DNA from: Nematostella vectensis
Taxonomy: Eukaryota
NCBI RefSeq assembly: GCF_932526225.1
Contig: NC_064037.1
Span: 3,184,996 to 3,248,995 of the forward strand
Reading direction: 5' to 3'
Length of the DNA stretch: 64,000 nucleotides
Shown: positions 1 through 64,000 of the stretch, piece by piece
Numbering within the stretch: the stretch's first letter is position 1
Layout of the letters: each line of letters begins with the position of its first letter
Position numbers and translations under genes: made by a program
The notes under the pieces: model-generated
What the model saw: the letters and a program-made list of their open reading frames with translations, nothing else
What the model was told of the DNA's origin: nothing
The model's database searches: none

Positions 1-1448
1 AGAGATAATTATTTTATGAATTCGTTTCAAGAATATGAAATTTGAATACCTGTGAACACAAAAAGGCTTTGCTCTGGATACTTCTTCCTATAACCTGTAA
101 ACTGGTGGTTCATAGAAAATGCCTCTTAGATGGTCCATCTTTTTAGAGGTTTTTTATTACAACGTCCCCTTAAGTAATTGCTAGAGAAAAAGGATTTCAC
201 TGTTCATTTTGAATAATAAAATGATAAAACTGTCGGCCCCTGAAAGCTGTGATAAAGTTTATTAGTTATAGTAGATAGATTAGCAGATTCCCCATCTTCT
301 GTTCTCCTAACGTCTCGTTATAATGAATTATTTAGAGTTGCTAATCTTTTTCAATTATAAAAGAGTAAAAAAGAAAACAAAAAAACCTATGAGGGTTTTA
401 GTATTACAGTGCTAAGTAATATTTCGCCACTTTATACCATTACTTTTATATGCCGTATCAAAAGTAAAATTATCACTTTATCTACCACTTATTGATATAT
501 TTCCAATTCAAGTCTCCCAGTTAGGGAGATACCTTTTTAGCGGTAGCCTTTTTTGTCATTAAATATTTCTATTGAATTATTGAAACAAGGATATTACAAG
601 TAATATCTTTCGTGTGGGATCCATGTAGACCAGTTGACAGTTTGCCGAGCTGGCTAAGTCAGATCTAATGCCCTAGAGTTGAGTATTGAGAGTATTTGAC
701 CTAGTCTACTTTGCCTCTTACACAGACCGGATACAGACAGAGACTTGACACTGTTTTAATGCCAAAATAAAACGATTTTTGTCACTATAGTAGTTGACAG
801 ATTCATTGTCATAAGCCTAAAAAAAACACTATAAAGCTCTTACAAGGAAAATATGCTCTCACAGTTTTCTACTGAAATTATTTGTTTACATATTTTTGTT
901 TATTTCCTCCCTTATAACAAATGATAGTGTACTAATATTACGACAACCAGAGAATAAACTTTGAAAGCTATAAAAACAAAATGCAAATATTATCTTCATG
1001 CACTGTTATTGCGAAACTCTGCGGGATTCCTGTGTTGCTCCAGATGCTTTCCGCTATTCCCACAGGGAGATTTCGATTGATTACCCAATCAAGAATTTAA
1101 TTGTTTCCATCAAAATGAAAACAGCTATGTTTACTTCTCAGTTGCCGTAAAAAAAGGTGACTGGCCTACTGGCTTAGGGTGTGAATAATTCAAGACCAAT
1201 CAATTATTTATGAAACAAAAAGAATTTAAACGTGGAAATCGATAGCGCGCACATTATAACCGCGCTAACTAAACGTGATGTGATTGACACAAGTACTTTT
1301 CGGCGTTTTCATTAACAATTTGTCACCTACAAATATCTGACAACATTTGATTAATTCGTCCAGAAAGACAATTCTATTACTGTTGACGGCACACAAGAAA
1401 AAGATAAGAGTTGCACTTACGCGCCTCACTATAATTTGATCATCCGCA

Positions 1449-2465
1449 ATGTCCTACTACATGTTTTACGATGGCTATTTCCTCACAGCAAGCTTGCCTC
1501 TAGCGATACTCTTCATAGTCTTTGGTTTGTTCACCGTTGTGGGTAATATTATGGTTTGTGCTGTCTTTATACGCGATCCAGGGCGTAATCTGAGAAGAAT
1601 ATCGAACTACTTTGTGGTGAATCTTGCTTTAGCAGATATTCTGGTTGGGGTGACCGTTGAACCGATAAACGCCGCGAGTTATTGGTTGAACAGAAACGAC
1701 ATTTTGTTCGCGTACTACATTTTCGCAGTGCTTTCCTGTGTGTGTTCTATAGTGAACATTTGCGCGCTAATGGTGGACAGGTATATAGCGGTGAGTCGCG
1801 CATTCAGATACCGCACAATTGTCACTTCATTCCGCGTAAGAATTTCTCTGGTCGCCATCTGGGCTTTCGCGCTTCATTTTGCTCTTCTACCAATAATCGG
1901 TTGGCGCTCCGCCAGCTACCAAGTGTACTTATACGCACTGGGAGTTCTTTCACCGACATTGGTGATGTTGCTATCGTTTTATGGCTTGCGGCGAATACTC
2001 AAGAAACAAGTTGAGGACTTGAAGTCTTTATCTAACGCTACAGAAACGGCGTACACCCGGCGGGGTGTGGAGAGAGAGAAGCGTGTCTCAACAACAGTCT
2101 TCATCATGCTTGTGGTGTTCTTAATTTCGTGGTTTCCATTTGTAATAGTGGACTTCTTATTGGTGTTTGGGTCAACTAGCCAAGACCCTAGGGTTCGTTT
2201 GGCCAGGGACATCACTTTATCCCTGGGTTTCTTCTCTTCAGGCATAAACCCTGTTCTTTACGCGTGGAGAATTCCAGATTTTCGTAGGGGGCTGATGCTG
2301 TTATTTGGTTGTAAAAGATTCAGAAGAGTTCACAACACTGGGAATTCGGACACTGACCAAACTCAATTTAGTGTTGGGCGAACAAGGTTTATTACTGTTA
2401 AGAACTTTTCAGGCAATTCTGGGGATAGTAGTGTCAGGTGCATCGGATTTAGCAATGTGAAGTAG
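1449..2465 (+). CDS. intronless class A (rhodopsin-like) GPCR, orphan
   Basis: 338-aa ORF with 7 hydrophobic segments; NLALADIL (TM2), VDRYIAV (DRY after TM3), SWFP (TM6), NPVLYAW (NPxxY in TM7); 1017 nt including stop. Confidence 0.8.
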   Translation: MSYYMFYDGYFLTASLPLAILFIVFGLFTVVGNIMVCAVFIRDPGRNLRRISNYFVVNLALADILVGVTVEPINAASYWLNRNDILFAYYIFAVLSCVCSIVNICALMVDRYIAVSRAFRYRTIVTSFRVRISLVAIWAFALHFALLPIIGWRSASYQVYLYALGVLSPTLVMLLSFYGLRRILKKQVEDLKSLSNATETAYTRRGVEREKRVSTTVFIMLVVFLISWFPFVIVDFLLVFGSTSQDPRVRLARDITLSLGFFSSGINPVLYAWRIPDFRRGLMLLFGCKRFRRVHNTGNSDTDQTQFSVGRTRFITVKNFSGNSGDSSVRCIGFSNVK

Positions 2466-5400
2466 CTTGACCCAAGCAGACCGCCCCCGGGAGACCTGCA
2501 CTACTTCATTCGCGATAAGACACTTTTTTGGGCCATAAAATTGGTCTTTTGGGGCAAGAAATGTTAATTGCTTACTCTAACTCAAAGCGACAAAAGGAAG
2601 ATATCCTTCTTAGCACCTCTACTTTCGGGATAATTGAGTCTTTTTTTTTAATTAAGACGTCTATGACGTGAAGGACAATGTGATGATAAACGTTTAGCCG
2701 GTTACACAATTGAGGTATTGAAAAGGGTTTAGCGCCAATCAATTAAAGAGTTTCTCTTTCTTCGCGTTTAACTGTGAACACAGTGGTCTTGAAACGCGAT
2801 GACGTGAAAGGGTAAATTTTAAAAACTGAAACAAACCGCTATGTGTGCTAAAAAAGCTCTTATTACCACGGCTTGCAAAGACAGGAATTGTGAACAAAAG
2901 TGCTAAACAGAACGGCGACGGCAGAGAACAATGAAGAATGTTTGAAAAAAATCTTAATTTCCTTTCATTAATTCTGTCTGAAAGATTTCAACATTATTCC
3001 ATCGACTTTCGTAGGAAAAACTACGGGGAAAGTTTCATGCGATGACATAGACCTTAGCACTGTAAACTCGCTTATCCTTGAAATAAAGTTTACAATTATT
3101 TTCTTTATCTTTTCTGCGTATAAAGTATTTTTATTTGGAATGAATGCGATATCTTGCACAAGTGCCAAGGAACTTTTCTCAAGCTCCTAAAATGGCGATT
3201 TCGTCCACGTCACTCAAAACATTCTTTCTCTATACAAATGTTGGTTCTCGTTGTGACATATTAAAAGGCTTTTTGCTAACAGATCAGATAGATTACAACA
3301 AGGAGAAAAAAAACACCTTCACAACGAGTGATACTCAGAGTAATATGCAGGTTTACAATATGTCGCCACGGGAAGATATTGGAGGTGGGGGAAAATGGGT
3401 AAATTTTCACCAACCAAAAGGGGGGAGGGGGGGGAGCAACGAAAAAATAGAGCCCTCTAAAAGTGTGTGTGTGTGTGGGGGGGGGGGGGGGTCTGAATGT
3501 TTTTATTAGCTCTACTGAAACCATGGAAATTGACATTTTCTTAGTATGTTCTTGGAATTTGGTGAAATCTCAGGCTGGACGTTCTTATGAAAAAGGTTCC
3601 ATAAATGATATTCTAGAAAGATGTATCATCTATATACTTTAATATTTTTCAGTGCCCCCATTAACATTACAGTAGTCACTAGTCTCAGAATCCTTATAAT
3701 CTTGAAAATATTGGGGGCACATGCTCCCATTGCCGAACTCCCTGCTAAGGCCCCATACGCGCATGCGTGACACTAAGAGCGGAGCGGCTGCTAAGCAGAC
3801 TAACCTCCAGTCCACCATCGCAGTCCTGGTAGAGAAGTGTCAAGATGCCAAACTCACTGTGTTTTCCGCACCTCATCTTGCTTGACTCCGTCGTGATTTT
3901 ATGATAAAAGAGGCGTTTGACCCGCGTTATACCCTAAAGACCATGTCGATTTTGGCGAAGTGTATAATTAGGCCTTAAGGAAATCAAACAGAATGACATT
4001 TATTTAACAACTGCACGCGCTACCGTGGCCAATAAAAAGTGTTCCATTTAGTTTTCTAAATAGAAAACACGCAGTCCTGGTAAAGGAGTGTCAAAATCGC
4101 AAGGGTTTGTGTCCTGTCCCAGTAGACTATGAAACGTTCCTTTTGCTACGATTTAAATCGTTGCCCCGCACTATCTGATTGGCCACACGGTATAGCTAGC
4201 GTCGCGGAATTACTTATACCAAGCCAAGCCCAAGGGCAACCGCAGACAATACTCTCATGAGAAGGATATGGAAATCGCTATATGCAGCGAGCGAACCGAG
4301 TTCTTGAGCTCAGGAACGCTTTCATCTGACCAAATCTACCAAGGAATAGATGGAATAACTTGCAACCCTCGCTATACGGACAACCTATTACAAACACTTT
4401 GTTATTACGAACAGAGCTGAAATAAGGTCACCCTGGCTGCGAACAAACTCGAGGTCACCCCACCCCCCCTACCACCACCACGAAACCAAAAACAGAGCGT
4501 GTCTTAAACCGAAACAACGGATCGCAAAATCAGCGGAAGGTATTTTCTCAGTTTCTTAAGTCAACTTTATTCCCACTGCCGTTGATGAAGTCTGTAAAGT
4601 GCGCAGTCTTGAAACCCTTTCCCTCTGCCTGTAGTAAAAAGTCTGTCATCAGACAAATCCGGCGACAGGAGAACGTACCTGATTGGTCAGGTTCATATAA
4701 CGTCAGAGAATTGCAAAACACGTAGAAATATAAACTGCAGCAAATTCCATTGTCAATTCAAAATTACTTTTTCAAAATTTAAATTTTGGTGTTCTCTCTG
4801 GACATGGAGCTACAGCCAAATCTAAACAATCATTATAAGATCAGAGCGGCACTACGGTATTTTAATAAAAAGGCACTTGCTTAGATCTTGTTAATCGAAC
4901 AGGTGTAAAAGAGGATAGAATATAAAAATCCTGATGCATAGAAAAGAGGGTAAGGAACTTAACAGTTTTCAATCTGATGATTTTTAAACATATTTTCAAG
5001 GGTCTGGCGGGATATCTCGGAGATGGTGAGCATTTGAAAATCGGCGAGCAAGGTAAGGGTGATCTGGAAAGGGGTGTACTTGTGTGCGTTCAGGGTTTGT
5101 AATAACGTAAGGGATAGGTTACACATTTCCTGGATATGCCCATGAAAGTCTGAGATAACATTTTCTTGCCTCGGCCATGGTAGATAGGCTAAGACGTTGT
5201 TAATAGCGACGGATCGTGAAGACTGGACCTTACATCAAAATAGAAGGTTATTAGTAGGAGAATTGTGGTCTGATTTCAAGTACTGGGATTAGAACAATCA
5301 CCAATGGAAATAATACTGTTGCTTCCTAGAACTGCTGCGCGACGGTTTTGGGGAGACACCGCTGTTCCACTGCCTGGTCGCCGAGGAGGTCAGACATAAA

Positions 5401-5784
5401 GAAGGTAGCCTTAGAGGTGTCACATTTATCTTTCAATTTGGGCCCATAATTTTGTATTCTTTTATTAATCGTAGGTCCCTTTTTAGCCTGTCGGTCCATA
5501 ATTATTTATCCTTTTATTAATCGTAGGTCCCTATTCCGCCCGCCGGAAATATGTACAAAAAAATAGCGAGGAGAAATTTAAGAATTCTTAGTTCTCAAGA
5601 CCCGATTTCCAGGTGGGTGTGCGGACCCAGAAATGAGTCGAAAAATCGAAACCAGTTAGCTTGGTGTTTCCCGAGGCTAGAAAAGGTTACCAAAGTTAGC
5701 AGAGGGGCGGATCCACCCCTTGTTGTTTTGCTTTTAAATGTTCTTTTGCTTTTAGATAGCACACGAAAAAGGATGCGCGCGCAT

Positions 5785-5940
5785 ACAGTGGATGTCACCA
5801 AAGTGGATGTCACCGATAGGGGTGCGATTAAGGAAATGCTTCTTGGAGTAGCTATCTACTTCTTTACCTACTCTACATGGGAGGGACCTATGTTGTACCT
5901 GGAGGATCTGTTTGTCATTCCGTTAGTGCGAGGTCGGTGT
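5785..5940 (+). pseudogene. isolated exon-like fragment resembling diamine (spermidine/spermine) N1-acetyltransferase (GNAT)
   Basis: Translation GAIKEMLLGVAIYFFTYSTWEGPMLYLEDLFVIPLVRG resembles SAT1 core ([29 protein letters not shown]). Possible donor after ...LVR. No other SAT1-like exons found nearby and the RGFGIG acetyl-CoA motif is absent in the read-through. Confidence 0.3.
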
Positions 5941-8701
5941 AGTACTGAGGGACGTGAGAGGGGAGACGTTCTATTGTACATGCGAGGGACCCATGCCCTA
6001 TTTGAAATATTTTTTTTTCGTCTCCGTTCGTGCGGGGTGTGCTAAAGACAGGGGAGGGGGGAGGGGTACCATAGAAAGGCATTTCTACAAAACTAATTTC
6101 ACTTAGAGAAATTGGGAAAAAAATTGTACGAAAGCAAAACAATCGTCTTAATCGACAGTTAATTGCTCCTTTTAACTTCTTAAACAATGCTGTTTTCTGG
6201 CTTGTTGATGAATGGAATTTTATCGCAACTTTAGAAACTTCACTATTTATACGATACGCGGGCACACTCTTATTCGCTTATGTGCTGTTGCACATTTTTC
6301 CCTTTTTTTCTTCCCTTTCTATTTTCAATCAGTAATTTTGTCGAGGGGTTGTTGATTTTTATCATGTTATTTGTTTTGATATCTAGGTGTGGGAATTGGT
6401 ACATTTTGGATCAAGATTCAAACAAATACCCTTCATCTATGTCACCACATGGTGCCCAAAATGTTGCCTAGGGTTTTTTTTTTCACAGAGATGCGCTGTC
6501 GAAGTTTTCATAGAAATGCAAAAAGTTTATTATTATATTTTTTTTCCTCCTCCAAGTTAACTTAAAAGAGGGTTCAACATATTCATGGCATATATGATCC
6601 CTAAGGGTTGCTGTTTTTTCTAACAAAATGGCAAGACAAGGATGAAAACGCAACACAAATCAAACATAATCGCATTAATCAAGTAGTTGCGTCTACTTAA
6701 CTTCTCACTTGCTCTTGCGTTCCAGTGAGAATCGGAAAATCATGAGCGTTGCGCTTGCGTCCTAGTAAAATCCAACCTTAATGTTTCATGTATTCCTCTA
6801 AAAAACTCCTTACACTCCTTCACTCTTGCCTAAGTACAGTCTGCACAATGTAATTGCACCTCATCATGGAATCTTCTTCAGGGTATCTAGTCTTTTGCGA
6901 TGGTTTTGACCTCTGTAACATAATGCACTTTGAGCTTAACTGCTTGCTTAAACCATGCATCCCCCAGGTACAGCAGAGCTGGCCTTAAGAGGCGGGAGAA
7001 AGGGGGCACAAGACAAAGACAATAGGTCCTAAAACTCCATGCAAACTAGCGTTGTCAACCCTTTCCCCTTGAATTGCTCTACATGTATCACCTATTTCCA
7101 TACCACTCTGAACGTGGACCTCCTTGTCTGCCACCCGAGTTACTTCTCCAATCCTAAGATGGTGCATTCACATCACCAAGAACAGGAGAGTTATGATAGC
7201 TTTCTGAGTGAGCAATCAGCGGTTGCATAAGCATAAAACATGCAAACTCTGAAGAGAAAATACAAAGCATTTATAAAAAATATAAAACATAATTATTATA
7301 AGTTATAGCATGACACAAGGGGAATTTAGTGATTAATACCCCTGAGGGATGATTAAGTTAGATGACTTTTTCCAGCCATCCCAAGGTTGCTGGAAATTGC
7401 ATTCACAATTAAATCACAAAATACCCTGAGAAGCCAAGCTATAACATTGTAACACCCTGATCATTGAGGAAATAGAACATTAAATGATGAGTTAGTTATG
7501 TTACGTTGAAGGAGCAAACATGGTTCAGTGAATCTACATTTTCACAAACAATCCTTAAAGCAACAACTACACAATAAAAAAGATTTACATATTTGCTCTA
7601 CCGCCCAGCAGTTTTGTTATGTTATGTCAATGACAATCCCACATGGGCCTATAACGTTGTTTAGGTATCACAAGATTAAGGTATGGTGTCAATTCCTTTA
7701 ATGCTGCCTTCTATTTGTTTCCTTTTGAAGATAAGTATTTTAGTAAACTTCCCTCATACATCTGAAATGTCATAACAAAGGATTCTTTCATCCAAATTTC
7801 CCTCAACCTTATGCATAAAGGAAATAAAGAGGCATCTATTTTTAAGGTAATTTTGCTAGTAAACTTTTCTATGAAAACAAAAGAAACTGATGTGATCATG
7901 GTATTACATTACATAATTACATTTTATGAGTAAATTGTGTCACACTAGTCAAATTAAGTTTTACTAATTAAGTTTTACTGAGACCAGAAATACAATCTCT
8001 GTGCTAGCCAGTTGAAAATATATATTTTAGAGTTTTCTTTTAAAAATACCACTATTTATAAAAAAAAAAAAAAACAATCATCACATGCTGATTGGCTAAT
8101 TCAGAGAAAGGAATGTTTGGTTTGAATAAGAATCTGTTGTGTGGTCAGTATGCATGAGCACAGAAAGGAACCCAGAACATGCCAACTTTTCTACCAAGTA
8201 AATTTCAGGCAAGTTTTCAATTAAAAAAAAAACCCTTTTATGGTCGTGCTAAAATACAGGTACCACCCCTTCCCTTATCATGGTGCCAATATACAAGTAG
8301 GAGTGGCACCTACTTTGTTCATAATAAAAAGAAGCCAAAATAAATTCTTGACAGCTAAAGCCAAGGCAAGTGTGACTTAAGAATATTCTACACAGCTAAG
8401 AAGAAATGTAGCTTCTATTATAACATATTTTTATAAACGTTCACGGCCGGCCATCAGCCTCGGACAGTATTTTCAAGACCTTGGTCCCGGTATTTCACAA
8501 TACGGACCTCCCACCCGGCAAATAACCCCTATTTATTAGGACGACCAATAGAAAGCCTTAGAAATCAATCCCCCCAACCCAAATCTAGCCTTTTGGCCTG
8601 CACGCCCCGCTTCCCCTTATCTTTATAATACTAGTACCAAAGATCCTGGCTACCCATTATGCCATTATTACTACCCATTATGCTGCTAATGCCTGTTAAA
8701 T

Positions 8702-9447
8702 CTAATCCGGGTTGGAATCATCCCTTGGCTCACCATGTGTTGTCTCATCGGGGGCTGATTCCTTGTCGGATGTTGACGATGCCGAATCATCACAGTCCCT
8801 ATTAGCTGCCTCTGTGGGTGACCCAGAAAGTGCTTGTACTGATACATCCTCAGTACTAGTCCACTGGTTATCGGCTGTAGAAGTTTCTGTTGTCTGATTT
8901 TTCAGATCGGCAAGTTCAGAAACTGTAAGTCCCTTTAATCGTATTCCTGCAACACCTTTACGGTCAGCATTAGGTTTATCTCTTTTTATCCGGCGTCGCC
9001 TCCCGGGCTCATTCCTTCGCATTTGGAACATATTCTCGAAATCAATAAGGTATAGAAAGCCGGCAATCAATAATGTACAAGAACGCTTGCCTCCTTTGAA
9101 TGCCGACTCGACTTCTTTAGAGGTCTTAGTATCGTATTGCCACCAGCCATTGCGACCTTCGTAAAACCATACATACTCGTCGGCCGGAGGGTCTGAAGGT
9201 GCTTTATCGGAGCTTGAAGACTGCCCAGACACGACTTTGACCAATGTCGGCTTGTCTAGGTAATCTGGCGATATAGGTTGGCGGCAAATCGCACATTTTC
9301 GGCTTCTAAGAGCCACTCCTTTGATGCAGAGAAAGCAAAACATGTGGCCGCATGGCAGACGAACGGGATACGAAGCTTGTTGCAAACATACGGGACAATC
9401 AGGCTGATAATCCAACTCGAATATGTTTTGAAGAACTTCTTCTTCCT
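8702..9447 (-). CDS. RNF146: RNF146/Iduna-like RING + WWE E3 ubiquitin ligase, main coding exon (includes stop)
   Basis: C3HC4 RING (CPVCLQQ...CGHMFCFLC...CAICRQ) followed by WWE domain with YEGRNGWWQYD...LIAGFLYLIDFENMFQMRRNEPGRRRRIKRD, nearly identical to human RNF146; acidic Ser-rich tail; acceptor ...atacag| at 9448-9450. Confidence 0.85.
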
Positions 9448-9600
9448 CTGTATCACCAAAAATACAACAGTATGAGACTAAATATCTTGGCGTAGATAAG
9501 TAAACGTATACAGCTAGAATTGAGCATAAAAACATCAATTGTCAACAAAGATGTTCATGACAAGTGCAAATGTTTTCGAATTCATAACATAACTTTTTAC

Positions 9601-9694
9601 CATTTTTCACAGGTTCTGCGGAGTCTGATACATCTTCCTTGGATGAGGATATATCACTCTGCCGTTCTTTAACATTTTCGGGACCTTCTGCCAT
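9601..9694 (-). CDS. RNF146: RNF146-like putative first coding exon (MAEGPENVKERQSDISSSKEDVSDSAEPVKN)
   Basis: Minus-strand ATG at 9694. Donor G|GTAAAA at 9600-9599. The +1 phase joins in frame with the 9447 acceptor, giving a 279-aa protein. No homology support for this exon. Confidence 0.45.
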
Positions 9695-9839
9695 GTAGAT
9701 AGAAAAATAATCGGGATAATTTTGTTCCGTGTTTTGCTGCAGATTTTACGAATCGCGGCTGTCAGGACTAGAACCCAGCCGCACGCGGACATAGTGCAGG
9801 GGTTTCGGATCCCAGATCCCAGCATTTATCAAAGAGGTT

Positions 9840-9866
9840 GGGGGGGGGGGGGGGGGGGGGGGGGGG
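9840..9866. repeat. 27-nt homopolymer G tract upstream of RNF146-like start
   Basis: Uninterrupted G27 followed by AGGGGAGG; about 150 bp 5' of the putative minus-strand ATG. Confidence 0.9.
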
Positions 9867-10452
9867 AGGGGAGGACTGCGACGGGTGCTACTGGACCACC
9901 AGTACAAAGTTAAAAGAAAGTTAACCAATCAACATTATTTGCCTGCATCACATTGTTTTTTGTGTTATATTGTTCTATTCATATTGTTTTTATATAAGGG
10001 GCAGTGGTGGTTCTTTGTTATGTTGAAGTAGACAGCAACACAAGTAATGAAATGGGAGGGGCTCTAAGATGTGGTGAAACCCCAGTACAAATATACATAA
10101 AAACGACTGAGGGAAACAAGTATTTATTTATTTCGTTTTCTCTTTTTTTACATAAGCGTTGTATTAATCAAATTCAACTTAGTTTATTGTCTCAACTGAA
10201 CATCAACTTAGAAGTCTTCATAATCTCCATACCATAAATCTTTAGAGTAATCTAAAATATTTTTGTGCCCCTATATTTTACAAACTTTGATTGAACATGG
10301 ATTGGAAAAACAACCACTGACAGAGTTTATACCACCATATCAATCTTCGTGTTTAAGCTACCAGACACTGTGCTGCCTCAAGATGATGTATGACTGTCAG
10401 TTATGGGGTGTTCGAATAATTACTTGTCGGCAATGCTGTCGCTTTAAAAACT

Positions 10453-10760
10453 ACTGGTTGTCAATGCTGTGCTAAGATGATTACTGGTCAGCAATATACT
10501 GTGCTAATAATAATGGTTACTGGTTGGTAATGCTGTGCTATAATGATTATTGGTAGACAATGCTGTGCTATGGTGATTACTGGTTGGTAATACCGTGCTA
10601 ATAATTATGGTGACTGGTCGGCAATGCTGTGCTATAATGATTGCTGGTCGACAATGCTGTGCTAGAAAATAATCACTAGTTGGTATTACTGTTTTAAGAT
10701 AATTTGTTGTAGTCAGCAATGCACTGCTTTTATAATTACTTATCAGCAATGCTGTTGCAC
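10453..10760. repeat. minisatellite, about 30-33 bp unit (ctggttggtaatgctgtgctataatgattact), about 9 copies
   Basis: Direct reading; spurious ORF 10504-10767 lies inside it. Confidence 0.85.
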
Positions 10761-10799
10761 AGAGCAAACACTGTGTCCACTGTCTTGTGATGGGGGTTT

Positions 10800-12075
10800 A
10801 CCAAGTGAATCTCTCGGTTACATCTAGAGAGCTGGTTTTGAAGTTCCTGAAATCCACAATCCCCAGACAGGACAGTGAAGGGGATGGACTTTGGAAGCAT
10901 GATGTCAAGCTTGTAAGCCTGTGATAAAGAAAAACTGTGGATTGTAATTCCACTTACCTCTATCTAAATTTAATATTCAATAAAGGATAGACCATTTTAA
11001 GATGTTTCACTGTGTGGCTGGGGGGAGGGGTATTTTTATATTAATGAAAATTTTCTCCCCTCCCCCCCCCACTATAATATTATATATAACACTTGTCAGA
11101 CACTGGGAATTGCTTTGTAGGAGACTAGTCACTTGTCAAAGCATAAACACAAATGTAGAGCACACGATTCCCCTCTGAGAGAAGTGAAGCACACATCCCA
11201 GACCAGGGCTAACCTGAGCACATAGCGCAAAGTCTGCTGCATCCTTTGAACCACTGCATTTTGGGTGCAGGTAAAAACAGTTGTGATTCTCCAGTTCCTG
11301 AAAAAGAGCTGAACCCTTGGGCGGGTCCCAGGAGGTGTTGCCACTCCAGAACCCCCAGACAAATGTTCTCTGAGAAAATGGTAGGTCTGATTTGAAGATT
11401 CCTTTCCAGTTATCAATATCAACCTGGAAAACATACAGAACAAGTTTCCTCTAACAAGATTGTAAAAAGTGTAGTAGTTTTTTTTTCAGTTGGCTCTTAC
11501 CAGCACAATATGTCGCATGTTCCGCAAAAATGGCACTTCTGGTTGTCTGTCACAAGTATTTGAAGTCAAAGATGATTGGACCACATCCATTGAAGGATTC
11601 ACAATTGATGAAGTAGAAGAGACATTACTTGACCTTGAAATTCCATGTTTTCTCTCTCTTGTTCTTGCTTTTCTTCTCTGGGTCTTACTCAAAACAGTTA
11701 TGTTTGTTTGTTTTGGGGGTTTCTCACCAGGTTCCTATTCTAAGGGTTTGTTTGAAGTACAATTGGTAAAATTTGAGCTAGAAACCACCACGGTGGTTCC
11801 ATTCACAAGTCTCCTCATTTCTGTTGGTTGGCCATTCCTAATGGTACATTCAAAAGTCATAGGCTGCTTGATAGCGTCAAGTTTTCCAGTGGATGAGAAA
11901 GAAGTGTTAGTGCTTGTAGAAATGTCATGTCTTGCCTTCTTGGCAGGTGGTCCACCATGTGACGGGTTTGATGCTTTCAGGCCATAGCCAGCCTTATAGG
12001 AAAAAAAGAAGCCACAACTTAATATAAATCTATCAGGACTTACTTTCTTTAACCAACACTGATTACTCAACAAGT
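10800..12075 (-). CDS. unidentified multi-exon ORF cluster (Ser/Thr-rich, basic NLS-like KTQRRKARTRERK); exon boundaries not resolved
   Basis: Consecutive minus-strand open frames 11735-12073, 11486-11692 (ends at donor ctg|gtaaga), 11130-11445 and 10800-10920, with GT donors between them. No family recognised. Confidence 0.3.
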
Positions 12076-13075
12076 GGAAAGGTTACAAGCACTACCATTT
12101 CCTTTATCAATAAACAGAGGTGGAGAGAGGAACAAAAAGAGGAACATTTTCTTTATCAATAACCAAAGCTCAGTGGCATAGGCCTGCCCTGAGGGTTCAA
12201 TCCCAGGCCATGTCAACTTGAAGTTTTTTTAGAAGTGTAGAAACCTGGCTTTCTGCATTGGGGACTGTGAATCACTCAAGATAGGGCCAAAACAGGGGGG
12301 GAGGGAAGTACTGAGGGGACTTAAATTATAATGAACCCCCAGATTGATTGGCTCTTCTTGAAGCCTACAGGACTTACCTATAACACCAAAAGTATGACAG
12401 ATACCCAAAGGAACAAGGAAGACCCTAATCATCTCCACTTAAGAAACACCTGGAACCTGCTACCTACTTGAGTTAGCTGTGCTGTCAGTGAGACAGTCTG
12501 TGGTTGCAAGCATTTCATTCTAATGTGTTCCCTAATGCCACCTTCTGTTTGGAATCATTTACAGCACTGCAAAAATAAATTGGGCAGGTATTTTTTATCT
12601 TCAAATAGATTTGACAATCAGGTCTACAATCTTATCATTATTTTATTATTTTTTTTTTTTTTTTGGGGGGGGGGGGTTAGATAACAAGTCTCTATACTTT
12701 CTTTTTGGGGAGCCTTTTATTTACTGTAGTTATAAGGTAAAAATAAAAAAACATCTGTCTGTCTGACAGACCCTGCCCCAACTGTCATAGATGTAGCCCC
12801 TACCCCACACCCACCACCACCACCACCCCTCAGACTTATACTGTAAAGTTATGAAGTAGGAGTAATGATCACCAATGTATTTTATCAGTTCCTAGTAACC
12901 ATAAATACAAAAGTGTTACTTTTGTTAAACTCACCTTAAAGCATGCATAAGGCTTACTACTGTATCCTGCTTTAGAAGAAGAACTCACTGAAGAACTAGA
13001 TGAGGAACTTGTTATGCATCTGGATGACGACATTGCTGTAGACTTTGATGACGATATTGTTATAGACTTTGATAC

Positions 13076-13132
13076 AGGGTGGTGAAGAGGGGGGGCCCAT
13101 CACGAATCACGAAAATACTCTTCACCACCCTG
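13076..13132. repeat. perfect 15-bp stem hairpin (cagggtggtgaagag ... ctcttcaccaccctg) with 27-nt loop inserted in an acidic repeat ORF
   Basis: Inverted repeat read directly. It interrupts the plus-strand frame ...DDDIAVDFDDDIVIDFD | VDKELAVDLDDKLADD. Confidence 0.8.
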
Positions 13133-14586
13133 TTGATAAGGAACTTGCAGTAGACCTTGATGATAAACTTGCTGATGATAAACTGTCTAAAGACCTTGAT
13201 GAAACTGCAGTGTTATAAGAACTACTGACTTGGTCAATATCCATTGCACCATCCGAAAAAATCTCTATAACATCATAGTCTATTTCAATATCAAGTTCCA
13301 TAGGTGATTCTCCATTCTCTTGTGTGACTGCTGCAGTTATCCTATTTATTTGGCAGGAAGTATTCTCTTTAAAATAATTTTGAGCAATTTCATCATCCCC
13401 AGGACGCTTTGTAGCAGCATTATCTACCCTGTTTGGAAGGGACCCTCTTTTGCTGTTGTAGTCTTTTTGGGGCTTGCATGCTTATCTTGATCGTCTTGTA
13501 TGTGGATGACCTCCGGTGGCGGCTTGAGTAACCTTCGGTCTTTTATTACCTTGACAATTACAATGTCATCCATCTGTCCATTGAATCTATGAACAAGAAG
13601 TACAAAAACCGTTAGGCATTGCTTTTTAATAAGTTAGTTACCCTCTCTCCTCCGGGGATCTTCAAATTTTACCAGCGGGTTGTTTTGATTTTCCAAGCGT
13701 TACTTTCCAGGCCCAAAGCCAGGGGTGGTTCGGGGGGGTTGGACGGACCCCCCCCCCCCCCCACCCGGCTTGAAGGTCCGCTCAGAGTTAACAAAAATTT
13801 ATAACCTTTGGCTGGTGATATACCGTGCACATCAATGTCTTTAAAATGATTATAAAATTATTTTTATGATAATTATCTTTATTATTACCGCTATATGTTA
13901 AAAAGTACCCTATTAATGATTTTTCTAATACAAGATGGATTGCCTAATGTAATAAGGCGAGGAGAGGAGCATACCGGAAATAAGGTCCGCTGAAATGAAA
14001 AAAACGAACCACCCCGCTCAAAATCCTGGCTACCAGGGCTACGGGCCTGGTTCCTAACTTCCAGACGTATTTAAACTTAGTGTGTGAACACGGACAGGAA
14101 GACTTACCAATCAATTACTTGTTTTTCGAATGGGGAATCATATAAAGTGGCAAGTTATCCATAAAAGACTAAGAATCCATCGTCTTGAGCTGAGAAAGCT
14201 GAGAGCGGCTCGTTTTGAAATTTCCCGGGCAGCCTCGCTTTTGTAAACTACAGGAAGCCCAAGCCAGTAAAAATCAAAGGACTTAAACACGTACACACGA
14301 GAAAAAAGATAAACGAGAAAAAGCTTGAATTTTAACCAGACAAAATAAAATTAAAAAATGAATAAGTTTTTTTTTTTTTACCCGAAGACTAATGGGAGTT
14401 TTTTTTTTACCTCATATAGTTTCTCCCCTAACTCTCCCCTCCCCTCTAAGGAAAATTAGCACCCACCAACCACTCCACCAAGTCGTATCACTTCTGTTTC
14501 GTGCTCATAGTCTTGGCCCATGTTTGGTGTTTTGTAGTCTTTTTTGTAATCTAAGTCTGTTGCCCATCACAGGGTGGTCCTCTGTC

Positions 14587-14802
14587 ATGTTTTCTTTGTT
14601 ATTTTATCTGCACTCTCTTCGTTTCGTCGTCCCTGCCGGCATAATGATCGGAGTTGCGCCTCAGTATTTGTCCATGTGGATGGCATGGCGCTTACTGTCG
14701 GCACCTTTGCCTCGTCGTGTATACGAGCGTGGAGATGAATGCATGTACGACATGTATCAATCTCTGATATGCTTTTTCTTTGAGACGTACACGGGAGCAG
14801 AG
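14587..14802 (+). CDS. AGPAT5: AGPAT5-like exon 1
   Basis: ATG 14587; donor GAG|GTGAGC; N-terminal TM region. Confidence 0.85.
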
Positions 14803-17800
14803 GTGAGCATAAATTTGCGTATATTCACCGCGAAGGTATATTAACCCAGCCTGCTGCTCAAAACAAATCACACACGCCACTTGTCAATGAAATCCAAGAA
14901 ATGCAGTCTAGGGATTTTACTCTAGAGAAAAAGTAGCTGCTTTTATTAAGGGAAGTCATAGTTTGTATTTATTATTCATCAAAATTTAGTCAGAACAGAG
15001 AATGATTGTTGTTTCAGGTGATTCTTTATGGTGATCAAATACCCTGGGATAAAAAAGAGAATGTTGTATTCCTATGCAATCATCAGAGTACAGGTACTGA
15101 ATAACAAGAAAATTTAAAAAAAATATTCCTTTCCGTTCTAGACTTTCCTCCCCCTTTCATATAGGTTCCCCTACCCCTTCCATCGAGGCCCATCTTCATC
15201 TATGCTCCCCACACCCACCCACCCAGGCCCCCTTTTCCACCTAGGCCTCTCTGCTCCCATCTAGGTTCTTTTCCCTCCTCCTCTCCCTCTCCCTTCTAGG
15301 CTCCCTTCCCTCTCCAACCTAGTTACCTTAGTGTCAGGCCCTTTTATTGTTCCCTTTGAATTATATACCTGATACCAAGATGGCAACAGAAGCATGAATC
15401 AAATACAATTTTGATTGCGTTTGACATTTTTTATTAATGTGTTGTGAGATTTTAAGATAAGTTGACTCCAGGGGCATTTTTCGCATATTATTCATAAAAC
15501 TACTAGGTTCTGAGACTATAAAATATTCCATTAACATTTATTTTTCTTTTATTTTTGAATGATGATAAAACAGCTGTTTTTGGTTTCTTTTTAATAATTT
15601 TAACAATAGCTGCATCAAAACTTTTTGTTCGCCCCAGCAAATGTAGTTGCATATGCCCTTTTTTCTCAACCTCGTTTCTCCTAGTTTTTATCTTGATCGT
15701 GTGGATATCTCAAACTATGAATACAATATAATGATTTTTAATTTGTATTTACCTTTCCTTCTTTGTAGTTGACTGGCTTGTTGCAGACCTTCTAGCAATT
15801 CGACAGGGATCTTTAGGCCGAATTAGATATATCTTGAAAGATGGGCTGAAATTCTTGCCACTGTATGGTTTCTACTTTGGTCAGGTTAGTAAGTGTACAT
15901 TGAAATGATTTTATGTTTCAATGTGTTTTATTTAAGCTATGACTATATAGCATATAGTTTTGATTGTCTTTTTTGCTTTATGCAGCATGGTGGCATTTAT
16001 GTGCGACGCAGTGGACCTCGTGACCATTATCATATTATCAGGTATATTACACTTTTGTACTTTTTTCAATTGAGATGGTATGTTATTCATTTTGTTGTTT
16101 CTATTTTTTTTTTTCAGAAAGCTTGACCAACTTAAGAAAAATAACACCCCAGTAAGTATAAATTTTGAATGCCGAGTTTTAAAATTTTGAATGGAGAATG
16201 TATTCTTTTAGAGGATGAAAGGATATGCCTTAACCAATAATTGTATTTTACTGGAAGAAGATTCCATTTTCTTACATATCTTCTTTGTAAAATTCTGGTT
16301 CTATTGGAGGGCCAGTGTAGTGTTTTCATACCTGTCAACCCCAGAAAATCTCATGGCTTGGGTTTTTTTTGGGGTAGGGACTTGTATTTTACTGGAAGAT
16401 TCCATTTTCTTTCATATCTTCTTTGTAAAATCCTGGTTCTATTGGAGGGCCAGTGTAGTGTTTCATACCCGTCAACCCCAGAAAATCTCAAGGCTTGGGG
16501 TTTTTTGGGGGGGAGGGGTGTGGTATAATAATTATTTTTTACCATGTCACATGCTTTTATTAACACAGGTATCCCAACAGCTGCACCTTTGCCCCTGTTC
16601 TAGCTACCTTTAACTAACATCTTCTATACCATACAATAATGATTTTACAATATTCCTTCTGTATAGATGTGGCTGGTGATATTTCCTGAAGGCACAAGGT
16701 ATAACATTGATAGACCAGAAAGCATAGAAAAGAGCAAGGCATTTGCAGAGGGAGAAGGTAAGAAGCACAGCCAGATCTTTGATTATAATAAGCAAACTAG
16801 AAATATCTTTGGACATTTTAATGCTGGTTGAGTATGGATTCTGTAAAAAGAAATTTATTTGGTAGACGACTGGAAATTGAGGTTTAGAGGGGGATGGTGG
16901 TTTGACATAGAGTATTGCTAAAAACGAATAGAACTAGTTCAAAAAAATTATTGTCTTTTATCAAGCATTCGATATACTGTTTCATAGCTGTCAACCCAAC
17001 TTGGACAGAAATCTTGTGAAATCGGTTGAAATATGTGAAAAAACCCAAGAGAGCCAATGCGGATGAATACAGAGAATGTATAAACATTCTCACAAAAATA
17101 GGGCTTGTGATGATGTCCAAAATCTTGTGACACCTGCCTAATTGCGTGAATAGTTGACAGCTATGCTATATACATGCACATTTATTTAAAAAAAGGCAAA
17201 AACACATCTTCTCATGTCCATCCTCCCACTGAGAGACTGTACTGTCGGATTCCTTTTTTGAAATCATATTTCTACCTCCCAGCCATTCTATGTCTTGTAT
17301 GTATCTGGTATGCACACTATCATATTTCTACCTCCCAGCCATTCTATGTCTTGTATGTATCTGGTATGCACACTATCATATTTCTACCTCCCAGCCATTC
17401 TATGTCTTGTGTGTATCTGGTATGCACACTATCATATTTCTACCTCCCAGCCATTCTATGTCTTGTATGTATCTGGTATGCACACTATCATATTTCTACC
17501 TCCCAGCCATTCTATGTCTTGTATGTATCTGGTATGCACACTATCATATTTCTACCTCCCAGCCATTCTATGTCTTGTATGTATCTGGTATGCACACTAT
17601 CATATTTCTACCTCCCAGCCATTTTATGTCTTGTATGTATCTGGTATGCACACTATCATATTTCTACCTCCCAGCCATTTTATGTCTTGTATGTATCTGG
17701 TATGCACACTACCATAAAGACTTTTTACTGAATAAAGTTTGACATTTTAAAGGTCTACCTGTACTGCAACATGTCCTTACTCCAAGAACCAAAGCAACAG

Positions 17801-19873
17801 AAGTGAGTGAGCATGCCTATTAGAAATTACAGTAATTGACATTAAATTCTCCTGAACAAGAAAATATTAGTACCTGGCATGGAATGATCAACAGAATATT
17901 GAAACCTGAATATTATATAATGAAAACAATTGATAACTGACTGATTGCAGGCTAGCCTAGAGGCTGTTGGAGATTATATAGATGCTGTATATGACGTGAC
18001 GATAGCTTACAAAGGAGTGACAGAAAACCCTTTACCACGCACTGCTGCTAAAGGAATGCCTGGTAGGTATCAGTGCCTGTTTTATAGACTGTGTGTCTAT
18101 GCATTCATTTATACTAGTAATGTTTTTTCATTCTTAGAACGCATGAAAAACATTGAAACATCCTGAGAACATCCTCTTACCATGAACTGCCCCATTTTGG
18201 GGAATTCTAAAACATGACTGTGTTGTTATGGAAAGGGATACCTTGTAACCTTGCTTGAAAATGTAGCTAACATAAGCATTTTTTGCAGACTTTTTAGCAT
18301 CATGGGGCCAACAGGTTCACATTTACTGCCACAGATACACTCCTGAACAAATCCCCAAGGTTTGGTAAAATTTTATCATTACACACAACCTAACTTTTAT
18401 CTTAATACACTTTTGTTTTTATGTCCAATATAAATATATTTTGAGGATTAAGGGTTAGAAAAAACTTAGCATTTACAGGGTAAAATATGGCCAACCTAGA
18501 TAAGAATTTGTTTGAGTTAGTGGGGTGTTTTCTTAGTTATCTGTGTACAGTATAAAATGATTGAGAATTTAGTCTAAATCTTGGGGAAATCAAACTTAAT
18601 CAAACTCATGATAAGATAGCTTGACCACTATTACAATGATTGAGTGATATCAGAGCTTGATGGAATCCTCCCAGTTATAGCCAAATTATCAGGCGATTTT
18701 CTTTCTTAAAAGTTGGAGAGGAAAAATTAAACTACCACTCTTTTGCTTCCCGGTATATACTTCAAAGGGAAAGATAAAACAGGGCGGTAAAGGGTATTTT
18801 CAAAAACAAGATTTGGTCATTTTTCATCCACGCAAAACGTGTAATCTTCCATTTTGACTTCCATTTTTCGGTATGTGAAACGGGATCCATACCCCCCTTT
18901 ACCAGCCCGATAAAATGGCCTGACATTTAGGCTATTCTAGTTACGAAACTTGTGTCAATTAAAACTGGCTTTTTTGCATACTAGCTTGCTAACTTTCTTG
19001 AAAATGGCTCCCCATTGGTACCTCACAATACATTATAATAGAGAACTTTGAGTTTTCGGGGTTCTTTTCTATTCAGGATTTTTATAGCTTTTTTTAGATA
19101 TACAAATTCAAGGTTGCTGAACCCGCAGATGGCAAAGCTATTTGTGACAGTAGGCTTTTTCTGAATAATTATAGCAATTACATTTTTTAAAAATGTACTC
19201 TAACCTTCCTAATATAATTTGCATTTCTCTCAGAATGAGGAAGACAGGAGAACGTGGGTGCACAAATGCTTTGTTGAAAAAGATCAGTAAGTTTACAAAT
19301 TCACTTAAACATACAGCTGGGATGGATGTGTGGGCCCCCAACAAAATAATGCATTGATTTGCTGCAAATAGATTGGACGGGATTAATTTTAAAGTGATGA
19401 TTGTGGTGTTCCAGATGATCCATAATCGTAATACTCCACTTAGAGTTGTCTCCTATGTAGTCTGCTTAGCAGCACTTAGCAGCACATAGTGCCATACACC
19501 TTCTTATAGGCTACTAAGCAGACTATCTCCTAAGCAGTCGTTCTGACTGCTGTCACGTTCAATGAAGTTTTTCCCAAAGTAAGGGGGTGTCATTCCCTAC
19601 AGTACTGTTTTACTCACTTTTGTTTTTTTCGCTATCTTTAGGATTCTTTCACGGTTTTATAATGAACTAGGAGGGGGTAAATTTCCGGGTGTTCCTAGAC
19701 AGCGACGGTTGTCATGGTTGCGAACCACACCCTACCTGGCGTTTTGGTTGGCAACACTTGCTCCATTCATATTCACAAAGTTGGGGCGAGCAGCTTACTG
19801 GAAGATGTGGCTGGTCACTGGTTTTGGTTCTGTTACATACATGGCTTTGTTGTTCGACAAGTTGCAAGCGTAG
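14587..19873 (+). CDS. AGPAT5: AGPAT5-like 1-acylglycerol-3-phosphate O-acyltransferase gene span (11 exons, 368 aa)
   Basis: N-terminus MFSLLFYLHSLRFVVPAGIMIGVAPQYL...WRLLSAPLPRR aligns residue by residue with human AGPAT5. Conserved NHQSTVDW (HxxxxD), FPEGTRYN and VLTPRTKAT motifs. Summed CDS is 1107 nt, divisible by 3. Exons: 14587-14802, 15018-15093, 15769-15884, 15986-16041, 16118-16151, 16667-16757, 17753-17802, 17951-18062, 18289-18359, 19234-19286, 19642-19873. Confidence 0.9.
15018..15093 (+). CDS. AGPAT5: AGPAT5-like exon 2 (VILYGD...FLCNHQST)
   Basis: acceptor tttcag|; donor ACAG|GTACTG; HxxxxD motif begins. Confidence 0.9.
15769..15884 (+). CDS. AGPAT5: AGPAT5-like exon 3 (VDWLVADLLAIRQGSLGRIRYILKDGLKFLPLYGFYFGQ)
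   Basis: ttgtag| acceptor, CAG|GTTAGT donor. Confidence 0.9.
15986..16041 (+). CDS. AGPAT5: AGPAT5-like exon 4 (HGGIYVRRSGPRDHYHII)
   Basis: tgcag| acceptor; ATCAG|GTATAT donor. Confidence 0.85.
16118..16151 (+). CDS. AGPAT5: AGPAT5-like exon 5 (RKLDQLKKNNTP)
   Basis: ttttcag| acceptor; CCCCA|GTAAGT donor; short, phase consistent. Confidence 0.7.
16215..16505. repeat. two tandem copies of a ~140-bp element ending in G-rich tail (ggttttttgggg(g)aggg) in AGPAT5-like intron 5
   Basis: Copies 16215-16380 and 16381-16505 are about 90% identical. The internal gtcaacccc motif resembles the TIR of the neighbouring MITE. Confidence 0.7.
16667..16757 (+). CDS. AGPAT5: AGPAT5-like exon 6 (MWLVIFPEGTRYNIDRPESIEKSKAFAEGE)
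   Basis: FPEGTR motif; tatag| acceptor; GAAG|GTAAGA donor. Confidence 0.9.
16976..17165. mobile_element. MITE-like element with 13-bp terminal inverted repeats (CATAGCTGTCAAC ... GTTGACAGCTATG)
   Basis: TIRs read directly at 16976-16990 and 17150-17165; about 190 bp; located in AGPAT5-like intron 6. Confidence 0.6.
17262..17710. repeat. minisatellite, 57-bp unit x 8 (tttctacctcccagccattctatgtcttgtatgtatctggtatgcacactatcata)
   Basis: Direct reading. It generates spurious ORFs 17174-17742. Confidence 0.9.
17753..17802 (+). CDS. AGPAT5: AGPAT5-like exon 7 (GLPVLQHVLTPRTKATE)
   Basis: matches human GLAVLKHVLTPRIKATH; donor GAA|GTGAGT. Confidence 0.85.
17951..18062 (+). CDS. AGPAT5: AGPAT5-like exon 8 (ASLEAVGDYIDAVYDVTIAYKG...)
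   Basis: matches human NYLDAIYDVTVVYEG; donor CTG|GTAGGT. Confidence 0.85.
18289..18359 (+). CDS. AGPAT5: AGPAT5-like exon 9 (DFLASWGQQVHIYCHRYTPEQIPK)
   Basis: matches human EFLCKECPKIHIHIDRIDKKDVP; donor AAG|GTTTGG. Confidence 0.8.
19234..19286 (+). CDS. AGPAT5: AGPAT5-like exon 10 (NEEDRRTWVHKCFVEKD)
   Basis: matches human EEQEHMRRWLHERFEIKDK; donor CA|GTAAGT. Confidence 0.8.
19642..19873 (+). CDS. AGPAT5: AGPAT5-like exon 11, terminal (two C-terminal TM helices, stop TAG)
   Basis: matches human FYESPDPERRKRFPGK...LSGL... C-terminus. Confidence 0.85.
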
Positions 19874-20348
19874 CTGGTATGGCATATAATCTGCTCATTG
19901 AACTTTTTGCATTTTGGAACTTGCTTAATGTAGAGAGATGAAAAGTGCAACCTTGATCAGGTGTCTTTTAAAAAAGGTGTATGAAAAAATCATCAAAAAC
20001 GTTATTTCTTAACAAAGACTCGCCAAGTCTTATCTACAGTATGTATAATATATTTTACCCCCACCTCACAGAAAACTCTGTATTCAAGAGCGGGAAATAT
20101 GATTTAAAGCAATATTTATCCTAGGTCTTTTTGATATATATTTTTTAACCTAGGGCTACTTTAAGTTATAAACAATAGGTTAAATAAAAATAACTCTAAC
20201 CTCGATGCTTTCATTATAGCTTCGATTCCCGGCACCCCCGCATCCGTAACATTGTTCGAGCTAGCAATGTTGCACGCTGTGTCGATGTTGCGTGTTGATT
20301 GCGTGCAAACATTTGGAAAAATGATGACTGTGCTATTTGATGTATGCT

Positions 20349-20745
20349 TTAAACACGAGGTTCCGCTATAAAAAGGAAAGCTCCTCACACCCCCGGCCTC
20401 GATTTTGCAATTATAATCAGAACACAACCACGCTAGCAGTCACAAATTATTCTCGTGCTTTGACGAAAATGCTCGTATTTTAGAGCGCACACAGCTTGGT
20501 ACATTATTATTTTACGATAGATAGAAAAATTTTAGGTGAACAACTCTAGGAATGATATTTGATTTGGTAAAGAAAATAAAAATTTGAATTTAGCGCCTAG
20601 AGCAAATTGTCCTGACATTTGACTCATTTACGGCTGATTGTTCTGACAAGTTGACTCATTGACGGCTGATTGATAACTGATTGCCCTTTGAGCTCGGGGT
20701 GGGAGGAGCTTCCCTTTTATAGCGAAACCTCGTGTTGAAGGCTCT
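20349..20745. mobile_element. foldback-type non-autonomous element, copy 1 (about 400 bp) with about 40-bp terminal inverted repeats and 2 subterminal 45-bp repeats
   Basis: Left TIR aaacacgaggttccgctataaaaaggaaagctcctcacacccc (20349-20393). Right TIR is its reverse complement ggagcttcccttttatagcgaaacctcgtgttgaag (20703-20745). Interior 20610-20700 carries reverse-complement copies of the satellite unit found at 38230-39830. Confidence 0.7.
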
Positions 20746-21774
20746 TGCTCACTGGGACGCAAGCGTGAACGCAAAACAAGTGAGAATCAAGCAGTTGAGT
20801 TCGCTTGCGTTTGCGATGGTACCTCCAAGTGAGAACAAACCTTTACAGTGCGACGCGCGCTAGCGTGGCCACCTTTAGGTCCTTTGACAGAATTGTGAAG
20901 TAAAGTCATTGACATATACTTTACTAGCCAACCAGCGAGCCGAAAAAGTTCGCACATGCATATCAGAATATCAGAGCGCGCAGCAGTCGTGGTGGTTCCG
21001 GTGCGTCCGCGATCCTCCCATCGCCTCAGTGGAGAGTGGAAAGAGCAACGCGTGACATAACCAAAACTGATTGTTTGTTTTTTAATATATATACTATAAA
21101 GGTAAAATGTTTTCTCTCCTCTTGCAGAAATTTATTGCGCAATTCACTTTTGATGAGCATAAAAGATATTCTATATAAGTGTTGTATTGAGCAATACAAT
21201 ATATTGCGTTTCGTTAATAGTCACGTTTCAATTGTTTTTTTTTTTTTCATCACAAGACCCGCAAGGGGTCTTTTGGGTAATGGTCTTTTTGCAAAAGTAT
21301 GAACGTGCGTAGGGAGTGAGATGTGTGGTTTGGTGAAATAATAATCAGTAGTTTTGTTCGGTATCGGTCGCGTCCTGAAAATTGTTCCATTGTCAACTGG
21401 TGGTGACGTAAAAACTACCTAGCAATTATAGTTTTAAAAATGGTATCAAAACGTGCCGTGTTTCTTATTTCGTTTAGGCTGCAATTACAAATTTGCATCT
21501 AAAACGCGTTGAAAAATTGCATCCTCTTTCTATTACCTATAACGACTGCCTGCTGTCGTAAACTAAGAGAGCATAAATAAAAAATGTCACTTTGTAATAA
21601 TGATTTCTTGCGAAAATCTATAAATCGCCTTGGCTCCGTAGACATCATGTTATTTACATTTCGCGCGAAATGCGAAAAGTCACATCGGTCAAGTGGCCAG
21701 CGGTGCGAGTCGTTCGGTTTCGAATTTCAGAAATATGTAGACACAAGTGAGATGTGAATCCTTCGTTTCCCGAA

Positions 21775-22021
21775 ATGGAGCGTATTTCTGCAAAATCTAT
21801 GCAGATTTTGCTTCTAGGTGAACATTTAAGAGTTCGGCTACATAATGAGAGAGATCCAGGAGATATTATCAAAGACAGGCGATACCATTTGCGTCTGTAC
21901 CCTTGTTGTTTTGTCGGAAGAGACGTTGTCGACTGGTTGGTGCATCATGGCGAGGCGGTGAACCGGACTGCGGCAGTACAATGCATGTGCATCTTGCAAG
22001 AGAATAACATCATTCATCACG
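21775..22021 (+). CDS. DEPTOR: DEPTOR-like exon 1 (DEP domain 1)
   Basis: ATG 21775 (ORF-track start at 21754 is GTG). Donor CACG|GTAAAC. Confidence 0.85.
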
Positions 22022-25000
22022 GTAAACTCAGCTTTTGATAATATCAGTCTTTCTAAAGTCACAAAGTAGCGCTACATTGACGAATTCAAAAGCTCCCGAA
22101 GTGACTCGATGGGAGGCTTCGTAGAGTGAAACCCGATGTTGTAAACAAGCTTATACATTGCGTTTTTAGTTTATTTTTATTGGCCGATCCAAGAGTTCCA
22201 AAAAATGTGGGGCTGAAGCAAGAGTATCAAAAAAGGGGCCGGATTCTTTCTATTTCTTGTTGGTTTATTTTTAGCCAAAAATCTGAAAATATTGGGGACT
22301 ACCCCTAGATCCGCCCCTGATGGTAAAAACCCTGAGGTTACATGACATGATATCACCAGTAAACATAACAAAACATCCTGGTTCCAGCCTCAGTGATATT
22401 TGATCATAAACAGTGACGTTGTTCAGTGCCCCAATGTGATGGCTTGTTTTCTTCAAACGTTATTACATGTTATGTTACCCGTAATTTGTTGCTGTTGCAT
22501 TTTTAACAAGGGCATGTTGCCTGATAGGGATGCTTTTTGGGAGAGGGGGGGGGGGGGGGGTATTATATATTTTAAGGGGCCATTTGAGAAAGAAATGGGC
22601 TTTTCTACTAGAAATGATATGTTTTAGGGGTTCACAGAAAGAGGCGCTGTGAGCCAATGTTTTCGTATATGATAGTTCGACTTTCTTCTGACTTTGTTGT
22701 ACAATAGGATACTTTAATCTTGCCTAAAACTGTCTCCTAAAAAATGGTTGTTTTTTTCCCTTGTAGTTTGTGATGACCATATGTTCAAGGATGAAATGCT
22801 GTTCTATCGTTTCCGTAGAGATGACAATACGCTACCAATAACCCATGATGTTGCCCTAGTGATCAGAGGATATAATATTTCACAGAGGTTTGTAGAATTC
22901 AATTACCCATTGTGGTATGTACATTATAACTGCAAATATTTCTACAAAGATGAGGTGTTCTGCATACAGTTGTAGTGTTCTCTCCATCTACTGTTTCATT
23001 GCCCACTTTTCTTTTAATTTGGGATGGCGTTTCTAGTGTTCCAATAATTAAAAAACATACTTTTATATAGTTGAAAGGAAATCATACTTGTACATATGAA
23101 GGCGCAGTTTTTTTGGTAAAAAAAGAACTAAATTATCTCATATTCTAGGCCCTTGATGAATCATGCAGACCAAATGATTCTATGTGAGTTTATGAGCAGG
23201 ATGAGTATAATCAGAATCAGTCTAAGGTGATCTAAGACACTGTCAATGTCCATCATATCCTTACTAACCTTTTTACTGTTGTGATTGCTTGTAGAATCAA
23301 AGCAGATGACTGCCACCTAGTAAAACAGCAGCAGTGTGAGGACTTTGTTTACAGAAGTTGTTTTATTGGAAGCTCTCTAGTGGACTGGATGGTTGAGAGA
23401 GGCGAGACAAATGACAGATTTGAGGCAGTGCTCCTGGGACGAGAACTCTTAGAGATTGGTCTAATGAAGCATGGTAAGCTTATTATTTCTTTATTTTGTT
23501 TAGTTCTTCATGATTCACAAGACAACACTACAACTTCTTACAACTTTTTTTATTATGTAGTGACTGATGACCATCATTTCAAGGATGATCCAAGCACCTA
23601 TTACCAGTTTGTGATTGAAAAGGTGTTTGCCAAGAAACTTATGGAAGCCTTATGTCTTCTCGAAGGACGTCAGCTTTCCCTTCCTCCGGGCTCCCCAAGG
23701 GAAGTGCGTAAAAAGAATCTATCCCTTCTCATGGGTGGACGCTCAATTCCTGTTCCTCTGTCTCCTAGCCGTGAGGCTCGTGGCAATGAATTCACAGGTA
23801 TATTGCATCAGCATTATGACCAGCTATAAGGTTGCTTGATTTCAGAATTTGTCTATTTGATTGCTGACATTTTCAATTCTTGTAGGTTTCAGGCAGTCTC
23901 CAGGAAGTCCAGATTCAGGTGGTAGCCCAGGAAATTTCAGCCCCAGACCAGGTAAAGTACCCTAGTTTTTTTTTTAAATAAATATGTTGATGCTTAAGGC
24001 ATTCTTTTTTCCATTAGTTATTGTGAGAGAGGTTACAGTTGATGAACTGCTGGATAACAATGGTCCATACACCATGAAAACCATCAGGGTAAGAAGAATA
24101 GCACTGTTTGTAACGTCTGGTTGCTATCAAGAGGCCAACAAACAATATTTTGTAAGCGATCTCACAATTACAAATCATTTTGATTTCTGCTTGTGACTAG
24201 AATTATGCCATAAAATTATAGCAAAATCTAACTTTCCAGTACACCTGCCAGAAAACCTTGTGCAAATGTGTTTGAGAGGATACAAGTAAAATAAAGAAAT
24301 CATTGTGTTGTGATTTAAAATAATCCATCGCATGAAATAACCATTATTCAAGGGTATTTAGCTTTGGTTTTCTTTTTTGTTGTTCTTTTGGGGAATCTTC
24401 CATACATTAGCCACACGAGGTTAGCATTTACGAGAAGTATGTAGGTACCTACACATGTTATTATTTTTTTTACTGTACCAGGTAATGAGTGATGCTGTAG
24501 GGTTTGGGTTTGTTGTACGTGGATCAGAGCCTGTGTTTGTACAAACAGTAGATCCATCAGGGCCTGCTGCAGCGGCAGGACTCAAGGTACAGTACGTCAA
24601 TCTGTCTTTCCCTCTGCCTACGCAATAAATTATCTGTTTGTCTTATTGTTTGTTTGTGTGCCCTTCCATCTGTTAGTCTTTTCTCTATTTGCCAATCAAT
24701 TTGTCTGTTTGTCCATTCTGTCATCAGTTCATTTCTGTCTTGAGAAGTGCCAAACTGCTGTTTTTTCTGTTGAAGTCATGAGTTTTCTGTGGGCCATTGT
24801 TTACCTAACAGTTCCCTCAATTTCCTTATAATATCAACATAACCATTGGGATTTTTATCTTCCTGTGCGAACAGTTATTATTTATATTCAACCCCTTATT
24901 TATATGTATTATATTTTATATTTAACATATTATTTTAGATATAAATGTTTATCCATTATGTGAAATAACTATTTTATCACTGTGAATATCAACTCCTGGG

Positions 25001-25196
25001 TGTGAATAGTTTTCTAGTCAGTGAAGCATATCCATATTAATTTACTGTACATAACATTTCCTAGGTGCGAATGTTTATCCATTCTGTGAATGGCAAAGAA
25101 GTGCTACACTGGACGCATAAGGAGGTTGCCAAGGAGATTCTGAGGGGGCAAAATGTGCTTGACCTTGTTGTAATGACCCACTTCAGAGGATCCTAG
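21775..25196 (+). CDS. DEPTOR: DEPTOR-like gene span (two DEP domains + C-terminal PDZ; 8 exons, 385 aa)
   Basis: DEP1 IKDRRYHLRLYPCCFVGRDVVDWLVHHGEA matches human VIKDRRHHLKTYPNCFVAKELIDWLIEHKEA. DEP2 ...SCFIGSSLVDWMVERGET. PDZ VMSDAVGFGFVVRGSEPVFVQTVDPSGPAAAAGLK is nearly identical to human GDAVGWGFVVRGSKPCHIQAVDPSGPAAAAGMK. Summed CDS 1158 nt. Exons: 21775-22021, 22767-22887, 23295-23473, 23561-23797, 23886-23951, 24018-24088, 24482-24586, 25065-25196. Confidence 0.9.
22767..22887 (+). CDS. DEPTOR: DEPTOR-like exon 2 (VCDDHMFKDEMLFYRFRRDD...)
   Basis: matches human VCDEHKEFKDVKLFYRFRKDD; tag| acceptor, AG|GTTTGT donor. Confidence 0.85.
23295..23473 (+). CDS. DEPTOR: DEPTOR-like exon 3 (DEP domain 2 core)
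   Basis: matches human FMASEFLDWLVQEGEATTRKEAEQLCHRLMEHG; donor CATG|GTAAGC. Confidence 0.85.
23561..23797 (+). CDS. DEPTOR: DEPTOR-like exon 4 (DEP2 end + linker)
   Basis: VTDDHHFKDDPSTYYQF matches human VSNKHPFVDSNLLYQF; donor ACAG|GTATAT. Confidence 0.8.
23886..23951 (+). CDS. DEPTOR: DEPTOR-like exon 5 (Ser/Pro-rich linker)
   Basis: phase-consistent; tgtag| acceptor, CCAG|GTAAAG donor. Confidence 0.7.
24018..24088 (+). CDS. DEPTOR: DEPTOR-like exon 6 (pre-PDZ)
   Basis: PYTMKTIR matches human PYARKTFTI; donor AGG|GTAAGA. Confidence 0.8.
24482..24586 (+). CDS. DEPTOR: DEPTOR-like exon 7 (PDZ N-terminal half)
   Basis: near-identity with human PDZ; donor AAG|GTACAG. Confidence 0.9.
25065..25196 (+). 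CDS. DEPTOR: DEPTOR-like exon 8, terminal (PDZ C-terminal half, stop TAG)
   Basis: VRMFIHSVNGKEVLHWTHKEVAKEILRG matches human VCQFVVSVNGLNVLHVDYRTVSNLIL. Confidence 0.85.
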   Translation: MRMFIHSVNGKEVLHWTHKEVAKEILRGQNVLDLVVMTHFRGS

Positions 25197-27414
25197 AGAG
25201 TCCCCTATCAAATTATGATCCTACAACAGCAACACCCATTGATTTATGATCCTACACTCTTGAGACAGGCCTGTCTAAAAAGACTTATAGTTATCCTTGA
25301 TGAATACAAGGAAACACTGTTGTGTATAACTGTAAAGACGTTTATGGTTTACTTCTATATTCTAAATGCTTTAGAAAATAATTCATCTGCTTGATATTGA
25401 TTTATTATTTTCTAGTTATAATTTATACAAATTTTCCATTGCATGTAAATGTCGTATTTTTTAATTTTCTTATTGCACTGTTTATTTTATAATGTACATT
25501 TTGTTTATAATTCTGACTAACCAACACCTTGCATTGTGATGATTGATAATGCATTATTTTGTTTAGTGTACATAAGGAAGATTGCAATTCATGCTAATAT
25601 ATAATATATTAATATTGAGAGATCTAAAAAAGAATGAAAATATACATTGTACAAAGGTGTGAAAAAGTTAAAGTGAATTATATATTTATGTGAAATATCA
25701 TATGATTATTAAAATAATAGACATTGATTATCTTTGTTTTATTTGAAGCTGGGTGGTTCTGGGAATAGCTTGTAGTTGAAAACTTTAAGGGGTGCCACCC
25801 TTGTCAGTAGGGAGCTCTGGATGCATCCGGAAATAATCCTCACATTATTACAGAAAGTTTTTGCAGTTGGCATGCGGCTACCTTGTGCCTAAAGTCTAAA
25901 TAAATCCTGCATTGATTGGTCCAAGAAAAATAACACCACTCCCTAGCCGAATTCTCTTGGACAGCGATTGGAATCGCAACTTGAGAAGGCTTAGTAAAAC
26001 AAATTACACAATGTATATTTGGCCTATGCAGTTTTTATTTTTTTTTTTGGAAACTGCCTGTTTTTTGTTTTAATATTTATCTGTTGCTGGGAGACCTGTG
26101 GTTGGGAAAGTCCCAGGGTGGTGGTAATCATCACGAAATAATTCTGCGTTGAACGCCGACCGATGATTGGCTTGCAACGTTTGTGGCCCCTGATTGGTTT
26201 CTTCCAAAGTTCCGTGTTGTTCGATGCTGAGGGGTAGATTTTTGCAGATACTTTCTGCTTGTCGCCGCCTTTGAACAAGTATTTTCGGTGTTTCTACGAA
26301 CTTGAAATTACTGAAAACGTAAAGGGGATTTAAGAAGCATTTCTTCTTCATCTTTACGGTATTTACGAGATAATATGGGCTATTTAAGGTTATTGAATCG
26401 AAACTCATTCAACCTTAGTTGCTACCTTACTCAATAAGCCTAACTTAAGATATTTTTAGCTTTTCCTTGTTGATTTCACTTCAATTTGTGCATGATTGAG
26501 CCTCTCATTTTAACATACAGATAAATTCGGATTAAGCGTTCCAAACTCTGTAGGATATAGATATGCATATAGATTTTAACGTCTTCTATTTCGATGAATT
26601 GTTCGGCCTTCTAACTCTGTATGAGACATGAACTTTCAAAAACACTTTAAAACTTTCGAGAGCGATCACAATGAAGTCATTGGGTAATATCACTGTTAGT
26701 TAAATTAACTGTTATGTTTTGAAGCAAATCAACTCTATGTACACTTGGTTTTACCTTTTTATAAGTTTCACCTTGTCTCGCATGAAAGCACTCAGCAAAT
26801 GTTTTTCCTGACCTAGTTCTTTAACATTGAAACTTTCAATGATAAATTAGGAAATAACTTATAATAATTATGCATGAAGCTTGTATATTTTATCCTAACC
26901 TCATTTACCACAGAGTTCTATAAATGCGGACCCTTATATAGGATATTTTTTAATGATTAATAACCCACCTATTTTATTTTATTCTTTGTTATTCAATACC
27001 TCGCCCCCACCATGCCCTTGTCATTTCACACAGAGGCGGGTTATTTTCGTGATCCGCGAATGGCATTTTTTTTTTTTATGACGAATGGTGAAAAGGACAA
27101 ATTGAAAACAATGATCCGTGATTGCTCCCTTTGCCATAATTTGTGAATGGCAAAATTTGATCAGTGTAAATCGGGATCTAAGCTCTTTACAATTACTCCT
27201 GTTCAGAATATGTGATTTATGTCACTGGCTCACCTATTGTGCAGGCTGTTTATAGGCATTTAGCCTATAGAGGCATATAGCCGTTTTTAGGTATAAACGG
27301 CTAACATAACGAGGATTGCTTCAAGTCAGACGTCTCCACTCCCACTAGGATCCTCCCTTGAATATCTATTTTCATGTTTGACAGAGCAGTGAACGATAGA
27401 CTCCATATACAACC

Positions 27415-37462
<10,048 letters not shown>

Positions 37463-38204
37463 CATGGAATAACTAGTTGAACTTGATTGGTGCAATGGGA
37501 ACCTCGCAGTAGCATGGAATAACTAGTTTAACTGGTTATAAACCGGTTTTATAACCAGTAGACACCAATGTCTTCAAAGAAGAAAGTAGTTAATTCACAC
37601 ACACCAATAATTACAATTGATAATTTAATTAAACAATGCTACAATGATATGGATTTCATGCGATACTTTATCAGTAATTCACCCAGTAATAAAAGTGAAT
37701 GAATTAAATAATTCCCTCCGGGACCTCAGGATCGGTCCCCAATATTTAGTTGTTATACATTGTTACAAAATGAACGCACTTTAAAATAAATGTCTTCTCT
37801 ATTTTGCGTCTCGTTATCATCTATAACTGCTATACTGAAATATAAACATCTTCCCAAAAAACTTTGAATAAGAACACCTGTTTATGAAATGAAATTGTCA
37901 ACCTTATAGGCCAGATGTATGAGAAAAGAAAAACAATATTCACTTGCTTTTAGAATTCGGTCACGAACTGGTGTCCCCTGGATGACCCCTTTTAATATTA
38001 CAAGACAGTCCATGAGAAATAGAAGAAAAATATTATTTAAAATATTCAAATTAATTCGGCTGGCTATCCAGAGAGTTTGATTGTCTCTTGGTGCTACTTA
38101 TAGATATTAGAATAGCCAAATATTAGCGTTTGGTTGCAAGCAGAAAAAGGGTTTGGGTTTAGCTTTTGGGTTCCCGTCTATATCAGCGTTTGGTTAAACA
38201 CGAG

Positions 38205-39850
38205 GTTCCGGGAAAGCTCCTCCCAGTCCCCGTGCTGAAAAACAATCAGTTATCAATCAGCCGTCAATGAGTCACCGTGTCAGAACAATCAGTTATCAAT
38301 GAGTCACCGTGTCAGAACAATCAGTTATCAATCAGCCGTCAATGAGTCACCGTGTCAGAACAATCAGTTATCAATCAGCCGTCAATGAGTCACCGTGTCA
38401 GAACAATCAGTTATCAATGAGTCACCGTGTCAGAACAATCAGTTATCAATGAGTCACCGTGTCAGAACAATCAGTTATCAATGAGTCACCGTGTCAGAAC
38501 AATCAGTTATCAATGAGTCACCGTGTCAGAACAATCAGTTATCAATGAGTCACCGTGTCAGAACAATCAGTTATCAATGAGTCACCGTGTCAGAACAATC
38601 AGTTATCAATGAGTCACCGTGTCAGAACAATCAGTTATCAATGAGTCACCGTGTCAGAACAATCAGCCGCCAAAGAGTCAAATGTCAGGACAACCAGTTA
38701 TCAGCCGTCAATGAGTCAACGTGTCAGAACAATCAGTTATCAATCAGCCGTCAATGAGTCACCGTGTCAGAACAATCAGTTATCAATCAGCCGCCAATAA
38801 GTCAACGTGTCAGGAAAACCAGTTATCAATCAGCTGTCAATGAGTCAACGTGTCAGAACAATCAGTTATCAATCAGCCGTCAATAAGACAACGTGTCAGA
38901 ACAATCAGTTATCAATCAGCCGTCAATGAGTCACCGTGTCAGAACAATCAGTTATCAATGAGTCACCGTGTCAGAACAATCAGCCGCCAAAGAGTCAAAT
39001 TTCAGGACAACCAGTTATCAGCCGTCAATGAGTCAACGTGTCAGAACAATCAGTTATCAATCAGCCGTCAATGAGTCACCGTGTCAGAACAATCAGTTAT
39101 CAATCAGCCGTCAATGAGTCAACGTGTCAGAACAATCAGTTATCAATCAGCCGTAAATGAGTCAACGTGTCAGAACAATCAGTTATCAATCAGCCGTCAA
39201 TGAGTCAACGTGTCAGGACAATCAGTTATCAATCAGCTGTCAATGAGTCAAATGTCAGAACAATCAGTTATCAATCAGCAATCAATGAGTCAACGTGTCA
39301 GGACAATCAGTTATCAATAAGCTGTCAAGGAGTCAAATGTCAGGACAATCAGTTATCAATCAGCCGTCAATGAGTTAAATGTCAGAACAATCAGTTATCA
39401 ATCAGCCGTCAATGAGTCAAATGTCAGGACAATCAGTTATCAATCAGCCGTCAATGAGTCAAATGTCATGACAATCAGTTATCGATCAGCCGTTAATGAA
39501 TCAAATGTCAGGACAATCAGTTATCAATCAGCCGTCAATGAGTCAACGTGTCAGAACAATCAGTTATCAATCAGCCGTCAATGAGTCAAATGTCAGAACA
39601 ATCAGCCGTCAATGAGTCCAATGTCAGAACAACCAGTTATCAATCAGCCGTCAATGAGTCACCGTGTCAGAACAACCAGTTATCAATGAGTCACCGTGTC
39701 AGAACAATCAGTTATCAATCAGCCGTCAATGAGTCAAATGTCAGAACAATCAGCCGTCAATGAATCAAATGTCAGAACAATCAGTTATCAATCAGCCGTC
39801 AATGAGTCAACGTGTCAGGACAATTGCTCTGAGCGCTAAATTAAAATTTC
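38205..39850. mobile_element. foldback-family element copy 2 (inverted relative to copy 1), right end truncated, subterminal repeat expanded into a satellite
   Basis: Terminus 38205 ttaaacacgaggttccgg-gaaagctcctcccagtcccc matches the reverse complement of the copy-1 right TIR. Internal unique segment ttgctctgagcgctaaatt...cctagagttgt (39815-39870) matches the reverse complement of 20560-20600. Confidence 0.65.
38230..39830. repeat. satellite, about 45-bp unit (cagttatcaatcagccgtcaatgagtcaccgtgtcagaacaat) x about 36; 22-bp sub-periodicity in places
   Basis: Direct reading; spurious ORFs 38850-39763. Confidence 0.9.
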
Positions 39851-39975
39851 ATATTCTAAAACAAATTCCTAGAGTTGTCCTAGCGGACCCTGATCTCTTA
39901 GGTAGATCCTCCTAGCTAGCAGGGTACTTAATTCCCACCCCCCCCCCCCCCCCCCTTGGCTATTGGCCTGGTCTT

Positions 39976-40565
39976 TGATCAGCGTCTGTATCAGCGTTTG
40001 GGTTAACGTCTGTAATTGCGTTTTTACGTTTGCGTCTGTATTAGCGTTTGGGTTAGCGTCTGTGATAATTGTTTTGGTTGGCGTCTGTACAGCTTGGGTT
40101 AACGTCTGTATTAGCGTTTGGGTTAGCGTCTGTTAACGTTTGTGTTTCCGTCTGTATTAGCGTTTGGGTGTTAGCGTATGTGATTTGTGTTTGTGTTAGC
40201 GTCTGTATCAGCGTTTGTGTTAGCGTCTGTATAAGCGTTTGTGTTGGCGTCTGTATAAGCGTTTGTGTTGGCGTCTGTATTAGCGTTTGTGTTGGCGTCT
40301 GTATTAGCGTTTGTATTTGCGTCTGTATCAGCGTTTGTGTTAGCGTCTGTATCAGCGTTTGTGTTGGCGTCTGTAATAACAGCATTTTGAGTCTGTATTA
40401 GTATTTGAGGTAGCGCCTCTATAGCTTATAAAAGATAGGACAGTAAAAACATTGTTTGGGTTTGTAATAAGCGTCTAGGTTTTCGTCTGATTTAACATTT
40501 GGGTTAGCGTAGTATTAGCGTTTAGGTTAGCGTCTGTATTTGGTTTGGCTTCAGTTAAGCGTTTG
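39976..40565. repeat. GT-rich satellite, 22-24-bp unit (gcgtctgtattagcgtttgggtta) x about 26
   Basis: Direct reading. Two diverged units of the same motif (gtctatatcagcgtttggtt) flank the left end of element copy 2 at 38160-38204. ORFs 40053-40401 are artefacts. Confidence 0.9.
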
Positions 40566-42320
40566 TTTGTACCCATTTATGGCAACCACTGTGTTCTTAA
40601 TTATTCTATTTTTTACACACAGCAATCTCACCAAGTATCTCTCGTCCTCTCGCTCCCAGAACATGCCTTATTTCTTCGTTACCAAACAAAAGATTGTATC
40701 GTCTACATGTAAGTTTCGACCGACCAAACTATTCTTACGCTTTGTCCCCGACTCCTACAGGTCTTGCAGCCTGAAAAGAGGTTTCGATGCCCCAGAAAAT
40801 ACATATTTTCGATTATCACATAGCATGCGCTGTTTGACTGTGCTCTCTGATCTACGGCGAGCGGTTGCCTTTAAAAACAGTCGCACTCCTGGCTGGTGTT
40901 AATTATTATCTTTTTATCAAATCTCTTAAATCTCTTAATGATAGAGTCAAATTGGTGCCGCCTTTTTTCCCTTAGACGAAGCGGAACTGGAATATTCGAT
41001 AAAAACACATTAAAGTTACCCCCTATCAAGCGCATTATCATCAACGGCAAAAAAGATCGTGCGGTGTTAGCTGTGTGAAGTACTAATGAACTTGCTTTCA
41101 GAACTTGCTTCAGCACTTAATCAAACATTAATGACTTAAAACGGGGATCTTACGATATATGTTTAAACTGAATGTTTCAATACTTTAACTTAGATTTTAT
41201 TTTATTTCTTCTTTTTAAGTACGACAGGCTGTGGTAGATTAGAAGCTCAACACTTTGAGTCGCAAACCAATCCCCGACGCTCGTCACATTTTCTAATGAT
41301 GTGATTGGCTTTATTCCGCGTATGTCTGATTGGTCAGCTTGATTGCGCCAGGTCGTGGCGAATCACCCTCTGGCCCAAACTGAACAGCAGGAGCCGCAAG
41401 CAAAATCAATTCGCCAGACTCCATATTACCACGTTATCAATTTGGATAAGCGGATTTCAAGTTCTGCTGGCAGCTATTCGCTGCTTTAACTAAACACAGG
41501 AAAAGAGATGAATAGGATCGGACACATTTGAAGCGACAAAAAGTCAATAAGTGATTATAACATGACTCAAAGCGCGCGCCAATAAACTAAATTGATAGAC
41601 TCACTAGTTCCCACTGGACTTTACTGCCAGCCTACGTAGTGACGTTTGAATCAATTTACGAATTAATGCAAGTTTGATCGCTTTATGTCAAAATACTGCA
41701 GTAGTTGAACTTATCACTTAGTTTTATCGCTTTCACTCAGTCGAAGCAATAGAAATATTCCCTCGGGCTATCATATGCACACGCCAGGACAGACAGCCCA
41801 TCTCGCTTTAGCAACGATCGCTGATGCTGACAACTTGCCAATCACTATATCAGCTAGCAGCTGCCAATCAAGTAAACCATTCTAATGCCTCTCAGCCGTC
41901 ACTCGTTAATTTCTCGACTGTTTATTGGTGGCAGAAAAAGTGAGCGCGGCCCCAGCCTGATCAGGAACTGCTCCAAATATCACGAGTATTTACAATTCAA
42001 AGGCATTAGACGCAGAGATACCCATCACTCCTGATCTTGGACCTAGAGATCTATCATGTGAAAATAGCCGTTAAGTGGCTTGGCGCATCCTGGCTTTGTG
42101 ATAATATTGTCTATTCGTAACTCAATACGAGCGATAAGAGATCTGCTGAGCTTGTCCTGGATCACATTTGACGTCCGAGCGCTGTTTTCATCACATATCG
42201 GCGGGTGGATATCCCTTTTCCGTCCGCTGATCGAGTGATCAAAAGTCGCGAGCGCTAGTTTAAAGTAACCTTTCAATAGGTTGTGCCCCGAACCAGCAGA
42301 GCATCGTTACCCCGTCAAGG

Positions 42321-42328
42321 TATAAAAA
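42321..42328 (+). promoter_or_regulatory. candidate TATA box (TATAAAAA) about 180 bp upstream of GPCR2 ATG
   Basis: Sequence motif only. Confidence 0.3.
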
Positions 42329-42506
42329 CATCGTGTGCTGAGTCTAAAATGCCATCGGATTCTTAGCCTCATGCTGCGAAGGCTTTAGAATAGACGCAAC
42401 TCAGGCCTGTACCGACAGAGTAATATCTAATCTCGTCGGCTTGGAGTAGAAACGCCGAGACAAAGTGTCTGTGTGAATTTATTCTTTCTCTGTTATTAAG
42501 CAGAGG

Positions 42507-43712
42507 ATGGAAGCGCTCGATCCGACTAGCGCTTACTTTACGAATAACTCCACCGAACTTCAGCCCAACGAGCTTACATCGGTGACGCAGCTTAGAGAAC
42601 CTTTCGGCTTGAAAGTGTTTCGCGGAATGATTTTCGCATTTGTGGTCATCGCGTCTCTGCTTGGGAATTCAGTTGTTATCAAGACCGTCTTCGAGAATTC
42701 TCTCCGCAAACCTATGACGTACTACCTTGTGAGTAACATGGCTGTCGCTGAGCTAATTGGTACGGTTCTCGTCCCTTTTAGCTACTCCTACCAAGAGATC
42801 TTCCACTGGCCGTTTGGCGAACTCCTCTGTCATATAATAGCACCATTGCAAGTGTTATCTGTGCTGGTAACAACCACATCACTGGCCGCTATTGCTCTGC
42901 ATCGGTACAAAGTGTTTACGTCTCCTCGGCGAGTCCGCGTGAGCGGTAAAACCATTACTTGTACCATCATCAGTCTTTGGGCAATCGCCTTCTTCATCAC
43001 TCTCCCTTCCTTTCTCTACCTCTCTCACGTTAAGTCGCCGACTCAAAAGGGGAAATACTGGTGCTTGGAACTCGTCCCAGGGGACCAACTTAAAGACTTT
43101 CCCTCGCCTGAATTGCGCAAATATTACATGATTCGGTTTTTTTGTAATTTCGTGATCCCGGCATGTGTGATGATGTTTTCGTATGGCGTAGTAAGCCTAC
43201 AATTGCGCTTTCATCGAAATCGCGCAGTGAGAGACGTGGAGATGGAAACCGGCAGCGACCGAACGCGCGAGACGAGCGCTTCTACCCAACCACAGCAACA
43301 AGGGACAGTAAGTATGGAGCTGCACGAAGTCGTGCGCTCGCCCCCACATGCCCAACAACCACAGCACAACGCAAGCAACAGTACGCGAGAACAAGCGACT
43401 CGCGAGCGCGCACAGCGCAAACGTCAGGCTATCTCGGGTCTAGAGACGGACTTACTAAAGATGATTTACTTAATCATTCTGATCTTCCTCGTCTGTTACT
43501 TCCCTTATCAAATATTCTTTCTGCTGGAGTATTTTGGCGTTATGAACTACAAGAATTGGCAATACTTCGACATCACTCGAATTTACGTGTTTCTCCTGAC
43601 GTGTTTCCCGTCCGCCATTCACCCTATCTGCTATGGTACGATGTCCAAGTTTTTCGCGCGCACATTCTCTCGACTGGTGCTATGCAGATGGTCGTATGGT
43701 GACTACCCGTGA
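42507..43712 (+). CDS. intronless class A GPCR, orphan, with long third intracellular loop
   Basis: 401-aa ORF; 2 N-terminal N-glycosylation motifs (NNS, NST); GNSVVI (TM1), ALHRY (DRY variant), FVIPACVMMFSYG (TM5), Gln/Ser-rich ICL3, CYFPY (TM6), SAIHPICYG (NPxxY variant HPxxY). Confidence 0.8.
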   Translation: MEALDPTSAYFTNNSTELQPNELTSVTQLREPFGLKVFRGMIFAFVVIASLLGNSVVIKTVFENSLRKPMTYYLVSNMAVAELIGTVLVPFSYSYQEIFHWPFGELLCHIIAPLQVLSVLVTTTSLAAIALHRYKVFTSPRRVRVSGKTITCTIISLWAIAFFITLPSFLYLSHVKSPTQKGKYWCLELVPGDQLKDFPSPELRKYYMIRFFCNFVIPACVMMFSYGVVSLQLRFHRNRAVRDVEMETGSDRTRETSASTQPQQQGTVSMELHEVVRSPPHAQQPQHNASNSTREQATRERAQRKRQAISGLETDLLKMIYLIILIFLVCYFPYQIFFLLEYFGVMNYKNWQYFDITRIYVFLLTCFPSAIHPICYGTMSKFFARTFSRLVLCRWSYGDYP

Positions 43713-44023
43713 AGTTAAAACCCCAAATTTGATCCCGTGATAACAGCGGGTATGAGATAATCCAAAAAGACAACTGGCCCTTCTTCTGTTGACGCAACCC
43801 AATCTATATTAAGGAAAACAAGGTGTCTTAGGTGCAGATTTTTGCACGGGCTTTCATCTCACACGATGCATTATCAGCGAGATTTAATGAGCCCAAGTCG
43901 GCGCATATGGTTTCAATACTGAGCATTACCAGCCAAGACCATAGCCAAATGAGGCATCAGTAGCTCGATCTTATGACCTTCGCATTTATAGACTAGATAG
44001 ACCAAGTGATTGTACACCAAATG

Positions 44024-44512
44024 TTATTTTTTTTCAGCATACTCTCGTGTGTATGAATTGACAAATATTCTAGTCTTAGTGCAATTGTCAGAAAATGAAT
44101 ATGGTTGTAATTTATTGTTGGAGTCGTAATAGGTTTTTAAACGCTGATATGTGCTTTTCTTGTTTACAATCATTGGAAGAACAAGTTTTTTGTAGATGGG
44201 TATTAACCTAGCTGTTGTATATTGATAAGACATGCCTGTGAAAGGCTGTAAAGTATAGATTGATTCGCAACTCATAAAGTTATAAAATCTTCTTGACCCT
44301 TTGAGAGCCCCGTCAAGTTTGGCCGCATTCTCGTACTTTGGGGGTTTTCCCTTTGTGTGATCCGTGATGACGGGTTTTCCGTTCCCTCTACGTAAATAAG
44401 AACCGGCAACCGCACGGCATCTCGCCGCAAGGAAAAGTGCCACGAGGAATAATCCTACGGAAAACATCCTAAACCCTTGTGTTTTTTTTAGTAAAACAAA
44501 ACCAAAAATCAA
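44024..44512 (-). CDS. hypothetical intronless ORF with N-terminal hydrophobic signal-like segment (MFSVGLFLVALFLAARCRAVAG), 162 aa
   Basis: ORF only. RR and KGSRR dibasic sites. Tail-to-tail with GPCR2. No homology recognised. Confidence 0.2.
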   Translation of the reverse strand: MIFGFVLLKKTQGFRMFSVGLFLVALFLAARCRAVAGSYLRRGNGKPVITDHTKGKPPKYENAAKLDGALKGSRRFYNFMSCESIYTLQPFTGMSYQYTTARLIPIYKKLVLPMIVNKKSTYQRLKTYYDSNNKLQPYSFSDNCTKTRIFVNSYTREYAEKK

Positions 44513-45239
44513 GCTTCTTCGAACCCCTTAGTGTGTTTGTCTTATTTTTGCAGTCAAAGTTTTTTTTTCTAATTAGGGACTGTTTGGGCCTCAGGGGGTA
44601 AAATATCAGTAGATCAAATAAAAATTGTCTGATTAGACCAGCTCATTTCCGAACAGACCTGAAAATCACACGAATCAGTCCACCAAGGGAGCCTGAGGCT
44701 ATTGATTAGAAGCTTGGTAAATTAAGGAAAGGAAGTATCATCGATCAAATCAAATATCTCGATCGATCGGTTGCAAATCTTTTATATTCACTACAGTCCA
44801 GGGGCGAAAAAGATGACTTATGTTCGGCGTGACGTAGTTTGAGTGGAAATTTGATTTCCCATGAATATTTTATCCGGGAAACTTTTCGGCTTTCCATTAA
44901 ACATTAAAAGTCAAAATAAAATCTATGAAGTCCGCGCGTTTTGAATTAGCCGAGAGAGTTACATTTACCAAGCCCGTACCCAGGATTTTTCTTGGGGGAT
45001 GCGAAATCCAAAAAATTGGACCTAATTTTTCCGGGCTGGGGGGGAGGGAGCTCTTTGATACAAATCTGGCCATGCCTTTGCAGTATCTCCACGGGACGTT
45101 TATTGTCGGATTTGGCTACATGTACCTACATGATCTAGCTGATGCTTCATAGTTTTGTCTACATATAATAGCACGTCTATTGAGAACCGAAAGTGGACAT
45201 TTGGCCGTTGTGAGGGGGCGCGTTCGAACCGCCTGCACA

Positions 45240-45263
45240 CCCCCCCCCCCCCCCCCCCCCCCC
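45240..45263. repeat. 24-nt homopolymer C tract
   Basis: Direct reading. Similar C/G runs at 3470-3490, 12661-12672, 13745-13760, 22546-22561 and 39937-39956. Confidence 0.9.
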
Positions 45264-46189
45264 GGGTACGGGTCTGCTTACCTTGGCTAGTACATGAAAA
45301 ACTTATTTGGATTTTTTTATAAGACTTATCGCACTCAAGCCCCCAGCTTACGGGCCTGAATATGTCCATTGAACTGTTGAAAATAAGTAAGGTCTCTCAG
45401 GTCTATTATTCAACTATGTCAACCACAGACACATCACCTTCCTATCTTTTGTATGTCAAGATAGGGGGAACTCCATGACGCATGGGGGTGGGGTGGGGGT
45501 GTCTGACCAAAATCTAATACAAAAAAATACCAAGTATCAGGTGCTTTACAAGCCCCCAAAATACTTAAACAAAAACAAAGAGAAAACTTTCTCATTTTCT
45601 TGAGTAGCAATTTTACAACAATACCCCCCTTTGTCACTGAGCCAAACCCCCCCTATAGTGAAAAGCTAGATCCGCGCTTGTAAGCAGCATGCTCGAGTTA
45701 TCGGAATTCTATACGATTATATTTAGCAGACCTAGCGCCTACAGACTACAGGTCTACGGCATTGACCTTGGGCCGGAAGGGCAATGGACAGCCTTGATTT
45801 CGCTTTTCCGTTTCCAAAAAACGTGTCCTTACTCACTCAGAGCTTAAAAATAAATTATGGATAATATTGCAGTCTCACATATAGAGTCTAAGTGCTGTAA
45901 CGCCGGGCGTCGTGTCCCCGTCCCCCTTAGCCCTTAAAAAATACGGACCCCCTTTTAAGCCCTGCTACGGTGGGCTGCCTGGTTAAATTGTCTAGCTGTT
46001 GCTAGCAACAGAGTCGGTGTGATTTCATCTTACCTCGCCTCCTCTAGCTTTATTTTGCCCTTTAGCACGCTAACGTCATCTCTTATATCCTTCTTTTTCC
46101 ATCTCTTTCTACCATTTCTGAATCTTTCTGTCTTTCTAACCAATCTCGGCCAGATCCCTCAGCTTCTCCGACCTTTTCTTCTGTGACTT

Positions 46190-46545
46190 CTCTAGTGTGA
46201 CTTCTCTTGTGTGACTTTTCTTGTGTGACTTCTCTAGTGTGACTTCTTTTGTGACTTTTCTTGTGTCACTCATCTTGTGGCTTTTCTTGTGTCACTCATC
46301 TTGTGACTTCTCTTGTGTCACTTCTGTTGTGACTTCTCTTGTGTGACTTCTCTGGTGTGACTTCTCTTGTGTGACTTCTCTTGTGTCTTCTCTTGTGTGA
46401 CTTCTAGTGTGACTTCTCTTGTGACTTCTCTTGTGACTTCTCTTGAGTGACTTCTCTTGTGTGACTTCTCTTCTTTTCTAGTGTGACTTCTCTTGTGACT
46501 TCTCTTGTGACTGCTTTTGCGACTTCTCTTGTGTGACTTCTCTTC
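46190..46545. repeat. 16-bp minisatellite (gtgacttctcttgtgt) x about 22
   Basis: Direct reading; ORF 46404-46598 is an artefact. Confidence 0.9.
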
Positions 46546-46850
46546 TCTTTCTCTTTCTCGTATCTCTTCCTTAGTTGCCGTGGCTCAACTTCATACAAAG
46601 CTGCGTTACTTAGTTAGATGTTTAAAAGGTTAAAAAAAGTCTATATAATACCCAAAAGAGCATGAATTGCTCAAATAAGCGTCTTCCAAGAAAATGCCTC
46701 GCCTTATAAACTTGATGCAAGCCCAGACGTTTACAGTGCTGCAGAGATACCATCTGGCACATTGAATGCTTGTTCTGGGATTGATTGTTACTGCTTGCAC
46801 GCTGTTAAAAAATTATTTTGGAGATGACACGAATTTTTAATACTAGCGCT

Positions 46851-48585
46851 TCTTTCGAATAAGCGCCTCCCCGAATAAGCTTCTCGCCGAATAAGCGTCT
46901 CGCCGAATATGCGTCTCGCCGAATAAGCGTCTCGCCGAATAAGCATCTCGCCGAATAAGCGTCTCGCCGAATAAGCATCTCGCCGAATAAGCGTCTCGCC
47001 AAATAAGCGTCTCGCCGAATAAGCGTCTCGCCGAATAAGCATCTCGCCGTATAAGCGTCTCGCCGAATAAGCGTCTCGCCGAATAAGCGTCTCGCCGGAT
47101 AAGCGTCTCGCCGAATAAGCATCTCGCCGAATAAGCGTCTCGCCGAATAAGCGTCTCGCCGAATAAGCATCTCGCCGTATAAGCGTCTCGCCGAATAAGC
47201 ATCTCGCCGAATAAGCGTCTCGCCGAATAAGCGTCTCGCCGAATAAGCGTCTCGCCGTATAAGCGTCTCGCCGAATAAGCATCTCGCCGAATAAGCGTCT
47301 CGCCGAATAAGCATCTCGCCGAATAAGCGTCTCGCCGAATAAGCGTCTCGCCGAATAAGCGTCTCGCCGAATAAGCGTCTCGCCGTATAAGCGTCTCGCC
47401 GAATAAGCGTCTCGCCGTATAAGCATCTCGCCGAATAAGCGTCTCGCCGAATAAGCGTCTCGCCGAATAAGCATCTCGCCGAATAAGCGTCTCGCCGAAT
47501 AAGCATCTCGCCGTATAAACGTCTCGCCGAATGAGCTTCTCGCCGAATGAGCTTCTCGCCGAATAAGCGTCTCGCCGAATAAGCGTCTCGTCGTATAAGC
47601 GTCTCGCCGAATAAGCATATCGCCGAATATGCGTCTCGCCGAATAAGCGTCTCGCCGAATAAGCATCTCGCCGAATAAGCGTCTCGCCGAATAAGCGTCT
47701 CGCCGAATAAGCGTCTCGCCGAATAAGCGTCTCGCCGTATAAGCGTCTCGCCGAATAAGCATCTCGCCGAATAAGCGTCTCGCCGAATAAGCATCTCGCC
47801 GAATAAGCGTCTCGCCGAATAAGCGTCTCGCCGAATAAGCGTCTCGCCGTATAAGCGTCTCGCCGTATAAGCGTCTCGCCGAATAAGCGTCTCGCCGTAT
47901 AAGCATCTCGCCGAATAAGCGTCTCGCCGAATAAGCGTCTCGCCGAATAAGCATCTCGCCGAATAAGCGTCTCGCCGAATAAGCATCTCGCCGTATAAGC
48001 GTCTCGCCGAATGAGCTTCTCGCCGAATAAGCGTCTCGCCGAATAAGCGTCTCGCCGTATAAGCGTCTCGCCGAATAAGCATATCGCCGAATATGCGTCT
48101 CGCCGAATAAGCATCTCGCCGAATAAGCATCTCGCCGTATAAGCGTCTCGCCGAATAAGCGCCTCGCCGAATAAGCATCTCGCCGTATAAGCGTCTCGAC
48201 GAATAAGCGTCTCGCCGAATAAGCGTCTCGCCGAATAAGCGTCTCGCCGGATAAGCGTCTCGCCGAATAAGCATCTCGCCGAATAAGCGTCTCGCCGAAT
48301 AAGCATCTCGCCGAATAAGCGTCTCGCCGAATAAGCGTCTCGCCGAATAAGCATCTCGCCGAATAAGCGTCTCGCCGAATAAGCGTCTCGACGAATAAGC
48401 GTCTCGCCGAATAAGCGTCTCGCCGAATAAGCGTCTCGCCGTATAAGCGTCTCGCCGTATAAGCGTCTCGCCGAATAAGCGTCTCGCCGAATAAGCATCT
48501 CGCCGAATAAGCGTCTCGCCGAATAAGCGTCTCGCCGAATAAGCGTCTCCCCGAATAAGCGTCTCGCCGAAATGAAAAATGAAAT
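46851..48585. repeat. 16-bp satellite (gaataagcgtctcgcc) x about 108, 1.7 kb
   Basis: Direct reading. Open in three minus-strand frames, giving artefact ORFs 46788-48615. Confidence 0.95.
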
Positions 48586-49005
48586 AAGCGCTCTAGTGCC
48601 AATTACGGTATGCATTTGTGTTGGAAATAGATAAAGGCAATTTATTGGGTATTTTAGAAACTAGAAGCTATACTCGACGCTTGATATTAATCGCATGACA
48701 TAAATGTTCACAGGAACGGGAAAAAATGTTTGTATAATCCAAATAAAAAATGAAAACCGCCCTTCGATGTTTTCAAACGAGAGAAGGATTTGTTATTCTG
48801 GGGGCCGCAACACAGCCTTCGCTTATTCTTAAACAGGAATTAGCTAAAACGACTTTGTCCAACAAGATAGCCATCTAAGCTAAAATAAATGCATTCAATG
48901 TCTGACCTTAGTGCCCGGTGCCCGTGGGTCGGTGGGTGGGGAGAGAGAGAGAAGTGTAAGGGCTTGTAATCGCAATGCATTCTGGGTCGGTTACGAAATT
49001 TCAAG

Positions 49006-49219
49006 ATGGCGGGCATAAGATGGAGTTTATGCACTGCCAGCCTTCGTTCTGTTATTCGCTCTCCGGCCCGGGCCAAAGCTACGAGAACCATAGCGACTTC
49101 AACACCGCCTAGTTTTATTTTTAAACGAATGACAGGTTCACCGTCTCTTTCCGTGGAAAGGGCAACGGACGCTCATTCAAAGGTTTTGACCGAGAGAGAA
49201 ACACTCTACGAGCTGGATG
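49006..49219 (+). CDS. NIPSNAP: NIPSNAP-like exon 1
   Basis: aagATGG start; Arg/Ser/Thr-rich presequence; donor GATG|GTAGGT. Confidence 0.8.
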
Positions 49220-52200
49220 GTAGGTGGATAAATTATTCGCTCTCATTTTTTTTACTATCAGTCTGATAGACTTAAATAAGCTCCGTTACTGTTGGGCAGA
49301 TTGCTGAAAATCTAGGAAAATAAATAAGGAATGCTTTAGCCATAAATCTTTGGACACCCGCCAGGTAAAACAAAAACTGTTCTACTTTGATATTTCAGTA
49401 AAGCAGAAGGTATTGTCTTACTACATCAACCTATTTCAAAAAACGTTGTCAGTTCAAATGCCGAATGACGATTAACAAATGACAGTTCTACAACCAAAAG
49501 GACCCATGGATCCCAAAATATTTACTCCAAATTCAGAAACATATACTGATAAAACATTTAACTTTCCATTAAATGTAATTAATTTATGGTTTTGACATCG
49601 CTTGAGCTTATAATCAATACCCATAAGCACCTTTCGGTAGAACTGCCATTTGGCAATTGCCATTCGCTGTTTGCACTGACAACCTTTATTTAAATAGGTA
49701 TATGTGTTAAAAAGCTTCCAGTGAAACAATCTGCTAATTATTACCCCCATTGTATATAATTTGACAATCAGTTATAGAATAGTCAAATGAGACTCTATTT
49801 TTGACACTGCACATCAGATGATGTGTCTGATTTGGCTTATTGTCAAAGCAATGTATATCATGCATGATCATATTATAAGTTTTGCAAAAATTGTGACAAA
49901 TAACCTAAGATAATCCTTCTGTTATTAATCTATTGGTCATTAAGAACTGGGGAGAGGGGACATCGAGAGCGGGTGGGAACGGCACGGCTCCCCTGGCATC
50001 TTTATTCAGTACAGCCTGGCAATAAAAATAAAGGAAGTAAGACAACATTGTCCTCTGTTTAGTAATAGCATCTAGTAATAATGTTTGAAGCACTTAAATG
50101 CTGTATAATTAATTATTACTCTACTTTCAGTCCAGCACATTAAACCAGAATGTATAGAGGACTTCATAGCTCTTGTGTAAGTGTGACACTAGTTAACAGA
50201 AACAGAAATGATGATCTTTATGCAACAACATGTTTTATTTTGCACCTATTTAGATCTGCCTTAAATAGCCTTTTTTAATCTTTCAAAAGTGGCAGTGTAT
50301 TTAGCTCATTTAGGTCATGAAATCTAGGCCTTAAACTCTTCTGTGGTGGGGTAGATGGCACCACAAGTGGAGGTTAACGTGCTTGTTGCTAACAAATTCA
50401 CCTAATAATCAGATAGGATAATATGTCACATTGAGAAGTATTGTCAATTTAGCGCAATTCAGCTAAAGGTGCAACTCTGATTCACTCTACATCAATTAAA
50501 TCAAATTAATACGGTACAAATAATTATCTTGATGTCCTGTTTTCCAGGAGTGAAACCCTCCCTAGGATTCATAATGACCCGGACTTCCCAGGCAAACTAG
50601 TTGGAAGCTGGACGACCATGTTTGGACAACTGGACAGAGCAAGTATGTATATCCTTCTCTTTATGTCTGATCTTGATTGTGATTGGTGAATGAAAAATGA
50701 ATTGAAATTCATTTCAATTCTTTATAACCTTTCATCATACTTATTCCATAAGTCAATGTTCATTGTAAATTTTCTTACTGCTACATGTATATGTGAGGTT
50801 GATCTACCTGTGAGATACTTGCCATTGAAAATAATAAATTATTTTAGTTCACCTGTGGCAGTTTCATGGGGGATATAATTCAGTTGTTAATGCCAAGCAG
50901 TACATCAGAGAAAATCCGGTAGGTCCACTCTTCTGATTTATAGATGATGTTTTTACAAATGTGCATTCAAGCAAATTACCAGGAAAGTGTAGATTTAGGT
51001 CGATTTCATGACCTCCATTTTGCAGCCCTGCAACAGCACAAAATTTCAGAAGGCCTGTATGATATTTACAGGGCTTCTGGAATTATGATTTTTTTTTCTT
51101 ATGAGATTATGCGCCAAATTTTGGAAAATTATGCCCCAAATATCACGAATTATGCGAATTTCGCAATACTTTGTAAGCGAAAATTTTAAGTACTTGAATT
51201 AATTAAACTTGCAAATCAAGCGTCTGAATGCAACAGATTGTTTATGTGTTGTGTTGCATTACTTAACTGAATCGGGACCCAAACCTTCAAATAGGGAATG
51301 AACAACAAAAACAACTTACTGACCAATCGTCAAATGTTTATCATGTAAATAAAATATATCAGTACAAAAATGACAAGCAACAAAGTTCTTACGCCACTTT
51401 ACATCGTATTACAAGCTGAACAAAATAGAAGATCATGATCAGCATGAAACTTTCCAGGATATTGGCTTGCCCAATCTTGAGGTGTTACATAACATTTCAG
51501 TTCTTGTTTGTTTCTTGAAATTATTTTGTGTCTTTGTTACAAAAGAATCCATTTTGATAGTGAAAACACAAGAAGGAGAGATTTCCCTAAGGTTTCCCCG
51601 CCAAAAATTCGAAGTGAGGCGCTATTTTCTTTCCTAAGCTGTGATTGGTTATATTTCTTCCAATAATGGCACGTAACAACCAAAGGTTGTTTTGCGAAGT
51701 TCAATCTTGTTTACAATAAAGCACTGTTAAAACACTGGCTTTTTGCTGCAAAAATGTACTATATTTACTGGGAAAATGTCCATGTATCTCTCAAGGTATG
51801 AAAAAAACATAGTTTATTAATTGTTTTGTCAATTTTTTTGCAAATTATGCACCATTATTCGTTTTTTTTTTTCGAATTATGCGCTCAGAGCGAAATTATG
51901 CGCTTTCGCATAAGCGCATAATCCAGGAAGCCCTGTATTTACTAAAGCTTCCTAAGTTTTGATACAAGGACTCTTTGATACCAATAGCAAGACTGACTAT
52001 TCTCTGCTATAGGAATATCTGCGGTTTGCAAGAGAGCGCCGTCACATGATGTACAGCAGAGAAAACCAGTTGCTCCATGAGTTCCACTTCTGGGGTGAAC
52101 CTGTTCCACGCACAGAGCCACACATTTATGAACTACGCACTTACCACCTCAAGGTACATACAGTATATATAACCTGCTTACACAGATTCACACATGAACA

Positions 52201-55098
52201 ACAGACCACTTTGAGGCAACCTGTTCCAGTCTGTCTTGATTAGGTGTACATATACATTGCCTTCCTAAAAATTATATTATGCTTCTTTTTTTTTTGTTTT
52301 GCCAGTGGCAAAATCCTTTTCCCTGCATATTGTTAGCATGCTTTTTTATATTGTGATTTTTTTTTGTGGTTTGCTTTTAGCCTGGAACCCTTATAGAATG
52401 GGGAAACAACTGGTGAGTCATTTTATGATTTTACAGATAATCACGTGGTTATTGTAATAAATGGGGGGATATGTGGCTCGAAGTGTATCCATCTACCAAG
52501 CCAATAGGATCACCCATACCCTTGACTTAATTTTGATGCAGCTTTAATTTTTTTATATTGACTGAGTCATGCCATTAACCTTAGGTTGTAAGTGATGTCC
52601 TCCGCGGCCGTGCCATTAACCTTAGGTTGTTGTGTCCTCAGGGGCCGTGCCATTAACCTTAGGTTGTTGTGTTCTCAGGGGCCGTGCCATTAACCTTAGG
52701 TTGTTGTGTCCTTAGGGGCCGTGCCATTAACCTTAGGTTGTTGTGTCCTCAGGGGCCGTGCCATTAACCTTAGGTTGTTGTGTCCTTAGGGGCCGTGCCA
52801 TTAACCTTAGGTTGTTGTGTCCTCAGGGACCGTGCTGTTAACCTTAGGTTTTTGTGTCCTTAGGGGCCGTGCCATTAACCTTAGGTTGTTGTGTCCTCAG
52901 GGGCCGTGCCATTAACCTTAGGTTGTTGTGTCCTCAGGGGCCGTGCCATTAACCTTAGGTTGTTGTGTCCTTAGGGGCCGTGCCATTAACCTTAGGTTGT
53001 TGTGTCCTCAGGGACCGTGCCGTTAACCTTAGGTTGTTGTGTCCTTAGGGGCCGTGCCATTAACCTTAGGTTGTTGTGTCCTCAGGGGCCGTGCCATTAA
53101 CCTTAGGTTGTTGTGTTCTCAGGGGCCGTGCCATTAACCTTAGGTTGTTGTGTCCTCAGGGGCCATGCCATTAACCTTAGGTTGTTGTGTCCTCAGGGGC
53201 CGTGCCATTAACCTTAGGTTGTTGTGTCCTAAGGGGCCATGCCATTAACCTTAGGTTGTTGTGTTCTCAGGGGCCGTGCCATTAACCTTAGGTTGTTGTG
53301 TCTTAGGGGCCGTGCCATTAACCTTAGGTTGTTGTGTCTTAGGGGCCGTGCCATTAACCTTAGGTTGTTGTGTCTTAGGGGCCGTGCCATTAACCTTAGG
53401 TTGTTGTGTCTTAGGGGCCGTGCCATTAACCTTAGGTTGTTGTGTCTTAGGGGCCGTGCCATTAACCTTAGGTTGTTGTGTCTTAGGGGCTGTGCCATTC
53501 ACTGTAGGGGTTGTGGTGTCCTTAGGGGCCGTGCCATTAACCTTAGGTTGTTGTGTTCTCAGGGGCCGTGCCATTAACCTTAGGTTGTTGTGTCTTAGGG
53601 GCCGTGCCATTAACCTTAGGTTGTTGTGTCTTAGGGGCCGTGCCATTAACCTTAGGTTGTTGTGTCTTAGGGGCTGTGCCATTCACTGTAGGGGTTGTGG
53701 TGTCCTTAGGGGCCATGCCATTAACCTTAGGTTGTTGTGTCCTCAGGGACCGTGCCATTAACCTTAGGTTGTTTTGTCCTCAGGGGCCGTGCCATTAACC
53801 TTAGGTTGTTGTGTCCTCAGGGGCTGTGCCATTAACCTTAGGTTGTTGTGTCCTCAGGGGCCGTGCCATTAACCTTAGGTTGTTGTGTCCTCAGGGGCCG
53901 TGCCATTAACCTTAGGTTGTTGTGTCCTCAGGGGCCATGCCATTAACCTTAGGTTGTTGTGTCCTCAGGGGCCGTGCCATTAACCTTAGGTTGTTGTGTC
54001 CTCAGGAGCCGTGCCATTAACCTTAGGTTGTTGTGTCCTCAGGGACCGTGCCATTGACCTTAGGTTGTTGTGTCCTAAGGGGCCATGCCATTAACATTAG
54101 GTTGTTGTGTTCTCAGGGGCCGTGCCATTAACCTTATGTTGTTGTTGCCTCAGGGGCCGTGCCATTAACCTTAGGTTGTTGTGTCCTCAGGGACCGTGCC
54201 ATTAACCTTAGGTTGTTGTGTCCTCAGGGGCCGTGCCATTAACCTTAGGTTGTTGTGTCCTCAGGGACTGTGCCATTGACCTTAGGTTGTTGTGTCCTAA
54301 GGGGCCATGCCATTAACCTTAGGTTGTTGTGTTCTCAGGGGCCGTGCCATTAAACTTCGCCAAGAGGAAGATGAGGCAGTTGGCGGATTCTTTTCACAAA
54401 TTGGGGAATTGTACATGGTGCACCATATATGGGGTTAGTGAAACCTTTCCATGACCTTTATTCAGGCACCCTTAGATCCTTACTGAGGTTATATTTGTGT
54501 TTGTTCTCAGCTTACAAGGATCTTGTGAAGCGCAAAGAGATTCGCCAAAACCTTTGGAACAATCCTGGGTGGGATGACTGCGTTGGTAACACTGGTACAT
54601 ATTAACAATATCTTAATAATTCCAACATTCATCTGTTGGTAACACTGGTACATATTAACAAATCTTTATAATTCCAACATTCATCTGTTGGTAACACTGG
54701 TACATATTAACAATATCTTAATAATTCCAACATTCATCTGTTGGTAACACTGGTACATATTAACAATATCTTTATAATTCCAACATTCATCTGTTGGTAA
54801 CACTGGTACATTAGCAATATCTTAATAATTCCAACATTCATCTGTTGGTAACACTGGTACATATTAACAATATCTTAATAATTCCAACATTTATTTTGTC
54901 GTTATCTATTTATCTTGTTGGTAACACTGGTACATTAACAATATCTCAATAATTCCAACATTCATTTTTGTCGTTATCTATTTATCTTGTTGTTAAGAAC
55001 TTTGTTCAACTGATTTCTACCTCATATTTTCAGTGCCTCTGATTCGCCGCATGGAATCTTGGGTAATGGTTCCTCTACCCTACTCACCTTCCAAGTGA
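49006..55098 (+). CDS. NIPSNAP: NIPSNAP-like gene span (9 exons, 277 aa; N-terminal mitochondrial presequence-like)
   Basis: Matches human NIPSNAP1 throughout: [36 protein letters not shown]; [21 protein letters not shown]; [20 protein letters not shown]; [94 protein letters not shown]; [47 protein letters not shown]. Summed CDS 834 nt. Exons: 49006-49219, 50131-50176, 50547-50641, 50848-50918, 52013-52153, 52381-52412, 54339-54433, 54511-54585, 55034-55098. Confidence 0.9.
50131..50176 (+). CDS. NIPSNAP: NIPSNAP-like exon 2 ([16 protein letters not shown])
   Basis: ctttcag| acceptor; donor GT|GTAAGT. Confidence 0.75.
50547..50641 (+). CDS. NIPSNAP: NIPSNAP-like exon 3
   Basis: ...[15 protein letters not shown] matches human LVGNWNTWYGEQDQA; donor A|GTATGT. 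Confidence 0.8.
50848..50918 (+). CDS. NIPSNAP: NIPSNAP-like exon 4
   Basis: [24 protein letters not shown]; donor CCG|GTAGGT. Confidence 0.8.
51040..51945. mobile_element. about 0.9-kb element with about 25-bp terminal inverted repeats (tacagggcttctggaattatg ... cataatccaggaagccctgta) and internal attatgcgc sub-repeats, in NIPSNAP-like intron 4
   Basis: TIRs read directly near 51055-51085 and 51918-51945; ORF 50944-51189 overlaps and is rejected. Confidence 0.5.
52013..52153 (+). CDS. NIPSNAP: NIPSNAP-like exon 5
   Basis: 47 codons, most conserved block; donor AAG|GTACAT. Confidence 0.9.
52381..52412 (+). CDS. NIPSNAP: NIPSNAP-like exon 6 ([10 protein letters not shown]+W)
   Basis: ttttag| acceptor; donor TG|GTGAGT. 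Confidence 0.85.
52571..54338 (+). repeat. 37-38-bp minisatellite x about 47, tandem amplification of the exon 7 3' splice site plus first 15 nt of exon 7
   Basis: Unit ttgttgtgtcctcag|GGGCCGTGCCATTAAccttagg. The real junction is gttgttgtgttctcag|GGGCCGTGCCATTAAActtcgcc. Spurious ORFs 53229-53798. Confidence 0.9.
54339..54433 (+). CDS. NIPSNAP: NIPSNAP-like exon 7 ((W)[31 protein letters not shown])
   Basis: The acceptor ttctcag| is the last unit of the upstream minisatellite; donor G|GTTAGT. Confidence 0.85.
54511..54585 (+). CDS. NIPSNAP: NIPSNAP-like exon 8 ([25 protein letters not shown])
   Basis: Donor G|GTAACA is the first unit of the downstream minisatellite. Confidence 0.85.
54586..54990 (+). 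repeat. 53-bp minisatellite x about 7 derived from the exon 8 5' splice site (ctgttg|GTAACACTGGTACATattaacaatatcttaataattccaacattcat)
   Basis: The real exon 8 end is gcgttg|GTAACACTGGTACAT. Each unit repeats the donor plus flanking nt. Confidence 0.9.
55034..55098 (+). CDS. NIPSNAP: NIPSNAP-like exon 9, terminal ([21 protein letters not shown], stop TGA)
   Basis: matches human [21 protein letters not shown]. Confidence 0.85.
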
Positions 55099-55892
55099 TT
55101 CCCTAAGAGCATCATGGGAATTCTGTATATAGTTCAGAGCTTAGCTTCTAGCTAAGATCACACGATAAACCAGTGAAAGACGGGAAATGAATGATGTTTA
55201 TTGTGAGAAAGGTCTCACCAATTATTATACTATCAATACCGAACTATCAGTAGATGCTCACAGTGACAATCGCATGTTATGGCTTAGCTATCTAACAACA
55301 ACATCTAACTTGCTCACACATACTTCTGCCATAGTTTAGTTATGCATATTTCTTTAGGGGTGTTTTATTGTTTGGCTGATTTGGGAAACACACGCTTATA
55401 ACACTTCATTTACTCCCTTGTTTAGCGGATTGTTGCGCATTTTACACCGATAAACTACTCTTATGATTCTTATGTCCATTTTTAAAATGAACCTTGCAAA
55501 AAGGCAAAGTCGATTCTTCGGTGTTTTAGTCCGGTTACGACCGTGCATTCTGCAGGTGTTAGATGATAGCAGTGTCTATTTGTGTAGATGAAAGCAGTGT
55601 CTATTTGTGCATCTATTCTGACCCGAAAAAAAAACATTAAGAGTTGCCCAGAGAGACTGATTGTAATGTTTTTTTTATTAAAAATATAACGTATTTCCGG
55701 TGTGTAATGGTACAAAAATCGAAACTCATTTGCAATATTCTCAGGGATGGATCATGCAGTTTAGAGACTCTTCTATACAACATATGGCGGGAGGTAAATT
55801 TTTGGATTTTAGCTCCCATTTATTTCTAAAATTTCATTCGGAAGGCGGAGTGGTTTCCGCCCCCTAGATCCGCCTCTGAATCCTCCCTCAGT

Positions 55893-56281
55893 TTAATCCA
55901 TAGTACAATATCTGATGTCACAACCCGCAGTTGGGCTAAGTCGGTATACATAAAACTTTCCACAATTCCGCACAAGCGCTGGAACCTTGTGGTAACAGCA
56001 GTCGTTGGCATAGTCCCCAAAACACACGTGTGTCATCACACAACCGTCTTCTTTTCGCGGGTGCTGACCGTACAGCCAGCCGGGAAATTTGGCGTTACAG
56101 CTGCCAGGGGCCTGGCACGACGTGGGCATTTTCGTGCCAGCATCCCCGGATATTCGGTACCAGCCCTCCGCGAGGTTTGCGTCACAGGAGCCCAGCATCT
56201 TAGAGCTGTGGACTTGGCGATCTCCGTCGTGGAGGAGGTTGTAGTGATGACATTCATACGCAACCTCCCCGACATCATAAC
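55893..56281 (-). CDS. exon 11, terminal: D8C domain (uromodulin/GP2-type) with stop TAA
   Basis: ECHHYNLL...CDANLAEGWYRISGDAGTKMPTSC...CNAKFPGWLYGQHPRKEDGCVMTHVCF...CCYHKVPALVRNCGKFYVYRL...CDIRYCT matches the D8C consensus (GWYRF, MPE.C, CNT..P.WLNG.HP, CC, C.GGYYVY.L, C..AYC); acceptor aaattccccag|GT. Confidence 0.75.
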
Positions 56282-59200
56282 CTGGGGAATTTAGACGGGA
56301 ATCGCACAAGTTTTAGTTTAGCAACAAAGTAAGCCTGGGGAAGTCACGAGAGTTTTAGCTAAACGACAACATAACCTGTGTAGTTCAGCCTTCATCATAT
56401 TACAATGTTCGTTCAGCTGTTGTATAAAGAAGAAGAATTTCGAGTGTTTCTGAATAGTACTTTAATGACCTTCCATTGTGGATACCCAGACAGAACGCCT
56501 TGGGTAGACTGTAAAGTTGGTAGCCGATCAAATAATCAATGGGTCAACGAGCTAGACTTACATATGAAACGAGTCCCACTCCATGGCTTACATATGGGAT
56601 GGGTCCCACTCCATGACTCACATAAGGGATGGGTCCTATTCCTTGACTTACATATTGGATGGGTCCCACTCCATGACTTACATATGGGATGGGTCCCACT
56701 CCATGACTTACATATGGGATGGGTCCCACTCCATGACTTACATATGGGATGGGTCCCACTTCATGACTTACATATGGGATGGGTCCTACTCCAAGACTTA
56801 CATATGGGATGGGTCCCACACCATGACTTACATATGGGATGGGTCCTACTCCATGACTTACATATGGAATGGGTCCCACTCCATGACTTACATATGGGAT
56901 GGGTCCCACTCCATGACTTACATATGGGATGGGTCCTACTCCATGACTTACATATGGAATGGGTCCCACTCCATGACTTACATATGGGATGGGTCCCACT
57001 CCATGACTTACATATGGGATGGGTCCCACTCCATGACTTACATATGGGATGGGTCCTACTCCATGACTTACATATGGGATAAGTCCCACTCCATGGCTTA
57101 CATATGGGATGGGTCCCACTCCATGACTTACATATGGGATGGGTCCCACTCCAAGACTTACATATGGGATAAGTCCCACTCCATGACTTACATATGGGAT
57201 GGGTCCCACTCCAAGACTTACATATGGAATGGGTCCCACTCCATGACTTACATATGGGATGGGTCCCACTCCAAGACTTACATATGGAATGGGTCCCACT
57301 CCATGACTTACATATGGGATGGGTCCCACTCCATGACTTACATATGGGATGGGTCCCACTCCATGACTAACATATTGGATGGGTCCCACTCCATGACTTA
57401 CATATGGGATGGGTCCCACTCCAAGACTTACATATGGGATGGGTCCCACTTCATGACTTACATATGGGATGGGTCCCACTTCATGACTTACATATGGGAT
57501 GGGTCCCACTCCAAGACTTACATATGGGATGGGTCCCACTCCATGACTTACATATGGGATGGGTCCCACTCCATTGACCATGCTCGGTACATATGCGCAC
57601 AGCCGAGCCATAGAGCATACATCCGGGCTTGCACGAGTACGTCACAGCACTGCCCACATGATAATCGTTGCCGCTGACCATTCCATTGAACAGAGGCTCG
57701 GGTTCCTTGCACGCTGCCAGACCTGGACAAGTAGAAGATTGGAGAGGAATGAGGTTTCACGTGGAGAAACGGGATTAAACAAAAAGGAACGAGATCAAAC
57801 AAGAAGGGACCAGATTACAGGAGAAGAAATAAGGAGCACACAAGAAGAAAATGGATTAGGAAAAGAAACTAGATTTTATGCAAGGAGGAGCACGAAAGAC
57901 GAGAAGGAACTAAAGTACACGAGGAGACTGAACAATGATAGATTACACGATGAAAATTACACGACGAGAAACAAGATTGCACGATGAGAAACTGGATCAA
58001 TCGAGAAGAAACTAGATTATATATTGAGGATCACGGGGACAATATTGAGAGATTATAACTTACAAGGAGAAACCAGATCAAACTCGTTTTGATATCGTGA
58101 ACAAGATTATTCCATGATGGTAATCTATTTTCTAGCGCATTACGTACTTAGCTGCGTGAAGTATCCGATCGGCTTCTCCAGAAACTTGGTTTTTGCGGCG
58201 CAAAAATATTTGCCCTGGTCAGCTGATGATGGACGTTGGATCGTGTAGACAGCGGTGAACTCGTCCTCATCCTTCAAGATCTTGGTTGGCAAGGCAACGT
58301 CATCTTTGTACCACGTGAGCGTTGGTGAAGGAGTGCCTTTGGCTGTACAGTTTAGGATGATCGGTGTGTTCACGTTTTTGATTTTGAGTGTGGCAGGGGC
58401 AACCTTAAGGAATTTGACAGCACCTGGAGAAATTAAGAAAGCAAAAAGACACAGACGTAATAAACCACGTGCCTTCGAATAATGCGCGTTCCATCGTTGA
58501 AAATGAAAGAAGTCTAGACACATCTGGGATAGTAGTTATTGGACTTACTAAACCTTTCCACAGTAACGTCTATTGCAGCAATGACGGAGCCCATAGGGCT
58601 GCTCGCGCGACAGATATACAGTCCCTCATCTTCCTGGGTAAAACATGTAGTAGATATGAACGTAAGCTTACATGGAGATTGAACAAATGGTTTGCAGTAC
58701 ATTTACAGTATCTAGTCATCTCGGTTGAAGCGTACAGTACTCAATCATGGCCTACGCGGCTTAGGGAGAAAAGGTTGGCTTTCTCCTGTAATCATCAAGA
58801 TAGTGCTTGGTTCTCTTGAACTATTTGCTTACCTTGTTGGGGTCGTTCAGATATAACACGCCCTGCACGACCTTGTGCCTTTCCTCCGACAACTTCTTGT
58901 CCCTAGTCCTTCTCCACGTCACCACAGGCTCCGGGTAGCCCTCAACCTTGCACTCCAGCTTGGTGGACGTGCTCTGGAACGCTGTCACTTTGCTCGGAGG
59001 TTTCTCTATGAACTTGGGTTTCGCTAAGAAAATACAAGTATGTAAAGGGCTGTCACTAAAACTTAATATAGACTACCCCCTCAGGGAAAACAAGAATATT
59101 TCGAGTATATTTCAATTTCCATTATCGCGTGTAAAAATTTAAAATTTATTCAAATAAGGTTGCACTCAAGAATCCATGTGTCGTTACCCGCGGTGGTCTA

Positions 59201-62200
59201 TTGACAGCATAAAAAACTCCCAAGCGCTAACCTCTCACTTATTTGAAACCTGCGGTGGTCTATAGACTCCCAAGCGCTAACCTCTCACTGATTTGAAACC
59301 CGCGGTTGTCTATAGACTCCCAAGCGCTAACCTCTTACTGATTTGGAACCCGCGGTGGTCTATAGACTCCCAAGCGCTAATCTCTCACTTAATTGAAACC
59401 CGCGGTGGTCTATAGACTCCCAAGCGCTAACCTCTCACTGATTTGAAACCCACGGTGGTCTATAGACTCCCAAGCGCTGACCTCTTACTGATTTGAAACC
59501 CGCGGTGGTCTATAGACTCCCAAGCGCTAGCCACTCACTGATTTGAAACCCGCGGTGGTCTATAGACTCCCAAGCGCTAACCTCTAACTGATTTGAAACC
59601 GGGACCTATGACTTAAAAGCGACGTACATAGCTTGACATTAAGGAGCAGCTTTTATCTGTTTAATAACCAGGTCCTCTAGGGGAGTCGATTAAATCCTGT
59701 TAACACAGCCCTTTCAAAGCAACAGTATAATTGAGAATGACAATTACATCAATATGGCAACCATTGCCAATCTCCTCTCTCTTCTCCCCCAGTGAGCGCC
59801 AAACTTACTTGCGACTATGATATCCGTGGCAGCCCTCGCCGGGCCCCTCCCCCCTTCTCTCCCAGTGAGCGTCAATATCTTACCTGCGACTATGATATCT
59901 GTGGCAGCCCTCGCCGAAACCCTTCCCCCTTCTCCCCCAGTGAGCGCCAATATCTTACCTGCGACTATGATATCCGTGGCATGCCTCGCCGAACCCCTCC
60001 CCCCTTCTCCCCCCAGTGAGCGCCAAACTTACTTGCGACTATGATATCCGTGGCATGCCTCGCCGAACCCCTTCTCCCCCCAGTGAGCGCCAAACTTACT
60101 TGCGACTATGATATCCGTGGCAGCCCTTGCCGAACCCATTGCGTTTTTTGCATTGAACACCCAGGTCCCCGAGTCCTCGGGCTGTGCTTTGCTAAAGCCG
60201 AGGGTGCTGCTAAAAATAGCCTCTCGGGACCCCTCCTTAGTCCAATACGTGTCGGGGACGGGGAAACCGCTGGCTTTTGCAGTGAAAGTAAATGGGCTCC
60301 CAGCCTTAAGGGTTATTTTGGGTGGTGGTTTTACTGTGATATTTGGCGCCACTGAAAAAGGAAGGAAAAACATGAAAAAGGAAAGCATTCCTGAGCGAAA
60401 ACACAGATATCCCGCTCGTTCAGAATATACTATTCTTAGTGGGGTCTAGGAGATGACTTGGAAAATTTGGTTCGCTTTGTTCGTGCTTTTACAATATTCC
60501 AGTCCATTTACAAAACACATAGCATTGTTATCGTTGTTGCTTTGCAAGATTCGCTGCGTAAAATCGGGTTCTTCCGAAAAACGGTAAGTCAACTCTAGAG
60601 ATTTTCAAGTAAACTATAAAACTGTTGTAATCAGACTTACTTACCAAACCCTTGCGGCAAGGCTGCTCCGCCTCCCTTACCGCTACCCGTGTCTGTACCT
60701 ACTCCCGAGACATCTACGCCCCCTTCAGCAGAGCCTGCGCCTGCAACACCTATCCCAAAGCCATTCCCTCCCACGCTTCCGACGAAGCGTCCCCCAGTCA
60801 CAGGCACCCAGCGGCCGTCCTTCATCATGACAGCCGATGTACCAGGGAGTCCCCTAGGTCCCGTATGCCCGCGAGCTCCACGGTACCCTCTCAATCCTCT
60901 TGGACCTCGAGGACCCGGGGAACCGACGATGGCTATTACTTGAGTCCGCCCTGCTTCGGCCTTTCCGGTGGCGACTGTAAAAACGAAAGAGTATTTTACA
61001 ACATTTCTCAGGCCTTTTTTCGCCCTGTCCGGTGGCTTATCCGATAAAAGGATTCTCCTCCCATTCCATCAAAACAGGAACAACCGAGGCCTGAAAAATG
61101 TTGTAATCTGTAGGGTGAGGGGATATTTCCAATCATATACCTTCAATGAAGCTGGCCTCTGCTTGTCCCCTCATCGGCTTTAATGGTAGGGTGTATAAAG
61201 GGTGGGTGGGGTGGGGAAAGCATATACTCACCCACTCCTTTCTTCAGCCGTTCCGTGAGCTTTTTGTCTATAAAAGACTCCATTGACGCCGCGTCAGTGA
61301 TTTTTGTGCCCTCGAAGATTCTTTCTGTTAAATCAGGTGCAAACAAGTAGTGTGTAGTGTACGGTTTAGAGACTGAAGAGGGCTGAAAATGTTTACAGAA
61401 TGTTTGTATGCATTTTTGTCTTTTTTTTTTTTTTGCATCGGTTAGCGTCGCCAAAATAAATTTATATTAGAACATGGGCACTTTTGGACCTTTTCATGAT
61501 CGCCCAAGACAAAGGGTAGTCGACTCGACTCGAGATGCAGACTGAGGGTCCTTCACACCTAGTGAGAGTGTGCGAGGGATGGAGAAAAGTAAAAACAATT
61601 CGCGAAGGCCGTATGTACAACTGAGAGTGGAGAGACTTGAAGTGAAAAATAACATAAAAGCACTGCGATTTGCGGACCGACTTACCCATTTTCTGATCCA
61701 CATAAGCATTGATGTAGCGTCTTGTGGCCAGCGGTAGTTGACGACCGTCTGTATAGAGCAAGCATTTACTAAATGGGCTAGCATGTCCCAAGAGACCATG
61801 GGAACACACGAGGTAAATCCCGGCTACAAATATCTCTTATATTATAGCTTTTATTAGAAACCTTACTCACTTATCAGAGTTGTGCTCCCCTTGTCCACGG
61901 TAACCCCTGGAAACGATGGAAAAGCTGCAAGTTTTAGATGACTAGGGCTACAGATTTTACACAATTTTTTTCTTGGGGGGGAGGGGGGTTGTAGGTAACA
62001 CAATTGAAGCACTATAGTACTGACTTACATTGCTTGTACTCCACTTCTTACCAAGATCGACGGATCCGTTGATTGTTTTGATTCCTCCAGCGTCAATACT
62101 GATATTCTTTCCGTCAGCTGTCACAGAATGATAAAGGCTATAAGCGTCTTTTCGTATCTGCATAGGGATGTGTTTGACTGCTCTTGGGCCCTTTGTTTTA

Positions 62201-63412
62201 TTCTGCTTGAACTAACTGATGCTCACTCCATTCGTGTGTGTACTATATAAACTATACTAAATGGAATAAACATACAGACATAAATTGTCTTATGTAAAAG
62301 ACACAAGTATTGTGTAGCTTCACTGGGTATAATTGTGAAATGTTTGATCTTCTAAGATGGCTATACGAGTCTTTTACTGCATGGTAGCTAAACTACCCTA
62401 GCCTCGTCCCCAGGCTACTCCCTTTCTGTCAGCTCCATGATGCTTTGCGCGCACTCACACTTTCCAATATGGCGGACGCTTCAGAGCAGAAAGGGCCAGT
62501 GACGTCATAGCCATGTAGAGCGTGATAGGCCCGCCGAGAAGCACAGGGACGAGGCTACAACTACCCTACACCATGGCGAAAGGGCTTAGAAGAGATGGTA
62601 GTTGGTCCGGTATTTTACATTATTGGTTATCTCATATTTTACAAAATATTTCTACCTGTAACGCAGATTATCCCAGATGGTCCCTGTTGAATAAAACAAT
62701 AACAAGCAGTAACAAAAATGCCAATACGGTAAAATGACATATAGACCACATGATAGTGCAAACGTCGGTGTTTCAATTTACTGGTTATTGTTATACCAAT
62801 GGCGATGCCATTTGGTTTGAATCTGGAGGGACAAGCTATTTTCATTTTAAAGTGGGGCCCCATATAACGGACATCAAATTAGCAGCCAGGCAAGTAGCCA
62901 GGGGGGGGATGGAAGGGGGCTCACAGTCCACTATTTGCTGGTTTAGGGGGAGGAGGTGCGCTTGAGGTTACAGAGGCTTTCTCGCTCTAGTTTTTAGAGG
63001 ATAAAGCGGGATAGAATACCTTGATTATCCGCTTGCACTTGGTTGTCAGTGGAACAGGGAGGATATTCGTCACGTCACTGAAGTTTACAGAAACGCGTCG
63101 TGGCTGTCCCATGTCTCCCTGTGGGATCCTTCTCGGGTCACCTCCATCCACCGGATAACCCCCTGGAGTGCGTTTTATGTTATATCGCCTTGGCACGGCA
63201 GCGCGAGGGACGCGCGAAAAGACGCGAGAAGGATCGATATATTCGCGACCCTTTGCGGTCTCCATTTGTATACGTAATTGTATGATGTCTTGGTTCAATA
63301 CGTGCGTAGTGTACGAAACAAATACAATAGATGCCACTAGCATCGCAAAGTTCAGAAGGCTTAGTACCAAATGCCAGTTTGTAGGTTTGAGAGAAGGTTT
63401 TTGCTTGTCCAT
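55893..63412 (-). CDS. novel type II membrane protein gene span: N-terminal signal-anchor, short collagen-like triple-helix segment, 3 Ig (I-set-like) domains, Sushi/CCP, C-terminal D8C domain (about 807 aa, 11 exons)
   Basis: Phase-consistent GT-AG chain on the minus strand: 63020-63412, 62052-62157 (tentative), 61686-61823, 61232-61324, 60645-60974, 60100-60351, 58833-59023, 58549-58633, 58148-58423, 57552-57722, 55893-56281. Summed length 2424 nt, divisible by 3. Every domain exon is phase 1-1 or pairs to give phase 1-1, as typical for Ig and Sushi modules. Confidence 0.65.
56550..57551 (-). repeat. 30-bp minisatellite x about 33 made of the last 20 nt of the Sushi exon plus its GTAAGT donor (minus strand unit catggagtgggacccatcccatatGTAAGT)
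   Basis: The array starts at the first intron base and is contiguous with the exon end ...caatggagtgggacccatcccatat|gtaagt. Plus strand reads ggatgggtcccactccatgacttacatatg. It yields 355-364-aa artefact ORFs in several frames. Confidence 0.9.
57552..57722 (-). CDS. exon 10: Sushi/CCP domain (CKEPEPLFNGMVSGNDYHVGSAVTYSCKPGCMLYGSAVRICTEHGQWSGTHPI)
   Basis: 4 Cys, conserved Trp, Y-x-C and G-x-W-S-G motifs; acceptor ttgtccag|GT; donor ATAT|GTAAGT; phase 1-1. Confidence 0.8.
58148..58423 (-). CDS. exon 9: Ig domain 3 (APATLKIKNVNTPIILNCTAKGTPSPTLTWYKDDVALPTKILKDEDEFTAVYTIQRPSSADQGKYFCAAKTK...)
   Basis: acceptor tttctccag|GT; donor CTAA|GTACGT; phase 1-1. Confidence 0.75.
58549..58633 (-). CDS. 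exon 8: Ig domain 2, second half (EDEGLYICRASSPMGSVIAAIDVTVERF)
   Basis: acceptor ttttacccag|GAA; donor TTTA|GTAAGT; phase 0-1. Confidence 0.65.
58833..59023 (-). CDS. exon 7: Ig domain 2, first half (KPKFIEKPPSKVTAFQSTSTKLECKVEGYPEPVVTWRR...)
   Basis: acceptor ttcttag|CG; donor AAG|GTAAGC; phase 1-0. Confidence 0.7.
59175..59605. repeat. about 60-bp tandem repeat x 7 (cccgcggtggtctatagactcccaagcgctaacctctcactgatttgaaa)
   Basis: Direct reading; lies in the intron between Ig domains 1 and 2. Confidence 0.9.
59790..60099 (-). repeat. about 63-bp tandem repeat x 5 derived from the Ig-domain-1 exon end + donor (minus strand ccacggatatcatagtcgcaAGTAAGtttggcgctcactgg...)
   Basis: Units contain gatatcatagtcgca(a/g)gtaag, identical to the exon end GATATCATAGTCGCAA|GTAAGT. 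ORFs 59744-60044 are artefacts. Confidence 0.85.
60100..60351 (-). CDS. exon 6: Ig domain 1 (APNITVKPPPKITLKAGSPFTFTAKASGFPVPDTYWTKEG...EDSGTWVFNAKNAMGSARAATDIIVA)
   Basis: acceptor cctttttcag|TG; donor GCAA|GTAAGT; phase 1-1. The donor region is amplified in the adjacent repeat. Confidence 0.75.
60645..60974 (-). CDS. exon 5: collagen-like segment (GSPGPRGPRGLRGYRGARGHTGPRGLPG = 9 Gly-X-Y) followed by Gly-rich region
   Basis: acceptor tttttacag|TC; donor TTTG|GTAAGT; phase 1-1; 109 codons. Confidence 0.65.
61232..61324 (-). CDS. exon 4: ERIFEGTKITDAASMESFIDKKLTERLKKGV
   Basis: acceptor gatttaacag|AA; donor GTGG|GTGAGT; phase 1-1. Confidence 0.5.
61686..61823 (-). CDS. exon 3: GIYLVCSHGLLGHASPFSKCLLYTDGRQLPLATRRYINAYVDQKM
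   Basis: acceptor atatttgtag|CC; donor ATGG|GTAAGT; phase 1-1. Confidence 0.5.
62052..62157 (-). CDS. exon 2 (tentative): ...IRKDAYSLYHSVTADGKNISIDAGGIKTINGSVDL
   Basis: Only one frame is open. Donor CTTG|GTAAGA gives phase 1, which matches the exon 3 acceptor. The acceptor is uncertain; an alternative extends to about 62205. Confidence 0.35.
63020..63412 (-). CDS. exon 1: cytoplasmic N-terminus + TM signal-anchor (WHLVLSLLNFAMLVASIVFVSY) + Gly/Pro-rich segment
   Basis: ATG 63412; 131 codons; donor ATCAAG|GTATTC at 63019. Confidence 0.55.
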
Positions 63413-63589
63413 TTTCGCACGTTATGTTATTATGTTATCTAAGGTTAGCCTGTGCTGTCTGCGTAGGGTCGGATTACAAACAAACCATGCAATATAGTAT
63501 AATGGTTCTTTCATCATTATACTCTTGATGTCCCTTGACCTTGATGATGGAGGGAGGGGAGGGGAGGGAGGGGAGTGACTGCAGTGCCG

Positions 63590-63830
63590 TACTCACATCG
63601 TGGATGCTATATCGTCACCGTGCCCTAATAACTATGTACTTGTGTATCTGTGCATCTCTTTGTGTTGTCAAAACTAGATTCGCGATACAATATAAGTATA
63701 GCAGTGCCATACCTCACATCGTGGATGCTATTTCATCACGGTGCCATAATAACTATTTACTTGTGTATCTGCGCATCTCTTTGTGTTGTCAAAACTAGAT
63801 TCGCGATACAATATAAGTAATAACAAGGGA
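63590..63830. repeat. two about 120-bp direct repeats about 180-400 bp upstream of the minus-strand gene ATG
   Basis: gtgccgtactcacatcgtggatgctat...ttgtgttgtcaaaactagattcgcgatacaatataagta occurs twice. Confidence 0.85.
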
Positions 63831-64000
63831 AAATACTTTGCTTAGATCAGCATCTATTTATGTATTCATTTGACATTTGCACAAATATAACAAATAACAT
63901 TTTTGCAAGGCATTTTAAGAAAATGTGTCATATTTTAATAGGCCGGGAGCTCATTTATTTTAATACATTTTGTCCACGAAGAAGAGGTGCTTATTGGAGA

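Follow-up and report, generated by a model that had tools for sequence, protein, structure and literature searches.

Introduction

The closest described systems to the array treated here are the 'mirages' of amphioxus, first reported in 2002 (as cited in PMC3087553). Cases include the globins BflGb6 and BflGb9 (PMC3087553), as well as PGBD5 and TnC (PMC3902484). In mirages, the repeat unit spans an exon–intron boundary and carries AG or GT signals, and one terminal copy is the authentic junction. They are found at 3′ boundaries (BflGb6) as well as at 5′ boundaries, several occur per genome, and they show concerted evolution and turnover. RT-PCR evidence indicates that they leave splicing undisturbed (PMC3087553, PMC3902484). 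The second system is the IVS7 VNTR of human F7, which contains five to nine identical donor copies, only the exon-adjacent one being used, as shown experimentally (PMC1557585). Two other systems are related more loosely. In the Rogers model of intron gain, duplication of an AGGT segment yields a duplicate with splice signals which is harmless and spliced out (PMC3265369, PMC4974935, PMC2891723). In the dual-specific splice sites of the UBC type, splice signals recur at the period of a tandem repeat, one AGGT serves as both donor and acceptor, and the intron measures a whole number of units (PMC10809524).

This work describes an array in intron 6 of a NIPSNAP homologue of the sea anemone Nematostella vectensis. 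It lies in a 64-kb window, i.e., the whole stretch of DNA that was analysed (64,000 nucleotides of contig NC_064037.1), to which all coordinates refer. Judged by its sequence, the array is a further case of the class already described in amphioxus and human F7; in the open-access literature, no report of such arrays from Nematostella or any other cnidarian was found.

The NIPSNAP Gene and Its Authentic Acceptor

A nine-exon model that uses the last acceptor of the array encodes a 280-aa open reading frame, 100% identical to RefSeq XP_048582586.1, a model that may itself be partly homology-driven. This bears out the gene identity given in a preliminary description of the DNA, which had proposed a NIPSNAP homologue with the array in intron 6. 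In this model, on the plus strand, exon 6 (52381..52412) ends with the first two bases of a W codon at the donor CTG/gtgagt. Intron 6 (52413..54338) has 1926 nt, made up of 156 nt of unique sequence and 1770 nt of array, and its authentic acceptor AG is located at 54337..54338 (ttgttgtgttctcag/GGGCC). Exon 7 (54339..54433, 95 nt) ends at the donor GGG/gttagt, and exon 8 (54511..54594) ends as ...GGTAACACTG/gtacat, the orthologues ending at CVANT. Between 48500 and 58000, no match to an Rfam family was found.

The position and phase of intron 6 (TG/G) are the same in Actinia, Exaiptasia, Actinostola, and one vertebrate locus. Actinia tenebrosa has a 460-nt intron at this position with a single acceptor, tgttctcag/GGG, which resembles the authentic Nematostella acceptor and shares with it the final intronic bases tgttctcag; Exaiptasia and Actinostola likewise have a single acceptor. 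The authentic acceptor is therefore fixed by the identity to the RefSeq protein, the conserved intron position and phase, and the Actinia-like acceptor. The orthologous intron comparison that had been suggested as a check thus gave one acceptor, at the same position, in all three sea anemones, and the claim that only the last copy leads into conserved NIPSNAP sequence holds by both gene model and homology. A normal NIPSNAP protein is made only if this exon-adjacent copy is chosen.

The same comparison bears on the direction of the copying. As for any repeat that overlaps a boundary, it is logically possible that the exon came from the repeat, exon 7 having taken its acceptor and first bases from an older satellite or an array of transposon origin; nothing specific speaks for this here. 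Conservation of GRAI(K), the peptide encoded by the 15 exon bases in the unit, extends from cnidarians to vertebrates, the intron end tgttctcag is also present in Actinia, and the unit is found nowhere else in the window, all of which make this origin scarcely credible.

Anatomy of the Array

Tandem Repeats Finder (TRF) reports the region 52570–54357 as a repeat of period 37 with 48.4 copies, 93% matches, 0% indels, and a score of 2993. The array opens with a degenerate first unit (52569..52609, plus strand, 41 nt), in which CCG replaces AG and which therefore does not count among the decoy acceptors. After it come 47 tandem units of 36, 37, or 39 bp (52610..54343, plus strand), namely 46 decoys and the authentic site, in the register GTGCCATTAACC...YAG/GGGCC; the last 5 nt of this span are already exon 7. 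Counted in the acceptor register, the earlier figures of 47 copies and 46 decoys are correct, whereas the unit size given as 37–38 bp has to be amended: the unit parse yields mostly 37-bp units, one block of 36-bp units, and two of 39 bp. The 47 AG-bearing copies comprise 28 CAG, 16 TAG, and 3 AAG, and the exon-like parts of the 46 decoys begin at 52642 in the first and at 54302 in the last.

The 37-bp unit is composed of 22 nt of intron and 15 nt that match the opening bases of exon 7, the repeated exon part being exactly GGGCCGTGCCATTAA; the make-up proposed earlier (the acceptor of exon 7 and the 15 nt that follow it) is confirmed by the sequence. At position 16 after the acceptor AG, the repeats have C and the real exon 7 has A, a base that separates the authentic continuation (...GGGCCGTGCCATTAAACTTCGCC) from that of the decoys (...GGGCCGTGCCATTAACCTTAGG). 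When the consensus unit was searched for with at most three mismatches, all 35 matches fell within the array (0 expected from shuffles), and it was not found elsewhere in the 64-kb window.

The array, with its boundary-spanning units, is real. Assemblies are prone to errors at tandem repeats, and in principle the repeat might be mis-expanded or collapsed, or the gene copy non-functional. This is hardly to be believed here: the array comprises 20 distinct unit variants in ordered higher-order blocks, its units have three different lengths, the window contains many comparable arrays, and the nine-exon reading frame is intact and identical to the RefSeq protein. The final 111 bp of the array share 98.2% identity with the block lying 222 bp upstream, which shows directly that the array is still turning over. 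Its homogeneity is due to this recent block duplication.

Comparison With Mirages and Related Systems

Like the amphioxus mirages, the NIPSNAP array is a head-to-tail repeat with a unit of minisatellite size, each unit containing both intron and exon sequence; by annotation and homology, its terminal copy is authentic and the others are intronic. The differences concern scale, host, and dynamics. There are 47 copies in NIPSNAP versus 3–6 in BflGb6, the unit is 37 bp versus 150–160 bp in the amphioxus globins, and the host is a cnidarian and not a cephalochordate. In addition, the exon-proximal NIPSNAP unit takes part in the recent block duplication, whereas the edges of the BflGb6 cluster are excluded from homogenisation.

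With the F7 VNTR, the array shares a 37-bp minisatellite (a coincidence), a terminal element that spans the exon–intron boundary, and copies identical to the authentic site. However, F7 repeats a donor (5–9 copies), while the intron 6 array repeats, in 47 copies, an acceptor together with its pyrimidine tract and putative branch point. The experiments behind the F7 rule, according to which the most upstream donor wins, concern donors. A donor repeat of the F7 type is present in the 53-bp array of NIPSNAP itself (54582–54996, see below), and the true F7 analogues in the window are the arrays labelled m, c, n, and p.

The other two systems differ more deeply. In contrast to the Rogers model, the NIPSNAP intron is ancestral and common to vertebrates, and the duplication has made it longer without creating a new one. 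Intron gain by tandem duplication was accordingly rejected, since the intron position is present in Actinia, Exaiptasia, Actinostola, and the vertebrate locus. Unlike in UBC, the donor of the NIPSNAP intron is placed outside the array, in unique sequence, and GG rather than GT comes after the decoy AG.

Decoy Acceptors as Splice-Site Modules

Every unit looks like a complete 3′ splice-site module, with a TTAAC branch-point match 22–25 nt upstream, a weak G-interrupted pyrimidine tract, and then the AG; the tract that had been noted at each of the 46 decoys is kept in all of them, though it is weak. At the authentic site, TTAAC (54313..54317, plus strand) is the sole yUnAy match within 50 nt upstream and the candidate branch point. 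Its A at 54316 is 23 nt before exon 7, and the motif is located where, in the last unit, exon-derived sequence gives way to intron-derived sequence. Neighbouring acceptor copies are spaced at 36–39 nt, and none shares its yUnAy match or tract with another, an arrangement that led to the rejection of NAGNAG or short-range tandem acceptors (AGs 3–12 nt apart with one shared branch point and tract).

All 46 decoys lead to a premature stop if used, each adding 37n (or 36/39) nt. Their exon-like parts carry nonsynonymous changes (G>D, R>H, and R>C), none of which is found in the real exon 7. Recursive (ratchet) splicing after decoy use was rejected: the decoy AG is followed by GGRCY, never by GT, and the exon 6 end CTG joined to GGGCC creates no GT. 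Masking of the decoys by RNA structure was also rejected (z = 0.00 versus shuffles for a fold of the last five units plus exon 7).

Proposed Selection of the Last Copy

From -23 to +15, a span of 38 nt, four decoys do not differ from the authentic site, and discrimination must therefore rest entirely on sequence beyond +15. The purine-rich stretch AAGAGGAAGATGAGG (54362..54376, plus strand; exon 7 +24..+38) is absent downstream of all decoys. It is a candidate exonic splicing enhancer, by analogy with purine-rich enhancers in general. The last copy would be chosen by exon definition: it alone has the enhancer-like stretch behind it and a 5′ splice site at a distance of 95 nt downstream, and the weak pyrimidine tract would make the acceptor enhancer-dependent. 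Exon definition favours the splice sites closest across the exon (PMC9225289). The decoys are thus predicted to be silent in vivo, and any occasional use would be cleared by nonsense-mediated decay (NMD).

Only 229 nt separate the exon 6 donor from the first decoy, which favours pairing by intron definition. In human data, upstream 3′ splice sites are generally preferred, and exon definition only lessens this bias (PMC9225289). This human preference counts against choice of the last copy.

It also lends some weight to an adaptive interpretation, according to which the decoys act as a splicing rheostat, sending a copy-number-dependent share of transcripts to premature termination and NMD, or as a sink for U2AF or U2, and thereby tune NIPSNAP output. 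The array is large and homogeneous, and all 46 decoys retain the branch-point match, the tract, and the AG, and lead to premature stops. Against this, three other sea anemones live without the array, its homogeneity is accounted for by recent block duplication, and a like architecture recurs in unrelated genes (MVP and an Ig/Sushi gene) about as often as random seeding would lead one to expect. Six predicted decoy-spliced or intron-retained products were absent from about 15 billion catalogued proteins by exact look-up, which is weak evidence. On balance, a rheostat seems very unlikely.

Other Junction-Spanning Arrays in the Window

Besides the intron 6 array, the 64-kb window contains four clear and a fifth probable junction-spanning array. 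A second one lies in NIPSNAP itself (54582..54996, plus strand): its 53-bp unit consists of the last 13 nt of exon 8, the donor GTACAT, and 34 nt of intron, it provides one authentic and six decoy donors, and it occupies most of the 439-nt intron 8. Donor arrays are also found at 28527–29804, and on the minus strand at 57574–56555 and 60137–59781. The genes affected include MVP and an Ig/Sushi gene. At these other junctions, the exon-adjacent copy gives a protein collinear with the orthologue; for MVP, collinearity was judged against an orthologue, and a homology search with its exons matched only other species.

This recurrence could point to a transcription- or splicing-linked mutational process that generates minisatellites preferentially at Nematostella junctions, the array being its footprint. 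Five to six of the 16 arrays in the window span junctions, where uniform placement across the whole window predicts 0.7–1.4 (P of about 0.0007–0.013 for at least five), and the mechanism of amphioxus mirages is described as unclear (PMC3087553). Nevertheless, when uniform seeding takes intron length into account, 3.05 of the 11 genic arrays are expected, versus 5–6 observed (P = 0.14 for at least five and 0.04 for at least six). Conditioning on short introns thus leaves only an approximately two-fold excess, and these statistics come from one 64-kb window, over the rest of which the exon annotation is incomplete. The intron-length-aware null removes most of the whole-window excess, a junction-targeted origin is not claimed, and such a process appears quite unlikely. 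Given short ancestral introns, junction-spanning arrays are about as frequent as uniform seeding predicts, which fits tolerance rather than targeting or selection.

Origin of the Array

Since Actinia, Exaiptasia, and Actinostola each have one acceptor at this intron position, the intron 6 array is lineage-specific and arose in the Nematostella lineage. A 37-bp duplication across the junction of intron 6 and exon 7, with 22 nt from the intron and 15 nt from the exon, would have seeded it; slippage or unequal exchange would then have expanded it to 47 units, taking the intron from about 190 nt in the ancestor to 1926 nt. Expansion of such a junction-spanning duplication by one of these two routes is the most likely mechanism. 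We consider it fairly likely that the array is a 'mirage'-type minisatellite, tolerated as a near-neutral by-product, whose last acceptor is picked by exon definition. It is probably a by-product of a minisatellite-rich genome with short introns, and not an adaptation or a device.

Implications

The NIPSNAP array is less novel because its class has been described and several similar arrays occur in the same window. It is, nonetheless, the most extreme acceptor-side example found of the class of amphioxus mirages and F7: 46 intact 3′ splice-site modules precede the sole productive acceptor of a conserved mitochondrial-protein gene, and the gene model is intact. In practice, it should also put gene predictors and junction mappers on their guard.

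A bolder interpretation seems unlikely to us, namely that boundary-spanning minisatellites are a systematic, undescribed feature of Nematostella, preferentially made or kept at junctions, and that NIPSNAP output depends on copy number through decoy splicing and NMD. If it were true, cnidarian 'mirages' would be a natural assay of how a non-bilaterian spliceosome chooses among identical sites, as well as a source of heritable expression variation.

As regards the reading preferred here, that of a tolerated by-product, the array shows how short Nematostella introns can inflate ten-fold. Since Nematostella is injectable and has rich RNA-seq resources, the locus offers a natural minigene series for the rules of 3′ splice-site selection. 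The findings suggest that Nematostella puts up with duplicated splice junctions almost as readily as with duplications confined to introns, a tolerance that would imply a strongly exon-anchored choice of splice sites in a cnidarian.

Extent and Anatomy of the Array

The NIPSNAP gene lies on the plus strand and comprises nine exons, located by a tblastn search in which human NIPSNAP1 served purely as the probe. The ORF read from its splice sites (9 exons, 843 nt, 280 aa) gives a product identical to RefSeq XP_048582586.1, "protein NipSnap homolog 1-like [Nematostella vectensis]" (identity 100%, coverage 100%). Intron 6 measures 1926 nt, 1770 nt of which are array and just 156 nt unique sequence. 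In 52300-54700, a head-to-tail, near-perfect repeat runs into coding sequence; TRF delimits it at 52570-54357, with period 37 and 48.4 copies that match at 93% and show no indels. Parsed into units, it consists of a diverged first unit (52569-52609), with CCG in the AG position, and 47 further units, mostly of 37 bp, with one block of 36-bp units and two of 39 bp. Aligned on the acceptor, 47 copies have a terminal AG (28 CAG, 16 TAG and 3 AAG), and next to it comes GGGCCGTGCCATTAA or a closely similar sequence. One is the authentic acceptor and 46 are decoys, that is, copies other than the exon-adjacent one, just as the preliminary description had counted; of its unit size of 37-38 bp, the 37 bp holds for most units and the 38 bp does not, the others being 36 or 39 bp. 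The consensus unit has 35 matches at ≤3 mismatches, all within the array, and none in shuffles. In the public model, exon 7 is entered at the last acceptor (start 54339), which had been proposed as the functional one, and exon 8 is left by its first donor (exon end 54594).

A single unit joins 22 nt of intron end (CCTTAGGTTGTTGTGTYCTYAG) to the initial 15 nt of exon 7, the composition originally suggested. At the meeting point of the exon-derived and intron-derived parts sits TTAAC, which fits the metazoan branch-point consensus yUnAy and is, according to a motif scan, the sole match to it within 50 nt upstream for almost all copies, among them the authentic one. The A of this motif precedes the exon-like start by 22-25 nt. 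Another AG occurs 5-6 bases past this A, too near for use under general AG-scanning rules, and the next one is the YAG of the unit. The pyrimidine tract reported for each decoy is indeed present, though weak, G-interrupted and 65% pyrimidine. Since branch-point match, tract and YAG recur in each unit and the nearer AG is too close, every unit looks, from its sequence, like a self-contained 3′ splice-site module, and the authentic acceptor appears to rely on a candidate branch point supplied by the array. Four decoys (exon-like starts 52679, 53123, 53271 and 53563) match the authentic site exactly from -23 to +15.

Origin and Turnover

The position and phase of the intron are common to three other sea anemones, and all three have a single acceptor. 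In Actinia tenebrosa this is tgtgtcattttgttctcag/GGGTCGTGCTATCAAG, in an intron of 460 nt; in the short-read assembly of Exaiptasia diaphana a gap follows 160 bp of unique sequence; and Actinostola sp. carries an unrelated 23-bp array in mid-intron. Intron gain is rejected because the position is ancestral. As tgttctcag/GGG is common to the Nematostella and Actinia acceptors, the comparison shows that the repeat came from an ancestral junction and not the junction from the repeat. It probably arose by slippage or unequal exchange. The array contains 20 unit variants in ordered blocks (ABCACDEAACDFABAGHIJJJJJKLBJJKLMNOAAAGPDQRSDATQI), a pattern which argues against an assembly artefact. The final 111 bp, with the authentic acceptor within, are 98.2% identical to a block 222 bp upstream, so that the exon-proximal end has shared in recent block duplication. 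The array is boundary-spanning, lineage-specific, and continuing to turn over.

Other Minisatellites in the Window

The 64-kb window holds 16 minisatellite arrays (17.5% of its length), of which five, the NIPSNAP intron 6 array included, clearly span a splice junction and one probably does. Array m (54582-54996, plus strand) takes up most of the 439-nt NIPSNAP intron 8; its 53-bp unit, made up of the terminal 13 nt of exon 8, GTACAT and intron, provides one authentic donor and six decoys, whose use would shift the frame, and an extra donor-like site, GTTG/GTAACA, in each unit. Array c (28527-29804, plus strand, 33 bp) repeats the donor of an exon of the major vault protein (MVP) gene (...DEWLFEGPG) in 40 copies. 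Its authentic donor, GTACAG, is farther from consensus than the decoys, mostly GTATGT (33); the unit length is divisible by 3, and across the array the reading frame of the exon remains open for 418 codons. On the minus strand, array n (57574-56555) has a 30-bp unit in which the final 23 nt of a Sushi-domain exon (...GQWSGTHPI) are followed by GTAAGTC, with 34 donor copies, 30 of them with a perfect GTAAGT; this unit is also a multiple of 3, yet some units contain in-frame stops. Array p (60137-59781, minus strand) has five donor copies in units of ~75 bp, each combining the terminal 38 nt of an Ig I-set exon (...SARAATDIIVA) with GTAAGT and ~35 nt of intron; it belongs with the Sushi exon to one gene, in which collagen-like, Ig and uromodulin-like D8C exons are present as well. 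Array d (32901-33107, plus strand; 5.5 copies of 35 bp, 85% match) extends without loss of register into the acceptor TTGCCTCAG/G of another MVP exon and is probably an older acceptor-spanning array with a diverged exon part. At every junction-spanning array, the exon-adjacent copy gives an orthologue-collinear or domain-complete protein.

Under uniform placement over the whole window, a rough null, 0.7-1.4 of the 16 arrays would span a junction; the observed number is 5-6 (for ≥5, P about 0.0007-0.013). Without their arrays, the ancestral introns are short, at about 90-700 nt, and if seeds fall in or beside them, 3.05 of 11 genic arrays are expected to do so (P = 0.14 for ≥5 and 0.04 for ≥6), a null which is rough as well. 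In our reading, a duplication that spans a junction is roughly as viable as one confined to an intron; a junction-targeted mechanism is not claimed.

In the last MVP intron, about 579 nt long, a 71-bp array (36817-37337, plus strand) occupies 521 nt and ends 8 nt before the acceptor, with no recognisable exon sequence in its unit. A 50-bp tandem duplication of two copies (37434-37533, plus strand) covers the last MVP codons and the stop (GAMGTSQ, stop), thereby straddling the CDS/3′UTR boundary. Upstream of NIPSNAP, a 16-bp array (CGAATAAGCGTCTCGC) of 107 copies (46856-48571, plus strand) ends about 435 bp before the start codon (49006), with lone AATAAGCG motifs in each of its two flanks. The Actinostola NIPSNAP orthologue likewise has large intronic arrays (L001 11197-11857, 12561-13341 and 13985-16000; 23 bp x29, 41 bp x~19 and 17 bp x116), none spanning a junction; the 41-bp unit holds TACTAAC (branch-point-like) and TTTCCAG (acceptor-like). 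Several introns of the window are mostly array, and intron length here therefore depends to a large extent on minisatellite growth.

Decoy Use and Proposed Choice of the Last Copy

Every decoy is signal-complete and would be non-productive. Joining exon 6 to any of them leads to a premature stop, at codon 212-302 compared with the normal codon 281, and none of these paths returns to the NIPSNAP frame. The exon-like parts contain nonsynonymous variants missing from the real exon (G>D, R>H, R>C, G>S), as expected for untranslated sequence. Re-splicing after decoy use is ruled out, since GT follows none of the decoy AGs. Masking of the decoys by RNA structure is not supported, since exon 7 together with the five units before it folds no more stably than shuffles (z = 0.00). 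No Rfam family matched 48500-58000, and no catalogued protein fitted decoy use or intron retention, which is weak evidence.

Exon definition would pick the last copy. Only this copy is followed by AAGAGGAAGATGAGG (54362-54376), purine-rich and resembling a classical enhancer, and has a 5′ splice site 95 nt further downstream; with a weak tract, the site should depend on an enhancer. According to PMC9225289, exon definition entails preference for the sites nearest across the exon. In human F7, of 5-9 identical donors just the one next to the exon is spliced (PMC1557585), and amphioxus mirages, minisatellites whose unit straddles an exon-intron boundary, leave splicing undisturbed (PMC3087553, PMC3902484). 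According to PMC9225289 as well, upstream 3′ sites are favoured in general in human data and exon definition just weakens this bias. The first decoy lies only 229 nt from the exon 6 donor, and a partial leak into NMD substrates is therefore plausible.

Relation to Known Arrangements

The array has the structure of an amphioxus mirage, in another phylum (Cnidaria) and with 47 copies; unlike those mirages, its exon-proximal unit takes part in homogenisation. The human F7 IVS7 37-bp VNTR (PMC1557585) is the donor-side version of this class. The array is neither a NAGNAG tandem acceptor nor a UBC-type dual-specific site (PMC10809524), and a recursive splice site is rejected by the missing GT after decoy AGs. 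Searches of open-access papers turned up no report of this kind of array for Nematostella or any other cnidarian. TRF, the unit parse, the RefSeq-identical model and the orthologous introns confirm the initial observation and support its interpretation. The array is an extreme cnidarian case of an already described class, most likely a tolerated by-product, and the locus is a striking natural setting in which to test how 3′ splice sites are chosen.

Follow-up and report, generated by a model that had tools for sequence, protein, structure and literature searches.

The Nematostella vectensis gene analyzed here encodes a type-II membrane protein that combines collagen, Sushi and D8C domains with three Ig domains, and the end of its Sushi exon, together with the 5' splice site that follows it, is repeated head to tail into the downstream intron. 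The whole stretch of DNA that was analyzed, 64 kb in length, is called the window below, and all positions are counted from its first letter. The explanation that fits the data best, to which we give a probability of about 0.8, is an intronic minisatellite that straddles the exon–intron junction, whose first donor is the one used and which is most likely neutral or slightly costly. The array is a further case of a known class, namely minisatellites whose first monomer spans an exon–intron boundary, and this class is found in the human genes F7, IFI6/6-16, CBS, LMNB2 and PDGFA (PMC1557585). It would have started as a tandem duplication of a 30-bp segment lying across the Sushi exon/intron boundary, with copy 0 serving as the working exon end and donor and the other 33 copies being intron that carries the same strong 5' splice site. 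Choice of the most upstream donor would give the protein sequence ...WSGTHPI-C-YDVGEVAYEC..., while the array would leave with the 1270-nt intron.

The Sushi exon is preceded by the acceptor ctacttgtccag and followed by the donor /gtaagtca (a slash marks an exon–intron junction throughout). The Pfam Sushi profile PF00084 matches its residues 1-54 over profile positions 1-56 of 56 (E=1.1e-12), which is a full-length match with the four cysteines and the conserved Trp of the domain, the fourth cysteine being completed across the intron. When the first donor (donor 0) is joined to the D8C acceptor, this cysteine is restored and the frame runs on into D8C. The full gene model that was reconstructed with donor 0 has 745 aa and shows GT-AG at all eight introns. 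On its exon side donor 0 is weak, since it reads TAT and not CAG, and the same is true of every pseudo-donor. We also checked the protein collection for exact matches to nine reconstructed protein models, namely the 745-aa gene and eight variants that differ in the Sushi donor (1 or 2), in the 5' exons or in the collagen-exon donors, and none of them was present. The main features are collected in Table 1. A gene encoding a GPCR lies in the neighbourhood of the host gene and has an exact match in RefSeq.

Table 1. Positions in the window of the Sushi–D8C junction, its array and the two sibling arrays
Feature	Positions	Strand	Details
Sushi (CCP) exon, 171 nt, phase 1-1	57552..57722	-	ends ...TGG AGT GGG ACC CAT CCC ATA T
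Authentic 5' splice site GTAAGT (TAT/GTAAGTC)	57546..57551	-	splits the codon of the fourth Sushi cysteine, T/GT
Copy 0 of the 30-nt unit	57546..57575	-	24 exon nt (23 in the unit consensus) and GTAAGT; 1 mismatch, 29/30 (register table)
Copies 1-33, unit CATGGAGTGGGACCCATCCCATATGTAAGT	56556..57545	-	33 intronic pseudo-donors at 30-nt spacing (TRF, register, variants)
First Sushi-frame stop, TGA, in copy 3	57481..57483	-	transcripts spliced from donor 3 or later would end here
Intron remainder without repeats	56284..56555	-	its first 30 nt are 56555-56526
D8C exon acceptor AG, ttccccag/GT TAT GAT	56282..56283	-	junction 56282/56281
Last coding exon, D8C (uromodulin-like), stop codon included	55893..56281	-	Pfam D8C_UMOD E=4.5e-13
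Ig1-exon sibling array, same gene	59781..60137	-	about 5 copies, 67-75-nt unit
Sibling array, neighbouring major vault protein (MVP) gene	28527..29804	+	about 39 copies, 33-nt unit, each with GGACCAG/GTATGTAC

The array occupies 56556-57575 of the minus strand and consists of 34 copies of the 30-nt unit arranged head to tail. TRF reports it at 56555-57574 with a period of 30, 34.0 copies, 93% matches, 0% indels and a score of 1788, and the unit falls within the range of roughly 10-100 bp that defines minisatellites. The first-pass annotation had described about 33 copies of a 30-bp unit beside the Sushi exon, contiguous with it and made of the exon end plus its GTAAGT donor; TRF and the register agree with this description, with 33 copies lying beyond copy 0. 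Its statement that the unit holds the last 20 nt of the exon has to be corrected, since each unit consists of 23 exon nt, GTAAGT and 1 further intron nt. The first monomer thus spans the authentic exon–intron boundary. The donor hexamers of the 34 copies are GTAAGT (30 copies), GTAAGC (2), GTGAGT (1) and GTTAGT (1), so that GTAAGT or GTGAGT is retained in about 31-32 of the 34 units, and TAT is found at -3 to -1 in all of them. On average, the copies diverge from the consensus by 3.6%. A 22-nt core of the unit, allowing up to 3 mismatches, was found 33 times in the window and every time within the array, where 0 matches were expected by chance (100 shuffles). In the JGI metagenome contigs, an exact scan found the unit 0 times. 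The 30 nt that follow the last copy (56555-56526) are identical to the unit at 14/30 positions and have GACCCAT in common with it; they may be a decayed copy, a chance match or ancestral microhomology.

The copies can be sorted into 14 variant types, which run along the array as ABCDDCEBBFCFCGCHGIBBFIBFIJKDBBLMHN. In this string the patterns FCFC and BFIBFI are 60- and 90-nt duplications within the array, and such higher-order patterns suggest, from the sequence, recent unequal exchange. Judging from these shared multi-unit patterns, the array would have grown and been reshuffled by slippage or unequal exchange, and its copy number is probably variable. The variants also bear on the possibility that the array, or its length, was produced by the assembly. 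Long, near-identical tandem arrays do assemble poorly and one assembly was examined; however, a structured set of variants with higher-order patterns differs from a run of identical units, many arrays of other units are resolved in the same window, and two intronless genes of the window, which lies on a 19.3-Mb chromosome-scale sequence, encode exact RefSeq N. vectensis proteins. We therefore regard an assembly artefact as very improbable. Another candidate for the origin of the array was slippage driven by a hairpin, as the unit contains an imperfect inverted repeat. This was rejected, since the folds (DNA of one and three units on either strand, and RNA of the exon end with four units) are not significantly more stable than those of shuffles (z = -0.8 to -1.9).

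The boundary from which the array departs is shared with other species. Homologous loci in two of them, L001 and L010, have in common a phase-1 intron that splits the cysteine codon, with the donors GTC T/GTAAGTAC in L001 and ATC T/GTAAGC in L010, so that T/GTAAG is conserved, and with the equivalent acceptors ccccag/GT CAC GAC and ttttgcag/GC TAC TAC, respectively. Their homologous Sushi exons end at the same point as that of the host gene. The phase-1 end at ATA T/GTAAGT, which had been proposed from the Nematostella sequence, is in this way supported both by the D8C acceptor and by these two introns. No array was found at the homologous introns of L001 and L010; the L001 intron is about 720 nt long and its sole repeat is a (TGGA)n microsatellite. 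As the two loci share the intron position without the array, the exon boundary is ancient and the array specific to the lineage. At the protein level, the seven D8C homologues P0001-P0007 all contain PF23283, and the 10-aa repeat was found in none of them.

One alternative is that the array is coding, that is, that an HPICKSWSGT repeat domain is translated and the true donor lies at or past the last copy. The consensus unit is indeed free of stops in the Sushi frame and the open stretches reach from 74 to 201 codons, yet four Sushi-frame stops start within the array, at 57483, 57453, 57369 and 56763. These stops show that the array is not a translated repeat. An exhaustive HMMER search of 1.84 billion representatives with the Sushi-frame repeat found no protein that carries it, and the 280 weak matches were all unrelated proteins that share a 10-residue period. 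Thus neither an open frame continuous with the exon nor the repeat in known proteins, the two marks of a translated repeat domain, was found, and the conservation of the exon boundary in two other species also argues against this explanation, which is hardly credible. One protein, P0157, came up as a candidate because its WSVTRPTCDV repeats resemble a Sushi C-terminus; its sole contig consists of sequencing adapter followed directly by the array and hence offers no context, and it was set aside.

The long open reading frames over the array belong to other frames. On the minus strand a 365-aa frame (56547-57641) reads the repeat as GVGPIPYVSH, in a frame that differs from that of the Sushi exon, and on the plus strand a frame of 369 aa covers the array. 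Both are artefacts, as the first-pass annotation had held for such frames, although with somewhat different lengths. It had nevertheless conflated the open GVGPIPYVSH frame with the Sushi frame. A protein search with the 365-aa frame gave no match, so that the search for the repeat among known proteins which that annotation had proposed returned nothing in either open frame.

The frames also define what each donor could produce. It had been suggested that the use of later copies would append in-frame 10-aa repeats, and by our computation this holds for pseudo-donors 1 and 2 and for no others: these two would add 10 or 20 aa (CKSWSGTHPI) in frame and give a full-length product, whereas the use of donors 3-33 leads to a premature stop at the TGA of copy 3 and truncated products. 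Any splicing from donors 3-33 would presumably end in transcript decay. A second alternative is that the array serves the cell as a set of alternative 5' splice sites, in which the first two or three donors lengthen the Sushi–D8C linker by 10 or 20 residues in the manner of IFI6/6-16. It is in line with this that the period of 30 nt is a multiple of 3 and keeps the phase of the junction, that a full-length product in frame would result from pseudo-donors 1 and 2, and that the array in CBS has a nearby period (31 nt). On the other hand, the insert would place a fifth cysteine right behind a complete four-cysteine Sushi domain, which is likelier to harm folding than to help it; it is absent from all homologues, and no such protein is known from the searches in both frames. 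Moreover, stop-free copies 1 and 2 are expected by chance, given that 29 of the 33 copies have no stop in the Sushi frame. We consider such a working set unlikely.

The human members of the class show how cells deal with such junctions. In F7, intron 7 (IVS7) carries a 37-bp VNTR with 5-9 copies, and of its donors the most upstream is the sole one in use (Borensztajn et al. 2006, PMC1557585). As in F7, the Nematostella intron presents at its very start the authentic donor and then identical pseudo-donors at a fixed, short spacing. It differs in the composition of the unit, which has 23 exon and 7 intron nt against 4 exon and 33 intron nt in F7, in its copy number (34), and in the donor, which is weak in F7 (UGG/gugggu) and a perfect GTAAGT on the intron side in Nematostella. 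While splicing of F7 was tested by experiment, donor choice in the host gene is inferred from the F7 precedent together with the reading-frame logic. In IFI6/6-16 the intron 2 minisatellite contains 25 pseudo-sites, and the authentic site and two proximal ones are used constitutively (Turri et al. 1995, as cited in PMC1557585); the same pattern, the authentic donor and two proximal pseudo-sites in use, is described for CBS (PMC1557585). The likeness to IFI6 lies in the many reiterated donors (33 pseudo-sites here), in the frame-preserving unit and in proximal pseudo-donors that are in frame; the proximal pseudo-sites of IFI6 are known to be in use, whereas that of donors 1 and 2 in Nematostella is a possibility read from the sequence, and low-level use like that in human IFI6 and CBS may occur.

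The remaining human cases, as cited in PMC1557585, are a 31-bp VNTR with 15-20 copies in CBS intron 13, which is associated with enzyme activity, a 100-bp junction repeat with 10-15 copies in LMNB2 and an 81-bp repeat with 16-18 copies in PDGFA intron 4. In all three, as here, the exon/intron junction is reiterated; the period of CBS is similar, as are the copy numbers, and like the LMNB2 repeat, which 'covers most of an intron', the Nematostella array takes 990 of the 1270 nt of its intron, counted from donor 0. These three arrays are vertebrate and, as far as they are summarised there, have documented copy-number polymorphism, whereas that of Nematostella is known from one assembly. The effect of the array on the cell is most likely none, since the first signal is expected to be used. 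However, the rule that the first donor wins comes from mammalian cells, whereas the host is a cnidarian.

The array is not alone in the window: two further arrays repeat a donor junction and two lie on the acceptor side, all in two genes, the host gene and its MVP neighbour. In the Ig1 unit, ~35 nt from the end of the Ig1 exon, which stops at 60100, are joined to GTAAGT and ~35 nt of intron; the Ig1 exon of L001 has the same phase-1 end point, and every pseudo-donor of this array is out of frame or stop-bound. The MVP array begins at the donor of an exon ending at 28526 and has 40 CCAG/GTR sites, 21 of which are in frame and stop-free (20/39 among the pseudo-donors). The MVP homologues, from a search that returned proteins of 380 aa or less, all read EGPGT[YL]IPRKEVE without an insertion. 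Since no homologue has an insertion despite these in-frame, stop-free sites, the first MVP donor must be the productive one, and this lends support from within the genome to the first-donor use expected in the host gene. In both sibling arrays, as in the Sushi array, the repeats carry an exon end and its donor into the intron, and each array lies on the sense strand of its gene; the exon share of the unit is ~35/75 nt in Ig1, 7/33 nt in MVP and 23/30 nt in the Sushi array. A further array, at 17263-17716, has one 5' splice site hexamer per unit and was considered as a junction array; it has no recognisable adjacent exon and was classed as ordinary.

These neighbours raise another hypothesis, that the array is retained for the sake of its 33 additional U1 snRNP sites at the start of the intron, which might be useful, for example, by blocking premature cleavage and polyadenylation, by raising local U1 where the exon side of the donor is weak, or by slowing splicing and retaining the transcript. 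The GTAAGT or GTGAGT cores of the array pair perfectly with U1 from +1 to +6. Only 4 of the 20 arrays of the window have roughly one strong 5' splice site hexamer per unit, and an exon end adjoins 3 of these. Three sense-strand donor-junction arrays in 64 kb are slightly above the 0.72 expected under a crude uniform model (P=0.036), and this excess leaves room for something beyond neutral chance. The variants show no sign that the pseudo-donors are under selection: the hexamer is changed at 4/204 positions and the other positions of the unit at 33/816, and this difference is not significant (Fisher p=0.21). In addition, the homologous introns of two other species do without the array, the human precedents show no such function (PMC1557585), and acceptor-side arrays and arrays free of splice sites are equally common in the window, which suggests a genome rich in minisatellites. 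A benefit from U1 binding is thus quite improbable, and a junction minisatellite that is neutral or slightly costly is the explanation that we prefer.

Taken alone, the array carries little weight, as it adds a cnidarian case to a repeat type known from five or more human genes, and there is no sign that it alters the host protein. For annotation it is a warning: besides the two artefactual open reading frames, gene predictors may take the wrong donor among 34 identical ones. More would follow if junction-reiterating minisatellites were systematically common in Nematostella genes, which we think doubtful. That would point either to a mutational process by which minisatellites arise at splice junctions (e.g., one linked to transcription or to U1 binding), or to selection for arrays of U1 sites where introns begin, and the genome would offer a natural large-scale test of how a spliceosome in a cnidarian decides between dozens of 5' splice sites that are identical. 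Were arrays as dense throughout the genome as they are in this window, much unstudied variation in splicing among Nematostella populations would stem from junction-derived minisatellites.

On the minus strand the Sushi exon ends with ...caatggagtgggacccatcccatat, which is followed by gtaagt and then by many reiterations of a 30-nt unit. Tandem Repeats Finder places this array at 56555-57574 (period 30, 34.0 copies, 93% matches, no indels, score 1788), and an in-register alignment divides it into copy 0, the true exon end with its donor, and 33 further copies, whose donors we call pseudo-donors 1-33. The exon ends at base 57552, and the donor G follows at 57551. The consensus unit, CATGGAGTGGGACCCATCCCATATGTAAGT, consists of 23 exon nucleotides, the donor hexamer and one intron nucleotide; the hexamer reads GTAAGT in 30 of the 34 copies, GTAAGC in two, and GTGAGT and GTTAGT in one each, and the 30 nt beyond copy 33 are identical to the unit at only 14 of 30 positions. 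A search with the 22-nt core of the unit, allowing at most three mismatches, gave 33 matches, all within the array, where chance alone predicts 0. The unit is therefore not a random pattern, nor does it belong to a dispersed element, and it was not found in the metagenome collection. The repeat finder, the register and the core matches together confirm the array of exon end plus GTAAGT described in the first-pass annotation, and its structural interpretation was correct. Each unit (57546-56556, minus strand) also has an AG preceded by a pyrimidine-rich stretch (cccatcccatatgtaag/t; a slash marks splice boundaries), and the array could thus in principle supply weak candidate 3' splice sites besides donors.

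Coordinates of the arrays and associated features
Feature	Position	Strand	Unit	Remarks
Sushi exon	57722-57552	-		phase 1-1
Copy 0 of the array	57575-57546	-	30 nt	last 24 exon bases + GTAAGT
Copies 1-33 of the array	57545 to 56556	-	30 nt	in-register alignment
Ig1 donor-junction array, Sushi gene	59781-60137	-	67-75 nt, ~5 copies	Ig1 (first Ig) exon 60100-60351
MVP donor array	28527-29804	+	33 nt x ~39	starts at donor; exon 28346-28526, next exon from 30013
MVP acceptor-side array	32901-33094	+	35 nt	exon start ~33108
MVP acceptor-side array	36817-37337	+	71 nt	nearly all of a 580-nt intron, up to acceptor ~37346
Minisatellite	38241-39824		43 nt x 41	intergenic or without gene assignment
Minisatellite	39981-40375		24 nt x 16	intergenic or without gene assignment
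Minisatellite	46173-46546		14 nt x 29	intergenic or without gene assignment
Minisatellite	46856-48571		16 nt x 107	intergenic or without gene assignment
Minisatellite	52570-54357		37 nt x 48	intergenic or without gene assignment
RING + WWE protein ORF, RNF146-like	8705-9541	-		
Exons with DEP domains	21751-23826	+		

For the Sushi gene a clean reading frame of 745 codons was assembled, with GT-AG at 8 of 8 introns, and the predicted protein combines an N-terminal membrane anchor with a short run of collagen, three Ig domains, a single Sushi domain and, at the C terminus, a D8C domain of the uromodulin type (Pfam). The Sushi donor interrupts a codon after its first base (ATA T/GTAAGT) and the D8C exon starts at 56281 (ttccccag/GT TAT GAT); the predicted splice restores TGT, the fourth Sushi cysteine, and reads on in frame as YDVGEVAYECHHY.... 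The junction is arranged identically in homologues from two other species, taken from metagenome assemblies: CCG GTC T/GTAAGTAC ... gtccccag/GT CAC GAC in locus L001, where the exon order collagen, Ig, Ig, Ig, Sushi, D8C also matches Nematostella, and ATC T/GTAAGC ... ttttgcag/GC TAC TAC in locus L010. No such array was found in the equivalent introns of these two loci, that of L001 having only a (TGGA)n microsatellite, so the array is a lineage-specific addition to an old boundary.

In Nematostella an intron divides the second Ig domain (exons 59023-58833 and 58633-58549, minus strand; region 58549-59023), but L001 encodes it in a single exon (6886-7467); an intron has been gained or lost between these species. 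Four candidate exons with good splice sites (28, 66, 36 and 63 nt; 61686-62683, minus strand), located between exon 1 and the collagen exon, chain in phase 1 to an alternative 759-aa model that replaces the 151-nt exon 61232-61382; exact look-up matched neither 5' version, and nine full-length protein models of the gene had no exact match in the protein collection.

Splicing to the D8C acceptor was modelled in silico for each of the 34 donors. The normal protein results from donor 0, and donors 1 and 2 yield proteins that are full-length with 10 or 20 residues more (CKSWSGTHPI per unit), while donors 3-33 all reach a TGA in copy 3 (57483), a G-to-A variant that converts TCA TGG into TCA TGA; other stops in the Sushi frame begin at 57453, 57369 and 56763. 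The proposal that a later copy, if used, would add repeats in frame thus holds for pseudo-donors 1-2 (2 of 33) and fails for 3-33. Low-level use of donors 1-2 is possible; a series of functional isoforms is unlikely. Long ORFs are indeed present, one of 365 aa (minus strand) and one of 369 aa (plus strand), but the 365-aa open frame (GVGPIPYVSH) differs from the Sushi frame, which has stops, and a translated repeat is thereby ruled out. The peptides of both frames yielded nothing genuine among public proteins: a word-indexed search gave zero matches, and HMMER, run exhaustively against 1.84 billion representatives, only unrelated proteins having a 10-residue period. A contig (L013, ENA ERZ27250106, k141_317019) carries at 62-360, directly after a Nextera adapter with which it opens, an unrelated 30-nt minisatellite that translates to WSVTRPTCDV repeats, whose skeleton W-S-x-T-x-P-x-C is that of a Sushi C-terminus.

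Minisatellites that reiterate a splice junction are an already described class, of which the sea-anemone array is a further member. In intron 7 of human F7, the first monomer of a 37-bp minisatellite spans the exon 7/intron 7 boundary, so that identical pseudo-sites come after the authentic donor (Borensztajn et al., 2006; PMC1557585). The interferon-inducible 6-16 gene has 25 pseudo-sites and uses the authentic site and two proximal ones, CBS intron 13 has 15-20 monomers with two pseudo-sites used, and PDGFA intron 4 has 16-18 copies of 81 bp (PMC1557585). It was shown that the F7 pseudo-sites are functional yet silent and that inactivation of the first site activates the next, which was read as 5'-to-3' selection favouring the most upstream site (PMC1557585). 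The array described here has all the structural features of the F7-type class.

A parallel case is found in the neighbouring major vault protein (MVP) gene. One of its exons ends GGA CCA G/GT at 28526, and every unit of the donor array carries GGACCAG/GTATGTAC. Counting the authentic donor, 21 of 40 CCAG/GTR sites are in frame and stop-free, yet MVP homologues from molluscs to vertebrates all read EGPGT[YL]IPRKEVE without insertion, and the first site must therefore be the productive one.

Across the copies of the Sushi array, 3.6% of positions depart from the consensus. The copies fall into 14 variant types in the order ABCDDCEBBFCFCGCHGIBBFIBFIJKDBBLMHN, which contains higher-order duplications of 60 and 90 nt, the pattern that recent slippage or unequal exchange would leave, and the most divergent copies sit at the distal end. 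Changes affect 4 of 204 positions in the donor hexamer and 33 of 816 in the rest of the unit (Fisher p = 0.21), and thus there is no sign that pseudo-donors are protected; that such a row of donors is a regulatory element recruiting U1 appears very improbable. Folded as DNA or RNA, the unit was not significantly more stable than shuffled controls, which leaves a hairpin-based expansion mechanism unsupported.

The duplication and its register are directly visible in the sequence. A 30-bp segment across the junction was tandemly duplicated and later amplified, probably through unequal exchange as the variant patterns suggest. Most likely the first copy stays the working exon end and its donor is the one chosen, so that the remaining copies would leave with the 1270-nt intron. 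The mammalian precedent, the stops met by donors 3-33 and the MVP parallel all point to first-donor use. Most likely the array is neutral.

Minisatellites abound in the window: it has ~20 distinct arrays, and ~12 kb of its 64 kb (19%) is tandem array. Five large ones (38241-54357) lie in the stretches that separate MVP, a GPCR gene and the Sushi gene, and none has a 5' splice site hexamer in each unit. The window is Nematostella vectensis DNA, and two of its intronless rhodopsin-type GPCR ORFs, 1449-2465 and 42507-43712 (both plus strand), are residue-for-residue identical to XP_001623426.1 and XP_001628201.2, which are both placed on a 19.3-Mb sequence. A strong 5' splice site hexamer occurs about once per unit, always on one strand, in only 4 of the 20 arrays; three of these adjoin an exon end on the sense strand, and no recognisable exon adjoins the fourth. 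The Ig1 unit consists of the last ~35 nt of the exon, whose end is conserved in L001, GTAAGT or GTAAGA, and ~35 nt of intron; its pseudo-donors have their G at 60032, 59958, 59883 and 59808; the one at 60032 is out of frame, and the other three reach a stop. In the first of the two MVP introns with an acceptor-side array, the 35-nt unit repeats a polypyrimidine tract with AG, cgtctttgcctcag, resembling the true acceptor cttgcctcag/GCG. Under a crude null, with array seeds uniform along the Sushi gene and MVP, three donor-spanning arrays were seen against 0.72 expected (Poisson P = 0.036) and five donor or acceptor arrays against 1.43 (P = 0.016), an excess that is suggestive only, given a rough model, short introns largely filled by arrays and a single window. 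What remains new is that arrays derived from splice junctions appear to be locally abundant in the Nematostella genome.

Follow-up and report, generated by a model that had tools for sequence, protein, structure and literature searches.

A minisatellite of variable copy number repeats the 5′ splice site of an immunoglobulin-domain exon in Nematostella vectensis LOC5507568

Introduction

Human minisatellites whose first monomer lies across an exon-intron boundary have been summarized for F7 IVS7, IFI6, CBS, LMNB2 and PDGF (PMC1557585). In F7 IVS7, a 37-bp unit is present in 5–9 copies and splicing takes place at the most upstream donor alone (Borensztajn et al. 2006, PLoS Genet; PMC1557585). 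The F7 pseudo-sites are activated once the upstream site is mutated; when raised to a consensus value of 91 they stay silent, and only perfect-consensus sites compete (PMC1557585). This upstream-first rule of donor choice has been demonstrated in mammalian cells only. According to the overview given in the same report, splicing in IFI6 (6-16) intron 2 and CBS intron 13 also draws on the two pseudo-sites closest to the exon, LMNB2 (100-bp unit) and PDGF intron 4 (81-bp unit) use only the authentic donor, and globin constructs carry engineered tandem 5′ splice sites in cis-competition assays (PMC1557585).

The array described here, at the 3′ end of exon 8 of the Nematostella vectensis gene LOC5507568, is a donor-spanning VNTR, that is, a known kind of element in a new gene and a new phylum. 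Like F7 IVS7, it is a polymorphic intronic minisatellite whose first monomer spans the boundary and which places pseudo-donors after the authentic donor; as in F7, it is from the most upstream site that the annotated product is spliced. Copy number is 5–9 in F7 and 1 or 5 in LOC5507568. The F7 unit includes 4 nt of exon, whereas the LOC5507568 unit of 67–75 nt includes 38 nt, giving a spacing about twice that of F7. The pseudo-sites of F7 are identical to the true site and some of them keep the frame, whereas the LOC5507568 units have diverged by 5–15%, two of their pseudo-sites exceed the true site in predicted strength, and none of the exon 8 pseudo-sites keeps the frame. Donor usage in F7 was determined experimentally in mammalian cells, whereas for the cnidarian gene we infer it. 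IFI6 and CBS, as far as the overview describes them, resemble LOC5507568 in that the donor is repeated by a minisatellite starting at the exon end. The units of LMNB2 and PDGF, by the lengths given in a summary description, are similarly long. Reed and Maniatis in 1986 and Eperon et al. in 1993 reportedly engineered duplicated 5′ splice sites for cis-competition assays. In such constructs, too, equivalent donors with duplicated exon context compete for one acceptor; they are artificial and their outcomes conflict (the upstream or the downstream site being preferred), whereas LOC5507568 offers a natural allele.

Results

The host gene and the exon 8 boundary

The minus-strand gene of the 64,000-nt stretch of DNA that we analysed (the window) is LOC5507568 of N. 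vectensis, which spans 63412–55893 (-) and has 13 exons and a 790-aa product. We constructed the gene model by recursive exact spliced alignment to XP_048582585.1, complemented by tblastn. XP_048582585.1 was recovered completely from the 13 minus-strand exons with the first of the donors described below (donor 1) in use. The entry, which belongs to a 19.3-Mb chromosome record, is named ‘uncharacterized protein LOC5507568’ (790 aa) and falls into the same cluster as EDO36120. The spliced model running from the Ig1 exon through the stop codon matched EDO36120/XP_001628183 with 100% identity over 100% of the query. XP_048582585.1 and EDO36120 (XP_001628183) differ at three residues, and the window carries the XP_048582585.1 versions. 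A literature search on the accession numbers of LOC5507568 returned no papers.

Domains were judged by the curated Pfam thresholds. The product scored above them for Ig_3 (122 bits) and I-set (119 bits), with three matched stretches each, for Sushi (45 bits) and for the uromodulin-type D8C domain (D8C_UMOD, 47.5 bits); a Collagen match of 22 bits fell under the cut-off and is referred to here as a collagen-like stretch. By sequence inspection, exon 1 encodes an N-terminal hydrophobic anchor. Overall, the gene codes for a type II membrane protein composed of a collagen-like part, three Ig parts, a Sushi part and a D8C part.

Exon 8 (60100..60351, minus strand), delimited by exact spliced reconstruction, tblastn and the Pfam Ig_3/I-set matches, encodes the I-set-like Ig1. 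It is in phase 1 at both ends and its 3′ end reads GTC GCA A|gtaagt. An earlier note on this DNA had placed the exon end at ...GATATCATAGTCGCAA|GTAAGT, precisely where the gene model puts it, with 60100 as the last exon base and the GT at 60099-60098. Intron 8 (59024..60099, minus strand; 1076 nt), as defined by the spliced reconstruction and Tandem Repeats Finder, is followed by exon 9 (58833..59023, minus strand), which encodes the first half of Ig2 and begins after the acceptor ttcttag|CG. The codon at the exon 8/exon 9 junction, A|CG, specifies Thr and is split in phase 1.

A minisatellite starts within exon 8 and repeats its donor

The 21-mer GATATCATAGTCGCA[AG]GTAAG occurs five times in the window, always on the minus strand, at 60115-60095, 60048-60028, 59974-59954, 59899-59879 and 59824-59804, and nowhere else in it; the count expected from shuffled sequence is none (100 shuffles). 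Successive copies are 67, 74, 75 and 75 nt apart. For the interval 59781-60137, Tandem Repeats Finder gave a period of 75, 4.9 copies and 89% matches, and together with the unit alignment it defines a minisatellite array of 4.9 units of 67–75 nt (59781..60137, minus strand). The units are arranged head to tail, and their size lies in the range of about 10–100 bp that is typical of this class. Unit 1 consists of the last 38 nt of exon 8 and the first 29 nt of intron 8. It thus includes both the exon end at 60100 and the authentic donor. Because the array begins 38 nt within the exon, at 60137, four spare copies of the donor are placed in intron 8.

The central proposal of the earlier note, that the donor of an Ig exon in a minus-strand gene was amplified into the intron, agrees with both the gene model and the unit alignment. 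Its five intronic units were right as to the number of motif copies, but copy 1 is the exon end itself and only four are intronic; its unit length of about 63 bp must give way to the spacing and period measured here; and its extent of 59790-60099 takes in the intronic portion of a repeat that actually starts inside the exon. Its interpretation is supported, and its errors are limited to copy count, period and repeat extent.

The authentic donor, CAA|GTAAGTTT (60092..60102, minus strand; GT at 60099-60098), is the sole donor that keeps the reading frame. It is followed on the same strand by pseudo-donor 2, CAA|GTAAGTTT (60025..60035; GT at 60032-60031), at +67 nt; pseudo-donor 3, CAG|GTAAGATA (59951..59961; GT at 59958-59957), at +141 nt; pseudo-donor 4, CAG|GTAAGATA (59876..59886; GT at 59883-59882), at +216 nt; and pseudo-donor 5, CAA|GTAAGTTT (59801..59811; GT at 59808-59807), at +291 nt. 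Copies 1, 2 and 5 thus read CAA|GTAAGT and copies 3 and 4 read CAG|GTAAGA, the latter two being those that the earlier note had singled out. The pseudo-donors are therefore identical to the true exon 8 donor or nearer the consensus than it is, and each lies in the same 38-nt exon-derived context and is followed by the same G-runs as the true donor.

The unit alignment revealed that each of the five units has its own substitutions and indels. Any two units differ at 3–11 of 64 aligned positions, and the variants that units have in common form a mosaic. The plus-strand ORFs that run across the array are mere translations of the repeat. When metagenomes were scanned with the 21-mer, two matches were returned, both by chance and both inside a bacterial gene encoding ...ADIIVASKADQ, which by eye looks like a CobW-type GTPase.

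The reading frame is preserved by the first donor alone

Both annotated Nematostella proteins contain the junction DIIVA|TKPKF, which results from the use of donor 1, and the RefSeq entry for LOC5507568 has a single product without an isoform label. Proteins of Actinostola, Acropora and Pocillopora, as well as two further proteins, align without gaps across the ...VA|T/I.P.F junction, at which V419, A420, P423 and F425 are invariant among the aligned orthologues. The gene of Actinostola reads GTC GCA A|GTACGT ... cag|TC at this junction and that of Pocillopora GTA GCG A|GTAAGT ... tag|CC; both introns have the same codon position and phase as intron 8 and an A at position -1. No tandem repeat was found at the orthologous intron in either of these two genes. 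Since the Thr/Ile codon begins with the A at -1, the coding copy of the donor is unable to accept an A-to-G change.

The consequences of using the other donors follow from the sequence of the units. With donor 2 in use, 67 nt more would be retained, the frame would shift and a stop would be reached 27 codons into exon 9. The additions made by donors 3–5 (141, 216 and 291 nt) are all multiples of three, and these donors are located behind a TAA at 60031-60029. This TAA, formed by the T at +2 of pseudo-donor 2 and the two As that follow, is the first in-frame stop of the exon 8 read-through, whose ORF covers 60029-60388 (119 aa). Thus, none of donors 2–5 maintains an open reading frame of the kind expected for protein isoforms, and since all four lead to premature stops the array units are not coding. 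These results bear out the earlier view that the first site is the one needed for the frame, and they exclude the coding function of the intervening units that it had named as its possible refutation. We accordingly rejected a coding or isoform reading of the units.

The products of downstream donors would be targets of nonsense-mediated decay (NMD), so little can be concluded from the fact that protein annotation lacks them. Apart from the two annotated proteins, the homology search yielded no fragments derived from Nematostella transcripts. Exact look-up of a 401-aa plus-strand ORF, the 119-aa read-through ORF and XP_048582585.1 in a public contig index gave no record.

Two pseudo-donors are predicted to exceed the true donor in strength

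We estimated donor strength from the duplex energy of U1 with the 5′ splice site, calculated with ViennaRNA, and from an approximate human donor matrix. The 5′ end of U1 in these duplexes is AUACUUACCUG. CAA|GTAAGT gave -5.6 kcal/mol and CAG|GTAAGA -11.0 kcal/mol; the approximate matrix gave 5.7 and 7.3 bits, respectively. Shapiro-Senapathy consensus values, not drawn from an authoritative table, would be roughly 81 (true donor) and 92 (copies 3 and 4). The claim of the earlier note that two copies are stronger therefore holds for predicted U1 pairing, which improves with the G gained at -1 despite the loss of the T at +6 (GTAAGT to GTAAGA).

Over the 12 donors of LOC5507568, the U1 energies ranged from -3.8 to -12.3 kcal/mol, and 5 of the 12 have no G at -1. 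The true exon 8 donor is thus ordinary within its gene, and by predicted U1 energy pseudo-donors 3 and 4 would be near the top of the donors of LOC5507568. With a minimum free energy of -107 kcal/mol, compared with an average of -129 kcal/mol for its shuffles (z = +4.3), the array RNA folds worse than shuffled sequence, and we therefore rejected a masking of the pseudo-donors by RNA structure. No Rfam family matched 55500-64000 at the gathering threshold.

Copy number differs between two assemblies

We compared the window with the 2007 assembly GCA_000209225.1 (DS469678.1), which has exactly one copy of the motif at this site against five in the window, a net length difference of 291 bp. The flanks are nearly identical (214/214 nt in exon 8, 171/171 nt in intron 8 and 292/293 nt in intron 7), and the haplotypes differ by ~0.2% over 60560-57723 and by ~1.3% further upstream. 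A single copy in the 2007 assembly between such flanks indicates that the copy number of the array varies, as in a VNTR, with 1 and 5 copies in the two assemblies compared.

In the 2007 assembly, the single copy begins as the 5′ part of unit 1 does and continues as the 3′ part of unit 5; of the pseudo-donor 5 unit, it is the 3′ half that is found there. The one-copy state is probably a recent contraction by unequal exchange between units 1 and 5. Collapse during assembly is a less likely origin of that state. We also considered a fresh expansion in the window haplotype, and found it less likely than contraction given identical flanks and units that differ at 3–11 of 64 positions. Identical flanks alongside diverged units would place the growth of the array before the split of these similar haplotypes, and under contraction the five-copy form would have persisted for some time.

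Other arrays in the window

Tandem arrays with a period of at least 10 number 28 and occupy 19.2% of the window. Four of them lie inside LOC5507568, and two of these four start at an exon's 3′ end. Besides the exon 8 array, intron 8 contains a 50-bp array of 7.7 copies (59216-59600; Tandem Repeats Finder), for which the 2007 assembly has 8.7 copies. The second donor-spanning array has a 30-bp unit and starts within exon 12, which encodes the Sushi part (56555-57574); it comprises about 34 copies in the window and 6 in the 2007 assembly. There, TAT|GTAAGT is repeated 33 times at an exact 30-nt spacing, and the first two pseudo-donors keep the frame and encounter no stop. The pattern of IFI6 and CBS, as summarized for these genes, is closer to this exon 12 array than to the exon 8 array, whose pseudo-sites all give premature stops. 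Two of the 12 donors of LOC5507568, those of exons 8 and 12, are thus repeated by copy-number-variable arrays. By a rough estimate, two donor-spanning arrays among four has a p of about 0.03–0.05 under random seeding, which makes an enrichment of arrays at the donors of this gene suggestive, not decisive.

Discussion

Our analysis points to donor 1 as the site most likely in use, with the extra units leaving passively with the intron. In the course of events that we propose, replication slippage or unequal exchange may have tandemly duplicated a segment of ~67 nt beside a purine/G-rich tract. The segment would have comprised the last 38 nt of exon 8 and the first 29 nt of intron 8, and its duplication would have left the true donor followed by pseudo-donors at the four downstream positions observed. 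The most upstream donor would then be chosen, the pseudo-sites being presumably silent by analogy with human F7 IVS7. Any use of a downstream copy would be expected to introduce a premature stop and lead to nonsense-mediated decay, yielding no protein isoform. After duplication the units diverged, the A-to-G change at -1 making two of the intronic copies better matches to U1. This change is drift in unconstrained copies, not adaptation. As the units would be spliced out within a longer intron, the array would be tolerated, and it is probably harmless.

On another reading, splicing of the five-copy allele is diverted to an appreciable extent to the stronger pseudo-donors 3 and 4, perhaps also to 2 and 5, and the mRNAs so formed, which contain premature stops, are degraded. 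In that case the allele would be hypomorphic or would tune expression, with an effect that depends on copy number and unit variants. Competition with the true donor is plausible in view of the exon context and G-runs shared by every pseudo-donor. The U1 energies (-11.0 against -5.6 kcal/mol for copies 3 and 4, with ~+1.7 bits by the approximate matrix), the identity of the exon-derived upstream context in every copy and the lack of masking by RNA structure (z = +4.3) are all consistent with such capture; so are the 70–90% use of perfect-consensus pseudo-sites in F7 minigenes (PMC1557585) and the natural use of the first two pseudo-sites that the overview reports for IFI6 and CBS (PMC1557585). 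F7 pseudo-sites at a consensus value of 91, however, showed no competition (PMC1557585), donor 1 is represented in both annotated proteins, and RefSeq gives a single product with no isoform label. Moreover, the array has lasted long enough for its units to diverge and hence is not strongly deleterious. On balance we regard a substantial diversion of splicing as rather unlikely. Far less credible still, to the point of being negligible, is the idea that a downstream donor is the real one and that the units add a linker peptide between Ig1 and Ig2 or make an alternative isoform. Donors 3, 4 and 5 do lie at multiples of three, as such a peptide would call for, but the TAA at 60031-60029 in unit 2 precedes them, donor 2 shifts the frame and stops within exon 9, the orthologues have no insertion at the junction, and the units are entirely missing from the other allele.

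Another view holds that there is no real polymorphism, either because the five-copy array was mis-assembled or because the single copy of the 2007 Sanger assembly was collapsed. Whole-genome shotgun assemblies often collapse long arrays, the two assemblies disagree at all three arrays compared (1 vs 5, 8.7 vs 7.7 and 6 vs 34 copies), and identical flanks are what closely related material would give. A spurious duplication would nevertheless hardly provide each unit with distinct substitutions and indels; an array of 357 bp fits within single Sanger or long reads, making a collapse from five copies to one unlikely; and the 2007 sequence has no Ns at the site. We therefore consider an artefact very improbable, and the passive removal of the units from donor 1 remains our preferred reading.

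That reading makes the exon 8 array an ordinary tolerated minisatellite of a repeat-rich genome. If the decoys were used, the proportion of unproductive splicing at exon 8 would depend on the length of the array and on the variants of its units, the exon 12 array would set the share of in-frame isoforms with +10 or +20 aa, and the exon 8 array would amount to a hypomorphic allele, dependent on copy number, of an extracellular protein conserved in anthozoans. More generally, donor-spanning arrays might act as heritable tuners of expression or isoform choice, or donor regions might be preferred birthplaces of minisatellites; we hold these broader ideas to be doubtful.

The main value of the finding lies in annotation and in a natural experiment on donor choice outside mammals. 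Gene finders and splice-aware aligners may pick wrongly among five near-identical donors, only the first of which fits the LOC5507568 protein. The locus amounts to a natural cnidarian competition assay, in which a weak true donor is followed by equal or stronger copies and a one-copy allele serves as the control. It could show whether upstream-first choice of 5′ splice sites, of the type described for F7, is ancient and holds in non-bilaterians.

A second donor-spanning minisatellite in LOC5507568

As in exon 8, a splice donor of LOC5507568 lies within a minisatellite at exon 12, the Sushi exon (57722–57552, minus strand). This second donor-spanning array of the gene (56555–57574, minus strand) consists of about 34 copies of a 30-bp unit and starts inside the final part of the exon. 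The motif TAT|GTAAGT occurs 33 times in the array, at a spacing of exactly 30 nt. The first two pseudo-donors, at 57522 and 57492, keep the reading frame without a stop codon, and splicing at these sites would add 10 or 20 amino acids, respectively, of the sequence CKSWSGTHPI; the pseudo-donors beyond them are located behind a TGA. Intron 12 (boundaries 57552 and 56281, minus strand) splits the codon of the final conserved cysteine of the Sushi domain (T|GT), and the same cysteine would be restored by every pseudo-donor of the array. The 2007 assembly (GCA_000209225.1) has 6 copies of the 30-bp unit, as compared with the approximately 34 in the window.

Tandem arrays and divergence between the assemblies

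When arrays with a period of at least 10 were counted, the 64-kb window was found to contain 28, which together make up 19.2% of its length. They include arrays of 16 bp × 107 (46856–48571), 37 bp × 48 (52570–54357), 33 bp × 39 (28541–29804) and 43 bp × 41 (38241–39824), and for several of the window's arrays the number of copies is not the same in the 2007 assembly. Within intron 8, 180 bp downstream of the exon 8 donor array, is a separate array of a 50-bp unit (59216–59600), which has 7.7 copies in the window and 8.7 in the 2007 assembly. Divergence between the two assemblies falls from about 1.3% over 62810–60561 to about 0.2% over 60560–57723; this drop near position 60560 appears to mark a haplotype or recombination boundary within LOC5507568.

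Related sequences and neighboring features

In the protein alignment of orthologues (columns ~440–500), the canonical cysteine pair of the first Ig domain, encoded by exon 8, is lost in both sea anemones (FTFTAKA...WVFNAKN in Nematostella and VSLSTKV...WTFKAKN in Actinostola); the corals retain the pair (C...C).

The 21-nt exon 8 donor motif also had an exact match in each of two metagenome contigs, Ga0222719_10013797 (950–970) and Ga0222718_10002865 (362–382). There, the site sits inside a bacterial gene, where it encodes ...ADIIVASKADQ; by eye, the gene looks like a CobW-type GTPase. We rejected kinship with the anemone locus and regard the matches as fortuitous, arising through the DIIVAS peptide.

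On the plus strand, an intronless 401-aa ORF (42507–43712) resembles, by eye, a 7TM receptor of the rhodopsin type; when the public contig index was queried for an exact match to this ORF, no record was returned.

Finally, a 121-bp direct repeat (63581–63819, minus strand) lies 170–400 bp upstream of the LOC5507568 ATG at 63412, in 2 copies in the window versus 2.8 in the 2007 assembly. Read on the strand of the gene, the repeat includes GAT|GTGAGT, which would represent a third duplicated donor if a putative 5′-UTR exon ends there.
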